DNA of 64,000 bases from Nitrospiraceae bacterium (GTDB taxonomy: Bacteria; Nitrospirota; Thermodesulfovibrionia; UBA6902): NCBI GenBank assembly GCA_003599505.1, contig QZKO01000045.1, forward strand, positions 2,535 through 66,534, given 5' to 3'. The stretch's first letter is position 1; each line of letters begins with the position of its first letter. The notes beneath the pieces are model-generated. The model searched no databases. It worked only from the letters and a program-made list of their open reading frames with translations, and was not told where the DNA came from. A program made the translations under genes and the position numbers. This document shows positions 1 to 64,000 of this stretch, one piece after another.

Positions 1-97
1 CGCATGGGACCTGCATAAATCTCCCGAGCAGCGTCAATATAAAACGGGAAGACCTGGAATATGTTGCGCATTGCATTAAGAACTATTTTCACGGGAC

Positions 98-736
98 ATG
101 AGAAACAAGAAAGAGAAAATCATATTGCTCGGCGGCGGCGGACACTCGAAGGTCCTGATAGAACTTATCAGGCTGGACAACAAATACAGGATTGCGGGGA
201 TATTGGATCCGAACCTCAGGATCGGGGACAATATCGCGGACATACCTGTAATCGGCGGCGATGATCTACTGCCCGCCCTTTATGGCAAGGGAGTCAGGAA
301 CGCCTGCATCGCGGTCGGCAGCGTTAAGGACAATTCCGCAAGAAACTCTTTATATAAGACAGCGAAAAGCGCAGGTTTTATTGTCCCGCCGCTGATTCAT
401 CCACGCGCGGTTGTTTCAGGTATGTCGGAAATTTCCGAAGGGGTGCAGGTCATGGCGAACGCGGTTGTTCAGCCGGGCTGTTTTATCGGTGAGAATACCA
501 TTATCAATACAGGGGCCGTTCTGGAACATGATTGCCGTGTCGGGGAGCATGCGCATATAAGTTCCGGCTCGGTTGTTTCAGGCGGATGTCATATTGGAGA
601 AGGTTCTTTTATCGGCTCTGGCTCTGCCGTTATTCAGGGAATCCATATAGGGAAAAACGCGGTTGTCGCCGCCGGAGCCGCGGTTGTAAACAACGTTCCG
701 GACAACGCGCTTGTAAAGGGAGTGCCGGCGAAATGA
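98..736 (+). CDS. Sugar O-acyltransferase, NeuD/PglD family (hexapeptide-repeat acetyltransferase)
   Basis: N-terminal Rossmann-like 'KIILLGGGGHSKV' followed by left-handed beta-helix hexapeptide repeats (VGEHAHISSGSVVSGGCHIGEGSFIGSGSAVIQG). Its 3' end overlaps the neuB start by 4 nt. Confidence 0.75.
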   Translation: MRNKKEKIILLGGGGHSKVLIELIRLDNKYRIAGILDPNLRIGDNIADIPVIGGDDLLPALYGKGVRNACIAVGSVKDNSARNSLYKTAKSAGFIVPPLIHPRAVVSGMSEISEGVQVMANAVVQPGCFIGENTIINTGAVLEHDCRVGEHAHISSGSVVSGGCHIGEGSFIGSGSAVIQGIHIGKNAVVAAGAAVVNNVPDNALVKGVPAK

Positions 737-1761
737 AGACGTTCATCATCGCTGAGGCCGGAATAAATCATAACGGCAGCGTGAAAATCGCCAAAGAGCT
801 CGTTGACGCCGCCGCTGAAGCCGGCGCCGACGCGGTAAAGTTCCAGACGTTTAAGGCGGAAGAACTGGCGGCAAAGACAGCGGTAATGGCGGATTACCAG
901 ATAAAAAACACCGGCATGAAAAAATCCCAGTACGAGATGCTCAGAGAACTGGAGCTGCCGGAAGCCGCCCACAGGGAGCTTTTTACCTACTGCGGGAAGA
1001 AAAAGATTATGTTTATGTCCACGCCGTTTGATGTGGCAAGCGCGGACTTCCTTGGCAAACTGGGGATGGAGATTTTCAAAATCCCTTCCGGCGAGATAAC
1101 CAATAAGCCGTTGATTCAGCGCATTGCCGGAAAGAAAAAGCCCCTCATCCTTTCAACCGGCATGTCTTATTTAGGAGAGGTCGAAAAGGCGATCAGATGG
1201 ATAAACGAAGCCCGGGGTCATGCTCGTAAAAGCCCTCTGTTAACGCTGCTTCATTGTGTCTCAAATTATCCCGCTGTTGCCGACGATGTAAATTTGTTGG
1301 CTATTAAAACGATGAAGAATGCCTTCGGATTACCCGTCGGTTATTCGGATCATACAATGGGGACAGAGGTGCCTATCGCCGCCGCGGCAATCGGGGCTAC
1401 TGTAATAGAAAAACATTTTACCCTTGATAGAACTATGGAAGGGCCCGACCACAAGGCGTCCCTGGAACCTCATGAATTAGGGAAGATGGTCGCGGCAATC
1501 AGGACAGTTGAGCGCGCAATGGGAGATGGGATAAAGAGGCCGGTTGCGAGCGAGCAGTCCGTCAGTCTCCTTGCCAGGAGAAGCCTCGTCGCCGCCAGAC
1601 AGATAGAAGCAGGTTCAACAATAAATCCGGATGATATTGCTGTTAAGAGACCGGGAAACGGAATCCTCCCTGAATTCCAGGAAGTCATCGTCGGCATGAA
1701 GGTCAGGAGACGGATCGAAAAAGATTCGGTCATAATGTGGGGAAATCTGAAAGATGCGTAA
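733..1761 (+). CDS. neuB: N-acetylneuraminate / nonulosonic acid synthase (NeuB family)
   Basis: 'MKTFIIAEAGINHNGS...' is the NeuB TIM-barrel N-terminus and the C-terminus has an SAF/antifreeze-like domain. The real start is the ATG at 733; the longer 532..1761 ORF is an out-of-frame overlap artefact. Confidence 0.85.
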   Translation: MKTFIIAEAGINHNGSVKIAKELVDAAAEAGADAVKFQTFKAEELAAKTAVMADYQIKNTGMKKSQYEMLRELELPEAAHRELFTYCGKKKIMFMSTPFDVASADFLGKLGMEIFKIPSGEITNKPLIQRIAGKKKPLILSTGMSYLGEVEKAIRWINEARGHARKSPLLTLLHCVSNYPAVADDVNLLAIKTMKNAFGLPVGYSDHTMGTEVPIAAAAIGATVIEKHFTLDRTMEGPDHKASLEPHELGKMVAAIRTVERAMGDGIKRPVASEQSVSLLARRSLVAARQIEAGSTINPDDIAVKRPGNGILPEFQEVIVGMKVRRRIEKDSVIMWGNLKDA

Positions 1762-2926
1762 TATAGCAGTTGTTACAGGCACGAGGGCCGATTATGGCCT
1801 GCTTTACCATATTATAAAGGGCATATATGAAGATCCTGATCTCGGACTGTCTCTTGTTGTGACCTCGATGCATCTTTCGCCTGAGTTCGGCATGACGGTA
1901 AAGGACATCGAAAGAGACGGCTTCCCTGTAGCGGAAAAGATCGACATGCTCCTGTCCTCTGATACACGGGAAGCTATTGCAGCTTCAATGGGATTGGGCA
2001 TGATCGGCTTTGCAAAGGCATATGCGCGATTGAAACCCGATATACTTGTGCTGCTCGGAGACCGCTTTGAAATCCACGCCGCCGCAAGCGCCGCGGTGCC
2101 TTTCGGGATCCCTGTTGCTCATATACACGGCGGAGAGCTGACCAAGGGCTCAATGGACGAGCTTTTCCGGCACTCTATAACCAAGATGAGTCATCTCCAT
2201 TTTGTCTCAACGGAAAAATATGCTTCAAGGATAAGACAAATGGGCGAACGGCCTGAAAACGTCTTTGTTACGGGAGCGCCCGGACTGGACAACATCATAA
2301 AACTGAAATTATTTAACAGGGCGAGGGCCTCTGAAGAGATAGGTATTCCCGTGGACAAAGAATGGGGTGTTGTAACTTATCACCCTGAAACGCTGGAGAG
2401 GGAAAACTCTTCCGTGGTCCAAATAAAAGAAATTCTTAACGCCCTGGACGAATTCCCCTTGATACACTGGATTTTTACCTTTCCCAATGCCGATACGGAC
2501 AGCCGGGCGATTGTACGTAATATCGAGGCATATGTCCGCCAGAGAAAAGGGAACTCCTCGGTTTTTATTTCGCTCGGACAGCTCAAGTATCTGTCGCTTC
2601 TGAAAAACGCCTCTGTCATGGCCGGCAATTCATCATCAGGCATTATCGAGGCGCCTTCATTTAAGTTACCCGTTGTAAATATCGGGAGCAGGCAGGACGG
2701 AAGAATACGGGCAAGGAATGTTATAGACGTTCCGGTCTGCAAAAAAAATAATATAATAAACGCCGTCAGGAAATCCCTTTCAAAAGATTTCAGGGACTCA
2801 CTGAAAGGGCTTAAGAACCCATATGGCAATGGTCATGCAAGCTCAAGGATTGTAAAAATTCTGAAAAGAATACCGCTTTCCCGGTTACAGAAGAATTTTT
2901 ATGATTTAAAGACAGGCAGGATTTAA
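1754..2926 (+). CDS. neuC: UDP-N-acetylglucosamine 2-epimerase (hydrolysing), NeuC family
   Basis: 'IAVVTGTRADYGLL...SMHLSPEFG...AHIHGGE' are NeuC/UDP-GlcNAc 2-epimerase motifs. The start overlaps the neuB stop by 8 nt. Confidence 0.85.
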   Translation: MRNIAVVTGTRADYGLLYHIIKGIYEDPDLGLSLVVTSMHLSPEFGMTVKDIERDGFPVAEKIDMLLSSDTREAIAASMGLGMIGFAKAYARLKPDILVLLGDRFEIHAAASAAVPFGIPVAHIHGGELTKGSMDELFRHSITKMSHLHFVSTEKYASRIRQMGERPENVFVTGAPGLDNIIKLKLFNRARASEEIGIPVDKEWGVVTYHPETLERENSSVVQIKEILNALDEFPLIHWIFTFPNADTDSRAIVRNIEAYVRQRKGNSSVFISLGQLKYLSLLKNASVMAGNSSSGIIEAPSFKLPVVNIGSRQDGRIRARNVIDVPVCKKNNIINAVRKSLSKDFRDSLKGLKNPYGNGHASSRIVKILKRIPLSRLQKNFYDLKTGRI

Positions 2927-2927
2927 T

Positions 2928-4022
2928 ATGGAAAAGGGCAAAATAAAACTTTTATGCACGCCGCCTGATACAAGCATTAAAAATGCAATCAGGACGCTCA
3001 ATGAAACCGGCGGCAAGATCCTTTTTGTGACGGACGCCGAAGACGCGCTGCTCGGCACCATGACGGACGGAGATATCAGGAGGGGCATTATCAACGGAAT
3101 GCAGCTTACCGATGGGGTCTCCGGAATAATGAACACAAAATTCTTTTCTATCAGGGCACAGGGGCCGGACAGTCTCCGCGAGGCAGGGCAGCTCATGCAG
3201 AAGCACTTAATCAGCCATATACCCGTCCTTGACGATAACAGGAGGATTATTGATGTCATTTCCTGGCTTGACTGTCTGAATCCGGAGACCGAACCCCCGC
3301 ATAAGGCCCGGGATAAATTCAGGAACACTGTCGTAATAATGGCAGGCGGCAAGGGGACGCGGCTGGACCCGTTCACAAAGATACTGCCTAAGCCTCTTGT
3401 GCCGATCAGGGACAAACCGGTTATTGAGCATATAATGGACAGGTTTTTTATAAACGGTTTTTCAAAGTTCATTCTTGTAATAAACTACAAAAAGGAGATG
3501 ATAAAGTCATATTTCAGCGAAAGTAAATTGCCGTATGAAATAGAGTTTGTCGAAGAGCAGGATTACTGCGGGACCGCCGGCGGGATATCATTATTGAAAA
3601 ATAAAATTGAAGGCGCGTTTATAGTTACGAACTGCGATACATTCCTTGAAGGGGAATATTCGGACTTTATCAACTGGCATGAAAATCACAATAATTTCCT
3701 GACAATAATCGGCTCCCATAAGGAGATCGAGGTGCCTTACGGCGTGCTCCGCATGAACAACGGCTCACTGCTTGAAATAAATGAAAAGCCCAGGATTGAC
3801 CTCTTCATAAATACCGGCACGTATATCTTTGAACCAGACCTGTTTGACTTTATAAAGGAAAACGAACGCATTGATATGGACAAGCTGATCGAACGGGTCA
3901 AGACGGAGCATGGCGACCGCGTCGGCGTTTACCCTCATTGGGGCGGCTGGTTCGATCTGGGACAGTGGGATGAATATAAACGGAGCCTGAAAAAAATCGG
4001 AGAGTATCCGGATGAATTATAG
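2928..4022 (+). CDS. CBS-domain-containing sugar-phosphate nucleotidyltransferase (PtmE-like)
   Basis: Tandem CBS pair at the N-terminus, then 'VVIMAGGKGTRLDPFTKILPKPLVPI', the NTP-transferase signature G-x-G-T-R-L. The start lies 2 nt after the neuC stop. Confidence 0.8.
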   Translation: MEKGKIKLLCTPPDTSIKNAIRTLNETGGKILFVTDAEDALLGTMTDGDIRRGIINGMQLTDGVSGIMNTKFFSIRAQGPDSLREAGQLMQKHLISHIPVLDDNRRIIDVISWLDCLNPETEPPHKARDKFRNTVVIMAGGKGTRLDPFTKILPKPLVPIRDKPVIEHIMDRFFINGFSKFILVINYKKEMIKSYFSESKLPYEIEFVEEQDYCGTAGGISLLKNKIEGAFIVTNCDTFLEGEYSDFINWHENHNNFLTIIGSHKEIEVPYGVLRMNNGSLLEINEKPRIDLFINTGTYIFEPDLFDFIKENERIDMDKLIERVKTEHGDRVGVYPHWGGWFDLGQWDEYKRSLKKIGEYPDEL

Positions 4023-4782
4023 GGACCTCTTCTCTTGTGAAAACAAAGTGGCAGTGGTCACCGGCGGCGCCGGTCTTATCGGCAGGGAAATTGCCCTCGG
4101 CCTGTATAATTTCGGGGCAGAAGTCTATGTCGCCGACATAAACAGGGCAAATGCTGAAGGGATACTGAATGAAAAAACAGGATTTCTCCAACTTGATATA
4201 ACGTCGGAAGACGGCATAAACAGAGCTTTCTCTCAGGCAATCAGGGAAAAGGGCAGAATAGACATCGTGGTAAACTGCGCATATCCGCGGACAGAGGACT
4301 GGGGCGAGAAATTCGAGAACATAAAATTCACCTCATGGAAAGACAACGTCAATAACCACCTCGGGGGTATATTCCTTTGCTGCCGCTCCGCCGCGGAGCA
4401 GATGAAAAAGCAGGGAGGCGGGGTCATTATAAACCTGGCGTCGATATACGGCATCAGCGCGCCTGACTTTTCAATCTATGAAGGCACCGACATGACCATG
4501 CCCGCCGCTTACTCGGCAATAAAAGGCGGGATAATAACACTGACAAAATATATTGCCGCCTATTACGGGAGGCACAACGTACGGGCGAATGCAATCTCAC
4601 CCGGTGGGATTTATGACAGGCAGCCCGAAGCCTTTGTCAAGAAATATTCTGCAAAAACCCCCCTCGGCAGAATGGGAGCGCCTCAGGAAATTGTCGGCGC
4701 TGTGATCTATCTCGCCTCTGAAGCTTCGTCCTATGTGACAGGTGAAAATCTTCTGATTGACGGCGGATGGACCGCCTGGTAA
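4012..4782 (+). CDS. SDR-family NAD(P)-dependent oxidoreductase (PtmA-like)
   Basis: 'VAVVTGGAGLIGREIA' Gly-rich cofactor-binding site; 'YSAIKGG' is the catalytic YxxxK. Overlaps the upstream gene. Confidence 0.8.
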   Translation: MNYRDLFSCENKVAVVTGGAGLIGREIALGLYNFGAEVYVADINRANAEGILNEKTGFLQLDITSEDGINRAFSQAIREKGRIDIVVNCAYPRTEDWGEKFENIKFTSWKDNVNNHLGGIFLCCRSAAEQMKKQGGGVIINLASIYGISAPDFSIYEGTDMTMPAAYSAIKGGIITLTKYIAAYYGRHNVRANAISPGGIYDRQPEAFVKKYSAKTPLGRMGAPQEIVGAVIYLASEASSYVTGENLLIDGGWTAW

Positions 4783-4809
4783 GAAACCGTCAGGAAATAT
4801 AATAGACAC

Positions 4810-5751
4810 ATGAAAGTGCTGGTTGCAGGCTGCGGCTCCATCGGGCAAAGACATGTCGGGAATCTTATTGATTCGGACAGAATTCACGAAATAATCCTCT
4901 ATACGCAAAACAGAGACTGCGTCAAAGAACTGGATGACAAAGGGAAAATATGCTTCACCCCTTCTCTTGACGGGGTCACAGCCGATTTCGCTGTTGTTGC
5001 CAACGAGACCTGTAAACATATTGATACGGCCATTCAATTGGCTGAAAAAGGCCTTCATTTGTTCATTGAAAAACCGCTGTCGCATAATTTTGACGGAATT
5101 GATGCGTTAAGAGAGGCCGTTGAAAAAAAGGGCATAAAGACATTCGTCGGTTACAACTTGAGGTTTCTTAAGGCAATGGAATATATAAAAGAGCGGCTTT
5201 CAGGAGGCATTCTCGGTAATCTGTACTTTGTCAAAATAGAAGTAGGGCAGTATCTGCCTTTCTGGAGAAAAAACCGGGATTACAGGGAATCGTACAGTTC
5301 AAGCGCTGAACGCGGCGGGGGAGTTGCACTCGATTTGTCACACGAACTTGACTATATGCGCTATCTTTTCGGCGACCCGCTCAGATGGAAGGTTTTCCGC
5401 ACAAGGACCGGCGAGCTCGACATAGATGCCGAGGACATGTTTGAAGGCCTTTATCTTTATGAGGAAAAATTCATCTGTAATGTGCATATGGATTATCTGC
5501 AAAAAGATGCGACCCGCACTCTCAGGATTAAAGGCAGTAAGGGCGAGCTTTTTTGCGATTTCCTAATGGGAGAGCTGACGGTTTCCGCTGGAAATGCAAG
5601 GACTGTCATAAAAGACGCTTTTATATTTGATATTAATAAAACATACCGTGACGAGATGGACCATTTCATGGATATTGTTGAAAAAGGCACGGAGCCGGCT
5701 GTCACCCTTGAAGACGGGATAGCCGTATTGAAACTGATAAAGGACAGTTAA
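4810..5751 (+). CDS. Gfo/Idh/MocA-family oxidoreductase (PtmF-like)
   Basis: N-terminal 'MKVLVAGCGSIGQRHV' Rossmann motif and an 'EKPL' motif typical of the Gfo/Idh/MocA family. Confidence 0.75.
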   Translation: MKVLVAGCGSIGQRHVGNLIDSDRIHEIILYTQNRDCVKELDDKGKICFTPSLDGVTADFAVVANETCKHIDTAIQLAEKGLHLFIEKPLSHNFDGIDALREAVEKKGIKTFVGYNLRFLKAMEYIKERLSGGILGNLYFVKIEVGQYLPFWRKNRDYRESYSSSAERGGGVALDLSHELDYMRYLFGDPLRWKVFRTRTGELDIDAEDMFEGLYLYEEKFICNVHMDYLQKDATRTLRIKGSKGELFCDFLMGELTVSAGNARTVIKDAFIFDINKTYRDEMDHFMDIVEKGTEPAVTLEDGIAVLKLIKDS

Positions 5752-5786
5752 CGTGTGCATTCCTTCAGAGCAATCCGGGGTTTCCC

Positions 5787-6494
5787 ATGTATAACAATAA
5801 TGTAATACTGTGCGTTATTCCAGCCAGAGGAGGTTCAAAGGGTCTTCCGGGAAAAAACACGAAACACCTCCTGGGGAAACCCCTTATCGGCTATACGATT
5901 GAGCAGGCGCGGCAGTCAAAGTATATTGACCGTATCATCGTCTCTACTGAAGACCCCCTGATAGCAGAAGTCGCAAAAAAGTTCACTGCTGAAACGCCGT
6001 TTATTCGGCCCAGGGAGCTTGCGGAAGACAACAGCAGCACGCTTGATGTGCTTGTCCATGCAATCAGGTGGATGGAGGAGAGGGAAAACTACAGGTTTGA
6101 TATCCTGGTGCTCCTGCACGTAACGACTCCTCTCAGATATCCTGAAGACATTGACAATTGCATTTCCCTCCTTGTAGATGAAAAAGCTGATAATGTTTTT
6201 TCGGTAACTGAAGCCCAAAGGAACCCTTATTTCAACATGGTGGAAATCAGCGGTAATAATGAAGTAACGCTTGTAAAAAAAGGGGTCTTCGCCACAAGAC
6301 AATCTGCCCCTGAGGTCTATGACATGAACTCCTCGATATATGTCTGGTGGAAGGATACATTCAAGGCGGAAAAAGGACTCTTCCTCAAGAAGACCAGAAT
6401 ATATACAATGCCAAGGGAAAGATCCATCGACATAGACGGGCCTCTGGACTTCAGGATCGCCGAGATGCTGCTGCAGGATAAGCAACTATCTTAA
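5787..6494 (+). CDS. neuA: CMP-nonulosonic acid synthetase (acylneuraminate cytidylyltransferase family)
   Basis: 'VILCVIPARGGSKGLPGKNTKHLLGKPLIGYTIEQA' is the canonical CMP-NeuAc/CMP-Leg synthetase N-terminus. Confidence 0.85.
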   Translation: MYNNNVILCVIPARGGSKGLPGKNTKHLLGKPLIGYTIEQARQSKYIDRIIVSTEDPLIAEVAKKFTAETPFIRPRELAEDNSSTLDVLVHAIRWMEERENYRFDILVLLHVTTPLRYPEDIDNCISLLVDEKADNVFSVTEAQRNPYFNMVEISGNNEVTLVKKGVFATRQSAPEVYDMNSSIYVWWKDTFKAEKGLFLKKTRIYTMPRERSIDIDGPLDFRIAEMLLQDKQLS

Positions 6495-6520
6495 AGCCCG
6501 ATGTTCTTCGCTAATTCCTT

Positions 6521-8011
6521 ATGTTAAGGAAAAAGATATTTATTAACACGGCTGTAAACTCGGGAGGGAAGCTTTTGTCCTTTGCCCTCCAGATATTCAT
6601 TATGACATACCTGATAAAAGTCCTCGGGAAAGACTCTTACGGGGTAGTCGTGCTCGCCCTTGCCCTTGTCGCCAATACCAATATCCTTGAGGCCGGCTTC
6701 GGCCTGTCCGTCACGAAATATGTTGCAGAGTACAAGGCCAGGGGCGACTGGCCGAGGCTTCTTCAGACAATAAACACAAACCTTGTCATCTCCACAATAA
6801 TGGGAATTGTAATGTGTTCCATACTTACGCTTATAAATGAAGTCTTCCTTGAAAAAATATTTACCATTCCGTCAGAGCTTGTTCCCGGCGCAAAAAACAT
6901 GATCAGGGCGCTGATACTGCTTTCAGTCGTCGAATTCTGGTCAGTCAGCCTGATACGTGTTGCAGAGGGGCTTCAGAAGTTTGCTCTGGCCAGGTCTATG
7001 GAGCTTGTCAAATGGTTTCTCAGGGCGGTATTTGTTTTAATAGCGGTCTATGCCGGGTACGGATTAGCAGGAATAGGCGCGGCCTATCTGGCCGCCGGCA
7101 TTCTGAGCCTTGTCGTCGTCTATATAAAGGTCATTATGCAAGACCCGGAGCTCAGGTTATCCATATCGCTCAGCAGCAAGGAATCCTTCAAACAGCTCTT
7201 CGGCTTCAGCATCTGGATATTCCTGTCAAAAGCGTTCGCGTTCATTTCATACAAAATCGATACAATAGTTATCGCCATATTCCTCCCGCCGGCAAACCTT
7301 GCCTACTACAGCATAGCTTTCAAGGTATACGAGATTCTAAGTTACGGCATCAACCTGATATCATATGCGATCATGCCAGTGACTTCTGAACTTCAAGCCG
7401 CAGATAATCGGACTAAATTAAGACTGCTGTTTCACAAGTCTTCCAGGTATACATTGATGTTTATGTTTCCCATTTTGGCCTTTTCTTTTTTATACGTGTT
7501 TCAGGTAATAGAATTCTGGGTTGGAGAAGACTTCGGCATTTCTGTAATGTTGGCCCAAATGTTTATCATTTCCCTGTTCTTCGTAGCTCTTTCTTCAAGC
7601 GGGGCAGTTATGATGATAGGACTTAACAGGGTAAAAGAACTTGTCGTTTATGCCGGCGCGGGCTCCTTAGTAAATCTGACAGTCAGTATTGTAATGGTAA
7701 AAGAAATAGGAGTAAAGGGGGTTCTGGTCGGGACCCTGGTCGGGTCGGTCATAATTGCTTCCGGATATTTATACAGGATGCTGAGATTGTTTGAATATCC
7801 CTTCCTGCTTTTCCTGAAAGACATTCTCGGCTGGCCGTTGACAGGAGCAGCAATACTCGGGAGCGTCCTGTCCGCGCTGCCCGGTAATTTTTACATCGGG
7901 GTATCAGTGACTCTCATTTATATGGCACTGTCTGTTCTCTTATTTTCCGACAGGGATGACATCCGGGCCATAATGAACCGAAGGGACCGGGACATTAAGT
8001 TTTCATCATGA
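6521..8011 (+). CDS. Polysaccharide flippase (Wzx / MOP superfamily)
   Basis: Hydrophobic membrane protein of about 496 aa with the typical 'MLRKKIFINTAVNSGGKLLSFALQ' N-terminus of polysaccharide-biosynthesis flippases. Confidence 0.8.
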   Translation: MLRKKIFINTAVNSGGKLLSFALQIFIMTYLIKVLGKDSYGVVVLALALVANTNILEAGFGLSVTKYVAEYKARGDWPRLLQTINTNLVISTIMGIVMCSILTLINEVFLEKIFTIPSELVPGAKNMIRALILLSVVEFWSVSLIRVAEGLQKFALARSMELVKWFLRAVFVLIAVYAGYGLAGIGAAYLAAGILSLVVVYIKVIMQDPELRLSISLSSKESFKQLFGFSIWIFLSKAFAFISYKIDTIVIAIFLPPANLAYYSIAFKVYEILSYGINLISYAIMPVTSELQAADNRTKLRLLFHKSSRYTLMFMFPILAFSFLYVFQVIEFWVGEDFGISVMLAQMFIISLFFVALSSSGAVMMIGLNRVKELVVYAGAGSLVNLTVSIVMVKEIGVKGVLVGTLVGSVIIASGYLYRMLRLFEYPFLLFLKDILGWPLTGAAILGSVLSALPGNFYIGVSVTLIYMALSVLLFSDRDDIRAIMNRRDRDIKFSS

Positions 8012-8733
8012 ATACTTCTTTAAACAAATTAAAATGGAAGATCAAGGTCTCAGTATACAATCAGAATATACTCAACTTGATTAGAGTGACTAAATATTTT
8101 TGCCTGGTAAATGAGTCGTCAAGATTACTGGATATCGGATGCAATGATGCCGTCTATACAAAGAAATACTGTGACAGCTTCGGAATTGATTTTGAGAATG
8201 CCTGCGGTATCGACTACAATGAGGAAAACATAACAGCTCTACCGAGAGACAGATTTTACTATCACGATATAGACTTACTGCGTCCGCTGCCATACGGGGA
8301 CAGACTGTTCGACCTGGTCATAATGAATCAGGTGCTGGAGCATGCAAAGAATATCTCGCATATCATTGCGGAAATCAACAGGGTTTCCCGAAAAGGTTCG
8401 ACATTCGTTTTATCGGTTCCCAATCTTGCAGCTTTGCACAGCAGATTGCTGCTCCTGGCAGGGAAAATGCCGTTAGCTATCCAGGGCATGGATGCCCATG
8501 TAAGGGGATTTACAATAAACTCACTTAAAAAATATGTGTCCAACTACGGTTTCCAGTATACCGGGTGCACAGGCAGCGGATTATATCCTTTTACGGGAAG
8601 TCTTACCGGGTATATCGGACGACTATTCCCTCAGTTCTCAGTATTCATTACTCTGGTTTTTAAAAAAACCGATGATTACGATTTGTCCAAATTGCGGACC
8701 AAACATTTTCACGAAACTAAAGTTGACTTTTAA
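8008..8733 (+). CDS. Class I SAM-dependent methyltransferase
   Basis: 'LLDIGCNDAVYTKKY' (motif I) and 'LVIMNQVLEHAKN' (Methyltransf_11-like). Overlaps the flippase stop by 4 nt. Confidence 0.7.
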   Translation: MNTSLNKLKWKIKVSVYNQNILNLIRVTKYFCLVNESSRLLDIGCNDAVYTKKYCDSFGIDFENACGIDYNEENITALPRDRFYYHDIDLLRPLPYGDRLFDLVIMNQVLEHAKNISHIIAEINRVSRKGSTFVLSVPNLAALHSRLLLLAGKMPLAIQGMDAHVRGFTINSLKKYVSNYGFQYTGCTGSGLYPFTGSLTGYIGRLFPQFSVFITLVFKKTDDYDLSKLRTKHFHETKVDF

Positions 8734-8761
8734 TAAATCTGCCGGGACGTACGTCACTGAT

Positions 8762-10168
8762 ATGCTTTTATCAGCCCTTAATTACAAGAACTTATTTAAG
8801 GCATTTTTACTCTTTGCCATTCTTTATAACGGATACAGATACTTCTATTTCCCATGGGATAAAGGAGGCCAGGCGCCCTCTATGCCCTTATATTTCTCCA
8901 TATTAAAGGACGCGCCCTGGGCCATTATCGTTTTCCTTGGTCTTGGCGGATTATATTGCAACAGAAAAAATCCTGCGGGACCACTGTACCGGAAATGGGA
9001 AAAATATGACTATTGGACGCTTTTTTTTATAATTGCCCATATTATTCTGCTTTCTGTTGCTGTCGCGCATCTTTCCCATAAAAACCCGATCGATGTTTTT
9101 CAACGGGATATCAAAAATGTCCAGTACGTTTTTTTGCCGTTAATATTCCCGCTCATCATCAAAAGTGAACATGATATTATTAAACACCTGGACTGGTTGA
9201 CAATAATCGGGGTTTCCGTGTCCCTGTTTGGATATTATACCCACCTGTTTGTCCCGGCATTTACCCTGGAAAACGCAGTACTGTCAACCCTCCAGTCTCC
9301 AATTTGCTTCGGCACCTTCGCGGTAATATTGTTTATGATAGCATTGCCCCGCGTACTTGAAAGCGAAGTTTCAGCATACTGGTACTCGGCTTTGTGTTTA
9401 TTCTATGGCAGCATCCTGCTATCGGCATCCGCTGCAGCGCTCCTGAGCATGATAGTCGGAACACTTTTTGTATTGTTTATTTCAAGACCTCGTTTGTCCA
9501 GCTTAAAGCGGGTCTGTGTCCTTATGATTATTTCGAGCCTCATATTTTACGGCCTCGGTTTTTTCAACAAGCTTACGGGCAAGGTGAACAATTCCGTTTC
9601 TTCCTATACCTCTCTTAATGGGATTAAGTCCTATGAAGAGGTAAACATAAAACCTGCCGGGAAGCCCTCTTTTTCGTGGGACTTTCTCAAGATACCTTAC
9701 AATCCCATTTCAGACAATACATACCGTTTCACAACTCAATATACCAGTATTGCTGCCAGGAAAGTATATTTCGAGGAAATTACAAAGTATCTGAAGACAG
9801 CCTCAGTAAAGAATATTTTGTGGGGAGATTTCTCTCTGAAAAACCATTTTGAGTATGATAATGTATATTTCTATTTCATAAAAAATGATGGTATAATTGT
9901 TACGGCCTTGATATTATCACTTCTAAGCGGTGGTATTTTTACCGGCTTTAAAAAATTCAAAAAGTTAAAAAAATCGGGCAGGACCAAAATGGCCGGCATA
10001 TCGTTGGGTGTTACCGCGGCATTGTTTATTTTAACTGTTATCCAGTTTAACCTTTCCTATTTTTTTACTATTTATCCTCTCAATTTTCTGACATATTTTC
10101 TTCTGGTTTTAATTGCTTTCATCAATCCTTCGGATGAGAGCAACATGCAATCAGATCAGGTGCAGTGA
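8762..10168 (+). CDS. Polytopic membrane protein, O-antigen polymerase/ligase-like (Wzy-like)
   Basis: Multi-TM protein located between the flippase and a glycosyltransferase. Start chosen at the ATG at 8762, downstream of the methyltransferase stop. The 8534 ORF extension overlaps the methyltransferase in another frame. Confidence 0.5.
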   Translation: MLLSALNYKNLFKAFLLFAILYNGYRYFYFPWDKGGQAPSMPLYFSILKDAPWAIIVFLGLGGLYCNRKNPAGPLYRKWEKYDYWTLFFIIAHIILLSVAVAHLSHKNPIDVFQRDIKNVQYVFLPLIFPLIIKSEHDIIKHLDWLTIIGVSVSLFGYYTHLFVPAFTLENAVLSTLQSPICFGTFAVILFMIALPRVLESEVSAYWYSALCLFYGSILLSASAAALLSMIVGTLFVLFISRPRLSSLKRVCVLMIISSLIFYGLGFFNKLTGKVNNSVSSYTSLNGIKSYEEVNIKPAGKPSFSWDFLKIPYNPISDNTYRFTTQYTSIAARKVYFEEITKYLKTASVKNILWGDFSLKNHFEYDNVYFYFIKNDGIIVTALILSLLSGGIFTGFKKFKKLKKSGRTKMAGISLGVTAALFILTVIQFNLSYFFTIYPLNFLTYFLLVLIAFINPSDESNMQSDQVQ

Positions 10169-10169
10169 T

Positions 10170-11606
10170 ATGACAGGTCAAAAAATCGACATACTCTTCG
10201 CCATCATGGCTGTTCAGGAAGTTGAATTTTTCATTCCCGTTGCCAGGCGGCTCATGCAGGAAGACGGCCTGAATATTTCCTTTCTGACCTTTCATGAGGC
10301 GGGAGATGATATTCTTGAAAGAGAAGGTATCCCTTATTTCAGCCTGCATAAAATCAAAAGGGAAAAGGAAAGAAACGTCAGACAGGCTTCGGGGGATGTT
10401 GAACATATAGAGAAAAAGCTGGGCGTGCGTGTTGAAAACCTGATCTTTCATGAAATGCACATGTCCGGCAGAAACAGAAAGGATTTGATATCAAAGGCTA
10501 CATGTTATGATTCCATATTTAACGACATCCTGAGGAGAAACGACATTGGCTGCGTGGTGCAGGAGCTCGGAGGCTTTATCGCGCCTTTGACCCTATATTA
10601 TGCTTCCGCCGAAAACAGGACCGATCATATATTCATCGAGCCTGCCATGTTCAGAAAAAGGATTGTCTTTACTCTTAACAACCTTTACGCTGACATACCC
10701 TGCTATGAAGACAGGAAGGCGTCAATGAACGACGACCTGAGGAGTCTGCTCGATGACTACAAAGACCGTAAGACCGTTGTCATACCGAAGAAGGACAGGC
10801 ATTTCTTTCAGGACATGACCTTCAGGAGGTTATTTTCATCCGATAATTTCCGCCGCCTTTCAAGAAAACTTTACCACAAATATATACTCGGGCGAGAGGA
10901 AGAGTACAACTGGATTTTTCAGTATGCAGCCATGCACTTGATAAAAGCGGTCAGGAGAAAGGTTCTCGGTATTTACTATACGAATCCTGTTGAAGGAGAG
11001 AAATATGTGTATTATCCGTTTCATGTCCCTCTCGACGTGCAGCTTACGGCCCGGTGCCCGGAGTTTTTCGGGCAGGAATATCTCGTGACCCTGATAGCGA
11101 AAAGTCTTCCTCCGGGTTACAAGCTTTATATAAAAGAACACCCCGCGGCCATCGGAGGACATTCCCTGTCAAAACTGAAAAAAGCCCTTGCCTTGTGCGA
11201 CAACATCAGGCTGATCCAACCGGGGCGTAATTCATATGACATCATCAGGAAGGCCGCCTGCGTCATCACAGTGAATTCAAAAGTCGGTTTTGAAGCCATA
11301 ATACAGGGGAAGGCAGTCATCGTCCTCGGGAAGACCTTTTACAGGGGAAAAGGGATGACCTTCGATGCCGGCAGCAGCCTGAGCGAACTTCCTGAAACTT
11401 TAAAGAAGGCCGTCAACTGCGGTCCTGTAAATCAAGGTGAACGGGACTCCTTCCTGGCCAGGGCATATGACTGGTCGTTCAAAGGCGAACTCTACGAAAA
11501 TAGCCCGGAGAATCTTGCCGACTTTTACAATTCACTGAAGGCTTTTATGCTGGAATCCGGGACGATCCGGGGAAAAGAACCCTGTCTTGAAGGTACGTTA
11601 AGATGA
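10170..11606 (+). CDS. Polysaccharide biosynthesis protein of unclear family (KpsS/Capsule_synth-like or glycerophosphotransferase-like); candidate glycosyltransferase
   Basis: Soluble 478-aa protein in the middle of the glycan locus with 'IKEHPAAIGGHS...VITVNSKVGFEAIIQGKAVIVLGKTFY'. The ATG at 10170 immediately follows the upstream stop. The family assignment is from memory only. Confidence 0.4.
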   Translation: MTGQKIDILFAIMAVQEVEFFIPVARRLMQEDGLNISFLTFHEAGDDILEREGIPYFSLHKIKREKERNVRQASGDVEHIEKKLGVRVENLIFHEMHMSGRNRKDLISKATCYDSIFNDILRRNDIGCVVQELGGFIAPLTLYYASAENRTDHIFIEPAMFRKRIVFTLNNLYADIPCYEDRKASMNDDLRSLLDDYKDRKTVVIPKKDRHFFQDMTFRRLFSSDNFRRLSRKLYHKYILGREEEYNWIFQYAAMHLIKAVRRKVLGIYYTNPVEGEKYVYYPFHVPLDVQLTARCPEFFGQEYLVTLIAKSLPPGYKLYIKEHPAAIGGHSLSKLKKALALCDNIRLIQPGRNSYDIIRKAACVITVNSKVGFEAIIQGKAVIVLGKTFYRGKGMTFDAGSSLSELPETLKKAVNCGPVNQGERDSFLARAYDWSFKGELYENSPENLADFYNSLKAFMLESGTIRGKEPCLEGTLR

Positions 11607-13039
11607 GATATAAAAGAATCTTGCTCCTGTTCCCTGACTATAAGGGCGGGCACTTCGGCGCTCTTCGCCCCCCTGCCGGTCTCGGTTATATCGCAGAGAC
11701 ACTGAAGACGGACCGTATTGATTATGAAGTCGTGGACATGGCCGCAGGGGCTTCGATGGAGGAGCTGAAGGAAAAGATCGTTTCATTTAAACCCGATCTC
11801 GTCGGGATAAGCATGATGACCTTCATGTACAGGAGGTCATATGAAATCATAGGCTATGTCAAGAAAACAAACCCGTCCCTCAAAATAATTGCCGGCGGCC
11901 CTCATGTCTCGACCCTCAGGGAAAAGGTCCTGCAGGAGTGCCCTTCGCTGGACTTCGGGGCGGTACTTGAAGGAGAGATGACGATCCTTGAACTATGCAG
12001 GGGCGTCGATCCGTCTTCGATAAAGGGATTAATTTACAGAAACGGAGAGGATATTATTTTTAACGGCGAAAGGACCTTTATAGACAACCTCGATAATGTC
12101 CCTTTCCCGAAATTTGAAAAATTTCCTCTCGGCAAGTATGTGACCGAGGAAATCGGGATAGTGTCATCGAGGGGTTGTCCGCATGGATGCATATACTGCC
12201 CCGTAAAGGCCGCCATAGGAAGACAATGGCGGAAACGGGGCGCCGACGCGATGGTTGACGAGATACAGTACTGGTATGACAGGGGATACCGCCAGATGAG
12301 TATCCTTGACGACAATTTTACTTTTGAGAGGGCAAGGGTAATTGAAATTTGCGAAAAGATCAAAAGCAGGGACCTCAAGGGCCTTGAACTTAATTGTAAT
12401 AACGGCGTCAGGGCTGACAAGGTGAATCATGAGATTCTCAGGCATATGAGAGAGGCGGGCTTCGCATATCTGGCGTTCGGGGTCGAGGGCGGAAACGACA
12501 AGGTGCTGAAAAACATAAACAAAGGGGTGAAGATGGAGTCCATTGAAAGGGCGATTAAAGAGGCCCTTGAACTCGGCTTCAAAGTGACCCTGTTCTTTAT
12601 AGTCGGTTCGCCCGGAGAGACCATGGACGACATAAAGGATTCCATAAACCTGGCGCTTAAGTATCCTGTGTTCGATGCGAGGTTTTACAACCTGATTCCC
12701 TTCCCGCAAAGCAGGTTATACGATTGGGTCAGGGAGAACAACTATTTTACGGTGGATTCCGAAACATATCTCAACAACTCATCCCAGTGGAGCTGTCAGC
12801 CTGTATTTGAAACTCCTGACCTGAACAGGCAGGAGCGGGAGGAGGCATTGAGAATAGTAAGAGGCGTCAGGAAAAAAATCAGGTATAATTCGATGAGAAG
12901 TTCACTATCAGCGAAACTGGGGCCTGCGGCGTCATTGGTTGCCACACTCTACGTTAACGACTGGGTCCAGGATAAATTGATGAAGAGCGGCGCCCTGAGG
13001 AGAAACCTGAAAAAAGCCTTCATGCGTATTTCACATTAA
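11603..13039 (+). CDS. B12-binding domain radical SAM enzyme (class B rSAM)
   Basis: N-terminal cobalamin-binding-like domain ('LLFPDYKGGHFGALRPPAGLGYIA') and 'CPHGCIYCPV' CxxxCxxC radical SAM cluster motif. Confidence 0.8.
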   Translation: MRYKRILLLFPDYKGGHFGALRPPAGLGYIAETLKTDRIDYEVVDMAAGASMEELKEKIVSFKPDLVGISMMTFMYRRSYEIIGYVKKTNPSLKIIAGGPHVSTLREKVLQECPSLDFGAVLEGEMTILELCRGVDPSSIKGLIYRNGEDIIFNGERTFIDNLDNVPFPKFEKFPLGKYVTEEIGIVSSRGCPHGCIYCPVKAAIGRQWRKRGADAMVDEIQYWYDRGYRQMSILDDNFTFERARVIEICEKIKSRDLKGLELNCNNGVRADKVNHEILRHMREAGFAYLAFGVEGGNDKVLKNINKGVKMESIERAIKEALELGFKVTLFFIVGSPGETMDDIKDSINLALKYPVFDARFYNLIPFPQSRLYDWVRENNYFTVDSETYLNNSSQWSCQPVFETPDLNRQEREEALRIVRGVRKKIRYNSMRSSLSAKLGPAASLVATLYVNDWVQDKLMKSGALRRNLKKAFMRISH

Positions 13040-13043
13040 GACT

Positions 13044-14534
13044 ATGAGAGTATTATTCCTTAATCCCCCGTTCATGTCCCGGCACGGGAAGTTCTCCAGG
13101 GAGCAGCGCAGCCCTGCCGTTACAAAAAGCGGCACTTTTTATTATCCCATGTGGCTCTGCTATGCCGCGGGGCTTCTTGAAAAACACGGCTTTGAGGTCA
13201 GGGTAATAGATGCCCCGGCAAAGCGGATGTCTGTTGAGGACGCCCTTTCCGCGCTCAAAGACTTCGCTCCCGAGCTCATTGTTGTGGACACCTCAACCCC
13301 CAGCATATATGCGGACGCGGACGTTGCCCTCAGGATAAAGGGCCTGACCGGCGGCTTCATCGTCCTCGTAGGCACCCATCCTTCCGCCCTCCCCGAACAG
13401 ACGCTGAAGATAAATGATTGCGTTGACGCGGTCGCCAGGAAAGAGTACGAATATACTGTGCTGGAGCTTGCGTCGCTCATGGAAAAAGGGGCGACGGGCA
13501 GGGAAGCGTTAAGCAAAATTGACGGCCTTTCTTTCAGGCAGGGGGATGAAATATTTCATAACAGGGACAGACAATTTCTTGACGACGTCGATTCGCTCCC
13601 TTTCGTCAGCGAAAGCTACAGGAGGCATCTTGATTACAGGGATTACTTCTACGCCCACAGCAGGCACCCGATTGTTACGCTTATTACGGGCAGGGGTTGT
13701 CCGCATCGTTGCGTGTACTGTCTGTATCCTCAGACCTTCAACGGTCACAGGCTGAGATACCGCAGCATAAAAAATGTCGTGGACGAGATAGAGTACTGCT
13801 ACCGGAATTTCCCTGACCTTAAAGAGATAATGTTTGAGGATGATACCCTGACCGTGAACAAGAAAAGGGCGACGGAATTCGCTCACGAGATATTAAAGAG
13901 GGGACTGAAGTTCAAGTGGTCCGCTAACTCGCGCGCAGACGTCGATCTGGAAACCATGAAGATCCTGAAAAAGGCCGGAGCGAGGCTTTTCTGCGTGGGC
14001 ATAGAAAGCGGGGAGCAGTCCATTCTTGATTCGATGAAAAAGAACCTCAAGGTTGAAAGGATCAAACAATTTTTCATGGATGCCAGGCAGGCCGGCATTC
14101 TGATTCACGGCTGTTTCCTCGTCGGCAATCCCGGCGAGACAGGGGAGACCCTTAAAACCACGCTCGATTTTGCCCTCGAATTAAACCCTGATACCGCCCA
14201 GTTTTTTCCCATCATGGTCTACCCCGGCACAAGCGCGTATGACTGGGCAAAACAGAACAAATACCTGGTGACGGAAGATTTTCAGGAATGGCTTTCCCCG
14301 GAGGGGCTGCATAATTGCGTTCTTTCGCGGCCGGGCCTTTCAAACAGGGAACTTGTCGCATTCTGCGACGAGGCAAGAAAAAAATTTTACATGCGGCCCT
14401 CTTTCATAGCGAGAAAATTTATCCAGGGCCTCTCCAACCCGCAGGAACTCAAAAGGCTCTCAAAGGGCGCCTTCACGCTGTCGAAACACCTGTTAAAGCT
14501 TACACCTGCACTCCGCAAAGGCTGCGACCCTTAG
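13044..14534 (+). CDS. B12-binding domain radical SAM enzyme (class B rSAM), paralogue
   Basis: 'VLFLNPPFMSRHGKF...' B12-binding N-terminus and 'GCPHRCVYCLYP' CxxxCxxC motif. Tandem with the upstream paralogue, 4-nt gap. Confidence 0.8.
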   Translation: MRVLFLNPPFMSRHGKFSREQRSPAVTKSGTFYYPMWLCYAAGLLEKHGFEVRVIDAPAKRMSVEDALSALKDFAPELIVVDTSTPSIYADADVALRIKGLTGGFIVLVGTHPSALPEQTLKINDCVDAVARKEYEYTVLELASLMEKGATGREALSKIDGLSFRQGDEIFHNRDRQFLDDVDSLPFVSESYRRHLDYRDYFYAHSRHPIVTLITGRGCPHRCVYCLYPQTFNGHRLRYRSIKNVVDEIEYCYRNFPDLKEIMFEDDTLTVNKKRATEFAHEILKRGLKFKWSANSRADVDLETMKILKKAGARLFCVGIESGEQSILDSMKKNLKVERIKQFFMDARQAGILIHGCFLVGNPGETGETLKTTLDFALELNPDTAQFFPIMVYPGTSAYDWAKQNKYLVTEDFQEWLSPEGLHNCVLSRPGLSNRELVAFCDEARKKFYMRPSFIARKFIQGLSNPQELKRLSKGAFTLSKHLLKLTPALRKGCDP

Positions 14535-14535
14535 C

Positions 14536-15510
14536 ATGGTTTCCGTCATAGTACCCGCATATAATGCCGAAAAGACGCTCGCCGGGTGTCTCGATTCACT
14601 CACCAGACAGGATTACCGCGGACGTTATGAAGTGATCGTTGTCGATGATGGATCTACCGACTCCACTGCCCGCATTGCTGCAGGGTACTCCGTGGCAAAG
14701 CTGGTAAGACAGGAGAATGCCGGGCCCTCGTCTGCGAGAAATAAAGGGGCTGCCGCGGCTGAAGGCGAGATAATTCTTTTTACGGACTCTGATTGCATGC
14801 CTGAGCCTGACTGGATTTCTGAAATGCTCAGGCCTTTTAATGAAAATCCTGAGATTGTCGGCGTCAAGGGGGCGTATAAAACGCGCCAAAAAGAGCTGGC
14901 CGCGAGGTTTGTCCAAATTGAGTATGAAGACAAGTACGCCTATATGATGAGGAACAAATATATTGATTTTATCGACACCTACTCCGCAGGCTTTAAAAAA
15001 GCCGTCTTCCTTGAAATGGAAGGATATGACACGGAATTTCCCGTAGCCTGCGCCGAGGACATTGAGCTTTCCTACAGATTGTCACGCCGCGGGTACAGGA
15101 TGATTTTCAATCCGGCCGCGATAGTCTATCATATTCACCCCGACCGGTTGACCGGTTATCTGAAAAAGAAATACAAGTTTGCGTACTGGAGGATGCTCGC
15201 GCTCAGGAAAAATCCCGGCAAGTCCCTAAAAGATTCACACACGCCGCAGATGATGAAACTTCAGCTCCTGTTTCCTCCCCTAATCATCGGTAGCGCGATA
15301 CCAGCGCTTCTGTCGGACAAACACCTGTATTTGTCCGGTTTTATCCTGCTTGTGTTGCTCTTTGGAATCACTACGGCGTCATTCACTGTAAGAACTTTAA
15401 AGAGAGATTTCACTGTAGGACTGTTATCCCCGGCGCTGCTGTTTTGCCGGGCGGCGGCGCAATTTTCCGGCGTGCTTTCCGGGATTATTTATATCAGCAA
15501 AAGAAAATAA
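14536..15510 (+). CDS. Family 2 glycosyltransferase with C-terminal TM segments
   Basis: 'VSVIVPAYNAEKTL...VIVVDDGSTDST...FTDSDCMPEPDW' is a GT2 (GT-A, DxD) signature. Confidence 0.8.
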   Translation: MVSVIVPAYNAEKTLAGCLDSLTRQDYRGRYEVIVVDDGSTDSTARIAAGYSVAKLVRQENAGPSSARNKGAAAAEGEIILFTDSDCMPEPDWISEMLRPFNENPEIVGVKGAYKTRQKELAARFVQIEYEDKYAYMMRNKYIDFIDTYSAGFKKAVFLEMEGYDTEFPVACAEDIELSYRLSRRGYRMIFNPAAIVYHIHPDRLTGYLKKKYKFAYWRMLALRKNPGKSLKDSHTPQMMKLQLLFPPLIIGSAIPALLSDKHLYLSGFILLVLLFGITTASFTVRTLKRDFTVGLLSPALLFCRAAAQFSGVLSGIIYISKRK

Positions 15511-15572
15511 ATAGAGGCTGGATGAACGTATAAAAGATAGGTCCGCGTACTTGGGCAGGGAATAAGAATTAA

Positions 15573-16106
15573 TCACCCCTGAATTTCCGTAAGTTCAATC
15601 AGCAGCCTCATTGCCGCAAGCGCGGCTTCCTCTTTGTTTTCGTCCCTGTTTCCCTTTAACCTTAATTCACGGGAAACAGTCTTTCCCACCCTGCCTGCCG
15701 CTATGTAAACCAACCCTCTTTCCTTTCCCTCAAGCGCGTCAGGACCGAGGTTGCCAGTGGCGGATACGGCGTAGTCCGTTTTTGAGAGCAGACGGACCTT
15801 TTCAGCCATCTCCCTTGCAATCTCATCACTGACAACTCCATACCCCGATATCGCATCCGGAGAAATACCGAGTATGCTTCTCTTGATTTCTTCCGAATAG
15901 GCTGTAATCCCCGCTGTAAAGAACTTGCCCGCTCCGGGAAGAGCAGTAATGAAATGACTGATAAGCCCGCCTGTGCAGGATTCTGCAACTGAAAGCGTCA
16001 ACCCCTTATTCCTGAAAAACTCATGCACCTTTGAAATTGCCTCAAAAATCTCCTGCTTCATGCTATAGATTGTAGCACTTCCGGAATAACTTTTAACCGC
16101 GTTCAT
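15573..16106 (-). CDS. CinA-family protein (C-terminal domain, PncC-like nicotinamide-nucleotide amidohydrolase)
   Basis: 'LTLSVAESCTGGLISHFITALPGAGKFF' is the CinA C-terminal domain signature. The true start may be the internal Met (MKQEIFEA, about 16061). Confidence 0.75.
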   Translation of the reverse strand: MNAVKSYSGSATIYSMKQEIFEAISKVHEFFRNKGLTLSVAESCTGGLISHFITALPGAGKFFTAGITAYSEEIKRSILGISPDAISGYGVVSDEIAREMAEKVRLLSKTDYAVSATGNLGPDALEGKERGLVYIAAGRVGKTVSRELRLKGNRDENKEEAALAAMRLLIELTEIQG

Positions 16107-16142
16107 GAACCTGGACGGGTATGGCGGTAAAGCGGCGGGAGG

Positions 16143-16493
16143 TTACTTCAGTATCCTGTTTTTCTCATCTACCCTGATAATAACAGGAGAAAAACCCTTA
16201 ATCTCTTCTTCAGTGTAATAGCAGTATGAAAAGATTATTATCACGTCGCCTACCGTGCCTTTCCTGGCAGCGGGCCCGTTGAGACAGATTACGCCGGAAT
16301 TCCTTTTGCCCGGGATCACATACGTTTCAAACCTCTCGCCGTTATTCAGATTGCTGACCCGGACCTGCTCGTAGGGTATCATTCCGGAGGCTTCAAGCAG
16401 CGCCTCATCCACTGTCAGACTGCCTTCGTAAGTGATATTGGACTCGGTCACAACGGCCTTGTGTATTTTGGCCCTCAACATGCAGCGAAGCAT
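16143..16493 (-). CDS. panD: Aspartate 1-decarboxylase
   Basis: 'MLRCMLRAKIHKAVVTESNITYEGSLTVD' contains the PanD self-processing G-S site region. Confidence 0.9.
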   Translation of the reverse strand: MLRCMLRAKIHKAVVTESNITYEGSLTVDEALLEASGMIPYEQVRVSNLNNGERFETYVIPGKRNSGVICLNGPAARKGTVGDVIIIFSYCYYTEEEIKGFSPVIIRVDEKNRILK

Positions 16494-16576
16494 TATAATT
16501 TCCTCACATTATTACTGATAATATCTGCTAACTTCACGATAACAGATTGATGATACAGGATTCAAGAGTTCGAAGA

Positions 16577-16852
16577 TTATCCTATGATCTTCGGCACTTT
16601 GTAAAAGCCGCCTTCTTTTTCAGGGGCGTTCTGCAGCGCGGTCTCCCCGGGAAGAGAGTCCGTTATCCCATCTTCCCTGAAAACATTTTTTATGGGAAGG
16701 ACATGGGCCGTGGGTTCTATATCCGTCGTATCGAGCTCGTTCAGTTTGTTTACGTACTCAATAATACCGCCGACCTGTCTGGAGAAAAGCTCCTTCTCTT
16801 TTTCTGCCAGATTGAGCCTTGCGAGCAGAGAAACATGCCCGATGTCCATCAA
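16577..16852 (-). CDS. gatC: Asp-tRNA(Asn)/Glu-tRNA(Gln) amidotransferase subunit C
   Basis: 'LARLNLAEKEKELFSRQVGGIIEYVNKLNELDTTDIEPTAHV' is a GatC-family sequence. Confidence 0.8.
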   Translation of the reverse strand: MMDIGHVSLLARLNLAEKEKELFSRQVGGIIEYVNKLNELDTTDIEPTAHVLPIKNVFREDGITDSLPGETALQNAPEKEGGFYKVPKIIG

Positions 16853-18957
16853 ATCTTCTCCAGGTTGGCGAATTTAAGGGAAAGTCTCTTTATCCCGACA
16901 GACGGGAAGTTCACCATGACCTTCACGTCATCCGTCTCTCCATAACTGTCCCTTACCACTCCTATTCCCCACTTCGGGTGCTTTACCCTGGAGCCTGTCA
17001 CAAAGGGAGATGTACCTAAAATATCTCCGGAACGTTGGACCGTCTGGAAAGCGATTTTATCCGTCTTGGGTCTCTTCTCAACGCAGCGGTAACATCCGGC
17101 CGGTATGTCAGCGAGAAACCGCGAAGGCTGCTGCTCCTGCAGAGAGGTATACAATCTCCTCTTTCGGGCCCCGGTCAGAACAAGAAAATCCTGCGCCCGT
17201 GTTACGCCGACATAAAAGAGCCTCCGTTCTTCCGCAAGCTCCTCAGGGTCCTTTATCGCATGGAAGTGCGGCAGGAGACCGTCTTCAAGCCCGGTGATGA
17301 ACACCACCGGGAATTCAAGCCCTTTCGCGCTGTGAAGGGTCAGGAGGGAAACCGCGTCGTCCTCGCAGGCCTCTTCCATCCCGCTGTAAAGTGAAGCAAG
17401 GTCGATAAACCCGCCGATGTCCTTCCCCCCGGTAAGATTTATAAGCTCCGTGACATTGTCGGCTTTTTCCTCACCGATCCAGTCGAGATATCCTGTTTTA
17501 TCACATATCAGTTTTATCAGGTCCGGCAGAGGAGAGTCCCTGTGCGCGATCAGCTCATCCATTATATCCGCAAACCCGCTGATTTTATCTTTCAACGCGG
17601 CCGTGTGAGCGTTACTTCTGAGGATATATTTCATGGTCCGGTAAAGACTTTCTTCCCTCTTGCGGGACTCGCTCTCCACCCTTGTAATAGTAGCCGCGCC
17701 GATCTGCCTCGGCGGACAATTGACGATTCTTTTAAGGCTTACCGTATCATCCGGATTAGCGATTACTTTCAGGTAAGAGATAATATCTTTTATCTCTTTT
17801 CTCTGATAAAAGCTGATCCCTCCGAATATGCGGTAATGCTGTCCGTTATCCCTTAGCGCCTCTTCGAGGGCCCTGGACTGCTGGTTTATCCTGTAAAGGA
17901 CAGCGATGTCTTTATAAGAATACTTGCCTTTAAGATAGAGCTCCTTGATCAGCCTCGATATGTACCGCGCCTCTTCAAGCTCATTGCTCGCGATGCAGTA
18001 ATACACCTTCTCGCCGGCGCCTCTTTCCGTCCAGAGTTTCTTGGGCATTCTTGAAGGATTACGAGCGATAACGCTGTCCGCGATATTGAGAATATTCTGG
18101 GTAGAACGGTAATTCTGCTCCAGGCGGATGACTTTTGTTTTTGAAAAATCTTTTTTAAAGAGGTGGATATTCTTTACCTCTGCGCCCCGGAATTTATAAA
18201 TACTCTGATCGTCGTCTCCCACAACGCAGATGTTTTTATCTTTTGAAGACAGGAGCCTGGCAAGCCTGTACTGGGACACATTCGTATCCTGAAATTCATC
18301 TATCATTATGTGCGAAAACTCTTTCTGGTATTTTTTCAGGACTGCCGGGTGCCTTTCAAACAGCCTGACGCAGAACATGATGAGGTCGTCAAAGTCCAGG
18401 GCGTTATTTTTCCTGAGCTCGTCCTGGTATCTCACATAAACCCGCGCAAACTTTTCGTCAAAGCCGTAGCTGTCTTCACCGGCAAGCAGCTCTTCAGGCC
18501 CGGTGAGTGAGGCCTTGAGAGAGGATATCTTTGATAAAATACCCTTGTAAAGCGCTTCATGTATCCTGAATTCCTTCAATATAGTACGGATAAGGCTGCC
18601 GGAGTCGTCATCGTCATAAATGCAGAAATCCTTACGGAAACCGAGGGTATCTATTTCCTTTCTCAATATCCTTGCCGACAGGGAATGAAAGGTGCCGATC
18701 CATAAGCCGTTCGTGCTTTTCCCTGTAAAGCTTTCTATCCTCTCCTTCATTTCCCCGGCAGCTTTGTTGGTAAACGTCATCGCGAGTATTGAAGCAGGCG
18801 GGACTTTGTGCGCGGTATTGAGGTAGGCAAACCTGTGAGTGATGACCTTTGTCTTGCCGCTTCCCGCGCCGGCAAGAACGAGTAACGGTCCGTTTGTATG
18901 TGTGACCGCTTCCCTCTGCTGAAGATTCAGGTCATTCAGTAATGTGTTTTTCGTCAT
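16849..18957 (-). CDS. ATP-dependent DNA helicase, UvrD/PcrA family
   Basis: 'LNLQQREAVTHTNGPLLVLAGAGSGKTKVITHR' is the SF1 helicase Walker A, and 'TLHSAKGLEFPVVFITGLE' is motif VI. Confidence 0.9.
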   Translation of the reverse strand: MTKNTLLNDLNLQQREAVTHTNGPLLVLAGAGSGKTKVITHRFAYLNTAHKVPPASILAMTFTNKAAGEMKERIESFTGKSTNGLWIGTFHSLSARILRKEIDTLGFRKDFCIYDDDDSGSLIRTILKEFRIHEALYKGILSKISSLKASLTGPEELLAGEDSYGFDEKFARVYVRYQDELRKNNALDFDDLIMFCVRLFERHPAVLKKYQKEFSHIMIDEFQDTNVSQYRLARLLSSKDKNICVVGDDDQSIYKFRGAEVKNIHLFKKDFSKTKVIRLEQNYRSTQNILNIADSVIARNPSRMPKKLWTERGAGEKVYYCIASNELEEARYISRLIKELYLKGKYSYKDIAVLYRINQQSRALEEALRDNGQHYRIFGGISFYQRKEIKDIISYLKVIANPDDTVSLKRIVNCPPRQIGAATITRVESESRKREESLYRTMKYILRSNAHTAALKDKISGFADIMDELIAHRDSPLPDLIKLICDKTGYLDWIGEEKADNVTELINLTGGKDIGGFIDLASLYSGMEEACEDDAVSLLTLHSAKGLEFPVVFITGLEDGLLPHFHAIKDPEELAEERRLFYVGVTRAQDFLVLTGARKRRLYTSLQEQQPSRFLADIPAGCYRCVEKRPKTDKIAFQTVQRSGDILGTSPFVTGSRVKHPKWGIGVVRDSYGETDDVKVMVNFPSVGIKRLSLKFANLEKI

Positions 18958-19234
18958 TCTTCTCCCAAATATGAAGCGCTTTGATAAACAGATTGAAGGA
19001 TTTCTTTACAAAGCCGGATTATTCATAAGCCGGAGCAGGCATGATGGAAAAAAAACATACAGTAAGATACCTTAATTAGTTTTAAGTAATTAGTTGCCGG
19101 ACAAAAACTAACACTATTTCCTGAAACCTTACTTGCTCCGTTTTTATGAACAGACCGGGTTAAGCGTTTATAACATTATATCAGACATAACGGAAATTTG
19201 TTGCCGCTTATGGCTGAATAGATAAAATTTATAC

Positions 19235-21067
19235 CTATTCCACGGTAACGCTTTTTGCGAGATTCCTGGGCTGATCGACATTGCATTTTCTCAATACCGC
19301 CATGTGGTAAGCCAGCAGATGGAGAGGGATTGAAAAGATAACAGGGGTAAGATAGTAGTTTGTTTTCGGCAAAAACAGCGCGTGAGAAGCGCGGACAAGG
19401 GCCTTCGCGGCTCCCTCGGTTGCGACCGCTATTACTTTCCCGCCGCGACTGTTTACTTCTTCCATGTTGGAAAGTATCTTTTCGAAGACCTTATCATCCG
19501 GGGCCAATGCAAGCACCGGCATGTTGTTGTCAATAAGGGCTATCGGCCCGTGTTTCATCTCTCCCGCGGGATATCCCTCAGCATGAATGTATGAAATCTC
19601 CTTTAATTTCAGCGCGCCCTCAAGGGCTATGGGGTAATTTATGCCTCTGCCGAGATAGAGAAAATCCCTGGCATGATAAAATTTTCTCGCTACCTTCAAG
19701 ACCGCGTTGTTGATCCGGAGCGCCTTCTCAACTTTTTCCGGCAATTGAAGAAGCTCGCTGAACAACTCCTTTATCTCTCCTGATTTAAGCGCGCCCTTTG
19801 CCTTTGCGAGCGCGATTGAGAACAGGTAGAGCCCCGTAAGCTGGGTGGTAAAGGCCTTTGTTGAGGCCACGCCTATCTCCGGTCCGGAGTGGGTATAAAA
19901 AACGCTGTCGGCCTCTCTTGCCGAAGTGCTGCCTACCACGTTACATATACTGAGCACTCTGGCCCCCAGTTTTTGGGCCTCTCTCTGCGCCGCTATTGTG
20001 TCCGCTGTCTCTCCTGACTGGGTAATAACGATGACAAGACTGTCTTCGGGAACAATCGGCCTCCTGTACCGGAATTCGGAGGCGATATCAACTTCACAGG
20101 GCACTCTCGCCATGTCTTCAATCATATATTTCCCGATAAGGGCCGCGTGCCATGATGTGCCGCAGGCTACAAGAAAAATCTTGTTCACTTTTTTCAGATC
20201 GCCTGCCCTGAGGGAAAACTCTTCAAGGTTTACAACCCCTTTTTCAGGGAAAAACCTTCCCCTGATCGTGTCCGAGATAGCCCTCGGCTGTTCATATATC
20301 TCCTTGAGCATGAAATGCCTGTAGCCGCCTTTTTCAGCCATTGCGGGACTCCACGTAATTCTGGTTGTCTGCTTCCTGACCGGTTTTTTACTTATTAAAC
20401 CGGAAATCGAGACGCCTTTATCTGTAATTACTGCCAGTTCGCCGTTTTCGGGAATTATCACGTCCCTTGTGTATTTCAGAAACGCGGGGATGTCCGAAGC
20501 AATAAAAAATTCTCCCTCGCCGAGACCCAGGACCAGGGGGCTGTCTTTCTTTACGGCAAGCATCCTGTCAGGCTCCCTCTCATTGATAACACCAATAGCA
20601 TAGGCCCCCTCCACGTGCTTTAAGGCCTCACGCGTTGCGTCTTCAAAAGAAAGACCTTTCTGTGAAAAGCTGTAAATAAGGTGACAAATGACTTCCGTGT
20701 CGGTCTCGGAAGTAAAGACATGCCCCTTCTTCTTCAAATCCTCTTTCAGCTCGAAATAGTTCTCTATAATCCCGTTGTGCACCAGGACTATCCCGCCCGC
20801 CCGATGGGGATGCGCGTTCTCTTCAGAAGGCCTGCCGTGGGTCGCCCATCTCGTATGACCCAGGCCTATAAAGCTCCTGAGTCTTTCCCCTTTTATGGAA
20901 TTTTCCAGGTCCCTTATCTTTCCCGCGCAGCGCCTGACGGTTATTTTGTTATCATTCAGAAACGCTATCCCTGCGGAGTCATATCCCCGGTACTCAAGCC
21001 GCTTCAGGCCATTGATAAGAACAGGGATGGCATTTCTTTTCCCGACATATCCGATTATTCCACACAC
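19235..21067 (-). CDS. glmS: Glutamine--fructose-6-phosphate aminotransferase
   Basis: 'MCGIIGYVG' N-terminal nucleophile Cys, two SIS domains and a C-terminal 'KSVTVE'. Confidence 0.95.
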   Translation of the reverse strand: MCGIIGYVGKRNAIPVLINGLKRLEYRGYDSAGIAFLNDNKITVRRCAGKIRDLENSIKGERLRSFIGLGHTRWATHGRPSEENAHPHRAGGIVLVHNGIIENYFELKEDLKKKGHVFTSETDTEVICHLIYSFSQKGLSFEDATREALKHVEGAYAIGVINEREPDRMLAVKKDSPLVLGLGEGEFFIASDIPAFLKYTRDVIIPENGELAVITDKGVSISGLISKKPVRKQTTRITWSPAMAEKGGYRHFMLKEIYEQPRAISDTIRGRFFPEKGVVNLEEFSLRAGDLKKVNKIFLVACGTSWHAALIGKYMIEDMARVPCEVDIASEFRYRRPIVPEDSLVIVITQSGETADTIAAQREAQKLGARVLSICNVVGSTSAREADSVFYTHSGPEIGVASTKAFTTQLTGLYLFSIALAKAKGALKSGEIKELFSELLQLPEKVEKALRINNAVLKVARKFYHARDFLYLGRGINYPIALEGALKLKEISYIHAEGYPAGEMKHGPIALIDNNMPVLALAPDDKVFEKILSNMEEVNSRGGKVIAVATEGAAKALVRASHALFLPKTNYYLTPVIFSIPLHLLAYHMAVLRKCNVDQPRNLAKSVTVE

Positions 21068-21101
21068 CTTTTTTCCCCTTTCAATGTTAACGCTCCAACT
21101 T

Positions 21102-22478
21102 TCAACTTTTAACTTTCAACTTTCTTTTGAGCGCCCAGCCTTTTAAATTCTGCTGTCTGGCCCTGCTTATCGCGAGGTCGCCTGACGGGACGTCCCTGGT
21201 TATTGTCGCTCCGGCAGCCACATACGCGTCTTTTCCGATTTTAACAGGGGCGACAAGCTGCGAATCGCTCCCGATAAAAACACCTGATTCGATGACCGTA
21301 CCGAATTTGTTTTTCCCGTCATAGTTACAGGTGATGGTCCCGGCCCCGATATTCACATTTTTCCCTATAACAGCGTCTCCGAGGTATGTAAGATGAGAGG
21401 CCTTTGTGCCTTCGCCGATGACGGATTTCTTTGTTTCCACAAAATTCCCTATTTTCGCGCACCGGCCTATCACGCTGTGAGGCCGGAGATGCGCAAACGG
21501 GCCTATCGAGCTCCGGTCTCCGACCCTGCTCTCTTCTATTACAGTATTGTCCTTGATGACTACATTGTTACCGAGAATACTGTCGGATATCCTCGAACCC
21601 GGGTATATGGTGCAACTTTTCCCGATTCTGGTCCTGCCCTCGAGATATGTATTCGGATAAATAATCGTGTCCTTGCCGATAAGCGCCGGCGGACTCACAA
21701 ACGATGTTTCAGGGTTTATAAACGTCACTCCTTTCAACATCCATTTATTTATTATTCTGTGTCTTATGATTTCTGAGACCCTTAACAATTCTTCCCTGTT
21801 GTTGACCCCGCGGATTTCTTCGGACGGACAATTATAGGCCTCAACCCTCTTCCCTTCTCCGGCAGCGATTCCCACAATATCGGTGAGGTAATATTCGCCG
21901 GAGGAGCTGTTCTTTTTGACTTTCTCCAGACACCCGAGGACTTCTTCTTCCATAAGATACACGCCGCCGTTCAGCTCATCAAACTTCTTTCTTTCATCAC
22001 GGGTCGCGTGCTTGTCCTCTACTATCCCGGTGACCCTGCCCTTTTCATCCCGGAAGATCCTTCCGTAACCTTTCATCGCGCCGTCGGAAAAAGAAAGAAA
22101 AGACAGGGCGTTCCTGCTGCGCCTGTGCTTTTCAATGAGCGTTTTCAAAGTCTTTGCCGTAATGAGAGGACAATCGCCGTTAAGCACAAGGAGCGCGCCT
22201 TTCTTCAATTCCTTCCTGGCGACTGCGAGGGCGTTCCCGGTCCCCAAAAGCTGTTTCTGTATAACAAAAGAGAGGCGATCATCGCCGGCCATCTCTTTTT
22301 TCACCAGCTCCGCGCCGTTTCCGATTACAACAACGGTCTTGCCTGGCCGCAGCGGCCTGACGGCGTCAATCGCATACCGGAGCATAGGCCTTCCCATGAC
22401 CTGATGGAGAACTTTGGGGATTTGAGAATTCATTCTCTTGCCGCGCCCGGCAGCAAGAATAACGACGTTCAGACTCAT
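21102..22478 (-). CDS. glmU: Bifunctional UDP-GlcNAc pyrophosphorylase / GlcN-1-P acetyltransferase
   Basis: 'VVILAAGRGKRM' nucleotidyltransferase motif and C-terminal hexapeptide repeats. Confidence 0.9.
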   Translation of the reverse strand: MSLNVVILAAGRGKRMNSQIPKVLHQVMGRPMLRYAIDAVRPLRPGKTVVVIGNGAELVKKEMAGDDRLSFVIQKQLLGTGNALAVARKELKKGALLVLNGDCPLITAKTLKTLIEKHRRSRNALSFLSFSDGAMKGYGRIFRDEKGRVTGIVEDKHATRDERKKFDELNGGVYLMEEEVLGCLEKVKKNSSSGEYYLTDIVGIAAGEGKRVEAYNCPSEEIRGVNNREELLRVSEIIRHRIINKWMLKGVTFINPETSFVSPPALIGKDTIIYPNTYLEGRTRIGKSCTIYPGSRISDSILGNNVVIKDNTVIEESRVGDRSSIGPFAHLRPHSVIGRCAKIGNFVETKKSVIGEGTKASHLTYLGDAVIGKNVNIGAGTITCNYDGKNKFGTVIESGVFIGSDSQLVAPVKIGKDAYVAAGATITRDVPSGDLAISRARQQNLKGWALKRKLKVKS

Positions 22479-22581
22479 TTCAATATGATAATCTTTTCAA
22501 TATATGTTTGCAATTGATCCCGGATCGTGAACCGTGTCCGGTTAACGTGACCGTAAATCATAAACGGACACGGGTAACGGA

Positions 22582-23673
22582 TTATAATTTCATATACTCC
22601 TTCAACAACGCCGGATACATGAATGGATTAAACAAAATATTAGTCATGAAGTAACATTCATGAGTGCAGAAACATTTCTTTTTCCTTATGGAGAGCAGGA
22701 TTTCCCGCGCCTTCCCGGTTTTCAGTATGCTTCTCAGGTCATACCCGTCATCCCGGACATTGCCCATTTTCATGGTGAATGACTCGCAGGGGAAGACATC
22801 CCCTGTTTCGGTAACGACCAGATTCAATCTTCCGGCGTAACAGGGAATTAATTGCCTTTTCAGGACCCATGTCTTATAAATCAGGCTGCGCTGCAGGATA
22901 TCCTGGGCCGCCTTGAGCTTTGCCCCTTTAAAGCGATATATGCCCGATTTTTTCATCTCTAAATCCGATGCCAGGCTGACAACGGCATCATGATATTTCC
23001 GGGCGTTGATTTCCTTCAAACTTCCATCATTAACGCTCCCTCTTATCAGCGATACGGTGTGTGTCTTTATTTTGTCCAGGCCGTTGATGAAATCCGTCAG
23101 TTCTTTCATATGGTCCTGATTCGCTGAATTAAACACCGTGTTTACTCCAAGCTCAAAATTCGGATACGCGTCAATCAGTTCGCCGAGCGCCCGGTATGTA
23201 TTCATGGTCTTCTGAAAACTGCCCCTTGCGCCTCTTATGGAGTCATGCGCGGCCTCCAGCCCCTCCAGAGACAGTTTTACAACAATGGTGCTCTTCTTGC
23301 AGCTTTTCAGTACCGCTTCAATCTTTTCTCTTATAACATCCGTCAGCAGGCCGTTCGTTGGGAAGAGAATTATCGCCGGCCTGTTTCTTTCATAAAACAC
23401 TCTTGTTATTTCAACGATATCATCTCTCAGAAATATTTCGCCCCCTGAAAACGCGAGCCAAAGCAGATTCCCGGTTGAGGAAGATATCTTTTCGATTTCG
23501 TCAAGGGACAATTCCGGAGTGGCCTCGTCTGCCCCCCCCCTTTTTTCTTTATCACCGGTATAGAAGCAGAACGGGCATTTAAGATTACACCTCCCGGTCA
23601 GGAATAAAGTAAGGTGGATGGGACGGCGTTTCAGGAAAACGGAGCTTATATGACGGAAAGGAGAGTAAGACAT
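22582..23673 (-). CDS. Radical SAM / SPASM-domain protein
   Basis: 'LTGRCNLKCPFCFYTG' CxxxCxxC motif and a C-terminal Cys cluster ('CESF...CFCTHECYF'). Contains a G9 homopolymer in the coding strand. Confidence 0.7.
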   Translation of the reverse strand: MSYSPFRHISSVFLKRRPIHLTLFLTGRCNLKCPFCFYTGDKEKRGGADEATPELSLDEIEKISSSTGNLLWLAFSGGEIFLRDDIVEITRVFYERNRPAIILFPTNGLLTDVIREKIEAVLKSCKKSTIVVKLSLEGLEAAHDSIRGARGSFQKTMNTYRALGELIDAYPNFELGVNTVFNSANQDHMKELTDFINGLDKIKTHTVSLIRGSVNDGSLKEINARKYHDAVVSLASDLEMKKSGIYRFKGAKLKAAQDILQRSLIYKTWVLKRQLIPCYAGRLNLVVTETGDVFPCESFTMKMGNVRDDGYDLRSILKTGKAREILLSIRKKKCFCTHECYFMTNILFNPFMYPALLKEYMKL

Positions 23674-24738
23674 TTATTTCCGCCCCCTTAAGAAATGGCG
23701 TATAAAACCGGTTGCCGTTCCAAGCGCTATCGGGACCGGATACAGGAACGCGTAATAACATAAAGCGGACACCGTAAACAGAAGACCTTTTGTCCTGTAA
23801 AAAAGTTTTATCTGGTTCCTGCTGACTATGACATTGGATAAAAAGAGCAAAGGTATTGCGTATAAAAGAGACGGTCTATTGGTAACCGCCCACAATGCAA
23901 TAACGAGGAAGCTCAGAAGAAGTGAAACAACATTAGTCTTGAGCTCAAAGGAAGCGGAGCCGGAGTCGGTAAGTATGTCCCTGTTTCCAAAAGAATAAGT
24001 ACACCAGTAAGTAGTCTTGCGGTAGGCGTTGAAGAGCGAACGCGCCAGGGTGAAGTTGAAAATGTGCCGGACCTGTATTTCCGGGCACATGATGAGCCTG
24101 ACGCCGGACCTTTTCAGCCTGTGACTGAACGCGACGTCCTCCAGTATCGGCATGAAATCCTCCGGGAACCCGCCGCTTTCAATGAACGTCTTTCTGGGGA
24201 CAACCATGGCATGCGCCGCTATGTAGTCGGGGTTTTCCGTGTTCTTGGTCTCTGAATAGTGAACAAAAAGTGATTGAAAGGCGCTGAAGAACCCCCTGTC
24301 ATAAGAAACCCTTGTATATGTTCCGCCGAGTACAACCCCCCCCTGGGAAGGTAAAGACATAAGTGTTCGATTTACTATAGAAAGCGTATCCGGCTGGAGA
24401 AGGCAGTCCGAATCGATAAAGAAAATAAATTCTCCGCTGCTTTTCTGCGCGCCGATGTTTCTTGCCCTCGAGGTCCCGGAATGCCTTTCAAGACTGATTA
24501 ATCTGCATGGGAACCTTTTAATAACTTCTACGGAATTGTCTTCGGACTTATCGTCGACGACAACAACTTCGAAGTTGCCGTATTCCGAAGAAAAAGCGGC
24601 CTCAAGACACGTTCCGATAGTGTCCGCCCTATTGTAATTCGGGATAACGAGGGAGATGCGTTTTTCCATCTTGCTTCGTGTATTATAATCATCCTCAATG
24701 TCTTTTTGAAATTCTTCAGGCCCGCAGCTCATTGACAA
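23674..24738 (-). CDS. Family 2 glycosyltransferase with C-terminal membrane anchor
   Basis: 'ISLVIPNYNRADTIGTCL...VVVVDDKSEDNS...FIDSDC' is a GT2 signature. Alternative start at the internal Met at 24671. Contains a G8 homopolymer in the coding strand. Confidence 0.8.
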   Translation of the reverse strand: MSMSCGPEEFQKDIEDDYNTRSKMEKRISLVIPNYNRADTIGTCLEAAFSSEYGNFEVVVVDDKSEDNSVEVIKRFPCRLISLERHSGTSRARNIGAQKSSGEFIFFIDSDCLLQPDTLSIVNRTLMSLPSQGGVVLGGTYTRVSYDRGFFSAFQSLFVHYSETKNTENPDYIAAHAMVVPRKTFIESGGFPEDFMPILEDVAFSHRLKRSGVRLIMCPEIQVRHIFNFTLARSLFNAYRKTTYWCTYSFGNRDILTDSGSASFELKTNVVSLLLSFLVIALWAVTNRPSLLYAIPLLFLSNVIVSRNQIKLFYRTKGLLFTVSALCYYAFLYPVPIALGTATGFIRHFLRGRK

Positions 24739-24785
24739 ATTATTTGTATAATTCTAAATTATAATCAAAACTTAATAGCTGCGAG

Positions 24786-26054
24786 GTGCCGATGCCTACT
24801 GAAGTAGAGACAATATCGCCGACAACGAGAAGGCTCAGAATCAACATCCCTTCGGACGTTATTAAATCCGAAACCGATAACGCTTACAACAAAATCAGGG
24901 CGACCACGAAAATACCCGGGTTCAGGCCCGGCAAGGCCCCCCAGGCCATTCTCGAGAAAAGGTTCGGGAAAAACGTCGAGGCCGAGGTTATAGAAAAGAT
25001 AGTGCCCGAGTACTATATGAAAGCCGTTAAAGAAGCGAATCTGGAGCCTGTCAATTATCCGAATATCGAGGACAAACTGGAGCTGCTGTCGGGACAGCCG
25101 CTGTCCTTTACCGTAACGATAGAGGTCAAGCCGGAAATAGGAGACCTGAAATATGAAGGCATTGTCCTGAAAGAAAAACCGGTCTCAGTAGATGACGATG
25201 AAATAGACAAGGCGCTGAAGCTGATGCAGGGAGGCAGGACCTTGTTCACTGTTACGGAAGAAGCCTTAAGTGAAAATGACATGGCGATTGTAAGTTATGA
25301 CGGTTACATCGAAGACAAACTGACCGAAGAAATATCGTATAAGGAATTCCCCCTGGTCCTCAGCTCCGATGCGATGCCCAAAGAGTTCAACAGCGCGCTG
25401 GTGGGCAAAAAGAAAGGGGATAAAGCAGAGGTAAAAATAAAATATGATGAAACCCATCAAAACAAGACCATAGCGGGCAAAGAGGTCCTGTTCAAAGTGG
25501 ACATCGTAGAGGGAAAGAAGAAAGCGGTCCCGCCGCTTGACGATGAATTCGCGAAGGACGCCGGTTATGCAAGTCTTGACGAGCTGAAAGACAAGATGCG
25601 GGAAAGCATCACTAACGCGAAAAAGAGCCAGGTCAATCTGGAATACAAGAAAGATATCCTGAACGACCTCATCCGGGTCCATGATTTCGATGTGCCTGCC
25701 TCTATGGTGCAGGGAGAAATCGAATCCCTGATTCATCAGGCGCAGGAAAATGCCCGGAGAAAGGGCGAACCGGAAAAAACGGACGAAGAAATGAAGCGGG
25801 AATTCGGGAACACGGCGAAAGACAACGTCAAAAGCGTGCTCCTGCTGGATGCCATCGGCAAAAAAGAGAACATCGATGTTACTGCTGATGATATGAAAAA
25901 GGCGATCGAAGAGATCGCGGCCCGGAACAACCTTAAACCCGAAGAGGTAACAAGGCTTTACGCGGTCAGGGAAGGTTCCCTGGAAGCGCTGAGAAGCCGC
26001 TTGTTCGCAGATAAGGTCCTGGAATTTATATTAGGAAAAGCAACGATACAGTAG
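24786..26054 (+). CDS. tig: Trigger factor
   Basis: '[20 protein letters not shown]' ribosome-binding signature motif. Confidence 0.9.
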
Positions 26055-26082
26055 GGACGGTTTCAAACCCGCCCTGCATTTA

Positions 26083-26691
26083 TTGCAAGGAGCACATATG
26101 AGTTTAATACCCATCGTAATCGAACAGACTGGAAGGACCGAAAGGGCATACGACATATATTCAAGACTGTTGAAGGACAGGATCGTGTTTATCGGCAGCC
26201 CGATAGACGATATCGTCTCGAATACCGTTATCGCGCAGCTCCTGTTCCTTCAGACTGAAGACCCGGAGAAGGATATCCACATATATGTAAATTCACCCGG
26301 AGGGATTGTTTCTTCAGGTCTCGCCATTTATGACACCATGCAGTATATAAAACCCGATATCGCCACATATTGCATCGGCCAGGCCGCCAGTATGGGCGCC
26401 CTCCTGCTTACAGCGGGGACAACGGGGAAGAGGTTCGTGCTCCCCAATTCCCGCATAATGATACACCAGCCGATCGGGGGCTTCCACGGCCAGGCGACAG
26501 ACGTGGAGATCCACGCAAGGGAAATTCTTAAAATGAAAGAGACCCTCAATAAAATCCTTACGAAACATACAGGGCAGCCCTTCGAAAAAATCCAGGTCGA
26601 TACTGAAAGGGATTACTTCATGTCGGCACAGGAGGCAAAGGATTACGGCCTCGTTGACGAGGTCATAGAAACGCTGAAAAAACGCGGTTGA
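26083..26691 (+). CDS. clpP: ATP-dependent Clp protease proteolytic subunit
   Basis: '[19 protein letters not shown]...[11 protein letters not shown]...IMIHQP' ClpP catalytic triad context. The start is probably the Met at 26098. Confidence 0.95.
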
Positions 26692-26706
26692 TTTGGAGCT
26701 TCAACT

Positions 26707-27963
26707 ATGAATGACAAAAAATTAAACAGAAACGATAACATCGTCCTCAGATGCTCCTTTTGCGGCAAAAGCCAGAAGGAAGTGAGGAAACTTATAGCGG
26801 GCCCTACCGTTTATATTTGTAACGAATGCGTAAATCTCTGCAATGAAATAATGGCGGAGGAGCTTGATTCATCCTTCGATATCAATGTCGCCCGGAAGCT
26901 CCCGGCCCCCGTGGAGATAAAAAATTTCCTTGATGAATACGTAATCGAACAGGACCGGGCGAAAAAGATACTTTCAGTCGCGGTGCACAACCACTACAAG
27001 CGCATTAACAGTCCCCGGCAATCCGATATCGAGCTGCAAAAAAGCAATATCCTGCTTATAGGGCCTACCGGCACCGGTAAAACCATTCTGGCGCAGACAC
27101 TCGCAAAGTACCTTGACGTGCCCTTTACGATCGCCGATGCCACAACGCTTACCGAAGCGGGATATGTCGGTGAAGACGTGGAGAATATTATTCTGAAGCT
27201 TCTCCAGGCGGCGGATTATGACCTGGAAAAGGCGCAGCGCGGCATTATATATATTGATGAGATCGACAAGATAAGCCGGAAGACGGAGAATGTTTCCATA
27301 ACGAGGGATGTGTCCGGAGAAGGGGTCCAGCAGGCCCTTCTGAAAATCATAGAAGGGACCGTGGCAAACATACCTCCCCAGGGCGGCAGGAAGCATCCGC
27401 AACAGGAATTTATACAGATAAACACAACGAATATCCTGTTTATCTGCGGCGGCGCGTTTGTGGGTCTTGAAAAAATAATCGAAGAGAGGATAGGCCGGAA
27501 AACCGTCGGTTTCGGCGTCGAGCCAAAGACCATAGCCGGAAAAAAGATAGACGATATCCTGAAACATATACAGCCGCAGGACCTGGTCAGGTATGGGCTC
27601 ATTCCCGAGTTTGTGGGGAGGCTGCCTGTTGTAGCGACCCTCGAAGAGCTGAGCGAGGAGGCCCTTGTCAGGATACTGACCGAACCGAAAAACGCAATTA
27701 TCAAGCAGTTCCAGAGGCTGCTTTCTTTTGATAACGTGAAACTGAAGTTTACAGAATCCTCCCTGACCTCCATAGCCAAAGAGGCCATCAAAAGAAAAAC
27801 AGGCGCGCGCGGGCTTCGTGCCATTCTTGAAGACGTGATGCTCGAGGTTATGTATGAAGTGCCTTCGCTCAATGACGTGAGGGAGTGCCTGATCACGGAA
27901 GAAGTTATAACCAGAAAGGAAAAGCCGATCCTTATATACGAAGAACAGGCCGAGTCCGCATAA
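26707..27963 (+). CDS. clpX: ATP-dependent Clp protease ATP-binding subunit
   Basis: N-terminal Zn-finger 'CSFCGKSQ...CNEC' and Walker A 'GPTGTGKT'. Confidence 0.95.
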
Positions 27964-28395
27964 TTATTTTTTCCCCTTTGTCAACCCGTGCGCAATCAGC
28001 GTCCTGAATTTTTCTTTCAGTTCTTCGTCCTTGAGGTTTTTGAGCGTGTTTTCGATATACCTCTTGTCTTCCTCATTTAACCCGGCCTGTTCCTTCTCAC
28101 GGGCTTCTTCTGTCTCTTCCGGAAGCCTCCCGATCCTGAACCGTATGTCGCTGACATTATACGGTTTCAGTTTCGCGGTGATCTCTTCCTTGAAGAAACT
28201 AAGGTGGTGCATCCATTGAGGGGTGTCTACGATAAGTGTAAGGACTTTGCCTTTTATTGTGTCGGGGGAAGTGTGTACTGAAACGGTTTGTCCTACAACC
28301 TCAACCCATCGTCTTCTGAGAGCATTGAGCGCAACCCCGCCTTCCAGACCATAGCTTTTTGTCAGTATTTTGAGAATACCATGGAGGGATTGCAT
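27964..28395 (-). CDS. DUF721 (DciA-like) domain protein
   Basis: N-terminal segment resembles DUF721 proteins; the C-terminus is a K/E-rich tail. Weak assignment. Confidence 0.45.
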   Translation of the reverse strand: MQSLHGILKILTKSYGLEGGVALNALRRRWVEVVGQTVSVHTSPDTIKGKVLTLIVDTPQWMHHLSFFKEEITAKLKPYNVSDIRFRIGRLPEETEEAREKEQAGLNEEDKRYIENTLKNLKDEELKEKFRTLIAHGLTKGKK

Positions 28396-28470
28396 ATAAA
28401 ACCGTTATTCGTTAATTGTTTATTACAGTCTGTTATGCCGATAACAAATAAATTATAACGCATAACGTTC

Positions 28471-28659
28471 TTAAACTACTTTCTTCACATTTCCCGAGCG
28501 GAGACACCTGGTGCAGACATGCTGTTTTTTTGTACCGTGCGTAGTCTGGACTTTTATTTTTTGCAGGTTAGGCATAAATACTCGCTTGGTCCTGTTGTTG
28601 GCGTGACTGACATTATTACCCGAAACCTTTTTCTTTCCGCAAACTGAACATACTGCCAT
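28471..28659 (-). CDS. rpmB: 50S ribosomal protein L28
   Basis: '[26 protein letters not shown]' is canonical L28. Confidence 0.9.
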
Positions 28660-28886
28660 GGTTAAAACACCTCCTTCATCCTAAACCCGAAATCCGAAGT
28701 TTGACATTATGTATTTATTAATTCGAATTTGTTTCGAATTTCGGATTTCGATATTCGAGCTTGAAGCAACTGCAATTGCTTTCAAAAGAGAAGTTATGAT
28801 AACATTAAACCAAATAAAGTTACAACTTCAGAAGCAAAACAGCAAAAAACACTAAATATTTCAGAGTTACAGGGAAAATAACCGGG

Positions 28887-31247
28887 ATGAGAATATACGA
28901 ACTGTCCAAAAAGATAGATATCAGCAGCAAAGAAATAATCGCCAGGCTTGCAGGCATGGGCATTCGGGTAAAGTCGCACATGTCGAATATCGACGATGAC
29001 GTCATGGGTAAGCTGTCGGATTTTTTTGCGAAAAAAGAAATACCCGGGAAAGAGAAGCTCCCTCCTGCTCCAGGGAAAGAAGCTCCGGTTAAACCGGCAG
29101 GGAAGCCCCATGTCGAGAAACCGCGGAAAGAACAGCCGCCGGCAGAAGTCATGCCGCAAAAAGAAAACCGGGCTGCTCAGGAAACAAAGGCAGGAGAAGT
29201 GGAAGAAGCTGTTTCAGAAGCGCCTGCGGTCCTCCATAAAAAGGCGGGGCCACCGGTGGCCGAAGAAGACGAGGTCATCGTCCCCGACAGATTCAAGAAA
29301 GAAATAGAGCGCTCGAATATTGCAAAATTCAAAGCCAAACCCGGAATGCAGCGCGCATTTGATTCCATCCGCAGGGTAGATGTTGCGAAGAAGCCGCAGG
29401 ACTTTAAACCTCATTTCAAAAAACACGATAAAAGGTCTCATATCCAGCGGGTCGAACCCGCTCCGCCCCCCCTTACAACACAGCCGAGGAAACGGGTCAT
29501 CAAGTTTCAGGAAGGCACTTCGGTAAAGGAATTTGCCGAGCTGATCGGACAGAAAAGCAACGAGGTCATTAAGAAATTTATGGAGCTCGGCTCCATGCCC
29601 ACTATCAACCAGCCTGTGGACGCGGATGCGGCGCAGATTGTCGCGGAGTCCTTCGGTTTAAAAATCGAGCTTGCAAATATCGAAACCGAGGAATCGCTCC
29701 TTGAAGAAGCAAAGGTCGAGGAAGCCGCTCTCAGTCCGCGTCCGCCGATTGTCACCATAATGGGACATGTCGACCATGGTAAAACCACCCTTCTGGACGC
29801 GATAAGACAGACAAGGGTGACCGAGACAGAGGCCGGGGGAATAACCCAGCACATCGGTGCATATAAGGTAAAGCTGAAAAACAGGGAAATAACCTTTCTC
29901 GACACCCCCGGGCACGAGGCGTTTACCATGATGAGGGCCAGAGGCGCAAAGGTAACGGATATTGTCGTCCTTGTTGTCGCCGCCGACGACAGCGTCATGC
30001 CCCAGACCATAGAGGCGATCGACCATGCAAAGGCCGCTAACGTCCCCATTGTAGTGGCGATAAATAAAATTGACAAACCTGATGCGAATGTTACAAAGGT
30101 CAGGAATGAACTTTCACAATACGGCGTGGTTTCAGAAGAATGGGGCGGACAGAACATCTTTGTTGAGGTTTCAGCGAAACAGAAAACAGGCATTGAACGC
30201 CTCCTCGAGATGATCCTGCTCCAGGCGGAAGTAATGGAGCTGAAGGCGAATTACAACAGACCCGCAAGGGGTACAATCGTTGAAGCAAAACTCGATAGAG
30301 GCAGAGGACCGGTAGGCACGGTCCTGGTCAATGCAGGCGAGCTTAAAACCGGAGACCCTTTCCTTGTAGGGACGGTTGCCGGCAGGGTCAGGGCGCTGAT
30401 CGATGACAAAGGCAAAAAGATCGAAAAAGCCGGCCCTTCAACTCCTGTCGAGGTTATAGGGTTTCCCGAGGTGCCCCAGGCAGGCGACATCTTTATTGTA
30501 ATGGAAGACGAAAGAAAAGCAAGGCAGATAGCGATTAACAGGCTCCAGAAGCAGAGGACCGCGGCAGCCACGCATATGAAGAAATTAACGCTGGACCAGC
30601 TTTATGAAAAAGTTAAAGAAGGCGAAGTGCGGGACCTGAACGTCATCATAAAGGCGGATGTTCAGGGCTCGGCGGAAGCGGTCAGGGATTCGCTTTCGGC
30701 CATCTCTCATCCGCAGGTCAAGGTAAATGTTATCCACGCGAGCGCCGGCGGCATTAATGAATCCGACGTCATGCTGGCCGCCGCGTCAAATGCGATTATT
30801 ATCGGGTTCAACATCCGGCCTGACGCGAAGGCGTCAGCGCTTGTGGAAAAAGAAGGCGTCGACGTCAGGTTATACAACATAATCTACGAGGCCATCGAAG
30901 ATGTGAAGAAGGCGCTCGAAGGACTGCTCGAGCCGACTATAACTGAAAAGGTCATCGGCAGGGCCGAGGTCAGAAGCCTCTTCCATATATCGCGTATCGG
31001 GACCGTTGCCGGATGTTACGTGACCGACGGAAAGATTTCCCGCAGCAGCTCAGGAGTCAGGGTGATAAGAGACAACGTTGTCATTTACGAGAGCAGACTT
31101 TCATCCCTGAAAAGATTCAAGGATGATGCAAGAGAAGTGCAATCAGGGTTTGAATGCGGGATCATGGTGGAAAATTTCAATGACCTCAAGGTCGGCGACA
31201 TACTTGAAAATTATGTCAGGGAAGAAGTCGCCGCGAAACTGGAATAG
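28887..31247 (+). CDS. infB: Translation initiation factor IF-2
   Basis: GTPase G-domain '[14 protein letters not shown]...DTPGHEAF...NKIDK' preceded by a K/E/P-rich N-terminal region. Confidence 0.95.
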
Positions 31248-31275
31248 CCCCCCTGGACCCTCTTGATTTTATAAA

Positions 31276-31557
31276 ATGATCGTCGGCCTCCTTACACTTG
31301 ATCTACACATATTTGAATCACATTCTTTAAAAGAAAAACGGTTTGTCATCAAAAGCCTTATCGACAGGATAAAAAACAAATTCAATGTCTCGGTAGCCGA
31401 AGTCGACGCCAACGACCTCTGGCAGAGGGCCGTAATCGGCATAGCCTGCGTCTCGAATGAGACAGTGATGGTCAATAAGGTTTTTGAGCAGATCAAAAAC
31501 CTGGTCCTGGGCACGCATTCCGTGGAATTAATCAATTCCACAACGGAGTTGTTGTAA
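31276..31557 (+). CDS. DUF503 protein (YlxP-like, conserved infB-downstream gene)
   Basis: 'MIVGLLTLDLHIFESHSLKEKR' is typical of DUF503, which normally lies between infB and rbfA. Confidence 0.8.
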   Translation: MIVGLLTLDLHIFESHSLKEKRFVIKSLIDRIKNKFNVSVAEVDANDLWQRAVIGIACVSNETVMVNKVFEQIKNLVLGTHSVELINSTTELL

Positions 31558-31588
31558 TGAAGTTAACGATCCTCCTCTATTGAAAAAA

Positions 31589-34096
31589 TTATCCTTCTAA
31601 TCTTGCCTCAAGCTCCGATTTGAAATCTCTATAAGTCTTTTCTTTCAATTTCTTAAAGAATAAATCATAACTCATTGGAGATAGAAATTTGAAATAATAT
31701 TTATGTTCCTGTTGCAGTTCATTAAGCCTGTTAAAGTGTTTTCTTGAATATTCAAGTTTTTTCCTATTCTCATCCCCTGATATTCCTTCATATGCTTTAT
31801 CATCTTTAATTTCTACCACAAGAATATCATTCAATATTTTTATGAAAAAATCAGGATTAAAACTCCCCTGCTTAGGATGCTCGCCTTTACGCCAGGAATA
31901 ATCAATCTTGTAAAAGCCTATATCAGGAGATTTAAACCATGCATCAATTATTCTGGAATTTTCTTCTTTGATTAGGCCCTTGATAAATTTTCGTTCAGGC
32001 TCATAAGCAGCCAATATTATATTCAGGTGCGTTTTGAAGTTGTATCTGTTTGCCACTTTTATAATAGCTGATTTTGGTAAACTCTCATCTTCATCAAGTT
32101 CTTTCAAAAGCTTAATATCTTCTGCTTCTCCTAAAATCAAAGAGTTGTCATCAAAGAATATTGTCCCATCACGTCTAAGCGACCCAATGCCAATGCTATT
32201 TTTCTTAACTTTAGTAGTACTAATTTTATATGGTTCATTTGATTTTGGGACTATCCTTGGGAAGATACTACTCTTTCTCTTAATAACGCCAAATGCGCGC
32301 AATGCTTTCAATCTATTTTCCTCACTGATAAAACTTGTCTTATCTTTTATTTCCTTTAAAGATTGTTGGATAACTTGCTCAATCCGTTTTTTAGTCCATA
32401 TTTCACTGTAGTTAGTTCCTGCATCCTGATCAAAGATATACAGCCGGTTAAAGATATCATTAGCAACATTTTTCACGGGATGCATATTCCTTGCAATATA
32501 ATATTCCCGTTTTTCTCTAAATCCTGTTATTACTGTCTCATATTCTGTTTCTTCTGGTACGATTGCATCTTGACTTGAAAAAGTTATATATCCTTTCTTG
32601 AGCAACTCAAATTCGTCCTCTTTTGGATACTCCTTATTTTCTCCTATGACCTTCTCATAATCAATCTGGTATAAATCAAAGTTGTAGTTCTCTTTCTTAT
32701 TTACAGGATAAGAATGGATTCTTTTCTCAATCTCAAGAACTTCATCTACCAGGTGTTTGATACTGCCTGACCATTTATCATGATTGAAAACTGTGACAAC
32801 TGGCTGATCTCCCTTATAGACTTCAGGTATCCTTAACCCTCTTCCTAAGACCTGCGCAATAAGAAGTTTTGAATTAAACGCCCTTTCCTCATGTGGAACA
32901 ATTTGAAAAACATTTTTAACATCCCAGCCTTCGGAAAGCATACTGACAGAAGCAATCCACTCTACAGGATTGTCTTTATCGTCTACCCTTCGCAGAATCG
33001 GGATATTGTTCTTATGTTCATTGGCAGAAGTAACAATTAAAACCTTCTCTGCCGCTTTCTCTTTGCTGATCTTCTCCTGTTTAGCAAGAAAAGTTATCAG
33101 CTTATCAGTCACTCGTTTACAGGCTGCTATGTTCTTTGTAACAAGGATAGTTATGGGTTTTACTTTCCGATATTTTATTTTCTTGTTTTCAATATGATTT
33201 TCGTAAATTTTCTGAAACTTCTCGTCCTCGTTTCCTGATGAGTCTTCAGCTACATAACGGATGCTTTTAACAAACTTTGACTCAATAGAATCTCTCAAAG
33301 AAAAGCGATGGATTACATCCGTGAAATAGTCATCTCCGATGTAGCAGGTACCTGAAAGGTTCACGATAAACCTGAATCCATATTTAGTGTCAAGCAGAAA
33401 TTCCTTCCACTTTTTGAGCGCAGTATCCGATGGACTCATAAGGTGATGAGCTTCATCGTTCAAAATGAGTGTTCGCTCCCCTTCCCCTACAAGGCTGTCT
33501 TCAATTGCTGATTTGGTATTTATGTAAGTAGCGTGAATATTCTCAATGCATATATCGCCCTTTTGAATGGTGTTAGATGCATTGATAATGCGTGGATTGA
33601 TTATTTTGGAATCAGCAGGCAAAAGTTCTTTTAAAGTTTTATCGGCTGATAGTGTTCTGAATTTTTCTGTTAAACCGGTCTCAATAGTATTTGACGGGCA
33701 GAGGACTAAAACCTGATCAACTGCGCCCTCTGCAAGCATAAGACGTGCAATGCCGTACATCACATAGCTTTTGCCTGTAGCCGTAGCATGCTCCAAAGAA
33801 CACGAAAGTTTATCAGGCAATTGCAGATGGGTTACAAAATCATCAATCGATGAATACTTCTCCTGAAGCTTTGGATTTTTGTGGTAGTTTTCTTCTACTA
33901 AATCCATGAGGCTTTTGTATTCACCGCCTAAAAAGTAGCGCAACGTCTCCCTGATTGCCTCTTTTTGATATTCCCTATTCTCACAGAGAGCATCTAAAAA
34001 AGCTTCATACTTGTTTGGGTCAAACCTTTTGGGGTCATAGTTGGGAGATATCTTGAGGACTAAATCTTTGTTTTGAAAAGTTTGACGGTCAAGCAT
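31589..34096 (-). CDS. res: Type III restriction enzyme Res subunit (SF2 helicase + PD-ExK nuclease)
   Basis: Walker A 'ATATGKSYVM', DEAH-box 'LILNDEAHHL' and a C-terminal 'NPDFFIKI...LVVEIKDDK' PD-(D/E)xK motif. AT-rich. Confidence 0.8.
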   Translation of the reverse strand: MLDRQTFQNKDLVLKISPNYDPKRFDPNKYEAFLDALCENREYQKEAIRETLRYFLGGEYKSLMDLVEENYHKNPKLQEKYSSIDDFVTHLQLPDKLSCSLEHATATGKSYVMYGIARLMLAEGAVDQVLVLCPSNTIETGLTEKFRTLSADKTLKELLPADSKIINPRIINASNTIQKGDICIENIHATYINTKSAIEDSLVGEGERTLILNDEAHHLMSPSDTALKKWKEFLLDTKYGFRFIVNLSGTCYIGDDYFTDVIHRFSLRDSIESKFVKSIRYVAEDSSGNEDEKFQKIYENHIENKKIKYRKVKPITILVTKNIAACKRVTDKLITFLAKQEKISKEKAAEKVLIVTSANEHKNNIPILRRVDDKDNPVEWIASVSMLSEGWDVKNVFQIVPHEERAFNSKLLIAQVLGRGLRIPEVYKGDQPVVTVFNHDKWSGSIKHLVDEVLEIEKRIHSYPVNKKENYNFDLYQIDYEKVIGENKEYPKEDEFELLKKGYITFSSQDAIVPEETEYETVITGFREKREYYIARNMHPVKNVANDIFNRLYIFDQDAGTNYSEIWTKKRIEQVIQQSLKEIKDKTSFISEENRLKALRAFGVIKRKSSIFPRIVPKSNEPYKISTTKVKKNSIGIGSLRRDGTIFFDDNSLILGEAEDIKLLKELDEDESLPKSAIIKVANRYNFKTHLNIILAAYEPERKFIKGLIKEENSRIIDAWFKSPDIGFYKIDYSWRKGEHPKQGSFNPDFFIKILNDILVVEIKDDKAYEGISGDENRKKLEYSRKHFNRLNELQQEHKYYFKFLSPMSYDLFFKKLKEKTYRDFKSELEARLEG

Positions 34097-34100
34097 AATT

Positions 34101-34613
34101 TCATTTCACCTCTGACCTGAAATCAGCTTTGTGTATACCCGCTTGTATTCTTTTTCTTGCTTCTTCAAAAGATTTCGTATCAGTTGAAGGAGAAAATTGA
34201 ACTATCAGATTGTATTTCTCTCGTAACCGCTTAACATTATGATAAAACTCTTCTTCTGAATAAAAATCTTTGAAAGTTTCATGTAACGATCTTGCTTCAT
34301 GTATTAATACTGTAAAATTCTTAGCAGCAAATAGGTGGTCTTTCGACTTTTTATCGTGTTCTAAAAGAATGTTTAGGATCGAAACTATACCTGAAAATAT
34401 AGTAACCCACGAAATCCAATTAGGCATTCCTAAAATCAAGGCAAAGGCACTCAAAACTGTAATTGCTGGCGGTACAAATTTATACCAAAAAGCTTTTCTG
34501 GAAAGCTTTTTCTCTATAATATAATGGGTTTCGGCAGTATAATTAGAATCTTCCTGAATCTGGTTACATTCTGCTATTAAGTTTTCAATTTTATTATTAT
34601 TCATGGTAAGCAC
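34101..34613 (-). CDS. SLATT-like 2-TM effector protein
   Basis: 170 aa with an N-terminal helix, a central pair of TM helices ('FVPPAITVLSAFALILGMPNWISWVTIFSGIVSILNILL') and C-terminal helices, the topology of SLATT domains. Overlaps the SMODS gene by 17 nt and ends 4 nt before the res start. Confidence 0.55.
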   Translation of the reverse strand: MLTMNNNKIENLIAECNQIQEDSNYTAETHYIIEKKLSRKAFWYKFVPPAITVLSAFALILGMPNWISWVTIFSGIVSILNILLEHDKKSKDHLFAAKNFTVLIHEARSLHETFKDFYSEEEFYHNVKRLREKYNLIVQFSPSTDTKSFEEARKRIQAGIHKADFRSEVK

Positions 34614-35547
34614 TTACGGGAAATGGAGCATCAAAAAGCTTTCTCCATGCCTCAATGGCTTCATTGTCACTCATAGCAAAAGTTTTTTTACAATGCTCAG
34701 CGATCTTATCAAACAACGTCGAGAGTCCTTGTTTTTCGGTTATAGACATATATCCGTCAGAAGAAGGAGATTTGCTTGCAGGTATATTTGCGGCTTTTAA
34801 AACTTCATCTTTACCCAGCAAGAAAAAATTATAAACTAAACTTGGATAATTAATTTGCCATTTTTGTTCTTTATAATAGTTAATTATAATTAAGATCAAA
34901 GATGCTGCTATCACTTCAAGATGATAAGATTTCATCATAGGGAATAGATTTCTTTTAGCAGCCTTAAGTATTTTAATTATAGGGATGAGATACCCATCAC
35001 TATTTTCATTTGATGATGCGATATGTTCCGCATCATAGTCATAATCAGCTATGACCCATTTATTATTTTTAGGAATCCAGTAACCTCTCCCTACCGGAAG
35101 AGTCGAAGTTCCATCAGGAGCTTTACCTATTTGATCAAGATACGCAGGAACAAGCTCAACTTTTACATTATCTTCATATTCAAAAGTTATTGTGGGATTA
35201 TCAGTCTCTACACCAAGTTTTTCATACGTTCCATGCTCAGTTACAATATCTTCTATCTTCTCCAGTGCATCTTCCGGTTTTATACCACCAGAAGGCAACC
35301 AGTTATAGAAGCTTCCTAATATAACCAATATATCAATATCAAAAATATCTTCCGACCATGGCTGTATTCTTGTCTTTCTTTGCAATGATCCGATCAATTT
35401 CGTCTCAATGGTTGAATCATATGATTCAATCCATTCCCTGATTGCATTGTGATGTGTTGTTACCTCTTCTTGGAAACTTTGGCTTAACTCAAGTTTTGAC
35501 TTGAACAGATTAAAAGCTTGAGTTATATTTAGAGCCATATTTATCAC
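34597..35547 (-). CDS. SMODS-family nucleotidyltransferase (CD-NTase-like second-messenger synthase)
   Basis: Pol-beta-type NTase signature '[23 protein letters not shown]' (GS-x14-DxD) and third acidic strand 'KVELVPA'. Overlaps the mod stop by 4 nt (ATGA). Confidence 0.65.
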
Positions 35548-37522
35548 TTCCTCCCAAAATCTTTTAAACTTTTTATTTCCCGCTTCTCATTCCCAAATAT
35601 ATCAATGTAAATAATCATGACTTGCCCTTTGACTTTATCGTCAACAAACCTCACCTCATAGTCGTTCTTCTTTAAATCCTCTGCGTAAAAAACTTCGTCA
35701 AGGTCAAAAACTTCTCCGTCAAAATCATAGTCCAGCATGACCATTGAAAGTGTCTCAAGGTTGGCAAATTCAACAGGTTTGCGGGAGATAATTCTGCTCT
35801 CAAACTTTTCAATCTTAATGACGCATTCTTTTATCTTCTGATTCAGCAGATCAGGATTTTTAGGTTTATCCAGATAATATTTGCACTCGACTGTCGGCAC
35901 CTGAACAAAGTCAAATCCTACAGCATCCACCGTATCATTGACATCCATTTCACTTACCGGTTGTTTTATCTTGGTAAATCCACGATTATGGATTTCCTCA
36001 ATAATGGAATAAGGGATGCGGAGAACAAAATATTTTGATTTTCCCTTAGCAATATAATCTTCAAGGAATTGTACCGAGGCAGCGGGTACGACGATGAAAA
36101 AGCGCCTGCCGATTTTGTCTCCAAGATACTTGTGTAGATCATCAATAAAGCCCCTGTCTAACATGGCATTTTTATATTTCTGGTAATTGAAGACAAGGAC
36201 GCTGTCCTCTCCAAGATAGCCATCGAGTTCAATCTTTGAAATCTCATGTTTTTCATCTCGGCACTGAAAGAGCTTTAATGCAAAGTCCCGATACTCCTCC
36301 CATGGAAGTCCTTTAAGCATTTTGTAATCGTAAAGACCTGCATTATAAAGAGTGAAAGGGTTACACTGCTTGCTGAATTTCTTTTTTGGATTCTCAAGGT
36401 CTTTGCTTTCACCAATGTTCAAAAAACGCTTTTGCATTGTATAAATTGCCAGCTTTCCACAGTCCACACCGATCCAACTCCTGCCGAGTTTTTCTGCAAC
36501 AGCAAGGGTAGTTCCTGAACCGGCAAAGCAGTCAAAAACAAGGTCGCCGGGGTTTGAAGAGGCTTTGATGATGCGTTGGAGCAAGGCTTCAGGTTTTTGG
36601 GTAGGGTAGCCAACCTTTTCAGTAGAAGTCGGGATTTGTTGAAAAGACATAATATCGTCCCAAACATCTCCGATAGCTTTTCCTTTTTCCATCACTTCAT
36701 CTAAATAACGTCTGCCACCTCTCCCGTCAAAATATTTCCTGCCGTCCTTATCTACTTTGTTGAATCTATCTATATATTCTTGTCGATGCTGGACGGCGAG
36801 TTTATTAAACATAAAGTCGTTGTTTTTAGCATAAAACAATAGAACATCATGACCTCTAATCCAGTTTTCAGCCTGCGTTTTAAATCCAGAGAGAACGCGA
36901 GTGTCCCAAACTACTTCTCTCTGGAAATGTTGTTCACCAAAAACCTCGTCTAAGAGAATCTTTATGTAGTGCCCTTTTTTTTCATCCAGATGCACATAAA
37001 TACTTCCATCTTCGCTCAATAACTCCTTCAAGCCCAAACAAGTCGCTTTCGTAAGAACTCCAGAAACCTCGCCCCTGCAATTTTGTCCTGATATGCTTTT
37101 TGATCCTGACTTCCACGAAACTCCTGCTTTGTTGCAAAGGGAGGATCAATATAAATTAATCTTACGCCCAGTGTGCCGTCAGCATTTTTGAGTTTTCCTT
37201 TATCCTTCATCTGCAAGAGGGTCTTCAACACTTGAAGGTTGTCGCCAAAGATGAGCATGTTTGTCCAACCGTTGCCGTTTTTACCATTCCGGAAGGTTTT
37301 TACTTTCTGCAAAGGCACAGCCATTGTATCAGCAAGGATATCTTCCTCACGATCCTTGTCGGAATAAATTAGCTCGTACTCTTTCTTGGTATCAAAGAGG
37401 AGGGAATGTTTAAGATTATTAAGCTGCGATATGAGGGCGTCTTTATGCTCTTTTGATAGCGGGTTACCTTTTACAAGAAGGCTTACAATTTCTTCAATAG
37501 CATTATTGGATAGTGTTCTCAT
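35544..37522 (-). pseudogene. mod: Type III R-M modification methyltransferase (Mod, N6_N4_Mtase family), disrupted by a -1 frameshift
   Basis: N-terminal fragment 37028..37522 carries 'IYIDPPFAT' (motif IV, DPPF). C-terminal fragment 35544..37037 carries 'YPTQKP...[15 protein letters not shown]' (motif I). The fragments overlap in different frames. Adding one T to the T3 run (plus-strand AAA at 37036-37038) restores a continuous '[24 protein letters not shown]' reading frame. Confidence 0.7.
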
Positions 37523-37672
37523 TTGTTTATTACTAATAGAATCAATTCAAACCTATTATTGGCCCCAATGGGTATAAGATAAGACCTAATACCACTATTT
37601 GTCAATGTTAATTAGGTGTATTGATACATTCACAAACCTTCCTTGTTAATCGCATGATTATGGGGAGGTTAA

Positions 37673-37990
37673 ATGAAAACAAAAGAGCTGATAGGCAAAA
37701 GAATTCAGGAGCTAAGAAAAAGAAGTGGTCTTTCTCAAGAGAAAGTTGCAGAGAAGGCAGATATCAACCCTCATTATCTCAGCCGTATCGAATGCGGCAA
37801 AGAAAACCCCACCCTCGACATGCTCATAAAACTCTCCAATGCCCTTGAAATTGAAATGTGGGAGATGTTTGACTTCGGGCATGTTACCGAAAAGAAGATA
37901 CTTAAAGAATCTCTCCAAACGTTCCTCAAAACCGCTGACGAACCTACCCTCCGCCTCGCCCTGAAAATCATCAGGGCTATTACAAGATAG
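37673..37990 (+). CDS. XRE-family HTH transcriptional regulator (possible controller of the divergent R-M/defence operon)
   Basis: 'LSQEKVAEKADINPHYLSRIECGKENPTLDMLIKLSNAL' HTH_XRE motif. Divergent from mod. RBS 'ggggagg' precedes the ATG. Confidence 0.8.
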   Translation: MKTKELIGKRIQELRKRSGLSQEKVAEKADINPHYLSRIECGKENPTLDMLIKLSNALEIEMWEMFDFGHVTEKKILKESLQTFLKTADEPTLRLALKIIRAITR

Positions 37991-38053
37991 CTTTCTTTCC
38001 CCTATCTTTTTATCACCTGTGATAAAATAACTTAAACGTGACAGGAGGTAATT

Positions 38054-38293
38054 ATGCCGAAAACCATAGAGGCTATTTATGAGGATGGGGTTTTCAAGCC
38101 TATTAAGAAAATCCGCCTTAGAGAACATGAAAAAGTTGAACTGTCTGTACTGACAAAAGCCGAGATTGATGATGTGGCCCGGAAGGCATTAAGCATAATA
38201 GGGATAGGGGGAAGCGGATTGAAAGATACCGCCCAGAGGCATGACGAATATCTTTACGGGAAGAAGCGACATATGCTGAAGAGAAAGAAATGA
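38054..38293 (+). CDS. DUF104-family antitoxin
   Basis: 'MPKTIEAIYEDGVFKPIKKIRLREHEKVELSV' is the characteristic DUF104 antitoxin N-terminus. Its stop overlaps the PIN gene start. Confidence 0.6.
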   Translation: MPKTIEAIYEDGVFKPIKKIRLREHEKVELSVLTKAEIDDVARKALSIIGIGGSGLKDTAQRHDEYLYGKKRHMLKRKK

Positions 38294-38706
38294 TATTTGT
38301 TGATACGGGTGCGTGGGTTGCAATTGCTGATAAAAACGATCAATATGCAAAAGAAGCAAGTCAACAATATACGAGTTTTATTCTAAAAAAGGAGAGGCTT
38401 GTTACATCCAATTTAATCCTTGTTGAAACTTATAATCTCCTTTCACAGACTATAGGGGCCAAAGCTACAATCAGGTTTGGAAATATCCTGAATTCAACCA
38501 ATCTTGTCAGAGTCGAGATCATTACAAAAACAGACTGGGATAGGGGCTGGAAAATTCTTGAGAAATATGATGATAAAGAATTTTCTTTTACGGATTGCAC
38601 AAGCTTTGCTTTAATGGAACGGTTAAAAATAAGAACCGCTTTTTCTTTTGATGCACACTTTGTACAGTATGGTTTTACTAAAATTCCCCCAACGATCCTA
38701 AGGTAA
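38290..38706 (+). CDS. PIN-domain toxin (VapC-like)
   Basis: 'MIFVDTGAWVAIADKND' (first acidic residue) and 'FSFTDCTSFALMERLKIRTAFSFDAHF' (C-terminal acidic residues) of the PIN fold. Confidence 0.8.
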   Translation: MIFVDTGAWVAIADKNDQYAKEASQQYTSFILKKERLVTSNLILVETYNLLSQTIGAKATIRFGNILNSTNLVRVEIITKTDWDRGWKILEKYDDKEFSFTDCTSFALMERLKIRTAFSFDAHFVQYGFTKIPPTILR

Positions 38707-38730
38707 TCCCTTCAATCATTTTACGACGTA

Positions 38731-39228
38731 TCAAGGAATCTCTTCTAATGAACCAACCGGAGAATAAAATCCATAATCAATCATACGGTTCAGGATTTCA
38801 TCGGCCTTTTTGGGATTAACAGCTTTTCTTCTCACTGCTTTTACAAGAATCCCTATTGTGCCTGTCAATTTAATTCCTGATAAACTTGCCTCTCTTCTTG
38901 CTGCCTTATCGTCACATGCAAATACAAAACCTCTTGCTTTTGCAAGAGAAATACAGGAGGCTTCTCCAAAACCCAGTGATACGGAAAGCGATTCAAAGAG
39001 GGCTTTTTCACTCCTGCTGCGAAGTGTTATTTCTTTGAGCCAGCCATTTCTCAAAGCTTCTCTTATTCTGATAAGCTGGTTGAAGCCTGCAAGTACACCC
39101 TTAGTATTTTCAGCAGACACAAAGTCTGTAATATATGCATTATTTGCGTATAAGATTTTAATTATATCAAGGGAATCCGACAGGGCAAAATTACTCAGGA
39201 CACAATTGTCGAAAATTATTTCAGGCAT
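38731..39228 (-). CDS. DUF3368 / PIN_3-family nuclease-like toxin
   Basis: 'IIFDNCVLSNF...GEASCISLAKARGFVFACDDKAAR' matches COG2405/DUF3368 PIN-like proteins. Confidence 0.65.
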   Translation of the reverse strand: MPEIIFDNCVLSNFALSDSLDIIKILYANNAYITDFVSAENTKGVLAGFNQLIRIREALRNGWLKEITLRSRSEKALFESLSVSLGFGEASCISLAKARGFVFACDDKAARREASLSGIKLTGTIGILVKAVRRKAVNPKKADEILNRMIDYGFYSPVGSLEEIP

Positions 39229-39532
39229 TTACTGAATCCTGAGCAATCTCATCCAGGTCCTGTATTTTAAGAGAGATATGATGCTCTTTCAGGTAAAGCC
39301 GCGCGCTTTCAGGATCAATGCCCAGAATTTCCGAAAGCTTTCCAAGACTGATGAAGCCTTCCTTATACGCCTCAATCGCAATCAATTTTCTATGTTCAAG
39401 AGAACTCCTCTTTTTATAAGTAATATCCACAGACTCCCTTACAAGCTCTCCGAGAGATTTCCCCTCTTTTCTTGCATAAGTTTTTAATTTTTTATGCTGT
39501 TCATCAGTTAGTATTATATTGGTCCTTTTCAT
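39221..39532 (-). CDS. RHH + UPF0175-family antitoxin (partner of DUF3368)
   Basis: N-terminal ribbon-helix-helix 'TNIILTDEQHKKLKTYARKEGKSLGELVRESV', then C-terminal UPF0175-like 'AIEAYKEGFISLGKLSEILGI'. Overlaps the toxin gene by 8 nt. Confidence 0.6.
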   Translation of the reverse strand: MKRTNIILTDEQHKKLKTYARKEGKSLGELVRESVDITYKKRSSLEHRKLIAIEAYKEGFISLGKLSEILGIDPESARLYLKEHHISLKIQDLDEIAQDSVNA

Positions 39533-39544
39533 ACCGCCTCCGGC

Positions 39545-39568
39545 ATATATGTGTAATTATATGTGTAA
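39545..39568. promoter_or_regulatory. Perfect tandem direct repeat TATATGTGTAAT x2 immediately upstream of the RHH antitoxin gene (candidate operator)
   Basis: Read directly at 39545-39556 and 39557-39568, 13-36 nt upstream of the antitoxin start (39532, minus strand). Confidence 0.45.
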
Positions 39569-39789
39569 TATAGCATTGCCTGGAATAGAGAGTCAATCCG
39601 GATTTTTAATTATCTTCCAGTCGTTCTGTCCATACTTTCCCTCAATTCATTTTTTAAATATGCTACAATTAAAACACATCAATTAATGTATTTGGCATTA
39701 ACATGAAATCAGGTAAAAATTTCTGAATTCCCGATCAAGCCGGGAATGACGGCCTATCTAAGGGTTAATGACTGAAGCGAGAGGAAACC

Positions 39790-40167
39790 ATGCATCCATA
39801 CAAACGCTCGGCGCGTGTCGGTGACCTGATAAGGGAAGAAATCGCCGACATTATAATGAACAAGATCAAGCATAAAGACCTCGGTTTTGTCACTGTTACC
39901 GGAGCGAAGGTAAGCGACGATTTGAGGAACGCAACAATATACCTGAGTGTTCTGAAATATGAAGACGCAAACAAGACCCTGCGGAAGCTCAATTCATTGT
40001 CGGCATTAATTAAAGGCGAACTCGGCAGGAGACTGAAGATGAAGTACGTGCCGGCCCTTGCTTTCAGAATCGACGAATCAATCCAGTACGGCATGAAAAT
40101 AGACAAATTGCTTGATGAAGTTAAATCGGAAAGGAGTCACCCTGACGAAGATGAAGATCTCTTCTAA
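39790..40167 (+). CDS. rbfA: Ribosome-binding factor A
   Basis: 'RSARVGDLIREEIADII...LGFVTVTGAKVSDDLRNATIYLSV' is canonical RbfA. Confidence 0.9.
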   Translation: MHPYKRSARVGDLIREEIADIIMNKIKHKDLGFVTVTGAKVSDDLRNATIYLSVLKYEDANKTLRKLNSLSALIKGELGRRLKMKYVPALAFRIDESIQYGMKIDKLLDEVKSERSHPDEDEDLF

Positions 40168-41131
40168 GCTTCTGAATATTGTTAAACAGAACAAATCTTT
40201 TATTATTGCCGGGCATATTAACCCCGAAGGCGACGCAATCGGCTCGGCGCTGGCGCTGGCCCTCGGATTAAAAAAAATAGGGAAGAAAGATATCTGCGTG
40301 CTTAGCAGGGACGGTGTGCCGGAGACACTGCAATTTCTGCCTTCCGCGAAACTGATAAAAAAGAGACCTCCTGATAAAAAGTACGACGTCCTGTTCATTG
40401 TTGACTGTAACACACCTGAAAGGACGGGATTCAGGGAGCTTAAAGCCGGGAATACGGTAATTATAGACCACCATATTCCGCCTGCCGATGCCGGCAAATC
40501 GGAATTTTACAGGACCTTGTCCGCTGCCGTCATTGACCCGGGCGCTGCCGCGACGGGGATGCTCGTATACAAGTTCCTTTCCGCACTCAAGGTCCCGATA
40601 GACAAAGATATTGCCACAAATTTATATACCGCGATACTGGTGGATACCGGGGGGTTCAGATATTCAAACACATCTCCTGAATCTTTGATGATGGCGTGCC
40701 ATCTGGTCGGGGCGGGAGCAAGGCCCTGGGATATTACAAAAGAAATTTTTGAAAGCATCCCTTATAAATCGATGAAGCTTCTGGGGCTTTCGATGGCAAC
40801 CCTCGATAAAAAAGACAATATAGCGTGGATTACCGCGACGAGGGAGATGTTCGAAAAGACCGGCACCACAGCCGAGGATTCTGAAGATTTCGTGGATTTT
40901 CCGAGGAAAGTGAAGGGCGCCGAGGCAGCGGTCTTTTTCAGGGAAGATGAAAAAGGTGTTTTTAAACTCAGTCTCCGCTCAAAAGGGAAAGTGGACGTGC
41001 AGAAAATCGCCGAAGGCTTCGGCGGCGGCGGGCATTTCGCGGCAGCGGGGTGCCGGATAAAAGGAACCTTGCGGGAAGTGCAAAGAAAAGTCCTTACAGC
41101 CGTCAGGAAAGCAATTAAGGAAGCAACCTAA
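40151..41131 (+). CDS. nrnA: DHH/DHHA1-family phosphoesterase (NrnA-like oligoribonuclease/pAp phosphatase)
   Basis: 'FIIAGHINPEGDAIGSALAL...IIDHH...GGGGHFAAAGC' are DHH and DHHA1 motifs. Start chosen at the internal ATG at 40151. Confidence 0.8.
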   Translation: MKISSKLLNIVKQNKSFIIAGHINPEGDAIGSALALALGLKKIGKKDICVLSRDGVPETLQFLPSAKLIKKRPPDKKYDVLFIVDCNTPERTGFRELKAGNTVIIDHHIPPADAGKSEFYRTLSAAVIDPGAAATGMLVYKFLSALKVPIDKDIATNLYTAILVDTGGFRYSNTSPESLMMACHLVGAGARPWDITKEIFESIPYKSMKLLGLSMATLDKKDNIAWITATREMFEKTGTTAEDSEDFVDFPRKVKGAEAAVFFREDEKGVFKLSLRSKGKVDVQKIAEGFGGGGHFAAAGCRIKGTLREVQRKVLTAVRKAIKEAT

Positions 41132-41183
41132 TCAGGCAGGGGCAATTCATGAATTGCCCCTGCACTCGTTTTGATTACCGCTC

Positions 41184-42083
41184 ATGGATTTAATCATAGC
41201 CCTCAATAAACCCAAAGACATCACCTCGCAGGACGCGGTCACAAAGGTAAAGAGGATACTTAAAGTAAAAAAAGCCGGGCATACAGGCACCCTCGACCCG
41301 ATGGCAACGGGCCTGCTCCTTGTTTGCATTAACAGGGCCACAAGGCTTGCGTCATATTTTTCGGCGCTCGATAAAGAATACAAAGCCGTCATGAAGCTCG
41401 GCGAGACAACCGACACGCAGGATGCATACGGTAAAGTTATCTCAAAGACCGACCGGTTTGAAATTGATAAAGGAGTACTGGAAGAGGCGATAAAATCATT
41501 TAAAGGCCGGATCCGTCAGATGCCTCCGATGTTTTCAGCGCTGAAACATGAGGGCAAGCCCCTGTACAAACTGGCCCGCAAAGGGATCGAGGTTGCCCGC
41601 GAACCTCGTGAAGTAATTATTCATGATATTGAGCTGCTGAATATCGACCTCCCGCTTGTCACTTTCAGGACCCGCTGTTCAAAAGGCACTTACATAAGAA
41701 CGCTGTGTGACGATATGGGGAAGAAACTCGGCGTTGGAGCGCATCTCTCCTGCCTTGAGCGGACCGCGATAGGTCCCTTCAGGATCGAAGAAAGCCTGGC
41801 CATTGAAGAATTGGGAAACATCGATATGCGCGGACCGGACGTAAAAGGCGCTTATACAATGGACCGGGCGCTTTCATGGATGCCGGAGCTTATTATTCAG
41901 GAGCCCGCAATAAAGGCGGTTTCACATGGGAATCCACTTACGGCAGATAACACATTAATACTTTCCGATGAATGCAGGAAAGCGGAAGGCCTCAGGATAA
42001 AATCTTCCGCTGGTGGGTTGCTCGCCGTCGGCAGGTTCGATGCGGGAAAGAACCTGATAAAAATGGATGTGGTTTTTGCATAG
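41184..42083 (+). CDS. truB: tRNA pseudouridine(55) synthase
   Basis: 'ALNKPKDITSQDAV...KAGHTGTLDPMATGLL' TruB catalytic Asp motif. Confidence 0.9.
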   Translation: MDLIIALNKPKDITSQDAVTKVKRILKVKKAGHTGTLDPMATGLLLVCINRATRLASYFSALDKEYKAVMKLGETTDTQDAYGKVISKTDRFEIDKGVLEEAIKSFKGRIRQMPPMFSALKHEGKPLYKLARKGIEVAREPREVIIHDIELLNIDLPLVTFRTRCSKGTYIRTLCDDMGKKLGVGAHLSCLERTAIGPFRIEESLAIEELGNIDMRGPDVKGAYTMDRALSWMPELIIQEPAIKAVSHGNPLTADNTLILSDECRKAEGLRIKSSAGGLLAVGRFDAGKNLIKMDVVFA

Positions 42084-42195
42084 GGTAATTCAGGCCCGTA
42101 TTTGCTTTTTTGGATGCATTTACTTTAGGCTAAAAGTAAGCGCTCACTCAAAAAGATCAATTTTTTGAGGGGACCGAACAAGGAGGATAGCAGAA

Positions 42196-42519
42196 ATGAT
42201 AACAATTACCGATATCGCAGCCGAGAAGGCAAAGGAAATATTGTCCGGGGAAGGAAAGCCCGACTGGGGGCTGAAGTTTTATATGGCAGGCAGCAGTTGT
42301 TGCGGCCCCTCCTACGGGATAGACATCGTTGAACAGCCGGACGGTGGCGATAAGACTATAGAGAAAAACGGCCTCAAAATTTTCGTGGATGCCGATACAT
42401 ACGAAAAGATCGAGGGCATGAAATTCGATTATATACAGGAGGGTGAAAAGGAAGGTTTTGTGCTTTCCGGCGGTCAGGCGTCATCCTGCGGGCCCGGGTG
42501 CGGCTCCTCCTGCGGTTAA
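42196..42519 (+). CDS. HesB/IscA-like Fe-S cluster insertion protein with Cys-rich C-terminal tail
   Basis: 'ITITDIAAEKAKEIL...GLKFYMAGSSCCG' resembles A-type carrier proteins. The C-terminal tail 'SSCGPGCGSSCG' is unusually Cys-rich. Confidence 0.5.
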   Translation: MITITDIAAEKAKEILSGEGKPDWGLKFYMAGSSCCGPSYGIDIVEQPDGGDKTIEKNGLKIFVDADTYEKIEGMKFDYIQEGEKEGFVLSGGQASSCGPGCGSSCG

Positions 42520-42561
42520 AAGTAAAAAGGGCGAGGCAGCGCCTCGCCCCTGCAACCTGCG

Positions 42562-44673
42562 CTACCTGAAAATCCCTTTTAATAACTCTTCGACGGGCTT
42601 TTTCTTTTCCGGCGAGTTGTCTTCCGGCGCTTTTTTATCGGCATCTCTCTTCAATAATTTATCGATAAACCTGTCGAGCTCTTTCTTTATGGCCCGTTTC
42701 CCCGCCCTGGCGACATCGACGGCATATGACGGCTTTGCGAATGTCCCCGAAACTTTGAGAGGGATTATGCCCCATCCTTCTTCGTCCCGGATATATTTTG
42801 CGATACCTGAACCGACAGTCTTATTTGAAAGACGGGGAGAAAGCTTCAAATCAAAGGCAAGGTCGAGAGTTTCATCAAGACCGATGTAGCCGGAAGGATT
42901 CATCGCTATATCATCGGAGACAAAGACACTGTCAAGCCGCGCAACCCCGTCTTTTATCTTTACCGTTCCGTTTGCCTGCTTCAGGTTTATTGTTCTTAAT
43001 TCATCGATGCCAAGGAGCAGCGCCAGGTTTTCAGTTATCTTCGCGTTTGTAATCTTCCCGTCTTTTACGCTGAAGTCCCCGTCGCCGGCGAGGTTCTTCC
43101 TGATGCTCTCCGGCAAGGTCCCCCTGCCGTTTAATCTGAGGTTGGCGGAAAGGACGCCGAAGACCGTGTCTTTTGCTTTCGGAAACAAGGAATTTATAAC
43201 CTCATCGGCGTGAAGGGAATCAAGGCTTCCCGCGAGGTTATAAACGTATCCCGGTTTCGAAAGGTCCACGGCGCTGTTTATATTCAGTTTGCCTTTCCCC
43301 GCAACCGCTGTTATTTTCGGAATCTCAAGTTTATTGTCTTTGAACTGATACTTTGCATAGAAATCATTCATTTTTATGCCCTTGTACACTGCTGATCCGA
43401 TCTTTATTTCACCTTCTGCCGCAAGTTTGAGATTGAGAGGCGCCGCCTCTCCCGGGACCTCGACTGAAGCCGCCCAGGCCTTTCCCGGAATTGAAGAGAC
43501 CTTGGCTGCCTCTACAGACACAAGCTCATCCAGAAGCAATTGCTTTGAATAAAGATTGAGCTTTATGTAGGGGTTTTTAAAATAATCAGCGACAGCGCCT
43601 TTTATATCAACTGTATTTTTGCCTGTTGTGCCCTTAATATCGATATCAATTGACCTCTCGCTGAATTTCAGCTTCCCGTCCAGAACGGTGTTTATGTTCT
43701 TGAACTTAATGCCGGCCTTTTCAAGGGAAACAAGACCTTCAGCTTTTAATGTATCCATCTTGCCGGACAGCCCTTTTAATTTTACATCCGCGGAAATGTT
43801 ACCGGACAAAGATAATCCTTTTATATCTGTAAATGATGAAAGCTCTTTCCACAAGTCCGACGCCCTGAGCTTCGTCAGGGAGATTGCAAGGTCTAATTCA
43901 GGCCCTTGTCTGAACCTCCTGATATCGCCGGTTATCGACGCCGGCATACCCTGAAGTTTCAGGTCCGCCTTATCGATGCGTAAATGGTCCGACCCGAGGT
44001 CTATATTAACCGCGTATGCAAGCGCTGCCCGGATGTTATTGATCCGCCTTTTCTGTAAAATAATTTCATCGAACGTCAGGTCCAGGCCCCCCTCTGAAAA
44101 CAGTTTTGAGCCGTCCGCGCTTTTGACCTTTGCATTGATGGAAAAAGCGCCCTTGATGCCAGGAAGTTTATTTAAACCATCAAGCAGGGTAAACCCCGCG
44201 TCCTTTACCGTTATATTATTTATGAGCAGGGAAACAGGGAGCCCTTTAGCTTCGGGGGTCTCTTTTCCCGCCGGTGCGGTTTCCGCCTTTTCCTTTTTTC
44301 CGAGGCCTTCAAAATTGAACTTCCCTTTATCGTCGCGCCTGATCAGGACTTCAGGAGAGAGAAGTTTCAGCTCGTCAATAATTATTTTCCCGGTAAGAAG
44401 GGGCAGCAATTGAAACCTGAGGACAAAATCCCTGCATTTGACAAAATCAGCCTTCCCGTCCGTCTCCTTTATCGCGAAATCTGTAACGGCTATTCCCTTA
44501 AAAAGGCTGATGTTCACCTCACCTATGCTTACTTTCCTGTTTAACGTCTGCTCGGCATAGGGGACAAGAAATTCCCTGACGCGCTCCGGGGTAACATAGG
44601 TCTTGATTAAAATGATAAGGCCGATGATGATGAGCGCGAAGACTGAGGCGATTATGGTAATAATTCTTTTCAT
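42562..44673 (-). CDS. AsmA-family outer-membrane biogenesis protein
   Basis: N-terminal signal-anchor 'MKRIITIIASVFALIIIGLIILI', then a long beta-rich repetitive periplasmic domain typical of AsmA/TamB-like proteins. Confidence 0.7.
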   Translation of the reverse strand: MKRIITIIASVFALIIIGLIILIKTYVTPERVREFLVPYAEQTLNRKVSIGEVNISLFKGIAVTDFAIKETDGKADFVKCRDFVLRFQLLPLLTGKIIIDELKLLSPEVLIRRDDKGKFNFEGLGKKEKAETAPAGKETPEAKGLPVSLLINNITVKDAGFTLLDGLNKLPGIKGAFSINAKVKSADGSKLFSEGGLDLTFDEIILQKRRINNIRAALAYAVNIDLGSDHLRIDKADLKLQGMPASITGDIRRFRQGPELDLAISLTKLRASDLWKELSSFTDIKGLSLSGNISADVKLKGLSGKMDTLKAEGLVSLEKAGIKFKNINTVLDGKLKFSERSIDIDIKGTTGKNTVDIKGAVADYFKNPYIKLNLYSKQLLLDELVSVEAAKVSSIPGKAWAASVEVPGEAAPLNLKLAAEGEIKIGSAVYKGIKMNDFYAKYQFKDNKLEIPKITAVAGKGKLNINSAVDLSKPGYVYNLAGSLDSLHADEVINSLFPKAKDTVFGVLSANLRLNGRGTLPESIRKNLAGDGDFSVKDGKITNAKITENLALLLGIDELRTINLKQANGTVKIKDGVARLDSVFVSDDIAMNPSGYIGLDETLDLAFDLKLSPRLSNKTVGSGIAKYIRDEEGWGIIPLKVSGTFAKPSYAVDVARAGKRAIKKELDRFIDKLLKRDADKKAPEDNSPEKKKPVEELLKGIFR

Positions 44674-44677
44674 TTCA

Positions 44678-46105
44678 TTATGATAACGCTGCCTTTACAC
44701 GTTCCACTAAAACTTTTACTTCCTTATCCTGCACGGTCCTTGCGTCAATGAGCAGGGCGTTGTCTTTGATCCTCGCGATTACAGGGGGATCGCCGAGCCT
44801 TAATTTTTTTTCCAGCTCGTTGACTGATATAGTAAAAGGCTTGAGAGACACCGCGAAGGTCGGAAAATTAACTTCCGGAAGAGAGCCTCCTCCAGCCTGT
44901 GACTCATCGGCAACGACCGCAAGCGCTGAACGGGCGGAAATGTCTTTTATTAAAAGCGAAAAAATTCTCTTTGCCCTGCGCTTTATTTCAGATAACGGCT
45001 GCGTCAGCATCCTGAGTGTGGGGATTTCTTTGATCGCCTTTTCTTCATCGAGGTACTGCATGAATGTCGCCTCAAGCGAAGCGAGGGTCATCTTGTCTAT
45101 CCTCATGGCCCTGAGCATCGGGTTTTTCTGGATCTTCCGTATCAGCTTTCCCCTGCCGATGATTATCCCGGCCTGAGGACCGCCGAGGAGTTTGTCGCCG
45201 CTGAAAGTCACAATATCCGCGCCCGTCCTGACGACTTCCTGCACTGTCGGCTCGCCGTGCACACCGTATTTTGAAAGGTTGATCATGCACCCGCTGCCGA
45301 GGTCGGCAACGACCGGCAATCTGAATTCCTTTCCGAGTTTCACCAGCTTTTCGAGCGGGACTTCTTCCGTAAAGCCGGTTATCCTGTAATTGCTCTGGTG
45401 GACCTTCAGCAAAAGCGCCGTGTCACCGCACAGGGCGTTTTCGTAATCAGCAGGGTGGGTCTTGTTCGTGGTCCCGACCTCTCTCAATATGGCCCCGCTC
45501 GCCTTCATGACTTCAGGTATCCTGAAAGAGCCCCCTATCTCGACAAGCTCTCCCCTTGATACAATTACTTCCCGGCCTTTCGCAAACGTATCAAGACAGA
45601 GAAGCACGGCCGCCGCGTTATTGTTCACGACAACCGCGTCCTCAGCGCCGGTCAACTCCCTGATAATGTCCTGTATATGCGAATACCTCTTTCCTCTCTT
45701 GCCTGTAGGGATTTCATATTCGAGGTTGGAAAAACTCCGGGCGGTGGCTGATACATGAGCAAGCGCCCTTTCCGAAAGGAGCGACCTGCCGAGATTTGTG
45801 TGCATGACAATCCCGGTGGCGTTTATCAGGGGCCTGAGTTTGTACGCTGAAAGCTTTTTAACAACAGTTTCAATATCCCGTGAAACGGCTTCAATCGATA
45901 CGTCGGTGCTTGCGCCGTTTAATATTTCCTTTCGTTTCGAATCAATGACCTCTCTGACGGCGCGCAGCACTGTTTTTCTTGGAAATGATGCAAGCCACTT
46001 CTGCCCGTATGAGCTCTTTAAACATTCATCAACAGACGGCAATTGCGAAAGCTGCTCCCGGATGGTCATGTGTCTTTTGTAGCACAAGGGGGGGGTTGTG
46101 GTCAA
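44678..46105 (-). CDS. selA: L-seryl-tRNA(Sec) selenium transferase (selenocysteine synthase)
   Basis: 'LINATGIVMHTNLGRS...' with the PLP-lysine region 'FSGDKLLGGPQAGII' is SelA-typical. The start is probably the internal Met at 46069 (MTIREQL). Confidence 0.85.
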   Translation of the reverse strand: MTTTPPLCYKRHMTIREQLSQLPSVDECLKSSYGQKWLASFPRKTVLRAVREVIDSKRKEILNGASTDVSIEAVSRDIETVVKKLSAYKLRPLINATGIVMHTNLGRSLLSERALAHVSATARSFSNLEYEIPTGKRGKRYSHIQDIIRELTGAEDAVVVNNNAAAVLLCLDTFAKGREVIVSRGELVEIGGSFRIPEVMKASGAILREVGTTNKTHPADYENALCGDTALLLKVHQSNYRITGFTEEVPLEKLVKLGKEFRLPVVADLGSGCMINLSKYGVHGEPTVQEVVRTGADIVTFSGDKLLGGPQAGIIIGRGKLIRKIQKNPMLRAMRIDKMTLASLEATFMQYLDEEKAIKEIPTLRMLTQPLSEIKRRAKRIFSLLIKDISARSALAVVADESQAGGGSLPEVNFPTFAVSLKPFTISVNELEKKLRLGDPPVIARIKDNALLIDARTVQDKEVKVLVERVKAALS

Positions 46106-46148
46106 GATTTTAAATTCCTGCTTGTTCTACTGCCACAGATAGGGCAAA

Positions 46149-46784
46149 TCACCTTTTTAATGGTGGCCAGAGATTTTCCCTAAGAAGCCTCTTGTCTATA
46201 ACCTGCTCCGATACTTCGAAATACCGGGCGATTGCATGAGCAATATATTCCCTCGCGGATTCTCCGGATGAATCCCATGTATTAAAGCCTGAACTTTCCA
46301 ATAGTAAGACAGCTTCATTTAGTTTCTCAACGAGTTTTTCTCTTGGCACAAGCAGCCGTCCTGCAAATTCATAGGCATGTTGTTCGATCCATGTGTATTG
46401 ATCATCAGGGATTTTATCAAAGAAATCTATCCATTCTTCAAGTGAAGCATATTGGATTTTTGAGAAGACATCGGAATGAAGAACGTAATGCCCAATCTCA
46501 TGTGCAATTGAAAATCTAAGCCTGTTCTGTGCCCGGTCATTCAGAAAGTCGTTCTGGTCTACCACTATAGTTCTTAAATCGCCGAGCAGGAGAGCATCAA
46601 CGTCTCCGGCTTCACGCAAATTGAAGATGGTGCGTATTTCTATGTCCAGTCCGAATTCCAGAATTTCGAATATGTCTATCGGGATGGTGTTTTGGGGCCA
46701 GTATCGAATGCGGAGATCATCCGCCGCTTTTCTTATATCTTCAATTTTTATGAATGGCGCTTTGAAGCTCTTGGGGTCTAACAC
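46149..46784 (-). CDS. ImmA/IrrE-family Zn-metallopeptidase (CapP-like)
   Basis: 'FSIAHEIGHYVLH' HExxH motif in the DUF955 context. Immediately downstream of an XRE HTH gene. Confidence 0.8.
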   Translation of the reverse strand: MLDPKSFKAPFIKIEDIRKAADDLRIRYWPQNTIPIDIFEILEFGLDIEIRTIFNLREAGDVDALLLGDLRTIVVDQNDFLNDRAQNRLRFSIAHEIGHYVLHSDVFSKIQYASLEEWIDFFDKIPDDQYTWIEQHAYEFAGRLLVPREKLVEKLNEAVLLLESSGFNTWDSSGESAREYIAHAIARYFEVSEQVIDKRLLRENLWPPLKR

Positions 46785-46790
46785 GGGATA

Positions 46791-47168
46791 TCAGCTTTTT
46801 TTAATTTTCGCTGCCAGTTTTCTCATTTCTTCTTCTGTCGGTTTTTGTCCGCGCAACGTCCTGAAAAAGGCAGGAAGCATCCTTACGACTTCAGGGTCGG
46901 ACATAATGTCTTTGGGAATAATTCCCCGGTTGGCGGCGGCAAGGTCAAAAAAAGCATACCAGTCACTGCTGCCCTTTGTGATACCCAAGGCTTCTGCATA
47001 GCGTTCCAGTATGTCGGGATCCTGAGGCGGAGGCATAGCGCCCCGTTCGATCCGGCTGACATTTGCCGGGTCAGCGGATGCCTTGAGACAAAATTCTCTG
47101 AGAGTTATCCTCTTATTTTTTCGAAGGCTCTTTAGAAAGGCTCCAAAAGACTTATATTCGCCACTCAT
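46791..47168 (-). CDS. XRE-family HTH regulator (CapH-like)
   Basis: 'ITLREFCLKASADPANVSRIERGAMPPP' HTH_XRE motif, paired with the ImmA/IrrE peptidase. Confidence 0.8.
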   Translation of the reverse strand: MSGEYKSFGAFLKSLRKNKRITLREFCLKASADPANVSRIERGAMPPPQDPDILERYAEALGITKGSSDWYAFFDLAAANRGIIPKDIMSDPEVVRMLPAFFRTLRGQKPTEEEMRKLAAKIKKS

Positions 47169-47195
47169 AGTTCCCCTTCCATCGACTTGTATTTG

Positions 47196-47212
47196 TTGTA
47201 CAATTATTACAA
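47196..47212. promoter_or_regulatory. Inverted repeat TTGTA-N7-TACAA (contains palindrome TTGTACAA), candidate operator upstream of the XRE gene
   Basis: Read directly: 'ttgtacaattattacaa' lies about 30 nt upstream of the XRE start codon (47168, minus strand). Confidence 0.4.
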
Positions 47213-47271
47213 ATTTATCAGGTTAAAGTCAACAATTAGTGAGTATAACACCATAGAATTTTTCCAGACGA

Positions 47272-50200
47272 TTACATCTTATTATATTTTTTATACAAAT
47301 CTCTCAAAAATTCATAACCCTTCATCCCGTAAATATTACATAGGTTATCAGCATCTTCTTTATGTCCATTAATGTAGAGTTTTTCAACTATTGAGCGGAT
47401 GTGCTCTTGTCTGAAATCAGTGATAAAATGTTCAAGCATTTTCAGCAATATCTTCCCGATATAGGCAATGCTTGCAGGATCGTCGAATTTATCGAGGTAT
47501 TCAATGATGAAGGACGAATGATAATCTTCGTTTGCGAAAGGGGCTGCCAGCATCAGCCACTGTGAATATTCCTCATGAATATATGGAAGGTAAATTGCCA
47601 ATTTTCCAAGGGCGGACAATATTTTCTTGTCATCAGAGCTTATATCTTCCTTAGGTTTTGTCTTATATTTATTATCATAGATCCACTTCCAGCAATAGAT
47701 AATTTTATCGACGATTTTCCGGCTCTCTTCTTTTCCATCCTCAATCTGTTTCTGGTTTGACCAGAAAAAGCTGACAACATTCAATATTTGTTCTCGATTC
47801 CAAGCATCTAAAACATTCCTGAATAAACTTTCAGGGTTGCTTATATCCTCATTCCCAAGCAAATATCCCAGGGCTATGTGCTGCACCAAATGTTCAATAT
47901 CATGTTTATTCTTAAATTCATATGTTATCCCAAGTTTATAGTGAGGGATCATAAGGTTGTAGAGATCATCGTAAACTTTGCCGATCGACAAGTAACCATC
48001 CATGAAAGCTACCCAGTACTTATCAACTGTAACCGGGTACAAACCTTTGATTCTTTCTTCGGCCCATGCTTTGTCCAAATAGAACAAATTAGGCAGATAT
48101 CGACCAAGGAAAGTGTAACTCTCAATAATCTTCTTTTCTAAAAGCTCATCATATTTCCCCTTAATCTTCGAACTCCATTTTATTTCCGCTTCAACACCAG
48201 CTCTATCATTGGTACGAGCAATCCTCAAAGCGAGATTTATGAATGCGGACAATGTCTTCCCATGCGAAGAATTTAAAGCATGAGTTACATAATCCGACTT
48301 TTCCTCTTCTTCCTCTGCTTTCAGATTATCAAAGATAAGAAACAGGATTTGTTCTGCTTTCTTTAAATACTTCTCATCAAACGCCCATGAATCATCTCTC
48401 GTTCCTTCTCGTATAAAGTCTGTGATTACACCAATTATCCAGAAATGATTGGCTCCGCCGAGAAAATCCTCTTTTTCAACTATGAATTCATCTTTCCAAA
48501 ATTCATTCCTATCAATATATAGGTGCAGAAATTCAAATAATTTACCCCAGGCAATATCCAGCTTTTTACTCCATGCTTCCTTTGCGCCATCAAGAATTTC
48601 ATAAATATATATAAATCCGGTGTTGATGAATGGAGATAAGTTGTCGATAAATTTATTTGGCTGCTCAGCAGCACATTCTTTTATTAATTTTGCCAATCCC
48701 CCTACGGTAGGGCCTTCTTCCCAAAGACCCGTTGATGATTTAAACTCCTTGAGGTAAGAAGGAAGTTTGTTTGTGGTCAACATATGCAAAATATCTTCTT
48801 TTGTTAAAGGCGAAGTCCCCCAACCAGATCGAATTTTAATCTCTCCCATGGCCGCGTGTAAGCCCACATCCCAGCCAGTTTGAGACTTAAAAGATTCATA
48901 TAATTTTTTAAATTCCGGAAATCTTACAAGTGCCTGACATCTTTGCTGTTTCCACTCTGCAATGTGTCTTTCTGCATCTTTCGCAGGAACAAATCCGGGG
49001 CCATCATTCAGTTTCCTGAATATTAATTCTTTTTGATTAGATGATAGTTCTAATAAATTCTCTAAAACATGTTTCAACTCGTCTCCGAAATCTATTTCTC
49101 CGAAAACAAGATTATCTGAATCCTTTTCTAATGCATCCCAGAATACTTCACTATATTTGTTGACATTATTTCCAATGATATATAGGGCCATCTTCGGAAA
49201 ATAAAAATATTTATCCCTAAAAAAGTCTTGCAATATTTTTTTTGTTTCAGCGGCATGTTTCCATGCCCTTGCCATTAGAATACTTTTCAAGACAAATGTA
49301 AGTACCTCAAGCGGGTCTGTAAGGTGGTTTCTTGATTCATCATAAAAACTTGCATGTGTTTCCTCATCATGAAAGTTGCGATATAGCCTATAAATATTTC
49401 TTTTTAATTCTTTTATATCTATACTCTTAAGCAGCACATCTTTTGTTAACTCATCAAATACGTTAGATGAGAAGTTGTCTAATGTAGTCTCATCCATTGT
49501 TATTTTCTTAAGTGGTGTTCCTCCCAGTTTCTTCTTCCTGAACACATATTCATAAACATCAGACTCAGTCTTATAACCCATATCAAAAAGCTTTACTGAA
49601 TATTTAGCGTCAATAGATGTAAGCGCTAACAGATATGCTTTATCCCCTGCCTCAAAAGGAATTAATGATTCATCTTTTTTCAGTAAAGTGTGTATCTTGT
49701 CACATAAAGGATATATAGCGCCATTTGTACACTTTTCTCCAATATCTCCAGAGAGTTTTTCAAATATAGTCTTTACCCAATATGAATCTATAACAAGTTT
49801 ATATTCCTCTTCTTTGTTATAGATTCGGGCTCTCTCTTCGGACAACTTAACAGACTTTATGTTAGTTATATAATCAACAATCCGTTCAGCTTTAGTAATA
49901 TCCTTATGGGAAGGATTTCCAGACAGGAATTTAGGCAATAATTTGAGGCCAATTTCTGATCCCACAAACGATGCATCAAACCTGGAACTAAGCCAAACAG
50001 GAATTAACTCAATAATATAAATCGGTATTTCTTCTCTCGGAATATTAAGCAAGATTGATACAAAACTTCGCCATGTATAGTAGTTATCTATATGTTGACT
50101 ATCTGAGTTTTTATAATTTGAAACAGCGTTAATGATTTGGAGTAACTCATCTATATACTTTTTATTACCTTGTTTATTGACTTGCTCGGACACCTTTTCT

Positions 50201-50457
50201 AAATAAGTGAGAACATTCCACCAGGGGATTGAATAAAACCCTTCTTGATCAGAGGGCTTAGGACCAGGTGCATTTTCAGCGGAAAAATAATTTTCTTTTT
50301 TGAGAATATGAAACCATTCAATATTGGTAACATTCTTAAAAAAATAATTATTATATGAATCTTCTTTTATAAGATCCACGACTTGCTGACTTAAATTGCC
50401 AGTGCCAATAGCATCATCAATGATTTTAACTTGCTTATAATATTCAGACTTAGTCAT
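47272..50457 (-). CDS. Large (1061 aa) predicted all-helical protein of unknown function, translationally coupled partner of the SIR2-like protein
   Basis: Long uninterrupted ORF with K/E/Y/N-rich composition, AT-rich DNA and no recognisable catalytic motif by eye. Its start overlaps the SIR2 gene stop by 8 nt. Confidence 0.6.
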   Translation of the reverse strand: MTKSEYYKQVKIIDDAIGTGNLSQQVVDLIKEDSYNNYFFKNVTNIEWFHILKKENYFSAENAPGPKPSDQEGFYSIPWWNVLTYLEKVSEQVNKQGNKKYIDELLQIINAVSNYKNSDSQHIDNYYTWRSFVSILLNIPREEIPIYIIELIPVWLSSRFDASFVGSEIGLKLLPKFLSGNPSHKDITKAERIVDYITNIKSVKLSEERARIYNKEEEYKLVIDSYWVKTIFEKLSGDIGEKCTNGAIYPLCDKIHTLLKKDESLIPFEAGDKAYLLALTSIDAKYSVKLFDMGYKTESDVYEYVFRKKKLGGTPLKKITMDETTLDNFSSNVFDELTKDVLLKSIDIKELKRNIYRLYRNFHDEETHASFYDESRNHLTDPLEVLTFVLKSILMARAWKHAAETKKILQDFFRDKYFYFPKMALYIIGNNVNKYSEVFWDALEKDSDNLVFGEIDFGDELKHVLENLLELSSNQKELIFRKLNDGPGFVPAKDAERHIAEWKQQRCQALVRFPEFKKLYESFKSQTGWDVGLHAAMGEIKIRSGWGTSPLTKEDILHMLTTNKLPSYLKEFKSSTGLWEEGPTVGGLAKLIKECAAEQPNKFIDNLSPFINTGFIYIYEILDGAKEAWSKKLDIAWGKLFEFLHLYIDRNEFWKDEFIVEKEDFLGGANHFWIIGVITDFIREGTRDDSWAFDEKYLKKAEQILFLIFDNLKAEEEEEKSDYVTHALNSSHGKTLSAFINLALRIARTNDRAGVEAEIKWSSKIKGKYDELLEKKIIESYTFLGRYLPNLFYLDKAWAEERIKGLYPVTVDKYWVAFMDGYLSIGKVYDDLYNLMIPHYKLGITYEFKNKHDIEHLVQHIALGYLLGNEDISNPESLFRNVLDAWNREQILNVVSFFWSNQKQIEDGKEESRKIVDKIIYCWKWIYDNKYKTKPKEDISSDDKKILSALGKLAIYLPYIHEEYSQWLMLAAPFANEDYHSSFIIEYLDKFDDPASIAYIGKILLKMLEHFITDFRQEHIRSIVEKLYINGHKEDADNLCNIYGMKGYEFLRDLYKKYNKM

Positions 50458-51316
50458 TTGTTGTCCTCATGTCATCTTCTACTCCGAGCTTTACGGTTTT
50501 AAAATATTTTGTTATCCAATCTTCTAATACGATAGGGAATGTATTACGCTTACCATATATTATTGATTCAATTCCGTTTAGTTCTTTGAATACTGTCAAG
50601 GTTGATGAATTAAACAGATTAGACATATCTTCTTCCGGCAATAATAAAAAATGATATTTATTATTATCATTTGTCTCTTGCATTATATCCAATATCTCCC
50701 GATCCCTTAAACCGTAACCAATAAATATGACACAATATTTTTTAAACAAGCTTTTTAAAAATCTCCGAAATGATGCTTCACGATATCTGGGTATATATTG
50801 TTCTCTCGTCAGCAAACTCTTTTCAAGATCATATTCGGATCCATGTATATGAAAAATACCTGAACTATTTAAGTTTGTCTCAATAAAATGTTCTGTTTTG
50901 TAGTATATTTCACTTAAATTAAATTCCTTTGTATTTTCTAAGCAGTTATCTATATTAGTGGTAATTATTTGAGGAAAGGGAGTAATCAGTTTCAATAGTT
51001 TTATAACAGGAAAATATTTTTCTGGATATAATTTTACATCGGGAACTAAAGCTTCTCGGACTATCCCCCAATATGTGTTTTCATTACCATTTCTTTTAAA
51101 TATATTGAAGCAATAATTTAGAATTTTTTCATTTTCCATGTCACCAATTAGTTCTTCTTTCTTAATTCCGCTTTCTTGTATTTCAATGTGATCAAGCATT
51201 TTTTTTGCAACAGAGTCCCAATCATAACAACCGGCTATCTTAGAAAGACCTGCACCTATAAATAGCGCACATTTATTATGTTTAATATATGGTAATACAG
51301 CATTCAATCTTTCCAT
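50450..51316 (-). CDS. SIR2_2-family (defence-type sirtuin-like, predicted NADase) protein
   Basis: 'CALFIGAGLS' (NAD-binding Gly-rich), 'IITTNIDNCLE' (TTNYD-like), 'IFHIHGS' and 'VIFIGYGLRD' match the SIR2_2 signature of ThsA/DSR-type defence proteins. Confidence 0.7.
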   Translation of the reverse strand: MERLNAVLPYIKHNKCALFIGAGLSKIAGCYDWDSVAKKMLDHIEIQESGIKKEELIGDMENEKILNYCFNIFKRNGNENTYWGIVREALVPDVKLYPEKYFPVIKLLKLITPFPQIITTNIDNCLENTKEFNLSEIYYKTEHFIETNLNSSGIFHIHGSEYDLEKSLLTREQYIPRYREASFRRFLKSLFKKYCVIFIGYGLRDREILDIMQETNDNNKYHFLLLPEEDMSNLFNSSTLTVFKELNGIESIIYGKRNTFPIVLEDWITKYFKTVKLGVEDDMRTTND

Positions 51317-51550
51317 TTTATTCTATTATCTCATCGCCTTCTGCAAAACCACTTACATAAGCATTTTGCTATCTTTTCGGGACGGACATTCAATTCATCC
51401 CGCAGCACTTCTTGTATTTCTTCCCACTGCCGCAGGGACAGGAATCGTTGCGGCTGGTTCTTCCGCTTAATTCTAATCCAACTCCCATCAAACGGCAAGA
51501 AAATAGTGGAGGGTGTCAAACGTTCGTAAGTGGGGACGTTTTGAAATAAT

Positions 51551-52864
51551 TTACTTCGGCGGAGGCGGAGGGTCAATGAGTGGATAAGCGGGTTTTACCC
51601 TGAAAGGGTTATAAAGTGGATCGCCGACCAGGATCATCTGCCATGAGAGGAAAGGGTTTGTCATGGCAAATACTTCCGCCAGCGAGTAATGCCCGCTCAT
51701 GAGAAGCTGGAAGAAGATGGAGGGAGGCGGAAAAGCGGTAAGATAAGGCTCGGTCACAGGGCCTATGCTTGCAATTACTCCCCTGTCCAGCATACTCTTT
51801 ACCCAGTAATTACGCTTAGGATCATGAAGAGACACGGCTTCTGAGCTTGCAACATGATAACCTACGGCGCCTTTTGCCCACTCAAACGCGTCCCTGTATT
51901 CCCCAAGACTGTACCATCCGCAATAAAGCGCTGCCTCCGGTGCTTCGCCGGGGCCAAACAGCTCAGGCTTATTGTCCAGTACTATGGGCATCAACCCCTT
52001 TTCAAGAATACGCGCGGCCCTTTTTATATCTTCATCGAATTTGGCATATTCGCTTGCCCCGCTCAGTCCCCTGGCATCGAGATAAAGCTTCCCCGCAAGG
52101 CCGGTTTTTTCTACCTCGACCGCTGTTCTCATTATCTTTTCAACCACTTCAGGGGCAGACGCGTCAAGCCTGCTGACCATAAGCGCCTGAGGAGAGTTAT
52201 TCAAACGTCCCCTGATAAAATAAAATTCAGGATTAGGCTGCCATCCCGCAAGCTCATAAGAAGGCGAAAGCAGCAAAGCAAGCTCCGAATCTACAGCCGC
52301 AACCGTGTCCTTGCCTGTCAGATGAGCAAGCTCGAACTGAAGCTTGCCAATTTCTGATTTCAGGGCGTTAAGTTTCTTATGGACCTCTTTGCTGTTTTTA
52401 TTTTCCTTCAGCAGCGTTTCCAGCTCCACTTTCTCTTTATTTTTCTCTCCTATCGTCTCTTCCAATTTTTTAATCGTTTCCTGCGAGGCATCAGGAGGCA
52501 GGGTCTTTGAAATGCGAAGGGGGACGCCGTACACGGTGACGATGCAGCGGATTCTCACACCTTTTTCCTGAAGGCTGTTTATGGTTTTCCGGAGCGGGGC
52601 CGCTATCAGTTCATCATACTGCTTTCGGGTAATCCCTTCCTGGAAAGGGGCCTTGACCCCGGCAATATGCGAAAAAGGTATTTTGCGGAGCTCGCTGTAT
52701 AAACTGCCCAGGCGGACCGAATCGGAAGACTCCGGATTTACGACAATGAGGACCTCTTCCGGCCTGAGAACAGCCTCTGAAGATGCAGGCATAAATATGG
52801 GCCCTGACAGGAGCAAAACAACAAATAAACTGCCCTGCAGCATAGGTGTGAGATAGTTTTTCAT
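51551..52864 (-). CDS. Secreted protein of unknown function (TIGR03790-like), Pro-rich C-terminus
   Basis: Signal peptide 'LFVVLLLSGPIFMPASSEA', no catalytic motifs recognised, ends '...IDPPPPPK'. Confidence 0.5.
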   Translation of the reverse strand: MKNYLTPMLQGSLFVVLLLSGPIFMPASSEAVLRPEEVLIVVNPESSDSVRLGSLYSELRKIPFSHIAGVKAPFQEGITRKQYDELIAAPLRKTINSLQEKGVRIRCIVTVYGVPLRISKTLPPDASQETIKKLEETIGEKNKEKVELETLLKENKNSKEVHKKLNALKSEIGKLQFELAHLTGKDTVAAVDSELALLLSPSYELAGWQPNPEFYFIRGRLNNSPQALMVSRLDASAPEVVEKIMRTAVEVEKTGLAGKLYLDARGLSGASEYAKFDEDIKRAARILEKGLMPIVLDNKPELFGPGEAPEAALYCGWYSLGEYRDAFEWAKGAVGYHVASSEAVSLHDPKRNYWVKSMLDRGVIASIGPVTEPYLTAFPPPSIFFQLLMSGHYSLAEVFAMTNPFLSWQMILVGDPLYNPFRVKPAYPLIDPPPPPK

Positions 52865-52921
52865 ATCATATTTTTCATCTTACTGCAAGAGGCTTTCAGT
52901 CGCGCGGAAAGAAACGCCGTC

Positions 52922-55675
52922 TTATACTTCCAGATATTCTTTTAAAAACCTCCCGGTATGCGATTTCTCTGTTCTTGCGATGTCCTCCGGGGTCCCTTCT
53001 GCCACAATATATCCTCCTTCATCACCGCCCTCGGGGCCGATGTCTATAATCCAGTCTGCGCATTTTATGACATCGAGGTTGTGCTCGACCAGGAGGACCG
53101 TGTTTCCCGCGTCCACAAGCTCGTTAAGGACTCTGAGGAGTTTTTTGATATCATCCGGATGGAGGCCCACGGTGGGCTCATCGAGTATATAGAGATGCTC
53201 TCTTCTGTTGAGGACGCCGAGCTCCTCGCATATCTTCAGGCGCTGGGCCTCACCCCCTGAAAGAGTGGTCGCGGGCTGACCCAGCCTCAGATAGCCGAGG
53301 CCCACTGAAGACATTAACCTCAATTTATTGATAAGCGCCGGCACGGCCCTGAAGAAATCTACGGCCTCGTCCACGGTAAGCTCAAGGACCTCGTAAATGT
53401 TTTTCCCGTTGTACATGACTGAGAGTATCTCCGGCTTATATCTCCTGCCGCCGCATTCTTCACAGGTTACATAGAGATCTTCAAAAAAGTACATCTCCAG
53501 TTTACGGAAACCGGCCCCCTGACAGGCTTCACAGCGGCCGCCTTCCGTATTGAAGGAAAAATGCCCGGGCGCATATCCAAAGATTCTGGACTGGGGCTGT
53601 TCCGCAAAGATTTTTCTGATGTGGTCAAACGCCTTAATATACGTCACCGGATTGGACCTCGGGCTTTTGCCGATGGGGCGCTGGTCTATGATTCTGACTC
53701 CCTTGAGATATTCAAGTCCTTTTATGGATTCGAAGGACCTGGAAGGCTCGAACTCTATTTTAAAAGACAGGGCAAGTGCCCTGTAAATAGTGTCCGTTAC
53801 GATTGTGCTCTTCCCTGAGCCGGAGACGCCGGTCACGCACGTCAGCGTCTGAAGGGGGATGGTTATATCGATATGCTTCAGATTATTGCCGTGCGCGTCT
53901 TTGACGACAAGCATTTTCCCGCTGCCCTTTTTTCTGAGTGAAGGAACGGGTATCTGCCTGATATTTTTCAGATACTCTGCCGTAAGGATATCGGTTTTCA
54001 GAAAATCTTTCTTCCAGCCCGAAAAAAGGACCTGGCCCCCGTTTCTTCCCCCGCCGGGACCCAGTTCCACGATCCAGTCGGACAAGTCGATAACGGCCCT
54101 GTCATGCTCCACAACAATTACCGTATTCCCCGCATCAGCAAGTTCTTTCAGAATTACGGCTATCCTGCCGACATCTCTCGGATGAAGCCCTACTGTAGGC
54201 TCATCGAGCACATAAAGGGTCCCTGTAAGTTTTGACGCAAGCTGGTTGGCAAGGTTTATCCTCTGTGTTTCACCGCCGGAAAGCGTCCTTGACTCCCTGT
54301 TCAGTGTAAGATAGCCGATTCCCACACGCATCAGGAAATCCAGTTTGAGATTGATCTGCCTGAGTATCTCCGATGATAACCCGCGTTCGTATTCCGTCAG
54401 GGCAAGCTTCAGGAAATATCCTTTCATCTGCGCGATTGACATGTCCGTCAGTTGAGCGACATCCAGCCCCCCGATCGTAAACGCGAGCGCCTCGGGGCGC
54501 AGCCTCTTTCCCAGGCAATGTCCGCACGTCACAGCCTTTCTGTACCTGCTTAAGAACACCCGGACATGCAGTTTATAACGCCTTCCTTCAAGGTATTCAA
54601 AAAACCCTTTCAGCCCGTAAAAGTCTGAGTTGCCCATGCGTATCAGCTCCTTAGCCTTGTCCGGGAGGTCTTTGTAAGGGACGTTCAGCCTGATGCCGTG
54701 TGCCTTTGCAGCCCTGGCAAACTGCCTGTACCACCATTTATACGCCGGCTTGCTCCACGGCTCTATGGCGCCTTGTTCAAGAGTAAGGTCTTTGTCCGGG
54801 ACAATACAGTCCCCGGAATATTCGAGAATGTTGCCGAATCCCTTGCATTCAGGACACGCGCCTAACGGGTGGTTGAAGGAAAAAAGGAGGGGCTGCGGCT
54901 TCATGATTTCAAGATTGCAATTATGGCATTCCAGCCCGGAGCTGAAATAAAGGATTTCGTTCTTCGCCGGCGCCTCGCGGACAATCTCCACCTTTACTCT
55001 CCCGTTGCCGTGTTCCCACGCGGTTTCGAGGGAATCGGCAAGACGGGGCCCATCCTTTATCACAAGCCTGTCCAGAAGCACGCTCACAGGGGAGGATTGC
55101 GACGGTCCCCTGTCGCGCTCTGTGATAAGCGACGAAATATCCCTTGCTTCACCTTCTGTCCATATCCGGTGAAATCCTTTATGCATAAGTTCCCGCGGCG
55201 GTTCTTCCGTATCAAAAAGTATCATCGCTTTCTGATCAATATATTTTTCTATAAGCTCTTTTGCCGCGGAAGACGGCGACCATGCCCTTAAGGAGCGGCC
55301 GCATTGCGGACAGTGCGGCCGGGCTATCTTCGCGTAAAGGAGCCTGAGGTAATCATATATTTCCGTAGAGGTGCCGACCGTCGAACGGGATGTTTTGACC
55401 GGGTTCCTCTGTTCAAGCGCTATCGCGGGCCTTATATTCCTGATGGATTCAACATCCGGGCGGTCGAGTTTTTCAAGGAAGAGCCTCGCGTATGTTGAAA
55501 GAGATTCTATAAACCTCCACTGACCTTCGGCAAAGATAGTATCAAAAGCCAGTGAGGACTTCCCCGAACCGGACACCCCGGTAATACAGATTAACAGGTT
55601 ATGAGGCAGACGGAGGCTTATATTCCTGAGATTATTCTGCTTTACACCTTCGATTATGAGTTCGCTTCCGGACAT
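52922..55675 (-). CDS. uvrA: Excinuclease ABC subunit A
   Basis: Two ABC ATPase modules ('GVSGSGKSSLAFDT', 'GVSGSGKSTIV') with intervening Zn-finger Cys clusters ('CPQCG', 'CEACQGAG', 'CEECGG'). Confidence 0.9.
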   Translation of the reverse strand: MSGSELIIEGVKQNNLRNISLRLPHNLLICITGVSGSGKSSLAFDTIFAEGQWRFIESLSTYARLFLEKLDRPDVESIRNIRPAIALEQRNPVKTSRSTVGTSTEIYDYLRLLYAKIARPHCPQCGRSLRAWSPSSAAKELIEKYIDQKAMILFDTEEPPRELMHKGFHRIWTEGEARDISSLITERDRGPSQSSPVSVLLDRLVIKDGPRLADSLETAWEHGNGRVKVEIVREAPAKNEILYFSSGLECHNCNLEIMKPQPLLFSFNHPLGACPECKGFGNILEYSGDCIVPDKDLTLEQGAIEPWSKPAYKWWYRQFARAAKAHGIRLNVPYKDLPDKAKELIRMGNSDFYGLKGFFEYLEGRRYKLHVRVFLSRYRKAVTCGHCLGKRLRPEALAFTIGGLDVAQLTDMSIAQMKGYFLKLALTEYERGLSSEILRQINLKLDFLMRVGIGYLTLNRESRTLSGGETQRINLANQLASKLTGTLYVLDEPTVGLHPRDVGRIAVILKELADAGNTVIVVEHDRAVIDLSDWIVELGPGGGRNGGQVLFSGWKKDFLKTDILTAEYLKNIRQIPVPSLRKKGSGKMLVVKDAHGNNLKHIDITIPLQTLTCVTGVSGSGKSTIVTDTIYRALALSFKIEFEPSRSFESIKGLEYLKGVRIIDQRPIGKSPRSNPVTYIKAFDHIRKIFAEQPQSRIFGYAPGHFSFNTEGGRCEACQGAGFRKLEMYFFEDLYVTCEECGGRRYKPEILSVMYNGKNIYEVLELTVDEAVDFFRAVPALINKLRLMSSVGLGYLRLGQPATTLSGGEAQRLKICEELGVLNRREHLYILDEPTVGLHPDDIKKLLRVLNELVDAGNTVLLVEHNLDVIKCADWIIDIGPEGGDEGGYIVAEGTPEDIARTEKSHTGRFLKEYLEV

Positions 55676-55841
55676 CCTGATATTTTAACAGGATATTCAG
55701 GGGTTTGGAATATACTGCGGTAAAATGTTTTTCTCCGGGCTGTCAGGGACGCTCACGGGAAGCCCCGGATAAAAAAAACAATAATTTTTTTAAATCAGGT
55801 ATGATTTTATATAAACAACTTCAAAAAGGAGGTCTTGCGGG

Positions 55842-56597
55842 ATGCTCAACTCCCTTGTGCTAACCAGGAAATTAATTCAGACAAAATATCCCTCTTTTGA
55901 ATACACGGTCTTTGATAGTTCACCGGTCACCCCCATGGCCAGGCCTTTAAACGAATGCAAACTGGCGCTGCTGACCACCGGCGGACTCCACCTGAAAACA
56001 GATATGCCGTTCGACACAAAATTTCTTGAAGGAGATTGTTCTTACAGGCTGCTCCCCGGGGACGTCAGGCACGAAGATATCATGGTAACCCATGAATCAT
56101 ACGACCACAAGTTCATCAATGAAGACCTGAACTGCGTATTCCCTATCGACAGGATGAAGGAATATGTGGAGGAGGGAAAGCTCAAATCCCTCTCCGGAGA
56201 ACATTACAGTTTCATGGGCCATATTTATGTCACCGGCCCCCTTCTTGAGAACGCGGCGAAGGTCGGACGCCGGCTGAAAGAACTCGGCGTGGATATCGCT
56301 TTCCTGACGCCTACCTGAGTCATCTGCAACCAGTCGGTCGGACTGGTGGCGAGAAAAATCGAAGAAGCCGGCATAAGCACGGTATGTACTACATTCAGGC
56401 GGGACCTGATCGGGCTTGCGAGGCCTCCAAGGGTCTTGTCCATGAAATTTTCGCCGGGGAAGCCGCTGGGGAATCCCGGGGATGTCGCAACCCAGAGAAA
56501 AATTATCGAAGCCGGTTTCGATCTTTTGCAAAAAAGCATTACCGATATGACAATTATTGATCTCCCTTTCAGGTTAAAGAAATTCGGGATATTCTGA
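55842..56597 (+). CDS. Selenoprotein, glycine/betaine/sarcosine/D-proline reductase selenoprotein B (GrdB/PrdB) family, with in-frame UGA (Sec) at 56316-56318
   Basis: ORFs 55842..56318 and 56346..56597 are in the same frame, separated only by a TGA. Read-through gives '...FLTPT-U-VICNQ...' (UxxC). A SECIS-like hairpin starts 10 nt downstream of the TGA. selA and tRNA-Sec are in the same window. The total of about 251 aa matches PrdB-size family members. Confidence 0.6.
56329..56347 (+). ncRNA. Bacterial SECIS-like hairpin (7-bp stem ACCAGUC/GACUGGU, loop GGUCG) downstream of the in-frame UGA
   Basis: Read directly from the sequence. Spacing and the G/U-containing apical loop resemble the E. 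coli fdhF-type SECIS. Confidence 0.5.
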
Positions 56598-56634
56598 TTG
56601 CAGCCGTATGAAAAAGACAAGCGCGGGCCCCGGT

Positions 56635-57516
56635 CTAAAAAATAAAACTCACAGGGTCCTTATAGTCATGGCATTTCACGCATAACGTTTTCGCCTGTTC
56701 CCGTCCGACCTTCCATGAATGCGCCTTATGACAATCCAGACATGAGATGTCCCTGTGTCTGTCATGTCTTCCTATGGAATGCTGATTTGTATGGCAGTTG
56801 ATCATGCAGTCGTTCGCCTGAGGTTTAATCCTGCTGTGCGGCTTATGGCATTTCCGGCAATCTAAACCGCTCATGGGGCCTTTTTGAGGAATTTCCTTGT
56901 GACAGTTCAGGCATTTCTGTTTTGTCGGCATCGCCGTCACTTCTCCATACGCGTGGCAGCTCAGGCACGCAAAGCTCTCCATCCCCATCCCGTGCACCCC
57001 CTTGTCTTCATGACACGTCAGACAGTTCCTTTCATCAGGGGGGAAATTATGCATTTCGGCCTCGTGGCATTTATTGCATTCTATCTTTTCCATAAATACA
57101 TGTCTTGCATGCCCGTAGGATTTCCTCATGGTAACGCCGCCCTGTCTTACTGATTCCATATGGCAGGTCTTGCAGCTTTCCCATGGTGTTACCCTGCCGT
57201 GCTCCTGTGCGACGGCGCTTTTGTTGCCGGAAAAGATATATGAAAAAAGCAGCCTGTTCTGGCCCAGAAGGCTCATTGAGTGACAAGTCTGGCACTTTGC
57301 ATTTCTGTGAGAGCTGTTTTCCCATGACTTGTATGACTCTTTCATAAGATGGCAGAGCTCGCAGAATTGCGGATCGTTCTTTGTAAAACTGTAATACCTG
57401 CTCCCTGTAAAAATCGCGAGCGTCACCGCGGCGAGTATCAGAACAATAATTAAAGGTCTGTCCGTTGCGAGGTGCCTGACGATAAATTCGATTAAAGATT
57501 TAAATTTCTTTTCCAT
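56635..57516 (-). CDS. Multiheme cytochrome c (about 11 CxxCH/CxxxCH sites), N-terminal membrane anchor
   Basis: Haem-binding motifs CELCH, CQTCH, CKTCH, CNKCH, CLTCH, CLSCH, CLNCH, CRKCH, CMINCH, CLDCH and CVKCH. N-terminal TM 'LIIVLILAAVTLAIF'. Confidence 0.85.
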   Translation of the reverse strand: MEKKFKSLIEFIVRHLATDRPLIIVLILAAVTLAIFTGSRYYSFTKNDPQFCELCHLMKESYKSWENSSHRNAKCQTCHSMSLLGQNRLLFSYIFSGNKSAVAQEHGRVTPWESCKTCHMESVRQGGVTMRKSYGHARHVFMEKIECNKCHEAEMHNFPPDERNCLTCHEDKGVHGMGMESFACLSCHAYGEVTAMPTKQKCLNCHKEIPQKGPMSGLDCRKCHKPHSRIKPQANDCMINCHTNQHSIGRHDRHRDISCLDCHKAHSWKVGREQAKTLCVKCHDYKDPVSFIF

Positions 57517-57538
57517 ATGCCGGATTTCTTTTATATAG

Positions 57539-57916
57539 TCAGAATGTCAAACCTTCTCTTTCCATAAGCATCTCTCCAAGGAATGAGCCCGGTTTGACCT
57601 CGGAGTTCGGGATAAGCTCTGCCTTATCGAGTCCATAATGTTTAACGCATGACGCGCAGATATAAAACTTGACGCCGAAGTCTTCAATGAGGGTCTTTAT
57701 GAGGTCTGCGAGCGGTGAGAATTCATCTTTCGTCTGCCAGGTCAGCGTCTCTGCAAACCCTTTTTTTGCGAGTAACGCCCCCTTGTCCATCAGGAAGAAG
57801 TCCAGGGTCGCGTCAAAGACTTTCATATTCGTTGCCAGTTGCAAGGCCCCGGCGATTTTATCAGGGTTGTCGTACGAGTGCGTAATGATGAAAACAAATT
57901 TCTTCTTCTCGGTCAT
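57539..57916 (-). CDS. DsrE/DsrF-like family protein
   Basis: 'KFVFIITHSYDNPDKIAGALQLA...FYICASC' resembles DsrE/DsrF-like sulfur-relay/peroxiredoxin-like fold proteins. Confidence 0.55.
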   Translation of the reverse strand: MTEKKKFVFIITHSYDNPDKIAGALQLATNMKVFDATLDFFLMDKGALLAKKGFAETLTWQTKDEFSPLADLIKTLIEDFGVKFYICASCVKHYGLDKAELIPNSEVKPGSFLGEMLMEREGLTF

Positions 57917-58085
57917 GGAAGGCTCCTTATTTATCGTCTTCTTTCTGTCAGCAGAAGGACGACGCCGGCTGCGATCGCGCCTGCGCCGGCCCAGGCCGGA
58001 ATTTTTACAGTCTCTTTCTCAATGAATCTTCTTTCCTCTATCAGGGTGCTGAATTGCCATTGCGCGTAGCTTTAGCGAAGTGCAA

Positions 58086-58183
58086 TGGCGGGAGCGTGTG
58101 GGAATCGAACCCACCATGCTCACTTGTGGCAAGCAACACCGGATTTGAAGTCCGGGAGGGACACCAGAACCCTATACACTCCC
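58086..58183 (-). tRNA. selC: tRNA-Sec (anticodon UCA)
   Basis: Minus-strand sequence GGGAGTGT...CCCGGACTTCAAATCCGG...GTGGGTTCGATTCCCACACGCTCCCGCCA. It has an 8-bp acceptor stem, anticodon loop CU-UCA-AA, a long variable arm, T-loop TTCGATT and encoded CCA. Length is about 98 nt. Confidence 0.75.
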
Positions 58184-58787
58184 ATTATTGGTTTTTAAGG
58201 ATAATACCCTGGGATAACTGCTCCCGGAAACTATTGTAGCAAAATCGCGGTAATTGTCCAATAGCCGGTCTTTGTGTAAAATGTAGGCGACCCTCTTGCC
58301 TCCTCCCTGCCGGGAGAGGGCAAGACCATAGCAGCTTTAATACAAAAAGAACTTTCGATGTTGAAGGGAGCGATTGTCGTTGCTAAACTGGAGACCGCTG
58401 TCAATGAGATAAGAGACAGGACCGGTAAGTCGGTAGATGTTTCAAAGAAAAATATAGATAAGAAACTTTACCAGGCGATTCAGGGATGGGATTCTCTGGA
58501 ACGAAAAGATGTCGAGCAACTGTTTGCTGATGATATTCTTGTGCTGACGGATTCGGAGGAGATAAGGGTGATCAAAGAATTGCGGAAGAAAAAAGGAGCA
58601 ATATAACATTTGTGAATTTCAGGTCAAAAACAGTGATTTCCATTTGATCGAAGTAATGTTCTTTATGAGATAAAGATAGAGAGTAAATATGGAGTGAGCC
58701 TTAACTTCGCGCCGATCTCAGGAAAGAAATGTTTAGGCTCAGCAATCTTGATTGAAAAAAGACAACCATTCCGGCTAAACTTGCATT

Positions 58788-59603
58788 GTGAATTCACAAT
58801 CAACTAACGATCAGGAATATCTAACAGTTGTCTTGAATGCCATACGTGTTTGCGCTGATTACCGGCCTAAACTGGGGCACAGCGCAAAGGATGGATACAC
58901 CCTTCAGCAATTTCAGGAGATGTACAGAAATGACCCATTTTATAGTTGGGTGGGTCTCGACAATCCGCTGATGTACGCCGCACATAAAGCAGCCGGCGGT
59001 ATGACAAGCATCTATCGCCAGATTGGAATCGGGTGCGAGAATTTGTTTCGCAAGGTTCTGCAGGATTCGCTGAATCTTACCGAAGATGATGTCAAATGGT
59101 CATACACCGTTAAGAAAGGCCGTGGGAAAACCCGTACCCTTTCTTTAGATGCGCGAATTCAGACCGATATCGTACCTGATCCGAAAGCAAAGACTCGAAT
59201 ACAGTCATGGATAGCCCAAAGCGCTAAGTCGCTGGATGTCAATGACCGTATTGCCTCATCACTCCAGGGAATCGTCTTTGAAGTGCGGCAAGGTTATAAG
59301 AGCAAGGATTCAAAGCGGCAAAACGCTGATATTGCCAATGCTGCTACCGCCTATACAAAAGGTTATCTTCCCTGTGTTGCCATCTTGTCCTTGCAGATCG
59401 ATGAAGCCATTGCCTTACGATATCGTAACGAAAAGTGGATGCTCCTTACCGGGAGCGTTGCGGGGGAATCTCCACTAACGTCAATTTATTCCTTTATGAG
59501 TGAAGTCATCGGCTACGATCTCGCCGCATTCTTCCAACGGCATTCTGATATTCTCAAGGCCGAAGTCAATAACGTGCTTACTAAACTACTTTCAACAAAA
59601 TGA
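58788..59603 (+). CDS. Putative Type II restriction endonuclease (partner of the downstream MTase)
   Basis: 271-aa protein with no clear family motif. Its stop overlaps the MTase start by 4 nt. Assigned by context only. Confidence 0.4.
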   Translation: MNSQSTNDQEYLTVVLNAIRVCADYRPKLGHSAKDGYTLQQFQEMYRNDPFYSWVGLDNPLMYAAHKAAGGMTSIYRQIGIGCENLFRKVLQDSLNLTEDDVKWSYTVKKGRGKTRTLSLDARIQTDIVPDPKAKTRIQSWIAQSAKSLDVNDRIASSLQGIVFEVRQGYKSKDSKRQNADIANAATAYTKGYLPCVAILSLQIDEAIALRYRNEKWMLLTGSVAGESPLTSIYSFMSEVIGYDLAAFFQRHSDILKAEVNNVLTKLLSTK

Positions 59604-60865
59604 CGACCTTTCTTACTACAAAGCACTACTCTCAAAGGCAGAACGCCCATCTTACGTTTAAACACAATTTAAAACATGGGCGGCATGGCTGGTTAAGATT
59701 AACTCCGGCTTATTCAGTCAAACTCGTTTCTGACATTCTTGCCGACAAGACGCCGGACGCAAAAGTCATTGATCCTTTTTCCGGCACCGGCACAACGCCG
59801 CTTTGTGCTACCTACCTCGGCCTTAAAAGCACCGGCTTGGAGATCAACCCATTCCTTGTGTGGTTCAGCTCTGTTAAAGCAAGAATGTTTAATCCCACAG
59901 TTATTCAGACAACTCAAGAACTTGGCGTAAGCATTGCGGAAGCCTCATCCTCTCCCAAGAGTCTAAAGCTTGACCCGCCGCCGATTCACAACATTTCCCG
60001 ATGGTGGGACAAAGAGGAATTGGAATATCTTTGCAAACTTAAAGCCTGTATTTGCGATGCAACGAAGGACATGACCGGGGAACGTGACCTGCTCTTGGTA
60101 ACCTTTTGCAGAACTGTGATTGCTCTATCAAATGCTGCTTTCAACCATCAATCCATGTCGTTCAAGAGCAATGATAATCGCCCCGGGTTATTTGACAGTC
60201 AACTCAACCATTCCAGTGTGTTCCGTAAGGAGCTTGCTTTTGTCCTTGAAGGCGCAGCCGACAACCCGAACACCACCGCTTGCATCATTACGGGAGATGC
60301 CAGGCAGCCCTCGCGCTATGTGAGGGACAAATACGATATCTTAATTACCTCTCCACCTTACCCTAACCGCATTTCCTACATTCGGGAAATGCGGCCTTAC
60401 ATGTACTGGCTTGATTATCTCACCAATGGCAGGGATGCCGGCGAACTCGATTGGCAGGCCATAGGCGGCACTTGGGGAATTGCAACCAGCAGGCTTACAG
60501 ACTGGAAACCCTCTGAAAACGCCTTCGTCCCTAAAGCGCTGAAAAAGGCAATTAGCGGAATATCCAGACAGGAAAACGCTAACGGTGTGTTGCTTGCCAA
60601 CTATGTATCTAAGTATTTTGACGATATTTGGCATCACATTAAAGATGTTCCGAAAGTGCTGAATGACTGTGCTGAAGTACATTACATTGTCGGCAATTCG
60701 TCATTCTACGGTACCCTTCTGCCGGTTGAGGAAATATACAAAGATATGCTTGAGCAGGCAGGATTCAAAGACGTTCAGATTTTACGTATCCGCAAACGCA
60801 ATTCAAAGGCGGAACTATTTGAATTCGATGTGACCGGTAAAAAATCGAGAAATAAATCCATGTAA
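59600..60865 (+). CDS. DNA methyltransferase (N6_N4_Mtase family; N4-cytosine or N6-adenine specific)
   Basis: 'VIDPFSGTGTTPLCA' (motif I, FxGxGTT) and 'ILITSPPYPNRISY' (motif IV, SPPY). Confidence 0.8.
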   Translation: MTTFLTTKHYSQRQNAHLTFKHNLKHGRHGWLRLTPAYSVKLVSDILADKTPDAKVIDPFSGTGTTPLCATYLGLKSTGLEINPFLVWFSSVKARMFNPTVIQTTQELGVSIAEASSSPKSLKLDPPPIHNISRWWDKEELEYLCKLKACICDATKDMTGERDLLLVTFCRTVIALSNAAFNHQSMSFKSNDNRPGLFDSQLNHSSVFRKELAFVLEGAADNPNTTACIITGDARQPSRYVRDKYDILITSPPYPNRISYIREMRPYMYWLDYLTNGRDAGELDWQAIGGTWGIATSRLTDWKPSENAFVPKALKKAISGISRQENANGVLLANYVSKYFDDIWHHIKDVPKVLNDCAEVHYIVGNSSFYGTLLPVEEIYKDMLEQAGFKDVQILRIRKRNSKAELFEFDVTGKKSRNKSM

Positions 60866-61051
60866 CGGGCGAGAAGATTGTCGCCTTCCACAAGCAGATT
60901 GCCGCTCCTGCCGGTAGTGATTCTCCACTGCTTTGTGTCCTATCCAATCAAGCCGAGGCATGATTGTTAAATGGCTGCTCAATAATCATACTCCCCATTA
61001 CACTTAAATCCAACATGGTCAAGCAAGTCATCAATGTTGTTCTCCAATACA

Positions 61052-62227
61052 TCAAAATGGTAGCACATCTCGCACTAAATACTTCAGAAATTTCGCACTT
61101 GTAGCTGCCGCAAATGATCGATCTATATCAGTTTTGTCCCTGGTCCGATCCATAATCGATTTAACTATAATGGCCTTTGATATCCCGTCGCCCACCGTTT
61201 TGCATGCACGAGCAACAGAATAACTTTCCATATCAACAGCAATAGACTTTCTGTCAGCAGGTGAAATAAGCTCTTTAAATCCGTCCGATTTGTTGAGTAC
61301 GATAGTACCACAAGCCATGGGTTCCATATGAACATTTATGCGCTGGTCACTATATCGCTTAGCCCTGCTCGGATCGTCCTTTTCAACAGATAAGCATAGA
61401 TCTTTTTTACTATCATTAATTTGCTGCAATATTGTTGTATCAATTTCACAGCTTGCGATCTCAGCCTCAAACCCTTTATCCGTCAGTTTTCCCTTCTGGT
61501 AAAGAAAAAGCTTAGTTGCAATAACTATATCGCCCATTTTTATTTTCTTATTATCAGGATTGCCGCCACATACACCAGTCATAGCCATATATTTAGGCGA
61601 GCTTTTTACTATTAATTCAGCCGTAAGGATTCCTGCATCCACTATTCCTGTCTCGGCAAGATAACCGGCAAGAACTTTAATGTTATGCCCCCTTTTTGAG
61701 ACCAACTCTCCACTGTAAAGAATTTTTGTCTCTGTCGAATGAGCGTCGTCTTTCCTTAAGTTGAATTCTTTACTAAGGTTTTCAAATTCATCATCGAAAG
61801 TCGCAGTCAAAATTGCAAGATCGAATATCTGCGGGCTGGTCACTTCTAATGCGGTTTTTGTGTTAACGGGAAATTTGTTGACTTCTTCCTTTTTCAAAAG
61901 GTGCAATGCATACACTTTGACGTTCTTTATTTCGTCATTCCTTTTAAGATCGCTTCTGGTTAGAAATTGAAATATCAATCTATTACTATATTTCTTTAAT
62001 TGATCCGCAAGAGGCTCTCCAGGATACGGCGGCTGCCTGTAGCCCGCATCAAGATGAACCCAAACACGGAACCGCGCGTTGTCTCCCATGATTCCCAAGA
62101 AATCTGTAAATTTTCTTATGTCTGTAAACGTAAGAACATTTAATTCCAGGCTACGCAAATAATTTTCATATTGTCTTATATCATCATCGGCTTTGCTGAT
62201 AATGAAAAAATCCCATATTTGTGACAT
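61052..62227 (-). CDS. Receiver-like domain fused to PNP_UDP (MTA/SAH-nucleosidase-like) phosphorylase domain (Detocs DtcC-like effector)
   Basis: N-terminal 'FFIISKADDD...RVWVHLDAGY' resembles a REC domain (Asp pocket). The C-terminal 'AMTGVCGGNPDNKKIKMGDIVIATKL...AVDMESYSVARAC...KAIIVKSIMDRT' matches the PNP_UDP_1 nucleosidase fold. Confidence 0.6.
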   Translation of the reverse strand: MSQIWDFFIISKADDDIRQYENYLRSLELNVLTFTDIRKFTDFLGIMGDNARFRVWVHLDAGYRQPPYPGEPLADQLKKYSNRLIFQFLTRSDLKRNDEIKNVKVYALHLLKKEEVNKFPVNTKTALEVTSPQIFDLAILTATFDDEFENLSKEFNLRKDDAHSTETKILYSGELVSKRGHNIKVLAGYLAETGIVDAGILTAELIVKSSPKYMAMTGVCGGNPDNKKIKMGDIVIATKLFLYQKGKLTDKGFEAEIASCEIDTTILQQINDSKKDLCLSVEKDDPSRAKRYSDQRINVHMEPMACGTIVLNKSDGFKELISPADRKSIAVDMESYSVARACKTVGDGISKAIIVKSIMDRTRDKTDIDRSFAAATSAKFLKYLVRDVLPF

Positions 62228-62248
62228 CTGATCCTCCTTAATTAATAT

Positions 62249-63928
62249 TTACGTGCGATTTAATAATCTCAATTCAAAGCGTGGTGCCGAATCGAGATTA
62301 TCCATACGAAATCGTCCATTAAATTTCTCTGCAGATTCTTTAATCAACGGGATGCCATGTCCCTCACGATAATCATCTGGAAAAGCTTTGTTTTGTTCAA
62401 TCGTAAAGATGACGAATCCTTCTTCTTTATAGACGTTACAACTGCAAGTCATATTTTCATTCTTCAACGCGTTATTGATAAGTTCTTCAAAAATTCCTCT
62501 TAAACATTCCTTGAAAATAAAAACATAGTCTTTATTTTCTATTAACAGTTTAGAATCATCAATGGCAATATTTTTATCATTTATTCTTGTGAGCATGCTG
62601 TCCTTTACCTTTTTCCAAGTGCCAATTAAATCTACGCGTTCATTTTTTCTGATAAGTTCAGCAAAGGAACCTTTTTGAGATATAACATCGACTTTCAAAG
62701 CTACCAAAGATTCTCGCAGTCTTAGCATGCAATCTTTAAGATGGGCTTCTCTGCCAGTCAACTCTTGAATTAATGCAAAATTATGATCAAGCCGAGCAAA
62801 TAGTTTACATACCGAATTATCTGCTTCAAAGAAGGTTGAGTACAATCTCGGGAAATTGCGCTTTAAAAAATCATTATTATTAAATGATTCAATAAAAACG
62901 TCAATTATCCCTCTAATGTCATTCATTAGTGCTCTATATTCTTTTGAAAACTCTACTAAATCAAACTCGGTTGCTTCACGATTTAAAAAAATCAATAAAT
63001 CTATTAAATCTTTTTCAATTTGAGAATGGTCTGAAGTTAGTATGCCCTCTTTATTAAAAAAATCTACCACACTATTAAATGCCGCCTCAAAAGAACTGCT
63101 ATTCTTAATGATATCGTATGTTTTATATATTTCTTTTAAAATGTTCCAACTATATGTCTTTTGTCCGTTGGTTTCCTCTAAAGCAGTTCTCACCTCATCA
63201 ATTAAATAGGACAAGTTCTTTTGTGATGCGCTTTCAGTATTATTATTTACAATGTCATTCCACAAGATGTAAGCCAAATAATCAAGAGCGCCATTATCAT
63301 CTGCCGCATAAATAAAAATACTTTTCAGAGTCTCCGCCTTATAAAATTCGTGAGAGTTTATAACATAATGAAACCTCAACAACTCTGCCTTTTTCCATCG
63401 GTTATGAATATCTGGCAAACCGTTGCTATAAATTATTTTCGATATGACATTTCTTAGCTCAAGCTTAAGTTCCGGCAAGAATTGATTAATTGAGTTCATA
63501 AGCTGTGGCTCATGCAATAGGACAGCCATAAAAATTTCAAACGTGTCTGTAGTTATTGCAATTTGCTGAAATTCATTTAAGTAATCAGAAAATAATCTGT
63601 ATGTTTCCAGCTTCCCCAATTTGTCTCTAAGCAAGTATGCCTTCTTTAGGTCTATACCGACTGGCAAATAATCGGGGCTTCCACGATAGATGCCTTTATG
63701 GTCTTCTCCTATGTCGTTATTATCATTCAGCGGTGCCCCAGCAGTATCATATTCCTGTAAACCTCTTAGTCTATATGTTAAATATTTCATAACTGATTTT
63801 GGAGGGCTTGGAGCCCGCCTCCTAATACTAATTAACTGGCGTTTTTCCTCACAGAAAGGACACGATGAGCGCGCCGCATAATTTGGAATATGCAAATTAA
63901 CCCCAAAGAATATTTCAATGGGGACCAT
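62249..63928 (-). CDS. Histidine-kinase-like protein with large N-terminal sensor region (Detocs DtcA-like)
   Basis: C-terminal HATPase_c motifs 'ELINNALKN' (N-box) and 'GHGIPLIKESAEKFNGRF' (G-box). A candidate H-box is 'REAHLKDCM'. Lies 21 nt upstream of the REC-PNP gene on the same strand. AT-rich. Confidence 0.55.
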   Translation of the reverse strand: MVPIEIFFGVNLHIPNYAARSSCPFCEEKRQLISIRRRAPSPPKSVMKYLTYRLRGLQEYDTAGAPLNDNNDIGEDHKGIYRGSPDYLPVGIDLKKAYLLRDKLGKLETYRLFSDYLNEFQQIAITTDTFEIFMAVLLHEPQLMNSINQFLPELKLELRNVISKIIYSNGLPDIHNRWKKAELLRFHYVINSHEFYKAETLKSIFIYAADDNGALDYLAYILWNDIVNNNTESASQKNLSYLIDEVRTALEETNGQKTYSWNILKEIYKTYDIIKNSSSFEAAFNSVVDFFNKEGILTSDHSQIEKDLIDLLIFLNREATEFDLVEFSKEYRALMNDIRGIIDVFIESFNNNDFLKRNFPRLYSTFFEADNSVCKLFARLDHNFALIQELTGREAHLKDCMLRLRESLVALKVDVISQKGSFAELIRKNERVDLIGTWKKVKDSMLTRINDKNIAIDDSKLLIENKDYVFIFKECLRGIFEELINNALKNENMTCSCNVYKEEGFVIFTIEQNKAFPDDYREGHGIPLIKESAEKFNGRFRMDNLDSAPRFELRLLNRT

Positions 63929-64000
63929 TCGGATTTCTATTTTGTGCGAACCAGCTTCTTCTTTTATATAGTCTGCTCTTATTTGATGTATCCTTGAAAA

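Follow-up and report, generated by a model that had tools for sequence, protein, structure and literature searches.

The gene pair and its surroundings

Two minus-strand genes lie at the right end of the window, which is the whole stretch of 64,000 nucleotides that was analysed (Table 1). The upstream gene (gene A) runs out of the window with its reading frame open and the downstream one (gene B) is complete; both are real open reading frames, separated by 21 nt as the initial annotation had reported. The spacer carries a strong ribosome-binding site, AAGGAGG, located 7 nt upstream of the gene B ATG, and since the gap is so short and holds this motif it indicates an operon-like coupling of the two genes. 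The AT-richness noted earlier was found again in the GC profile (0.35–0.39 at the gene pair vs. about 0.47–0.52 over most of the window), and the adjoining type II restriction-modification genes, arranged as an endonuclease/methyltransferase pair (58788..60865, plus strand) convergent with gene B, were both recognized by PADLOC.

Table 1. Features of the gene pair and of the adjoining island, in window positions; residue numbers of gene A are those of its deposited product P0001.
Feature	Position	Strand	Basis and remarks
tRNA-SeC gene, left edge of island	58086..58183	-	ARAGORN; GC profile
Type II restriction endonuclease	58788-59603	+	PADLOC REase_II, 7.3e-83
DNA methyltransferase	59600-60865	+	PADLOC MTase_II, 1.1e-24
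Gene B, complete, 391 aa	61052..62227	-	Receiver-like N-domain and PNP-family nucleosidase effector
PNP_UDP_1/MTAN-fold nucleosidase domain of gene B	61064..61819	-	E147, E334 and D360 kept
D360 of gene B	61148-61150	-	Catalytic-Asp equivalent
CheY-like (beta-alpha)5 N-domain, gene B residues 1-120	61868..62227	-	Predicted fold
Thr90-Arg91 of gene B, end of beta4	61955..61960	-	Thr or Ser in 28/28, Arg in 26/28 giant-associated effectors
His58 of gene B, C-terminal tip of beta3	62054..62056	-	His in 28/28 giant-associated effectors
Spacer between genes A and B, 21 nt	62228..62248	-	Shine-Dalgarno AAGGAGG, read from sequence
Gene A, 3' part only	62249..64000	-	C-terminal ~583 codons of predicted giant sensor protein; frame open at 64000
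559-aa ORF within gene A	62249..63928	-	ORF call
Histidine-kinase-type catalytic (CA, Bergerat-fold) domain	62261..62566	-	N-box E578 and N582, Q608 at the G1 Asp position, G2 residue G621
All-helical region, residues 120-547	62576..63859	-	AF2 model, mean pLDDT 83.6
Conserved His, H397 (residue 301 of the 559-aa ORF)	63026..63028	-	Candidate phospho-His; codon verified
Second PRTase-like domain, C-terminal strands	63896..64000	-	Pfam Pribosyltran; AF2 model

Gene B is identical to an NCBI entry ('MAG: hypothetical protein C4526_07190 [Nitrospiraceae bacterium]'). No match was returned for either window protein or for P0001 in exact-sequence look-ups, for the 50 nt of the window edge in an exact scan of metagenome contigs, for P0001 in a tblastn against plasmids, or for the giant-family alignment in viral contigs.

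Domain composition of the two proteins

Gene A had been taken for a complete protein of 559 aa. Its frame is open to position 64000, and P0001, its 655-aa deposited product (100% identical to gene A), is itself N-truncated, the source contig ending inside the gene; a complete 559-aa kinase is therefore ruled out. P0001 aligns only with the last ~650 residues of relatives 1,560–1,880 aa long, a range that holds for nearly all the 146 relatives of the family, and judging from these alignments gene A probably encodes the C-terminal end of a giant some 1,700 aa long, of which the window contains the last third. In the complete giants, ATPase-like motifs mark the N-terminal region and a histidine-kinase-type catalytic domain forms the C-terminus; they also contain two PRTase-like domains and a helical region in which a His is conserved. 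No TPR was matched in the full-length relatives, the two PRTase-like domains being found instead. Against PDB sequences, the profile of the ATPase-like N-terminal region retrieved no match, hence its possible GHKL and STAS-like character is read from motifs only.

NCBIfam gave weak PRTase matches and no family name for the giants, and among these weak matches the first PRTase-like domain resembled purine PRTases (E about 1e-8). Pfam Pribosyltran reached up to 27.3 bits in giant relatives, and the motifs D757..STG and DDGSxTGxT are predicted PRPP loops. On P0001 the same Pfam model covered residues 22-65 with E 4.9e-4 and 19.9 bits, under the curated cutoff of 26.3, where the AF2 model displays an alpha/beta unit (residues 1-107); its putative PRPP loop, VLIIDDGSCTGETL, falls ~100–140 nt outside the window edge.

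The HATPase_c domain formerly assigned to the C-terminus of gene A held as a kinase-type CA fold, with profile matches to AdeS, DesK and VanS at 5e-4 to 5e-3, but not as a Pfam domain, neither HATPase_c nor HisKA being detected in gene A, P0001 or the full-length giants. The N-box is kept (N582 in 100 of 102 relatives, together with K/R585 and H/Y586), as is the G2 residue G621 (97/102). In place of the G1 DxGxG motif the giant family has [QN]-[ND]-x, with Gln or Asn at the Asp position in 91/102 relatives (Q608 in P0001). The G1-box Asp binds adenine in GHKL ATPases, and because of this replacement ATP binding by gene A is uncertain. A phosphorylatable His, on which the kinase assignment had been made to depend, is present as a candidate only: the H397 column holds His in 89/102 relatives and does not vary over 35 full-length giants (H1368 in the giant P0026). 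This His precedes the N-box Asn by 185 residues and stands at a helix start that follows a low-confidence loop in the AF2 model, which is no canonical H-box.

In gene B, the C-terminal PNP_UDP domain formerly proposed was recovered by Pfam (PNP_UDP_1, residues 137-388 of 391, E 1.8e-10). D360, E334 and E147 do not vary and fall on the catalytic motifs of MTAN when aligned, so that the catalytic residues of the domain are intact. The closest solved structures are MTA/SAH nucleosidases. All NCBIfam matches of gene B were far under their cutoffs, and the 48 bits scored by the MtnN equivalog, against a cutoff of 169, set the protein apart from a housekeeping MtnN orthologue, an identity that would have contradicted the effector role claimed for it. 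With PADLOC, the best match was PDC-M60C (1.9e-34), followed by the CBASS PN effector (2.2e-12), both limited to the PNP domain.

The receiver-like character earlier attributed to the N-terminus of gene B stood as regards the predicted CheY/REC fold, but Pfam found no Response_reg and most of the canonical residues are not conserved; a simple REC HMM built from five textbook receivers (approximate sequences) likewise left the N-domains undetected. The hhalign register sets T90 against the Thr that receivers conserve (T87 of CheY). The beta3 strand of the gene B model comprises residues 52-58, with His58 last (local pLDDT ~65), and both hhalign and the spacing from the conserved Thr place this His 2–3 residues upstream of the acceptor column. 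The equivalence of His58 with CheY Asp57 is ambiguous, model and alignments differing by those 2–3 residues. Of the receiver active-site quintet, the Thr/Ser column alone is conserved among the 28 giant-associated effectors: the beta1 acidic pair is not (D16 in 17/28), no beta5 Lys is conserved, and the acceptor column is occupied by Gly in 12, Asn in 6 and Asp in 4. Gene B itself has an Asp in that column, Asp60, which precedes Thr90 by exactly 30 residues, the spacing between D57 and T87 in CheY. A true Detocs system minus DtcB, in which gene A would autophosphorylate its His with ATP and pass the phosphate to Asp60 to activate an ATP nucleosidase, could make use of this residue, and both the histidine-kinase-type CA fold and the CheY-like fold that it calls for are predicted; the variable Asp60 column, the lack of a conserved acidic pair or Lys, and the absent G1 Asp argue against it.

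Related loci and exchange of effector domains

A pattern-limited scan of 185,579 species genomes retrieved 30 related loci, 28 of which carry Bacteroidota lineage labels, and the distribution of the giant/effector pair is sporadic. In all 30 the giant is directly followed by a gene of ~300–520 aa (one cut by the contig end, two degraded). A complete pair lies in JACZWC010000004.1 (locus L006), with the giant at locus positions 7797-12896 and the PNP gene at 12903-14156, and other pairs (L029, L014, L021) come from Pedobacter or Mucilaginibacter isolates. Given this conserved gene order and homologues with best E-values of 1e-70 for gene A and 2.6e-91 for gene B, the pair is far beyond chance. 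The downstream genes share one N-domain, fused in about 22 loci to a PNP effector and otherwise to a CAP12/Pycsar-type TIR, a CBASS-type peptidase or a pAgo-associated restriction endonuclease, and these swapped domains are recognized by effector models of the CBASS, Pycsar and pAgo-associated kinds. Of 8 loci sampled, 4 have a type I HsdR next to the pair, and in the window a tRNA-SeC gene accompanies the type II restriction-modification genes. The conserved pairing, the exchange of CBASS-, Pycsar- and pAgo-type effectors and the frequent restriction-modification neighbors point strongly to a defence role, which is here read from gene content.

The same observations bear on an ordinary purine- or methionine-salvage operon, composed of a PRTase protein and an MTA/SAH-type nucleosidase with no part in defence. 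The structures nearest to the PNP domain and the purine-PRTase resemblance of the giants would suit such an operon, but it agrees neither with the MtnN score nor with the loci where the same N-domain carries a TIR, a peptidase or a restriction endonuclease instead of the nucleosidase, nor with an AT-rich setting beside restriction-modification genes and the scattered occurrence of 30 loci in the genomes scanned. Scores and effector swapping rule it out, and we assign it a negligible probability.

Two further modules, L001 and L002, also place a kinase-like protein directly before a REC-like-PNP protein, with PNP domains 38–48% identical to that of gene B. The L001 protein upstream has 451 aa, is matched by an NCBIfam histidine kinase model (5.9e-8) and has no PRTase domain; its weak match to the PADLOC SIR2 model (E 5.9e-4), with no stretch passing alone, was treated as noise. 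The L002 giant has 1,519 aa, with a PRTase-like domain followed by CxxC. Both modules differ from the giant family in that their kinase-like domains keep a D-[DN]-G G1 box and their N-domains retain DxD, T and K as in true receivers, with Glu in the acceptor column; an Asp acceptor was ruled out there, as hhalign puts the Glu in that place. Because L001 has the kinase-like and REC-like partners without PRTase, its composition points to this pair as the conserved signalling core, with the PRTase-like domains probably lying outside it.

Comparison with known systems and proposed mechanism

The gene pair resembles Detocs (Rousset et al., 2023) in layout, a kinase-type protein followed by a CheY-fold-PNP protein of equal size: in DtcC the acceptor is D58 (VaDtcC) and the PNP domain spans residues 140-387 (preprint 10.1101/2023.01.24.525353), and a DtcC-type C-terminal PNP with its catalytic Asp is present in gene B. 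A modular effector, in which other killing domains can take the place of the PNP, and a defence-island context are likewise shared. The differences concern both composition and chemistry. The MacSyFinder rule for Detocs requires all three genes dtcA-dtcB-dtcC (preprint 10.1101/2023.01.24.525353), while in the window genes A and B have no third member between or behind them. The missing DtcB remarked upon earlier proved general, with no small stand-alone receiver in the window and no canonical one beside the giant in any of the 30 related loci. Detocs has a TPR sensor kinase, the giant family two PRTase-like domains in ~1,700 aa; DtcC has an acceptor Asp, the giant-associated effectors an invariant His and a [TS]R pair; the G1 Asp is Gln or Asn in the giants; and Pfam finds no HisKA, HATPase_c or Response_reg in the gene pair. 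The PADLOC (v2.0.0) check for Detocs gave only the two gene B matches already mentioned, and no model was matched by the gene A tail or by four full-length giants.

The Detocs-like architecture of the initial annotation holds for a kinase-type domain followed by a CheY-fold-PNP protein, not for canonical phosphorelay chemistry, and its two-gene Detocs variant is not supported, no acceptor Asp being conserved, the G1 Asp replaced and the giant devoid of TPR. None of the three findings that the annotation had named as contradicting it overturned it outright, for the N-terminus of gene B has a predicted REC fold, a His is conserved in gene A and the PNP domain is no MtnN. As far as sequence can tell, the gene pair is not Detocs, nor a two-gene version of it. 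The transfer to Asp60 considered above, in spite of the DtcA-DtcC layout and domain sizes that speak for it, is very unlikely in view of the residues lost, the relatives without a TPR sensor, the lack of DtcB from all 30 loci, the published three-gene rule and the PADLOC result.

Other known systems share single parts with the pair. Gene B resembles the CBASS Cap17-type PNP effector in its match to the 'PN-superfamily' model (2.2e-12) and in the catalytic Asp, but its regulatory domain is CheY-like, it has no cyclic-nucleotide sensor domain and no CD-NTase adjoins it. Its best PADLOC profile, PDC-M60 gene C, is of similar length (407 positions), but the match is limited to gene B residues 123-386, and neither gene A, the four full-length giants nor the L002 giant gave any PADLOC match, PDC-M60A and PDC-M60B included. 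Retron type III effectors, ShosT and Ophion OpnC are defence-associated proteins whose fold is likewise type I PRTase-like and includes a PRPP loop; there the domain is a stand-alone toxin, whereas the PRTase-like domains of the giants appear to be internal sensor modules. The papers found on PDC-M60, on PRTase with histidine kinase and on conflict systems do not describe the architecture, and the gene pair looks like an apparently undescribed anti-phage module that resembles Detocs without its standard phosphorylation residues.

We propose that the pair probably constitutes a two-gene module of the abortive-infection type, composed of a giant sensor and a nucleosidase effector. In a first step the giant protein would sense infection, with the PRTase-like domains as best candidates for PRPP or nucleotide binding. 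In a second step, suggested by the conserved pairing, which L001 also shows, its C-terminal kinase-like module would act on the CheY-like domain of the effector. In the third, the nucleosidase would be released to convert ATP/dATP into adenine and ribose-5'-triphosphate and growth would stop; adenine nucleotides are assumed as substrate by analogy with Cap17 and DtcC.

The second step, as the residues read, is not a standard His-to-Asp phosphotransfer, because the acceptor Asp is not conserved and the G1 Asp is Gln or Asn. We favor a transfer or docking of a non-canonical kind, dependent on nucleotide, for which the His58/Thr90/Arg91 pocket would be the end point. As to its form, a phosphoryl group on His is tentatively suggested, a docking or conformational switch alone is somewhat doubtful and a small phosphorylated ligand distinctly unlikely. 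It also seems unlikely, if worth stating, that the invariant beta3 His, backed by the [TS]R pair, is covalently modified, either by His-to-His phosphoryl transfer from the conserved His in the kinase-like module of the giant or by phosphoribosylation by the PRTase-like domains, which would sense phage-induced changes of PRPP or nucleotide pools.

A different mechanism would assign to the PRTase-like domains the synthesis or binding of a small phosphoribosyl or nucleotide molecule, to which the CheY-like domain of the effector would respond as a nucleotide-responsive switch by binding it in the His58/Thr90/Arg91 pocket. The good PRPP-loop motifs of both domains, a His/Thr/Arg cluster typical of a phosphate-binding site and alternative effectors that match cyclic-nucleotide-activated CBASS and Pycsar models are consistent with it, and receiver domains in conflict systems may be nucleotide-responsive switches without histidine kinases (cited in Kaur et al., 2021, PMC8195603). 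Nevertheless, L001 combines the kinase-like module and REC-PNP with no PRTase, neither a cyclase nor any other enzyme known to generate signals is present, and such a model would leave unexplained why the N-box Asn is invariant and a His is conserved by the kinase-type domain, which makes such a signal improbable.

If the preferred reading of a non-canonical transfer or docking between giant and effector is true, Detocs would belong, as a single branch, to a larger group of defence modules that share a kinase/receiver scaffold; in the branch of the giants the canonical phosphorelay residues would have been replaced together (the G1 Asp by Gln or Asn; the receiver without an acceptor Asp but with an invariant His and Thr/Ser-Arg). 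The giants would represent a new sensor architecture with two PRTase-like domains, and the N-domain of their partners a new adaptor for PNP, TIR, peptidase and restriction-endonuclease effectors, offering a concrete test case for pseudo-receiver control of toxic enzymes. Should the beta3 His be modified, it would amount to a signalling chemistry that neither receiver domains nor immune effectors are known to use. The family would also supply a missing defence-finder model for Bacteroidota, the label that nearly all its loci bear.

Extent and setting of the sensor gene

The two ORFs proposed in the initial annotation, gene A (the sensor) and gene B (391 aa, a CheY-like N-domain joined to a PNP-family nucleosidase effector), indeed lie 21 nt apart on the minus strand, and the spacer contains AAGGAGG 7 nt upstream of the gene B ATG. 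Their AT-richness was likewise confirmed (GC 0.35-0.39 vs. about 0.47-0.52 across most of the window), as was the adjoining type II restriction-modification pair. Low GC, this pair and a tRNA-SeC immediately left of the island therefore place both genes within an island-like stretch running off the window (see table). A small ORF between the tRNA-SeC and the restriction-modification pair had no family match.

Elsewhere in the window, an AT-rich cluster appears to be arranged as a type III restriction-modification system interrupted by a second-messenger synthase gene: a SMODS nucleotidyltransferase (316 aa, Pfam 2.9e-17) separates a ResIII/SNF2-type helicase-nuclease (835 aa) from an N6_N4 DNA methyltransferase (497 aa). 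The most AT-rich part (GC 0.30-0.39) carries a SIR2_2 protein (288 aa, 1.1e-21) overlapping the start of a 1,061-aa protein without Pfam match, probably another defence pair.

Gene A had been read as a 559-aa protein, a view that had to be abandoned. Its frame is open upstream of the first ATG up to base 64000, and the sole database protein matching it, P0001 (655 aa; JGI, 67,092-nt contig; 100% identical), reaches 96 residues beyond the window ORF and has no initial Met, its sequence opening midway through a PRTase domain at VLIIDDGSCTGETL. Among 1.84 billion representative proteins 146 relatives were found, nearly all of 1,560-1,880 aa, and P0001 aligns with about their last 650 residues. 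The open frame and this alignment indicate that the ORF is the last third of a giant protein, truncated both at the window edge and where the source contig stops.

In full-length relatives, PRTase-like domains occur twice, near residues 770-840 and 1050-1100; Pfam matches to them were mostly weak (best 27.3 bits vs. a cutoff of 26.3) and NCBIfam purine PRTase models gave about 1e-8. Invariant or near-invariant in the family alignment are D757, S760, T761 and G762 of PRPP loop 1, D1005, G1007 and G1011 of PRPP loop 2, and H1368 and N1555, corresponding to H397 and N582 of P0001. Roughly the first 400 residues of the giants contain the motifs E..N..H, DxGxG and RGL and may, at motif level, resemble a GHKL ATPase; a profile of this region retrieved no match among PDB sequences.

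Coordinates of features in the window and in related loci (L numbers)
Feature	Location	Strand	Remarks
Gene A ORF	62249..63928	-	ORF call
Gene B ORF	61052..62227	-	ORF call
Type II restriction endonuclease + methyltransferase	58788-60865		left of gene B; PADLOC 7.3e-83 and 1.1e-24
ORF, 82 aa	58358-58606
tRNA-SeC	58086-58183	-	further left than the type II pair
SIR2_2 + 1,061-aa proteins	47272-51316	-
Helicase-nuclease, SMODS, methyltransferase	31589-37037	-
Sister two-gene modules	L001:1938-4515; L002:239-6661		kinase-like + REC-like-PNP proteins
HsdR beside giant-effector pair	L011:14322-16604; L032:14659-17820; L020:16847-20074; L034:4353-7409
Third gene, ~180 aa	L015:14434-14973; L020:14490-15041; L027:14524-15078; L030:14560-15105		directly after PNP gene
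Giant gene split by cassettes	L024:2339-15328
Giant gene shattered	L035:7734-11723
ORF upstream of giant gene	L025:2151-7250		1,699 aa

Kinase-like, receiver-like and nucleosidase domains

The HATPase_c domain assigned to the C-terminus of gene A stood as a kinase-type ATPase fold but not as a Pfam family, since Pfam found neither HATPase_c nor HisKA in gene A, P0001 or full-length relatives. Searched as a profile against PDB sequences, the last 300 residues nonetheless gave histidine-kinase catalytic domains as top matches (AdeS 4.6e-4, DesK 5.4e-4, VanS 5e-3, YycG 0.018), with N-box and G2 box aligned, which together with the AlphaFold model of P0001 (mean pLDDT 83.6) supports a domain that is histidine-kinase-like at fold level, though atypical. 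The N-box Asn (N582) is kept in 100 of 102 relatives and the G2 Gly (G621) in 97, while the G1-box Asp column, position 608, holds Q in 59, N in 32 and D in 2. In GHKL ATPases this Asp binds adenine. H397 is His in 89/102 relatives and invariant in 35 full-length sequences; it lies 185 residues ahead of the N-box and, in the model, opens a helix that follows a loop of low confidence, a predicted setting that is not a canonical H-box.

Nor is the gene B N-domain, first proposed as receiver-like, a canonical receiver: across its family the Thr/Ser column of receivers is conserved, but the acceptor Asp and the beta5 Lys are not. All 28 giant-associated effectors compared (gene B numbering) carry His58 and either Thr or Ser at position 90; 26 carry Arg at position 91 and 17 carry Asp16, and beta5 contains no conserved Lys. 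In the hhalign alignment the conserved Thr of receivers (CheY T87) falls on Thr90, and both hhalign and the 30-residue spacing put the acceptor column at residues 60-61, where gene B itself has Asp60 but the family is variable (G 12, N 6, D 4). His58, the final beta3 residue in the model, thus coincides with the acceptor site or is no more than 2-3 residues away from it, an equivalence whose exactness is limited by a local pLDDT of about 65 and the variable length of the following loop.

The catalytic residues E147, E334 and D360 of gene B are invariant and align with MTAN motifs, D360 standing in the place of the MTAN catalytic Asp, where DtcC would have D353. A housekeeping MtnN, which would have undermined the reading as an effector, was ruled out (48 bits vs. 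a cutoff of 169). PADLOC matches to PDC-M60C (1.9e-34) and a CBASS PN-superfamily effector (2.2e-12) were both limited to the PNP domain.

Related loci and effector exchange

Searching one genome per species yielded 30 giant loci, 28 labelled as Bacteroidota lineages, and in every one the giant is directly followed by a gene of ~300-520 aa (one cut by a contig end, two degraded). About 22 of these following genes are PNP-like; behind the same kind of N-domain others carry a CAP12/Pycsar-type TIR domain (L023, L033), a DpnII/MboI-type restriction endonuclease also matching pAgo-associated REase models (L010), or a CBASS 'Peptidase' effector match (L008, L017, L028; 1e-45 to 1e-50). Exchange of the killing domain while the regulatory domain stays constant is the signature of defence systems. 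A type I HsdR adjoins the pair in four of eight sampled loci; in L011 and L032 it begins just where the PNP gene stops, so that the pair looks like an insertion in a type I restriction-modification operon. No giant-family relatives were found on the viral contigs or plasmids searched.

The absence of a DtcB-like gene, remarked on initially, was borne out: likewise no canonical stand-alone receiver adjoins a giant in the related loci, where just two canonical receivers were detected, both >4 kb away. The lack of DtcB thus characterises the family and is no accident of the window.

Several giant genes are broken, being split by three copies of a 136/119/536-aa gene cassette resembling an insertion sequence (L024), shattered into many small ORFs (L035) or split in two or more (L026, L027, L032), which suggests frequent inactivation. 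Four loci have a third gene with weak matches, mostly to membrane-protein families, and no counterpart in the window; in L025 the large ORF directly upstream of the giant gene matched neither PADLOC nor the giant-family HMM.

In a sister family (P0004-P0017, loci L001-L004) the N-domain is more receiver-like, with DxD, T and K, and the acceptor column is Glu. In both types of partner, a 451-aa kinase-like protein (L001; NCBIfam histidine kinase, 5.9e-8) and a 1,519-aa protein with one PRTase-like domain and CxxC (L002), the G1 box is retained as D-[DN]-G. Compared with the giants, these modules point to the kinase-like/receiver-like pair as the conserved core, in which key residues of both partners change together. 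In L002 a BglII-type endonuclease gene precedes and overlaps the giant gene.

Relation to Detocs and proposed signalling

Detocs (kinase DtcA, stand-alone receiver DtcB, receiver-nucleosidase DtcC) is the closest described system, similar in outline, and the pair had been taken for a possible two-gene variant. Membership is rejected, however, because the module has no DtcB, the gene B family has no conserved acceptor Asp, the giant family has no TPR kinase and the giant catalytic domain is atypical. No describing paper, Pfam, NCBIfam or PADLOC entry was found for the giant family.

As a coupled gene pair with predicted folds, conserved residues and synteny, exchanging effectors in a defence neighbourhood, the module may operate as follows: the giant would sense infection, its kinase-like end would control the effector via the CheY-like domain, and the nucleosidase would then cleave adenine nucleotides, by analogy with Cap17 and DtcC, for which such cleavage was shown (preprint 10.1101/2023.01.24.525353). 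Standard His-to-Asp transfer is unlikely as the signal. The invariant N-box Asn, the conserved His of gene A and the His/Thr/Arg cluster of gene B have the look of a site for handling phosphate, and we accordingly prefer a non-canonical step that depends on a nucleotide, either transfer or docking, at the His/Thr/Arg pocket. The main alternative is a ligand-based switch, in keeping with the proposal that receiver domains act as nucleotide-responsive switches (PMC8195603). The giant/effector family stands out for having lost canonical phosphorelay residues in both partners and for an unusual, PRTase-rich sensor.
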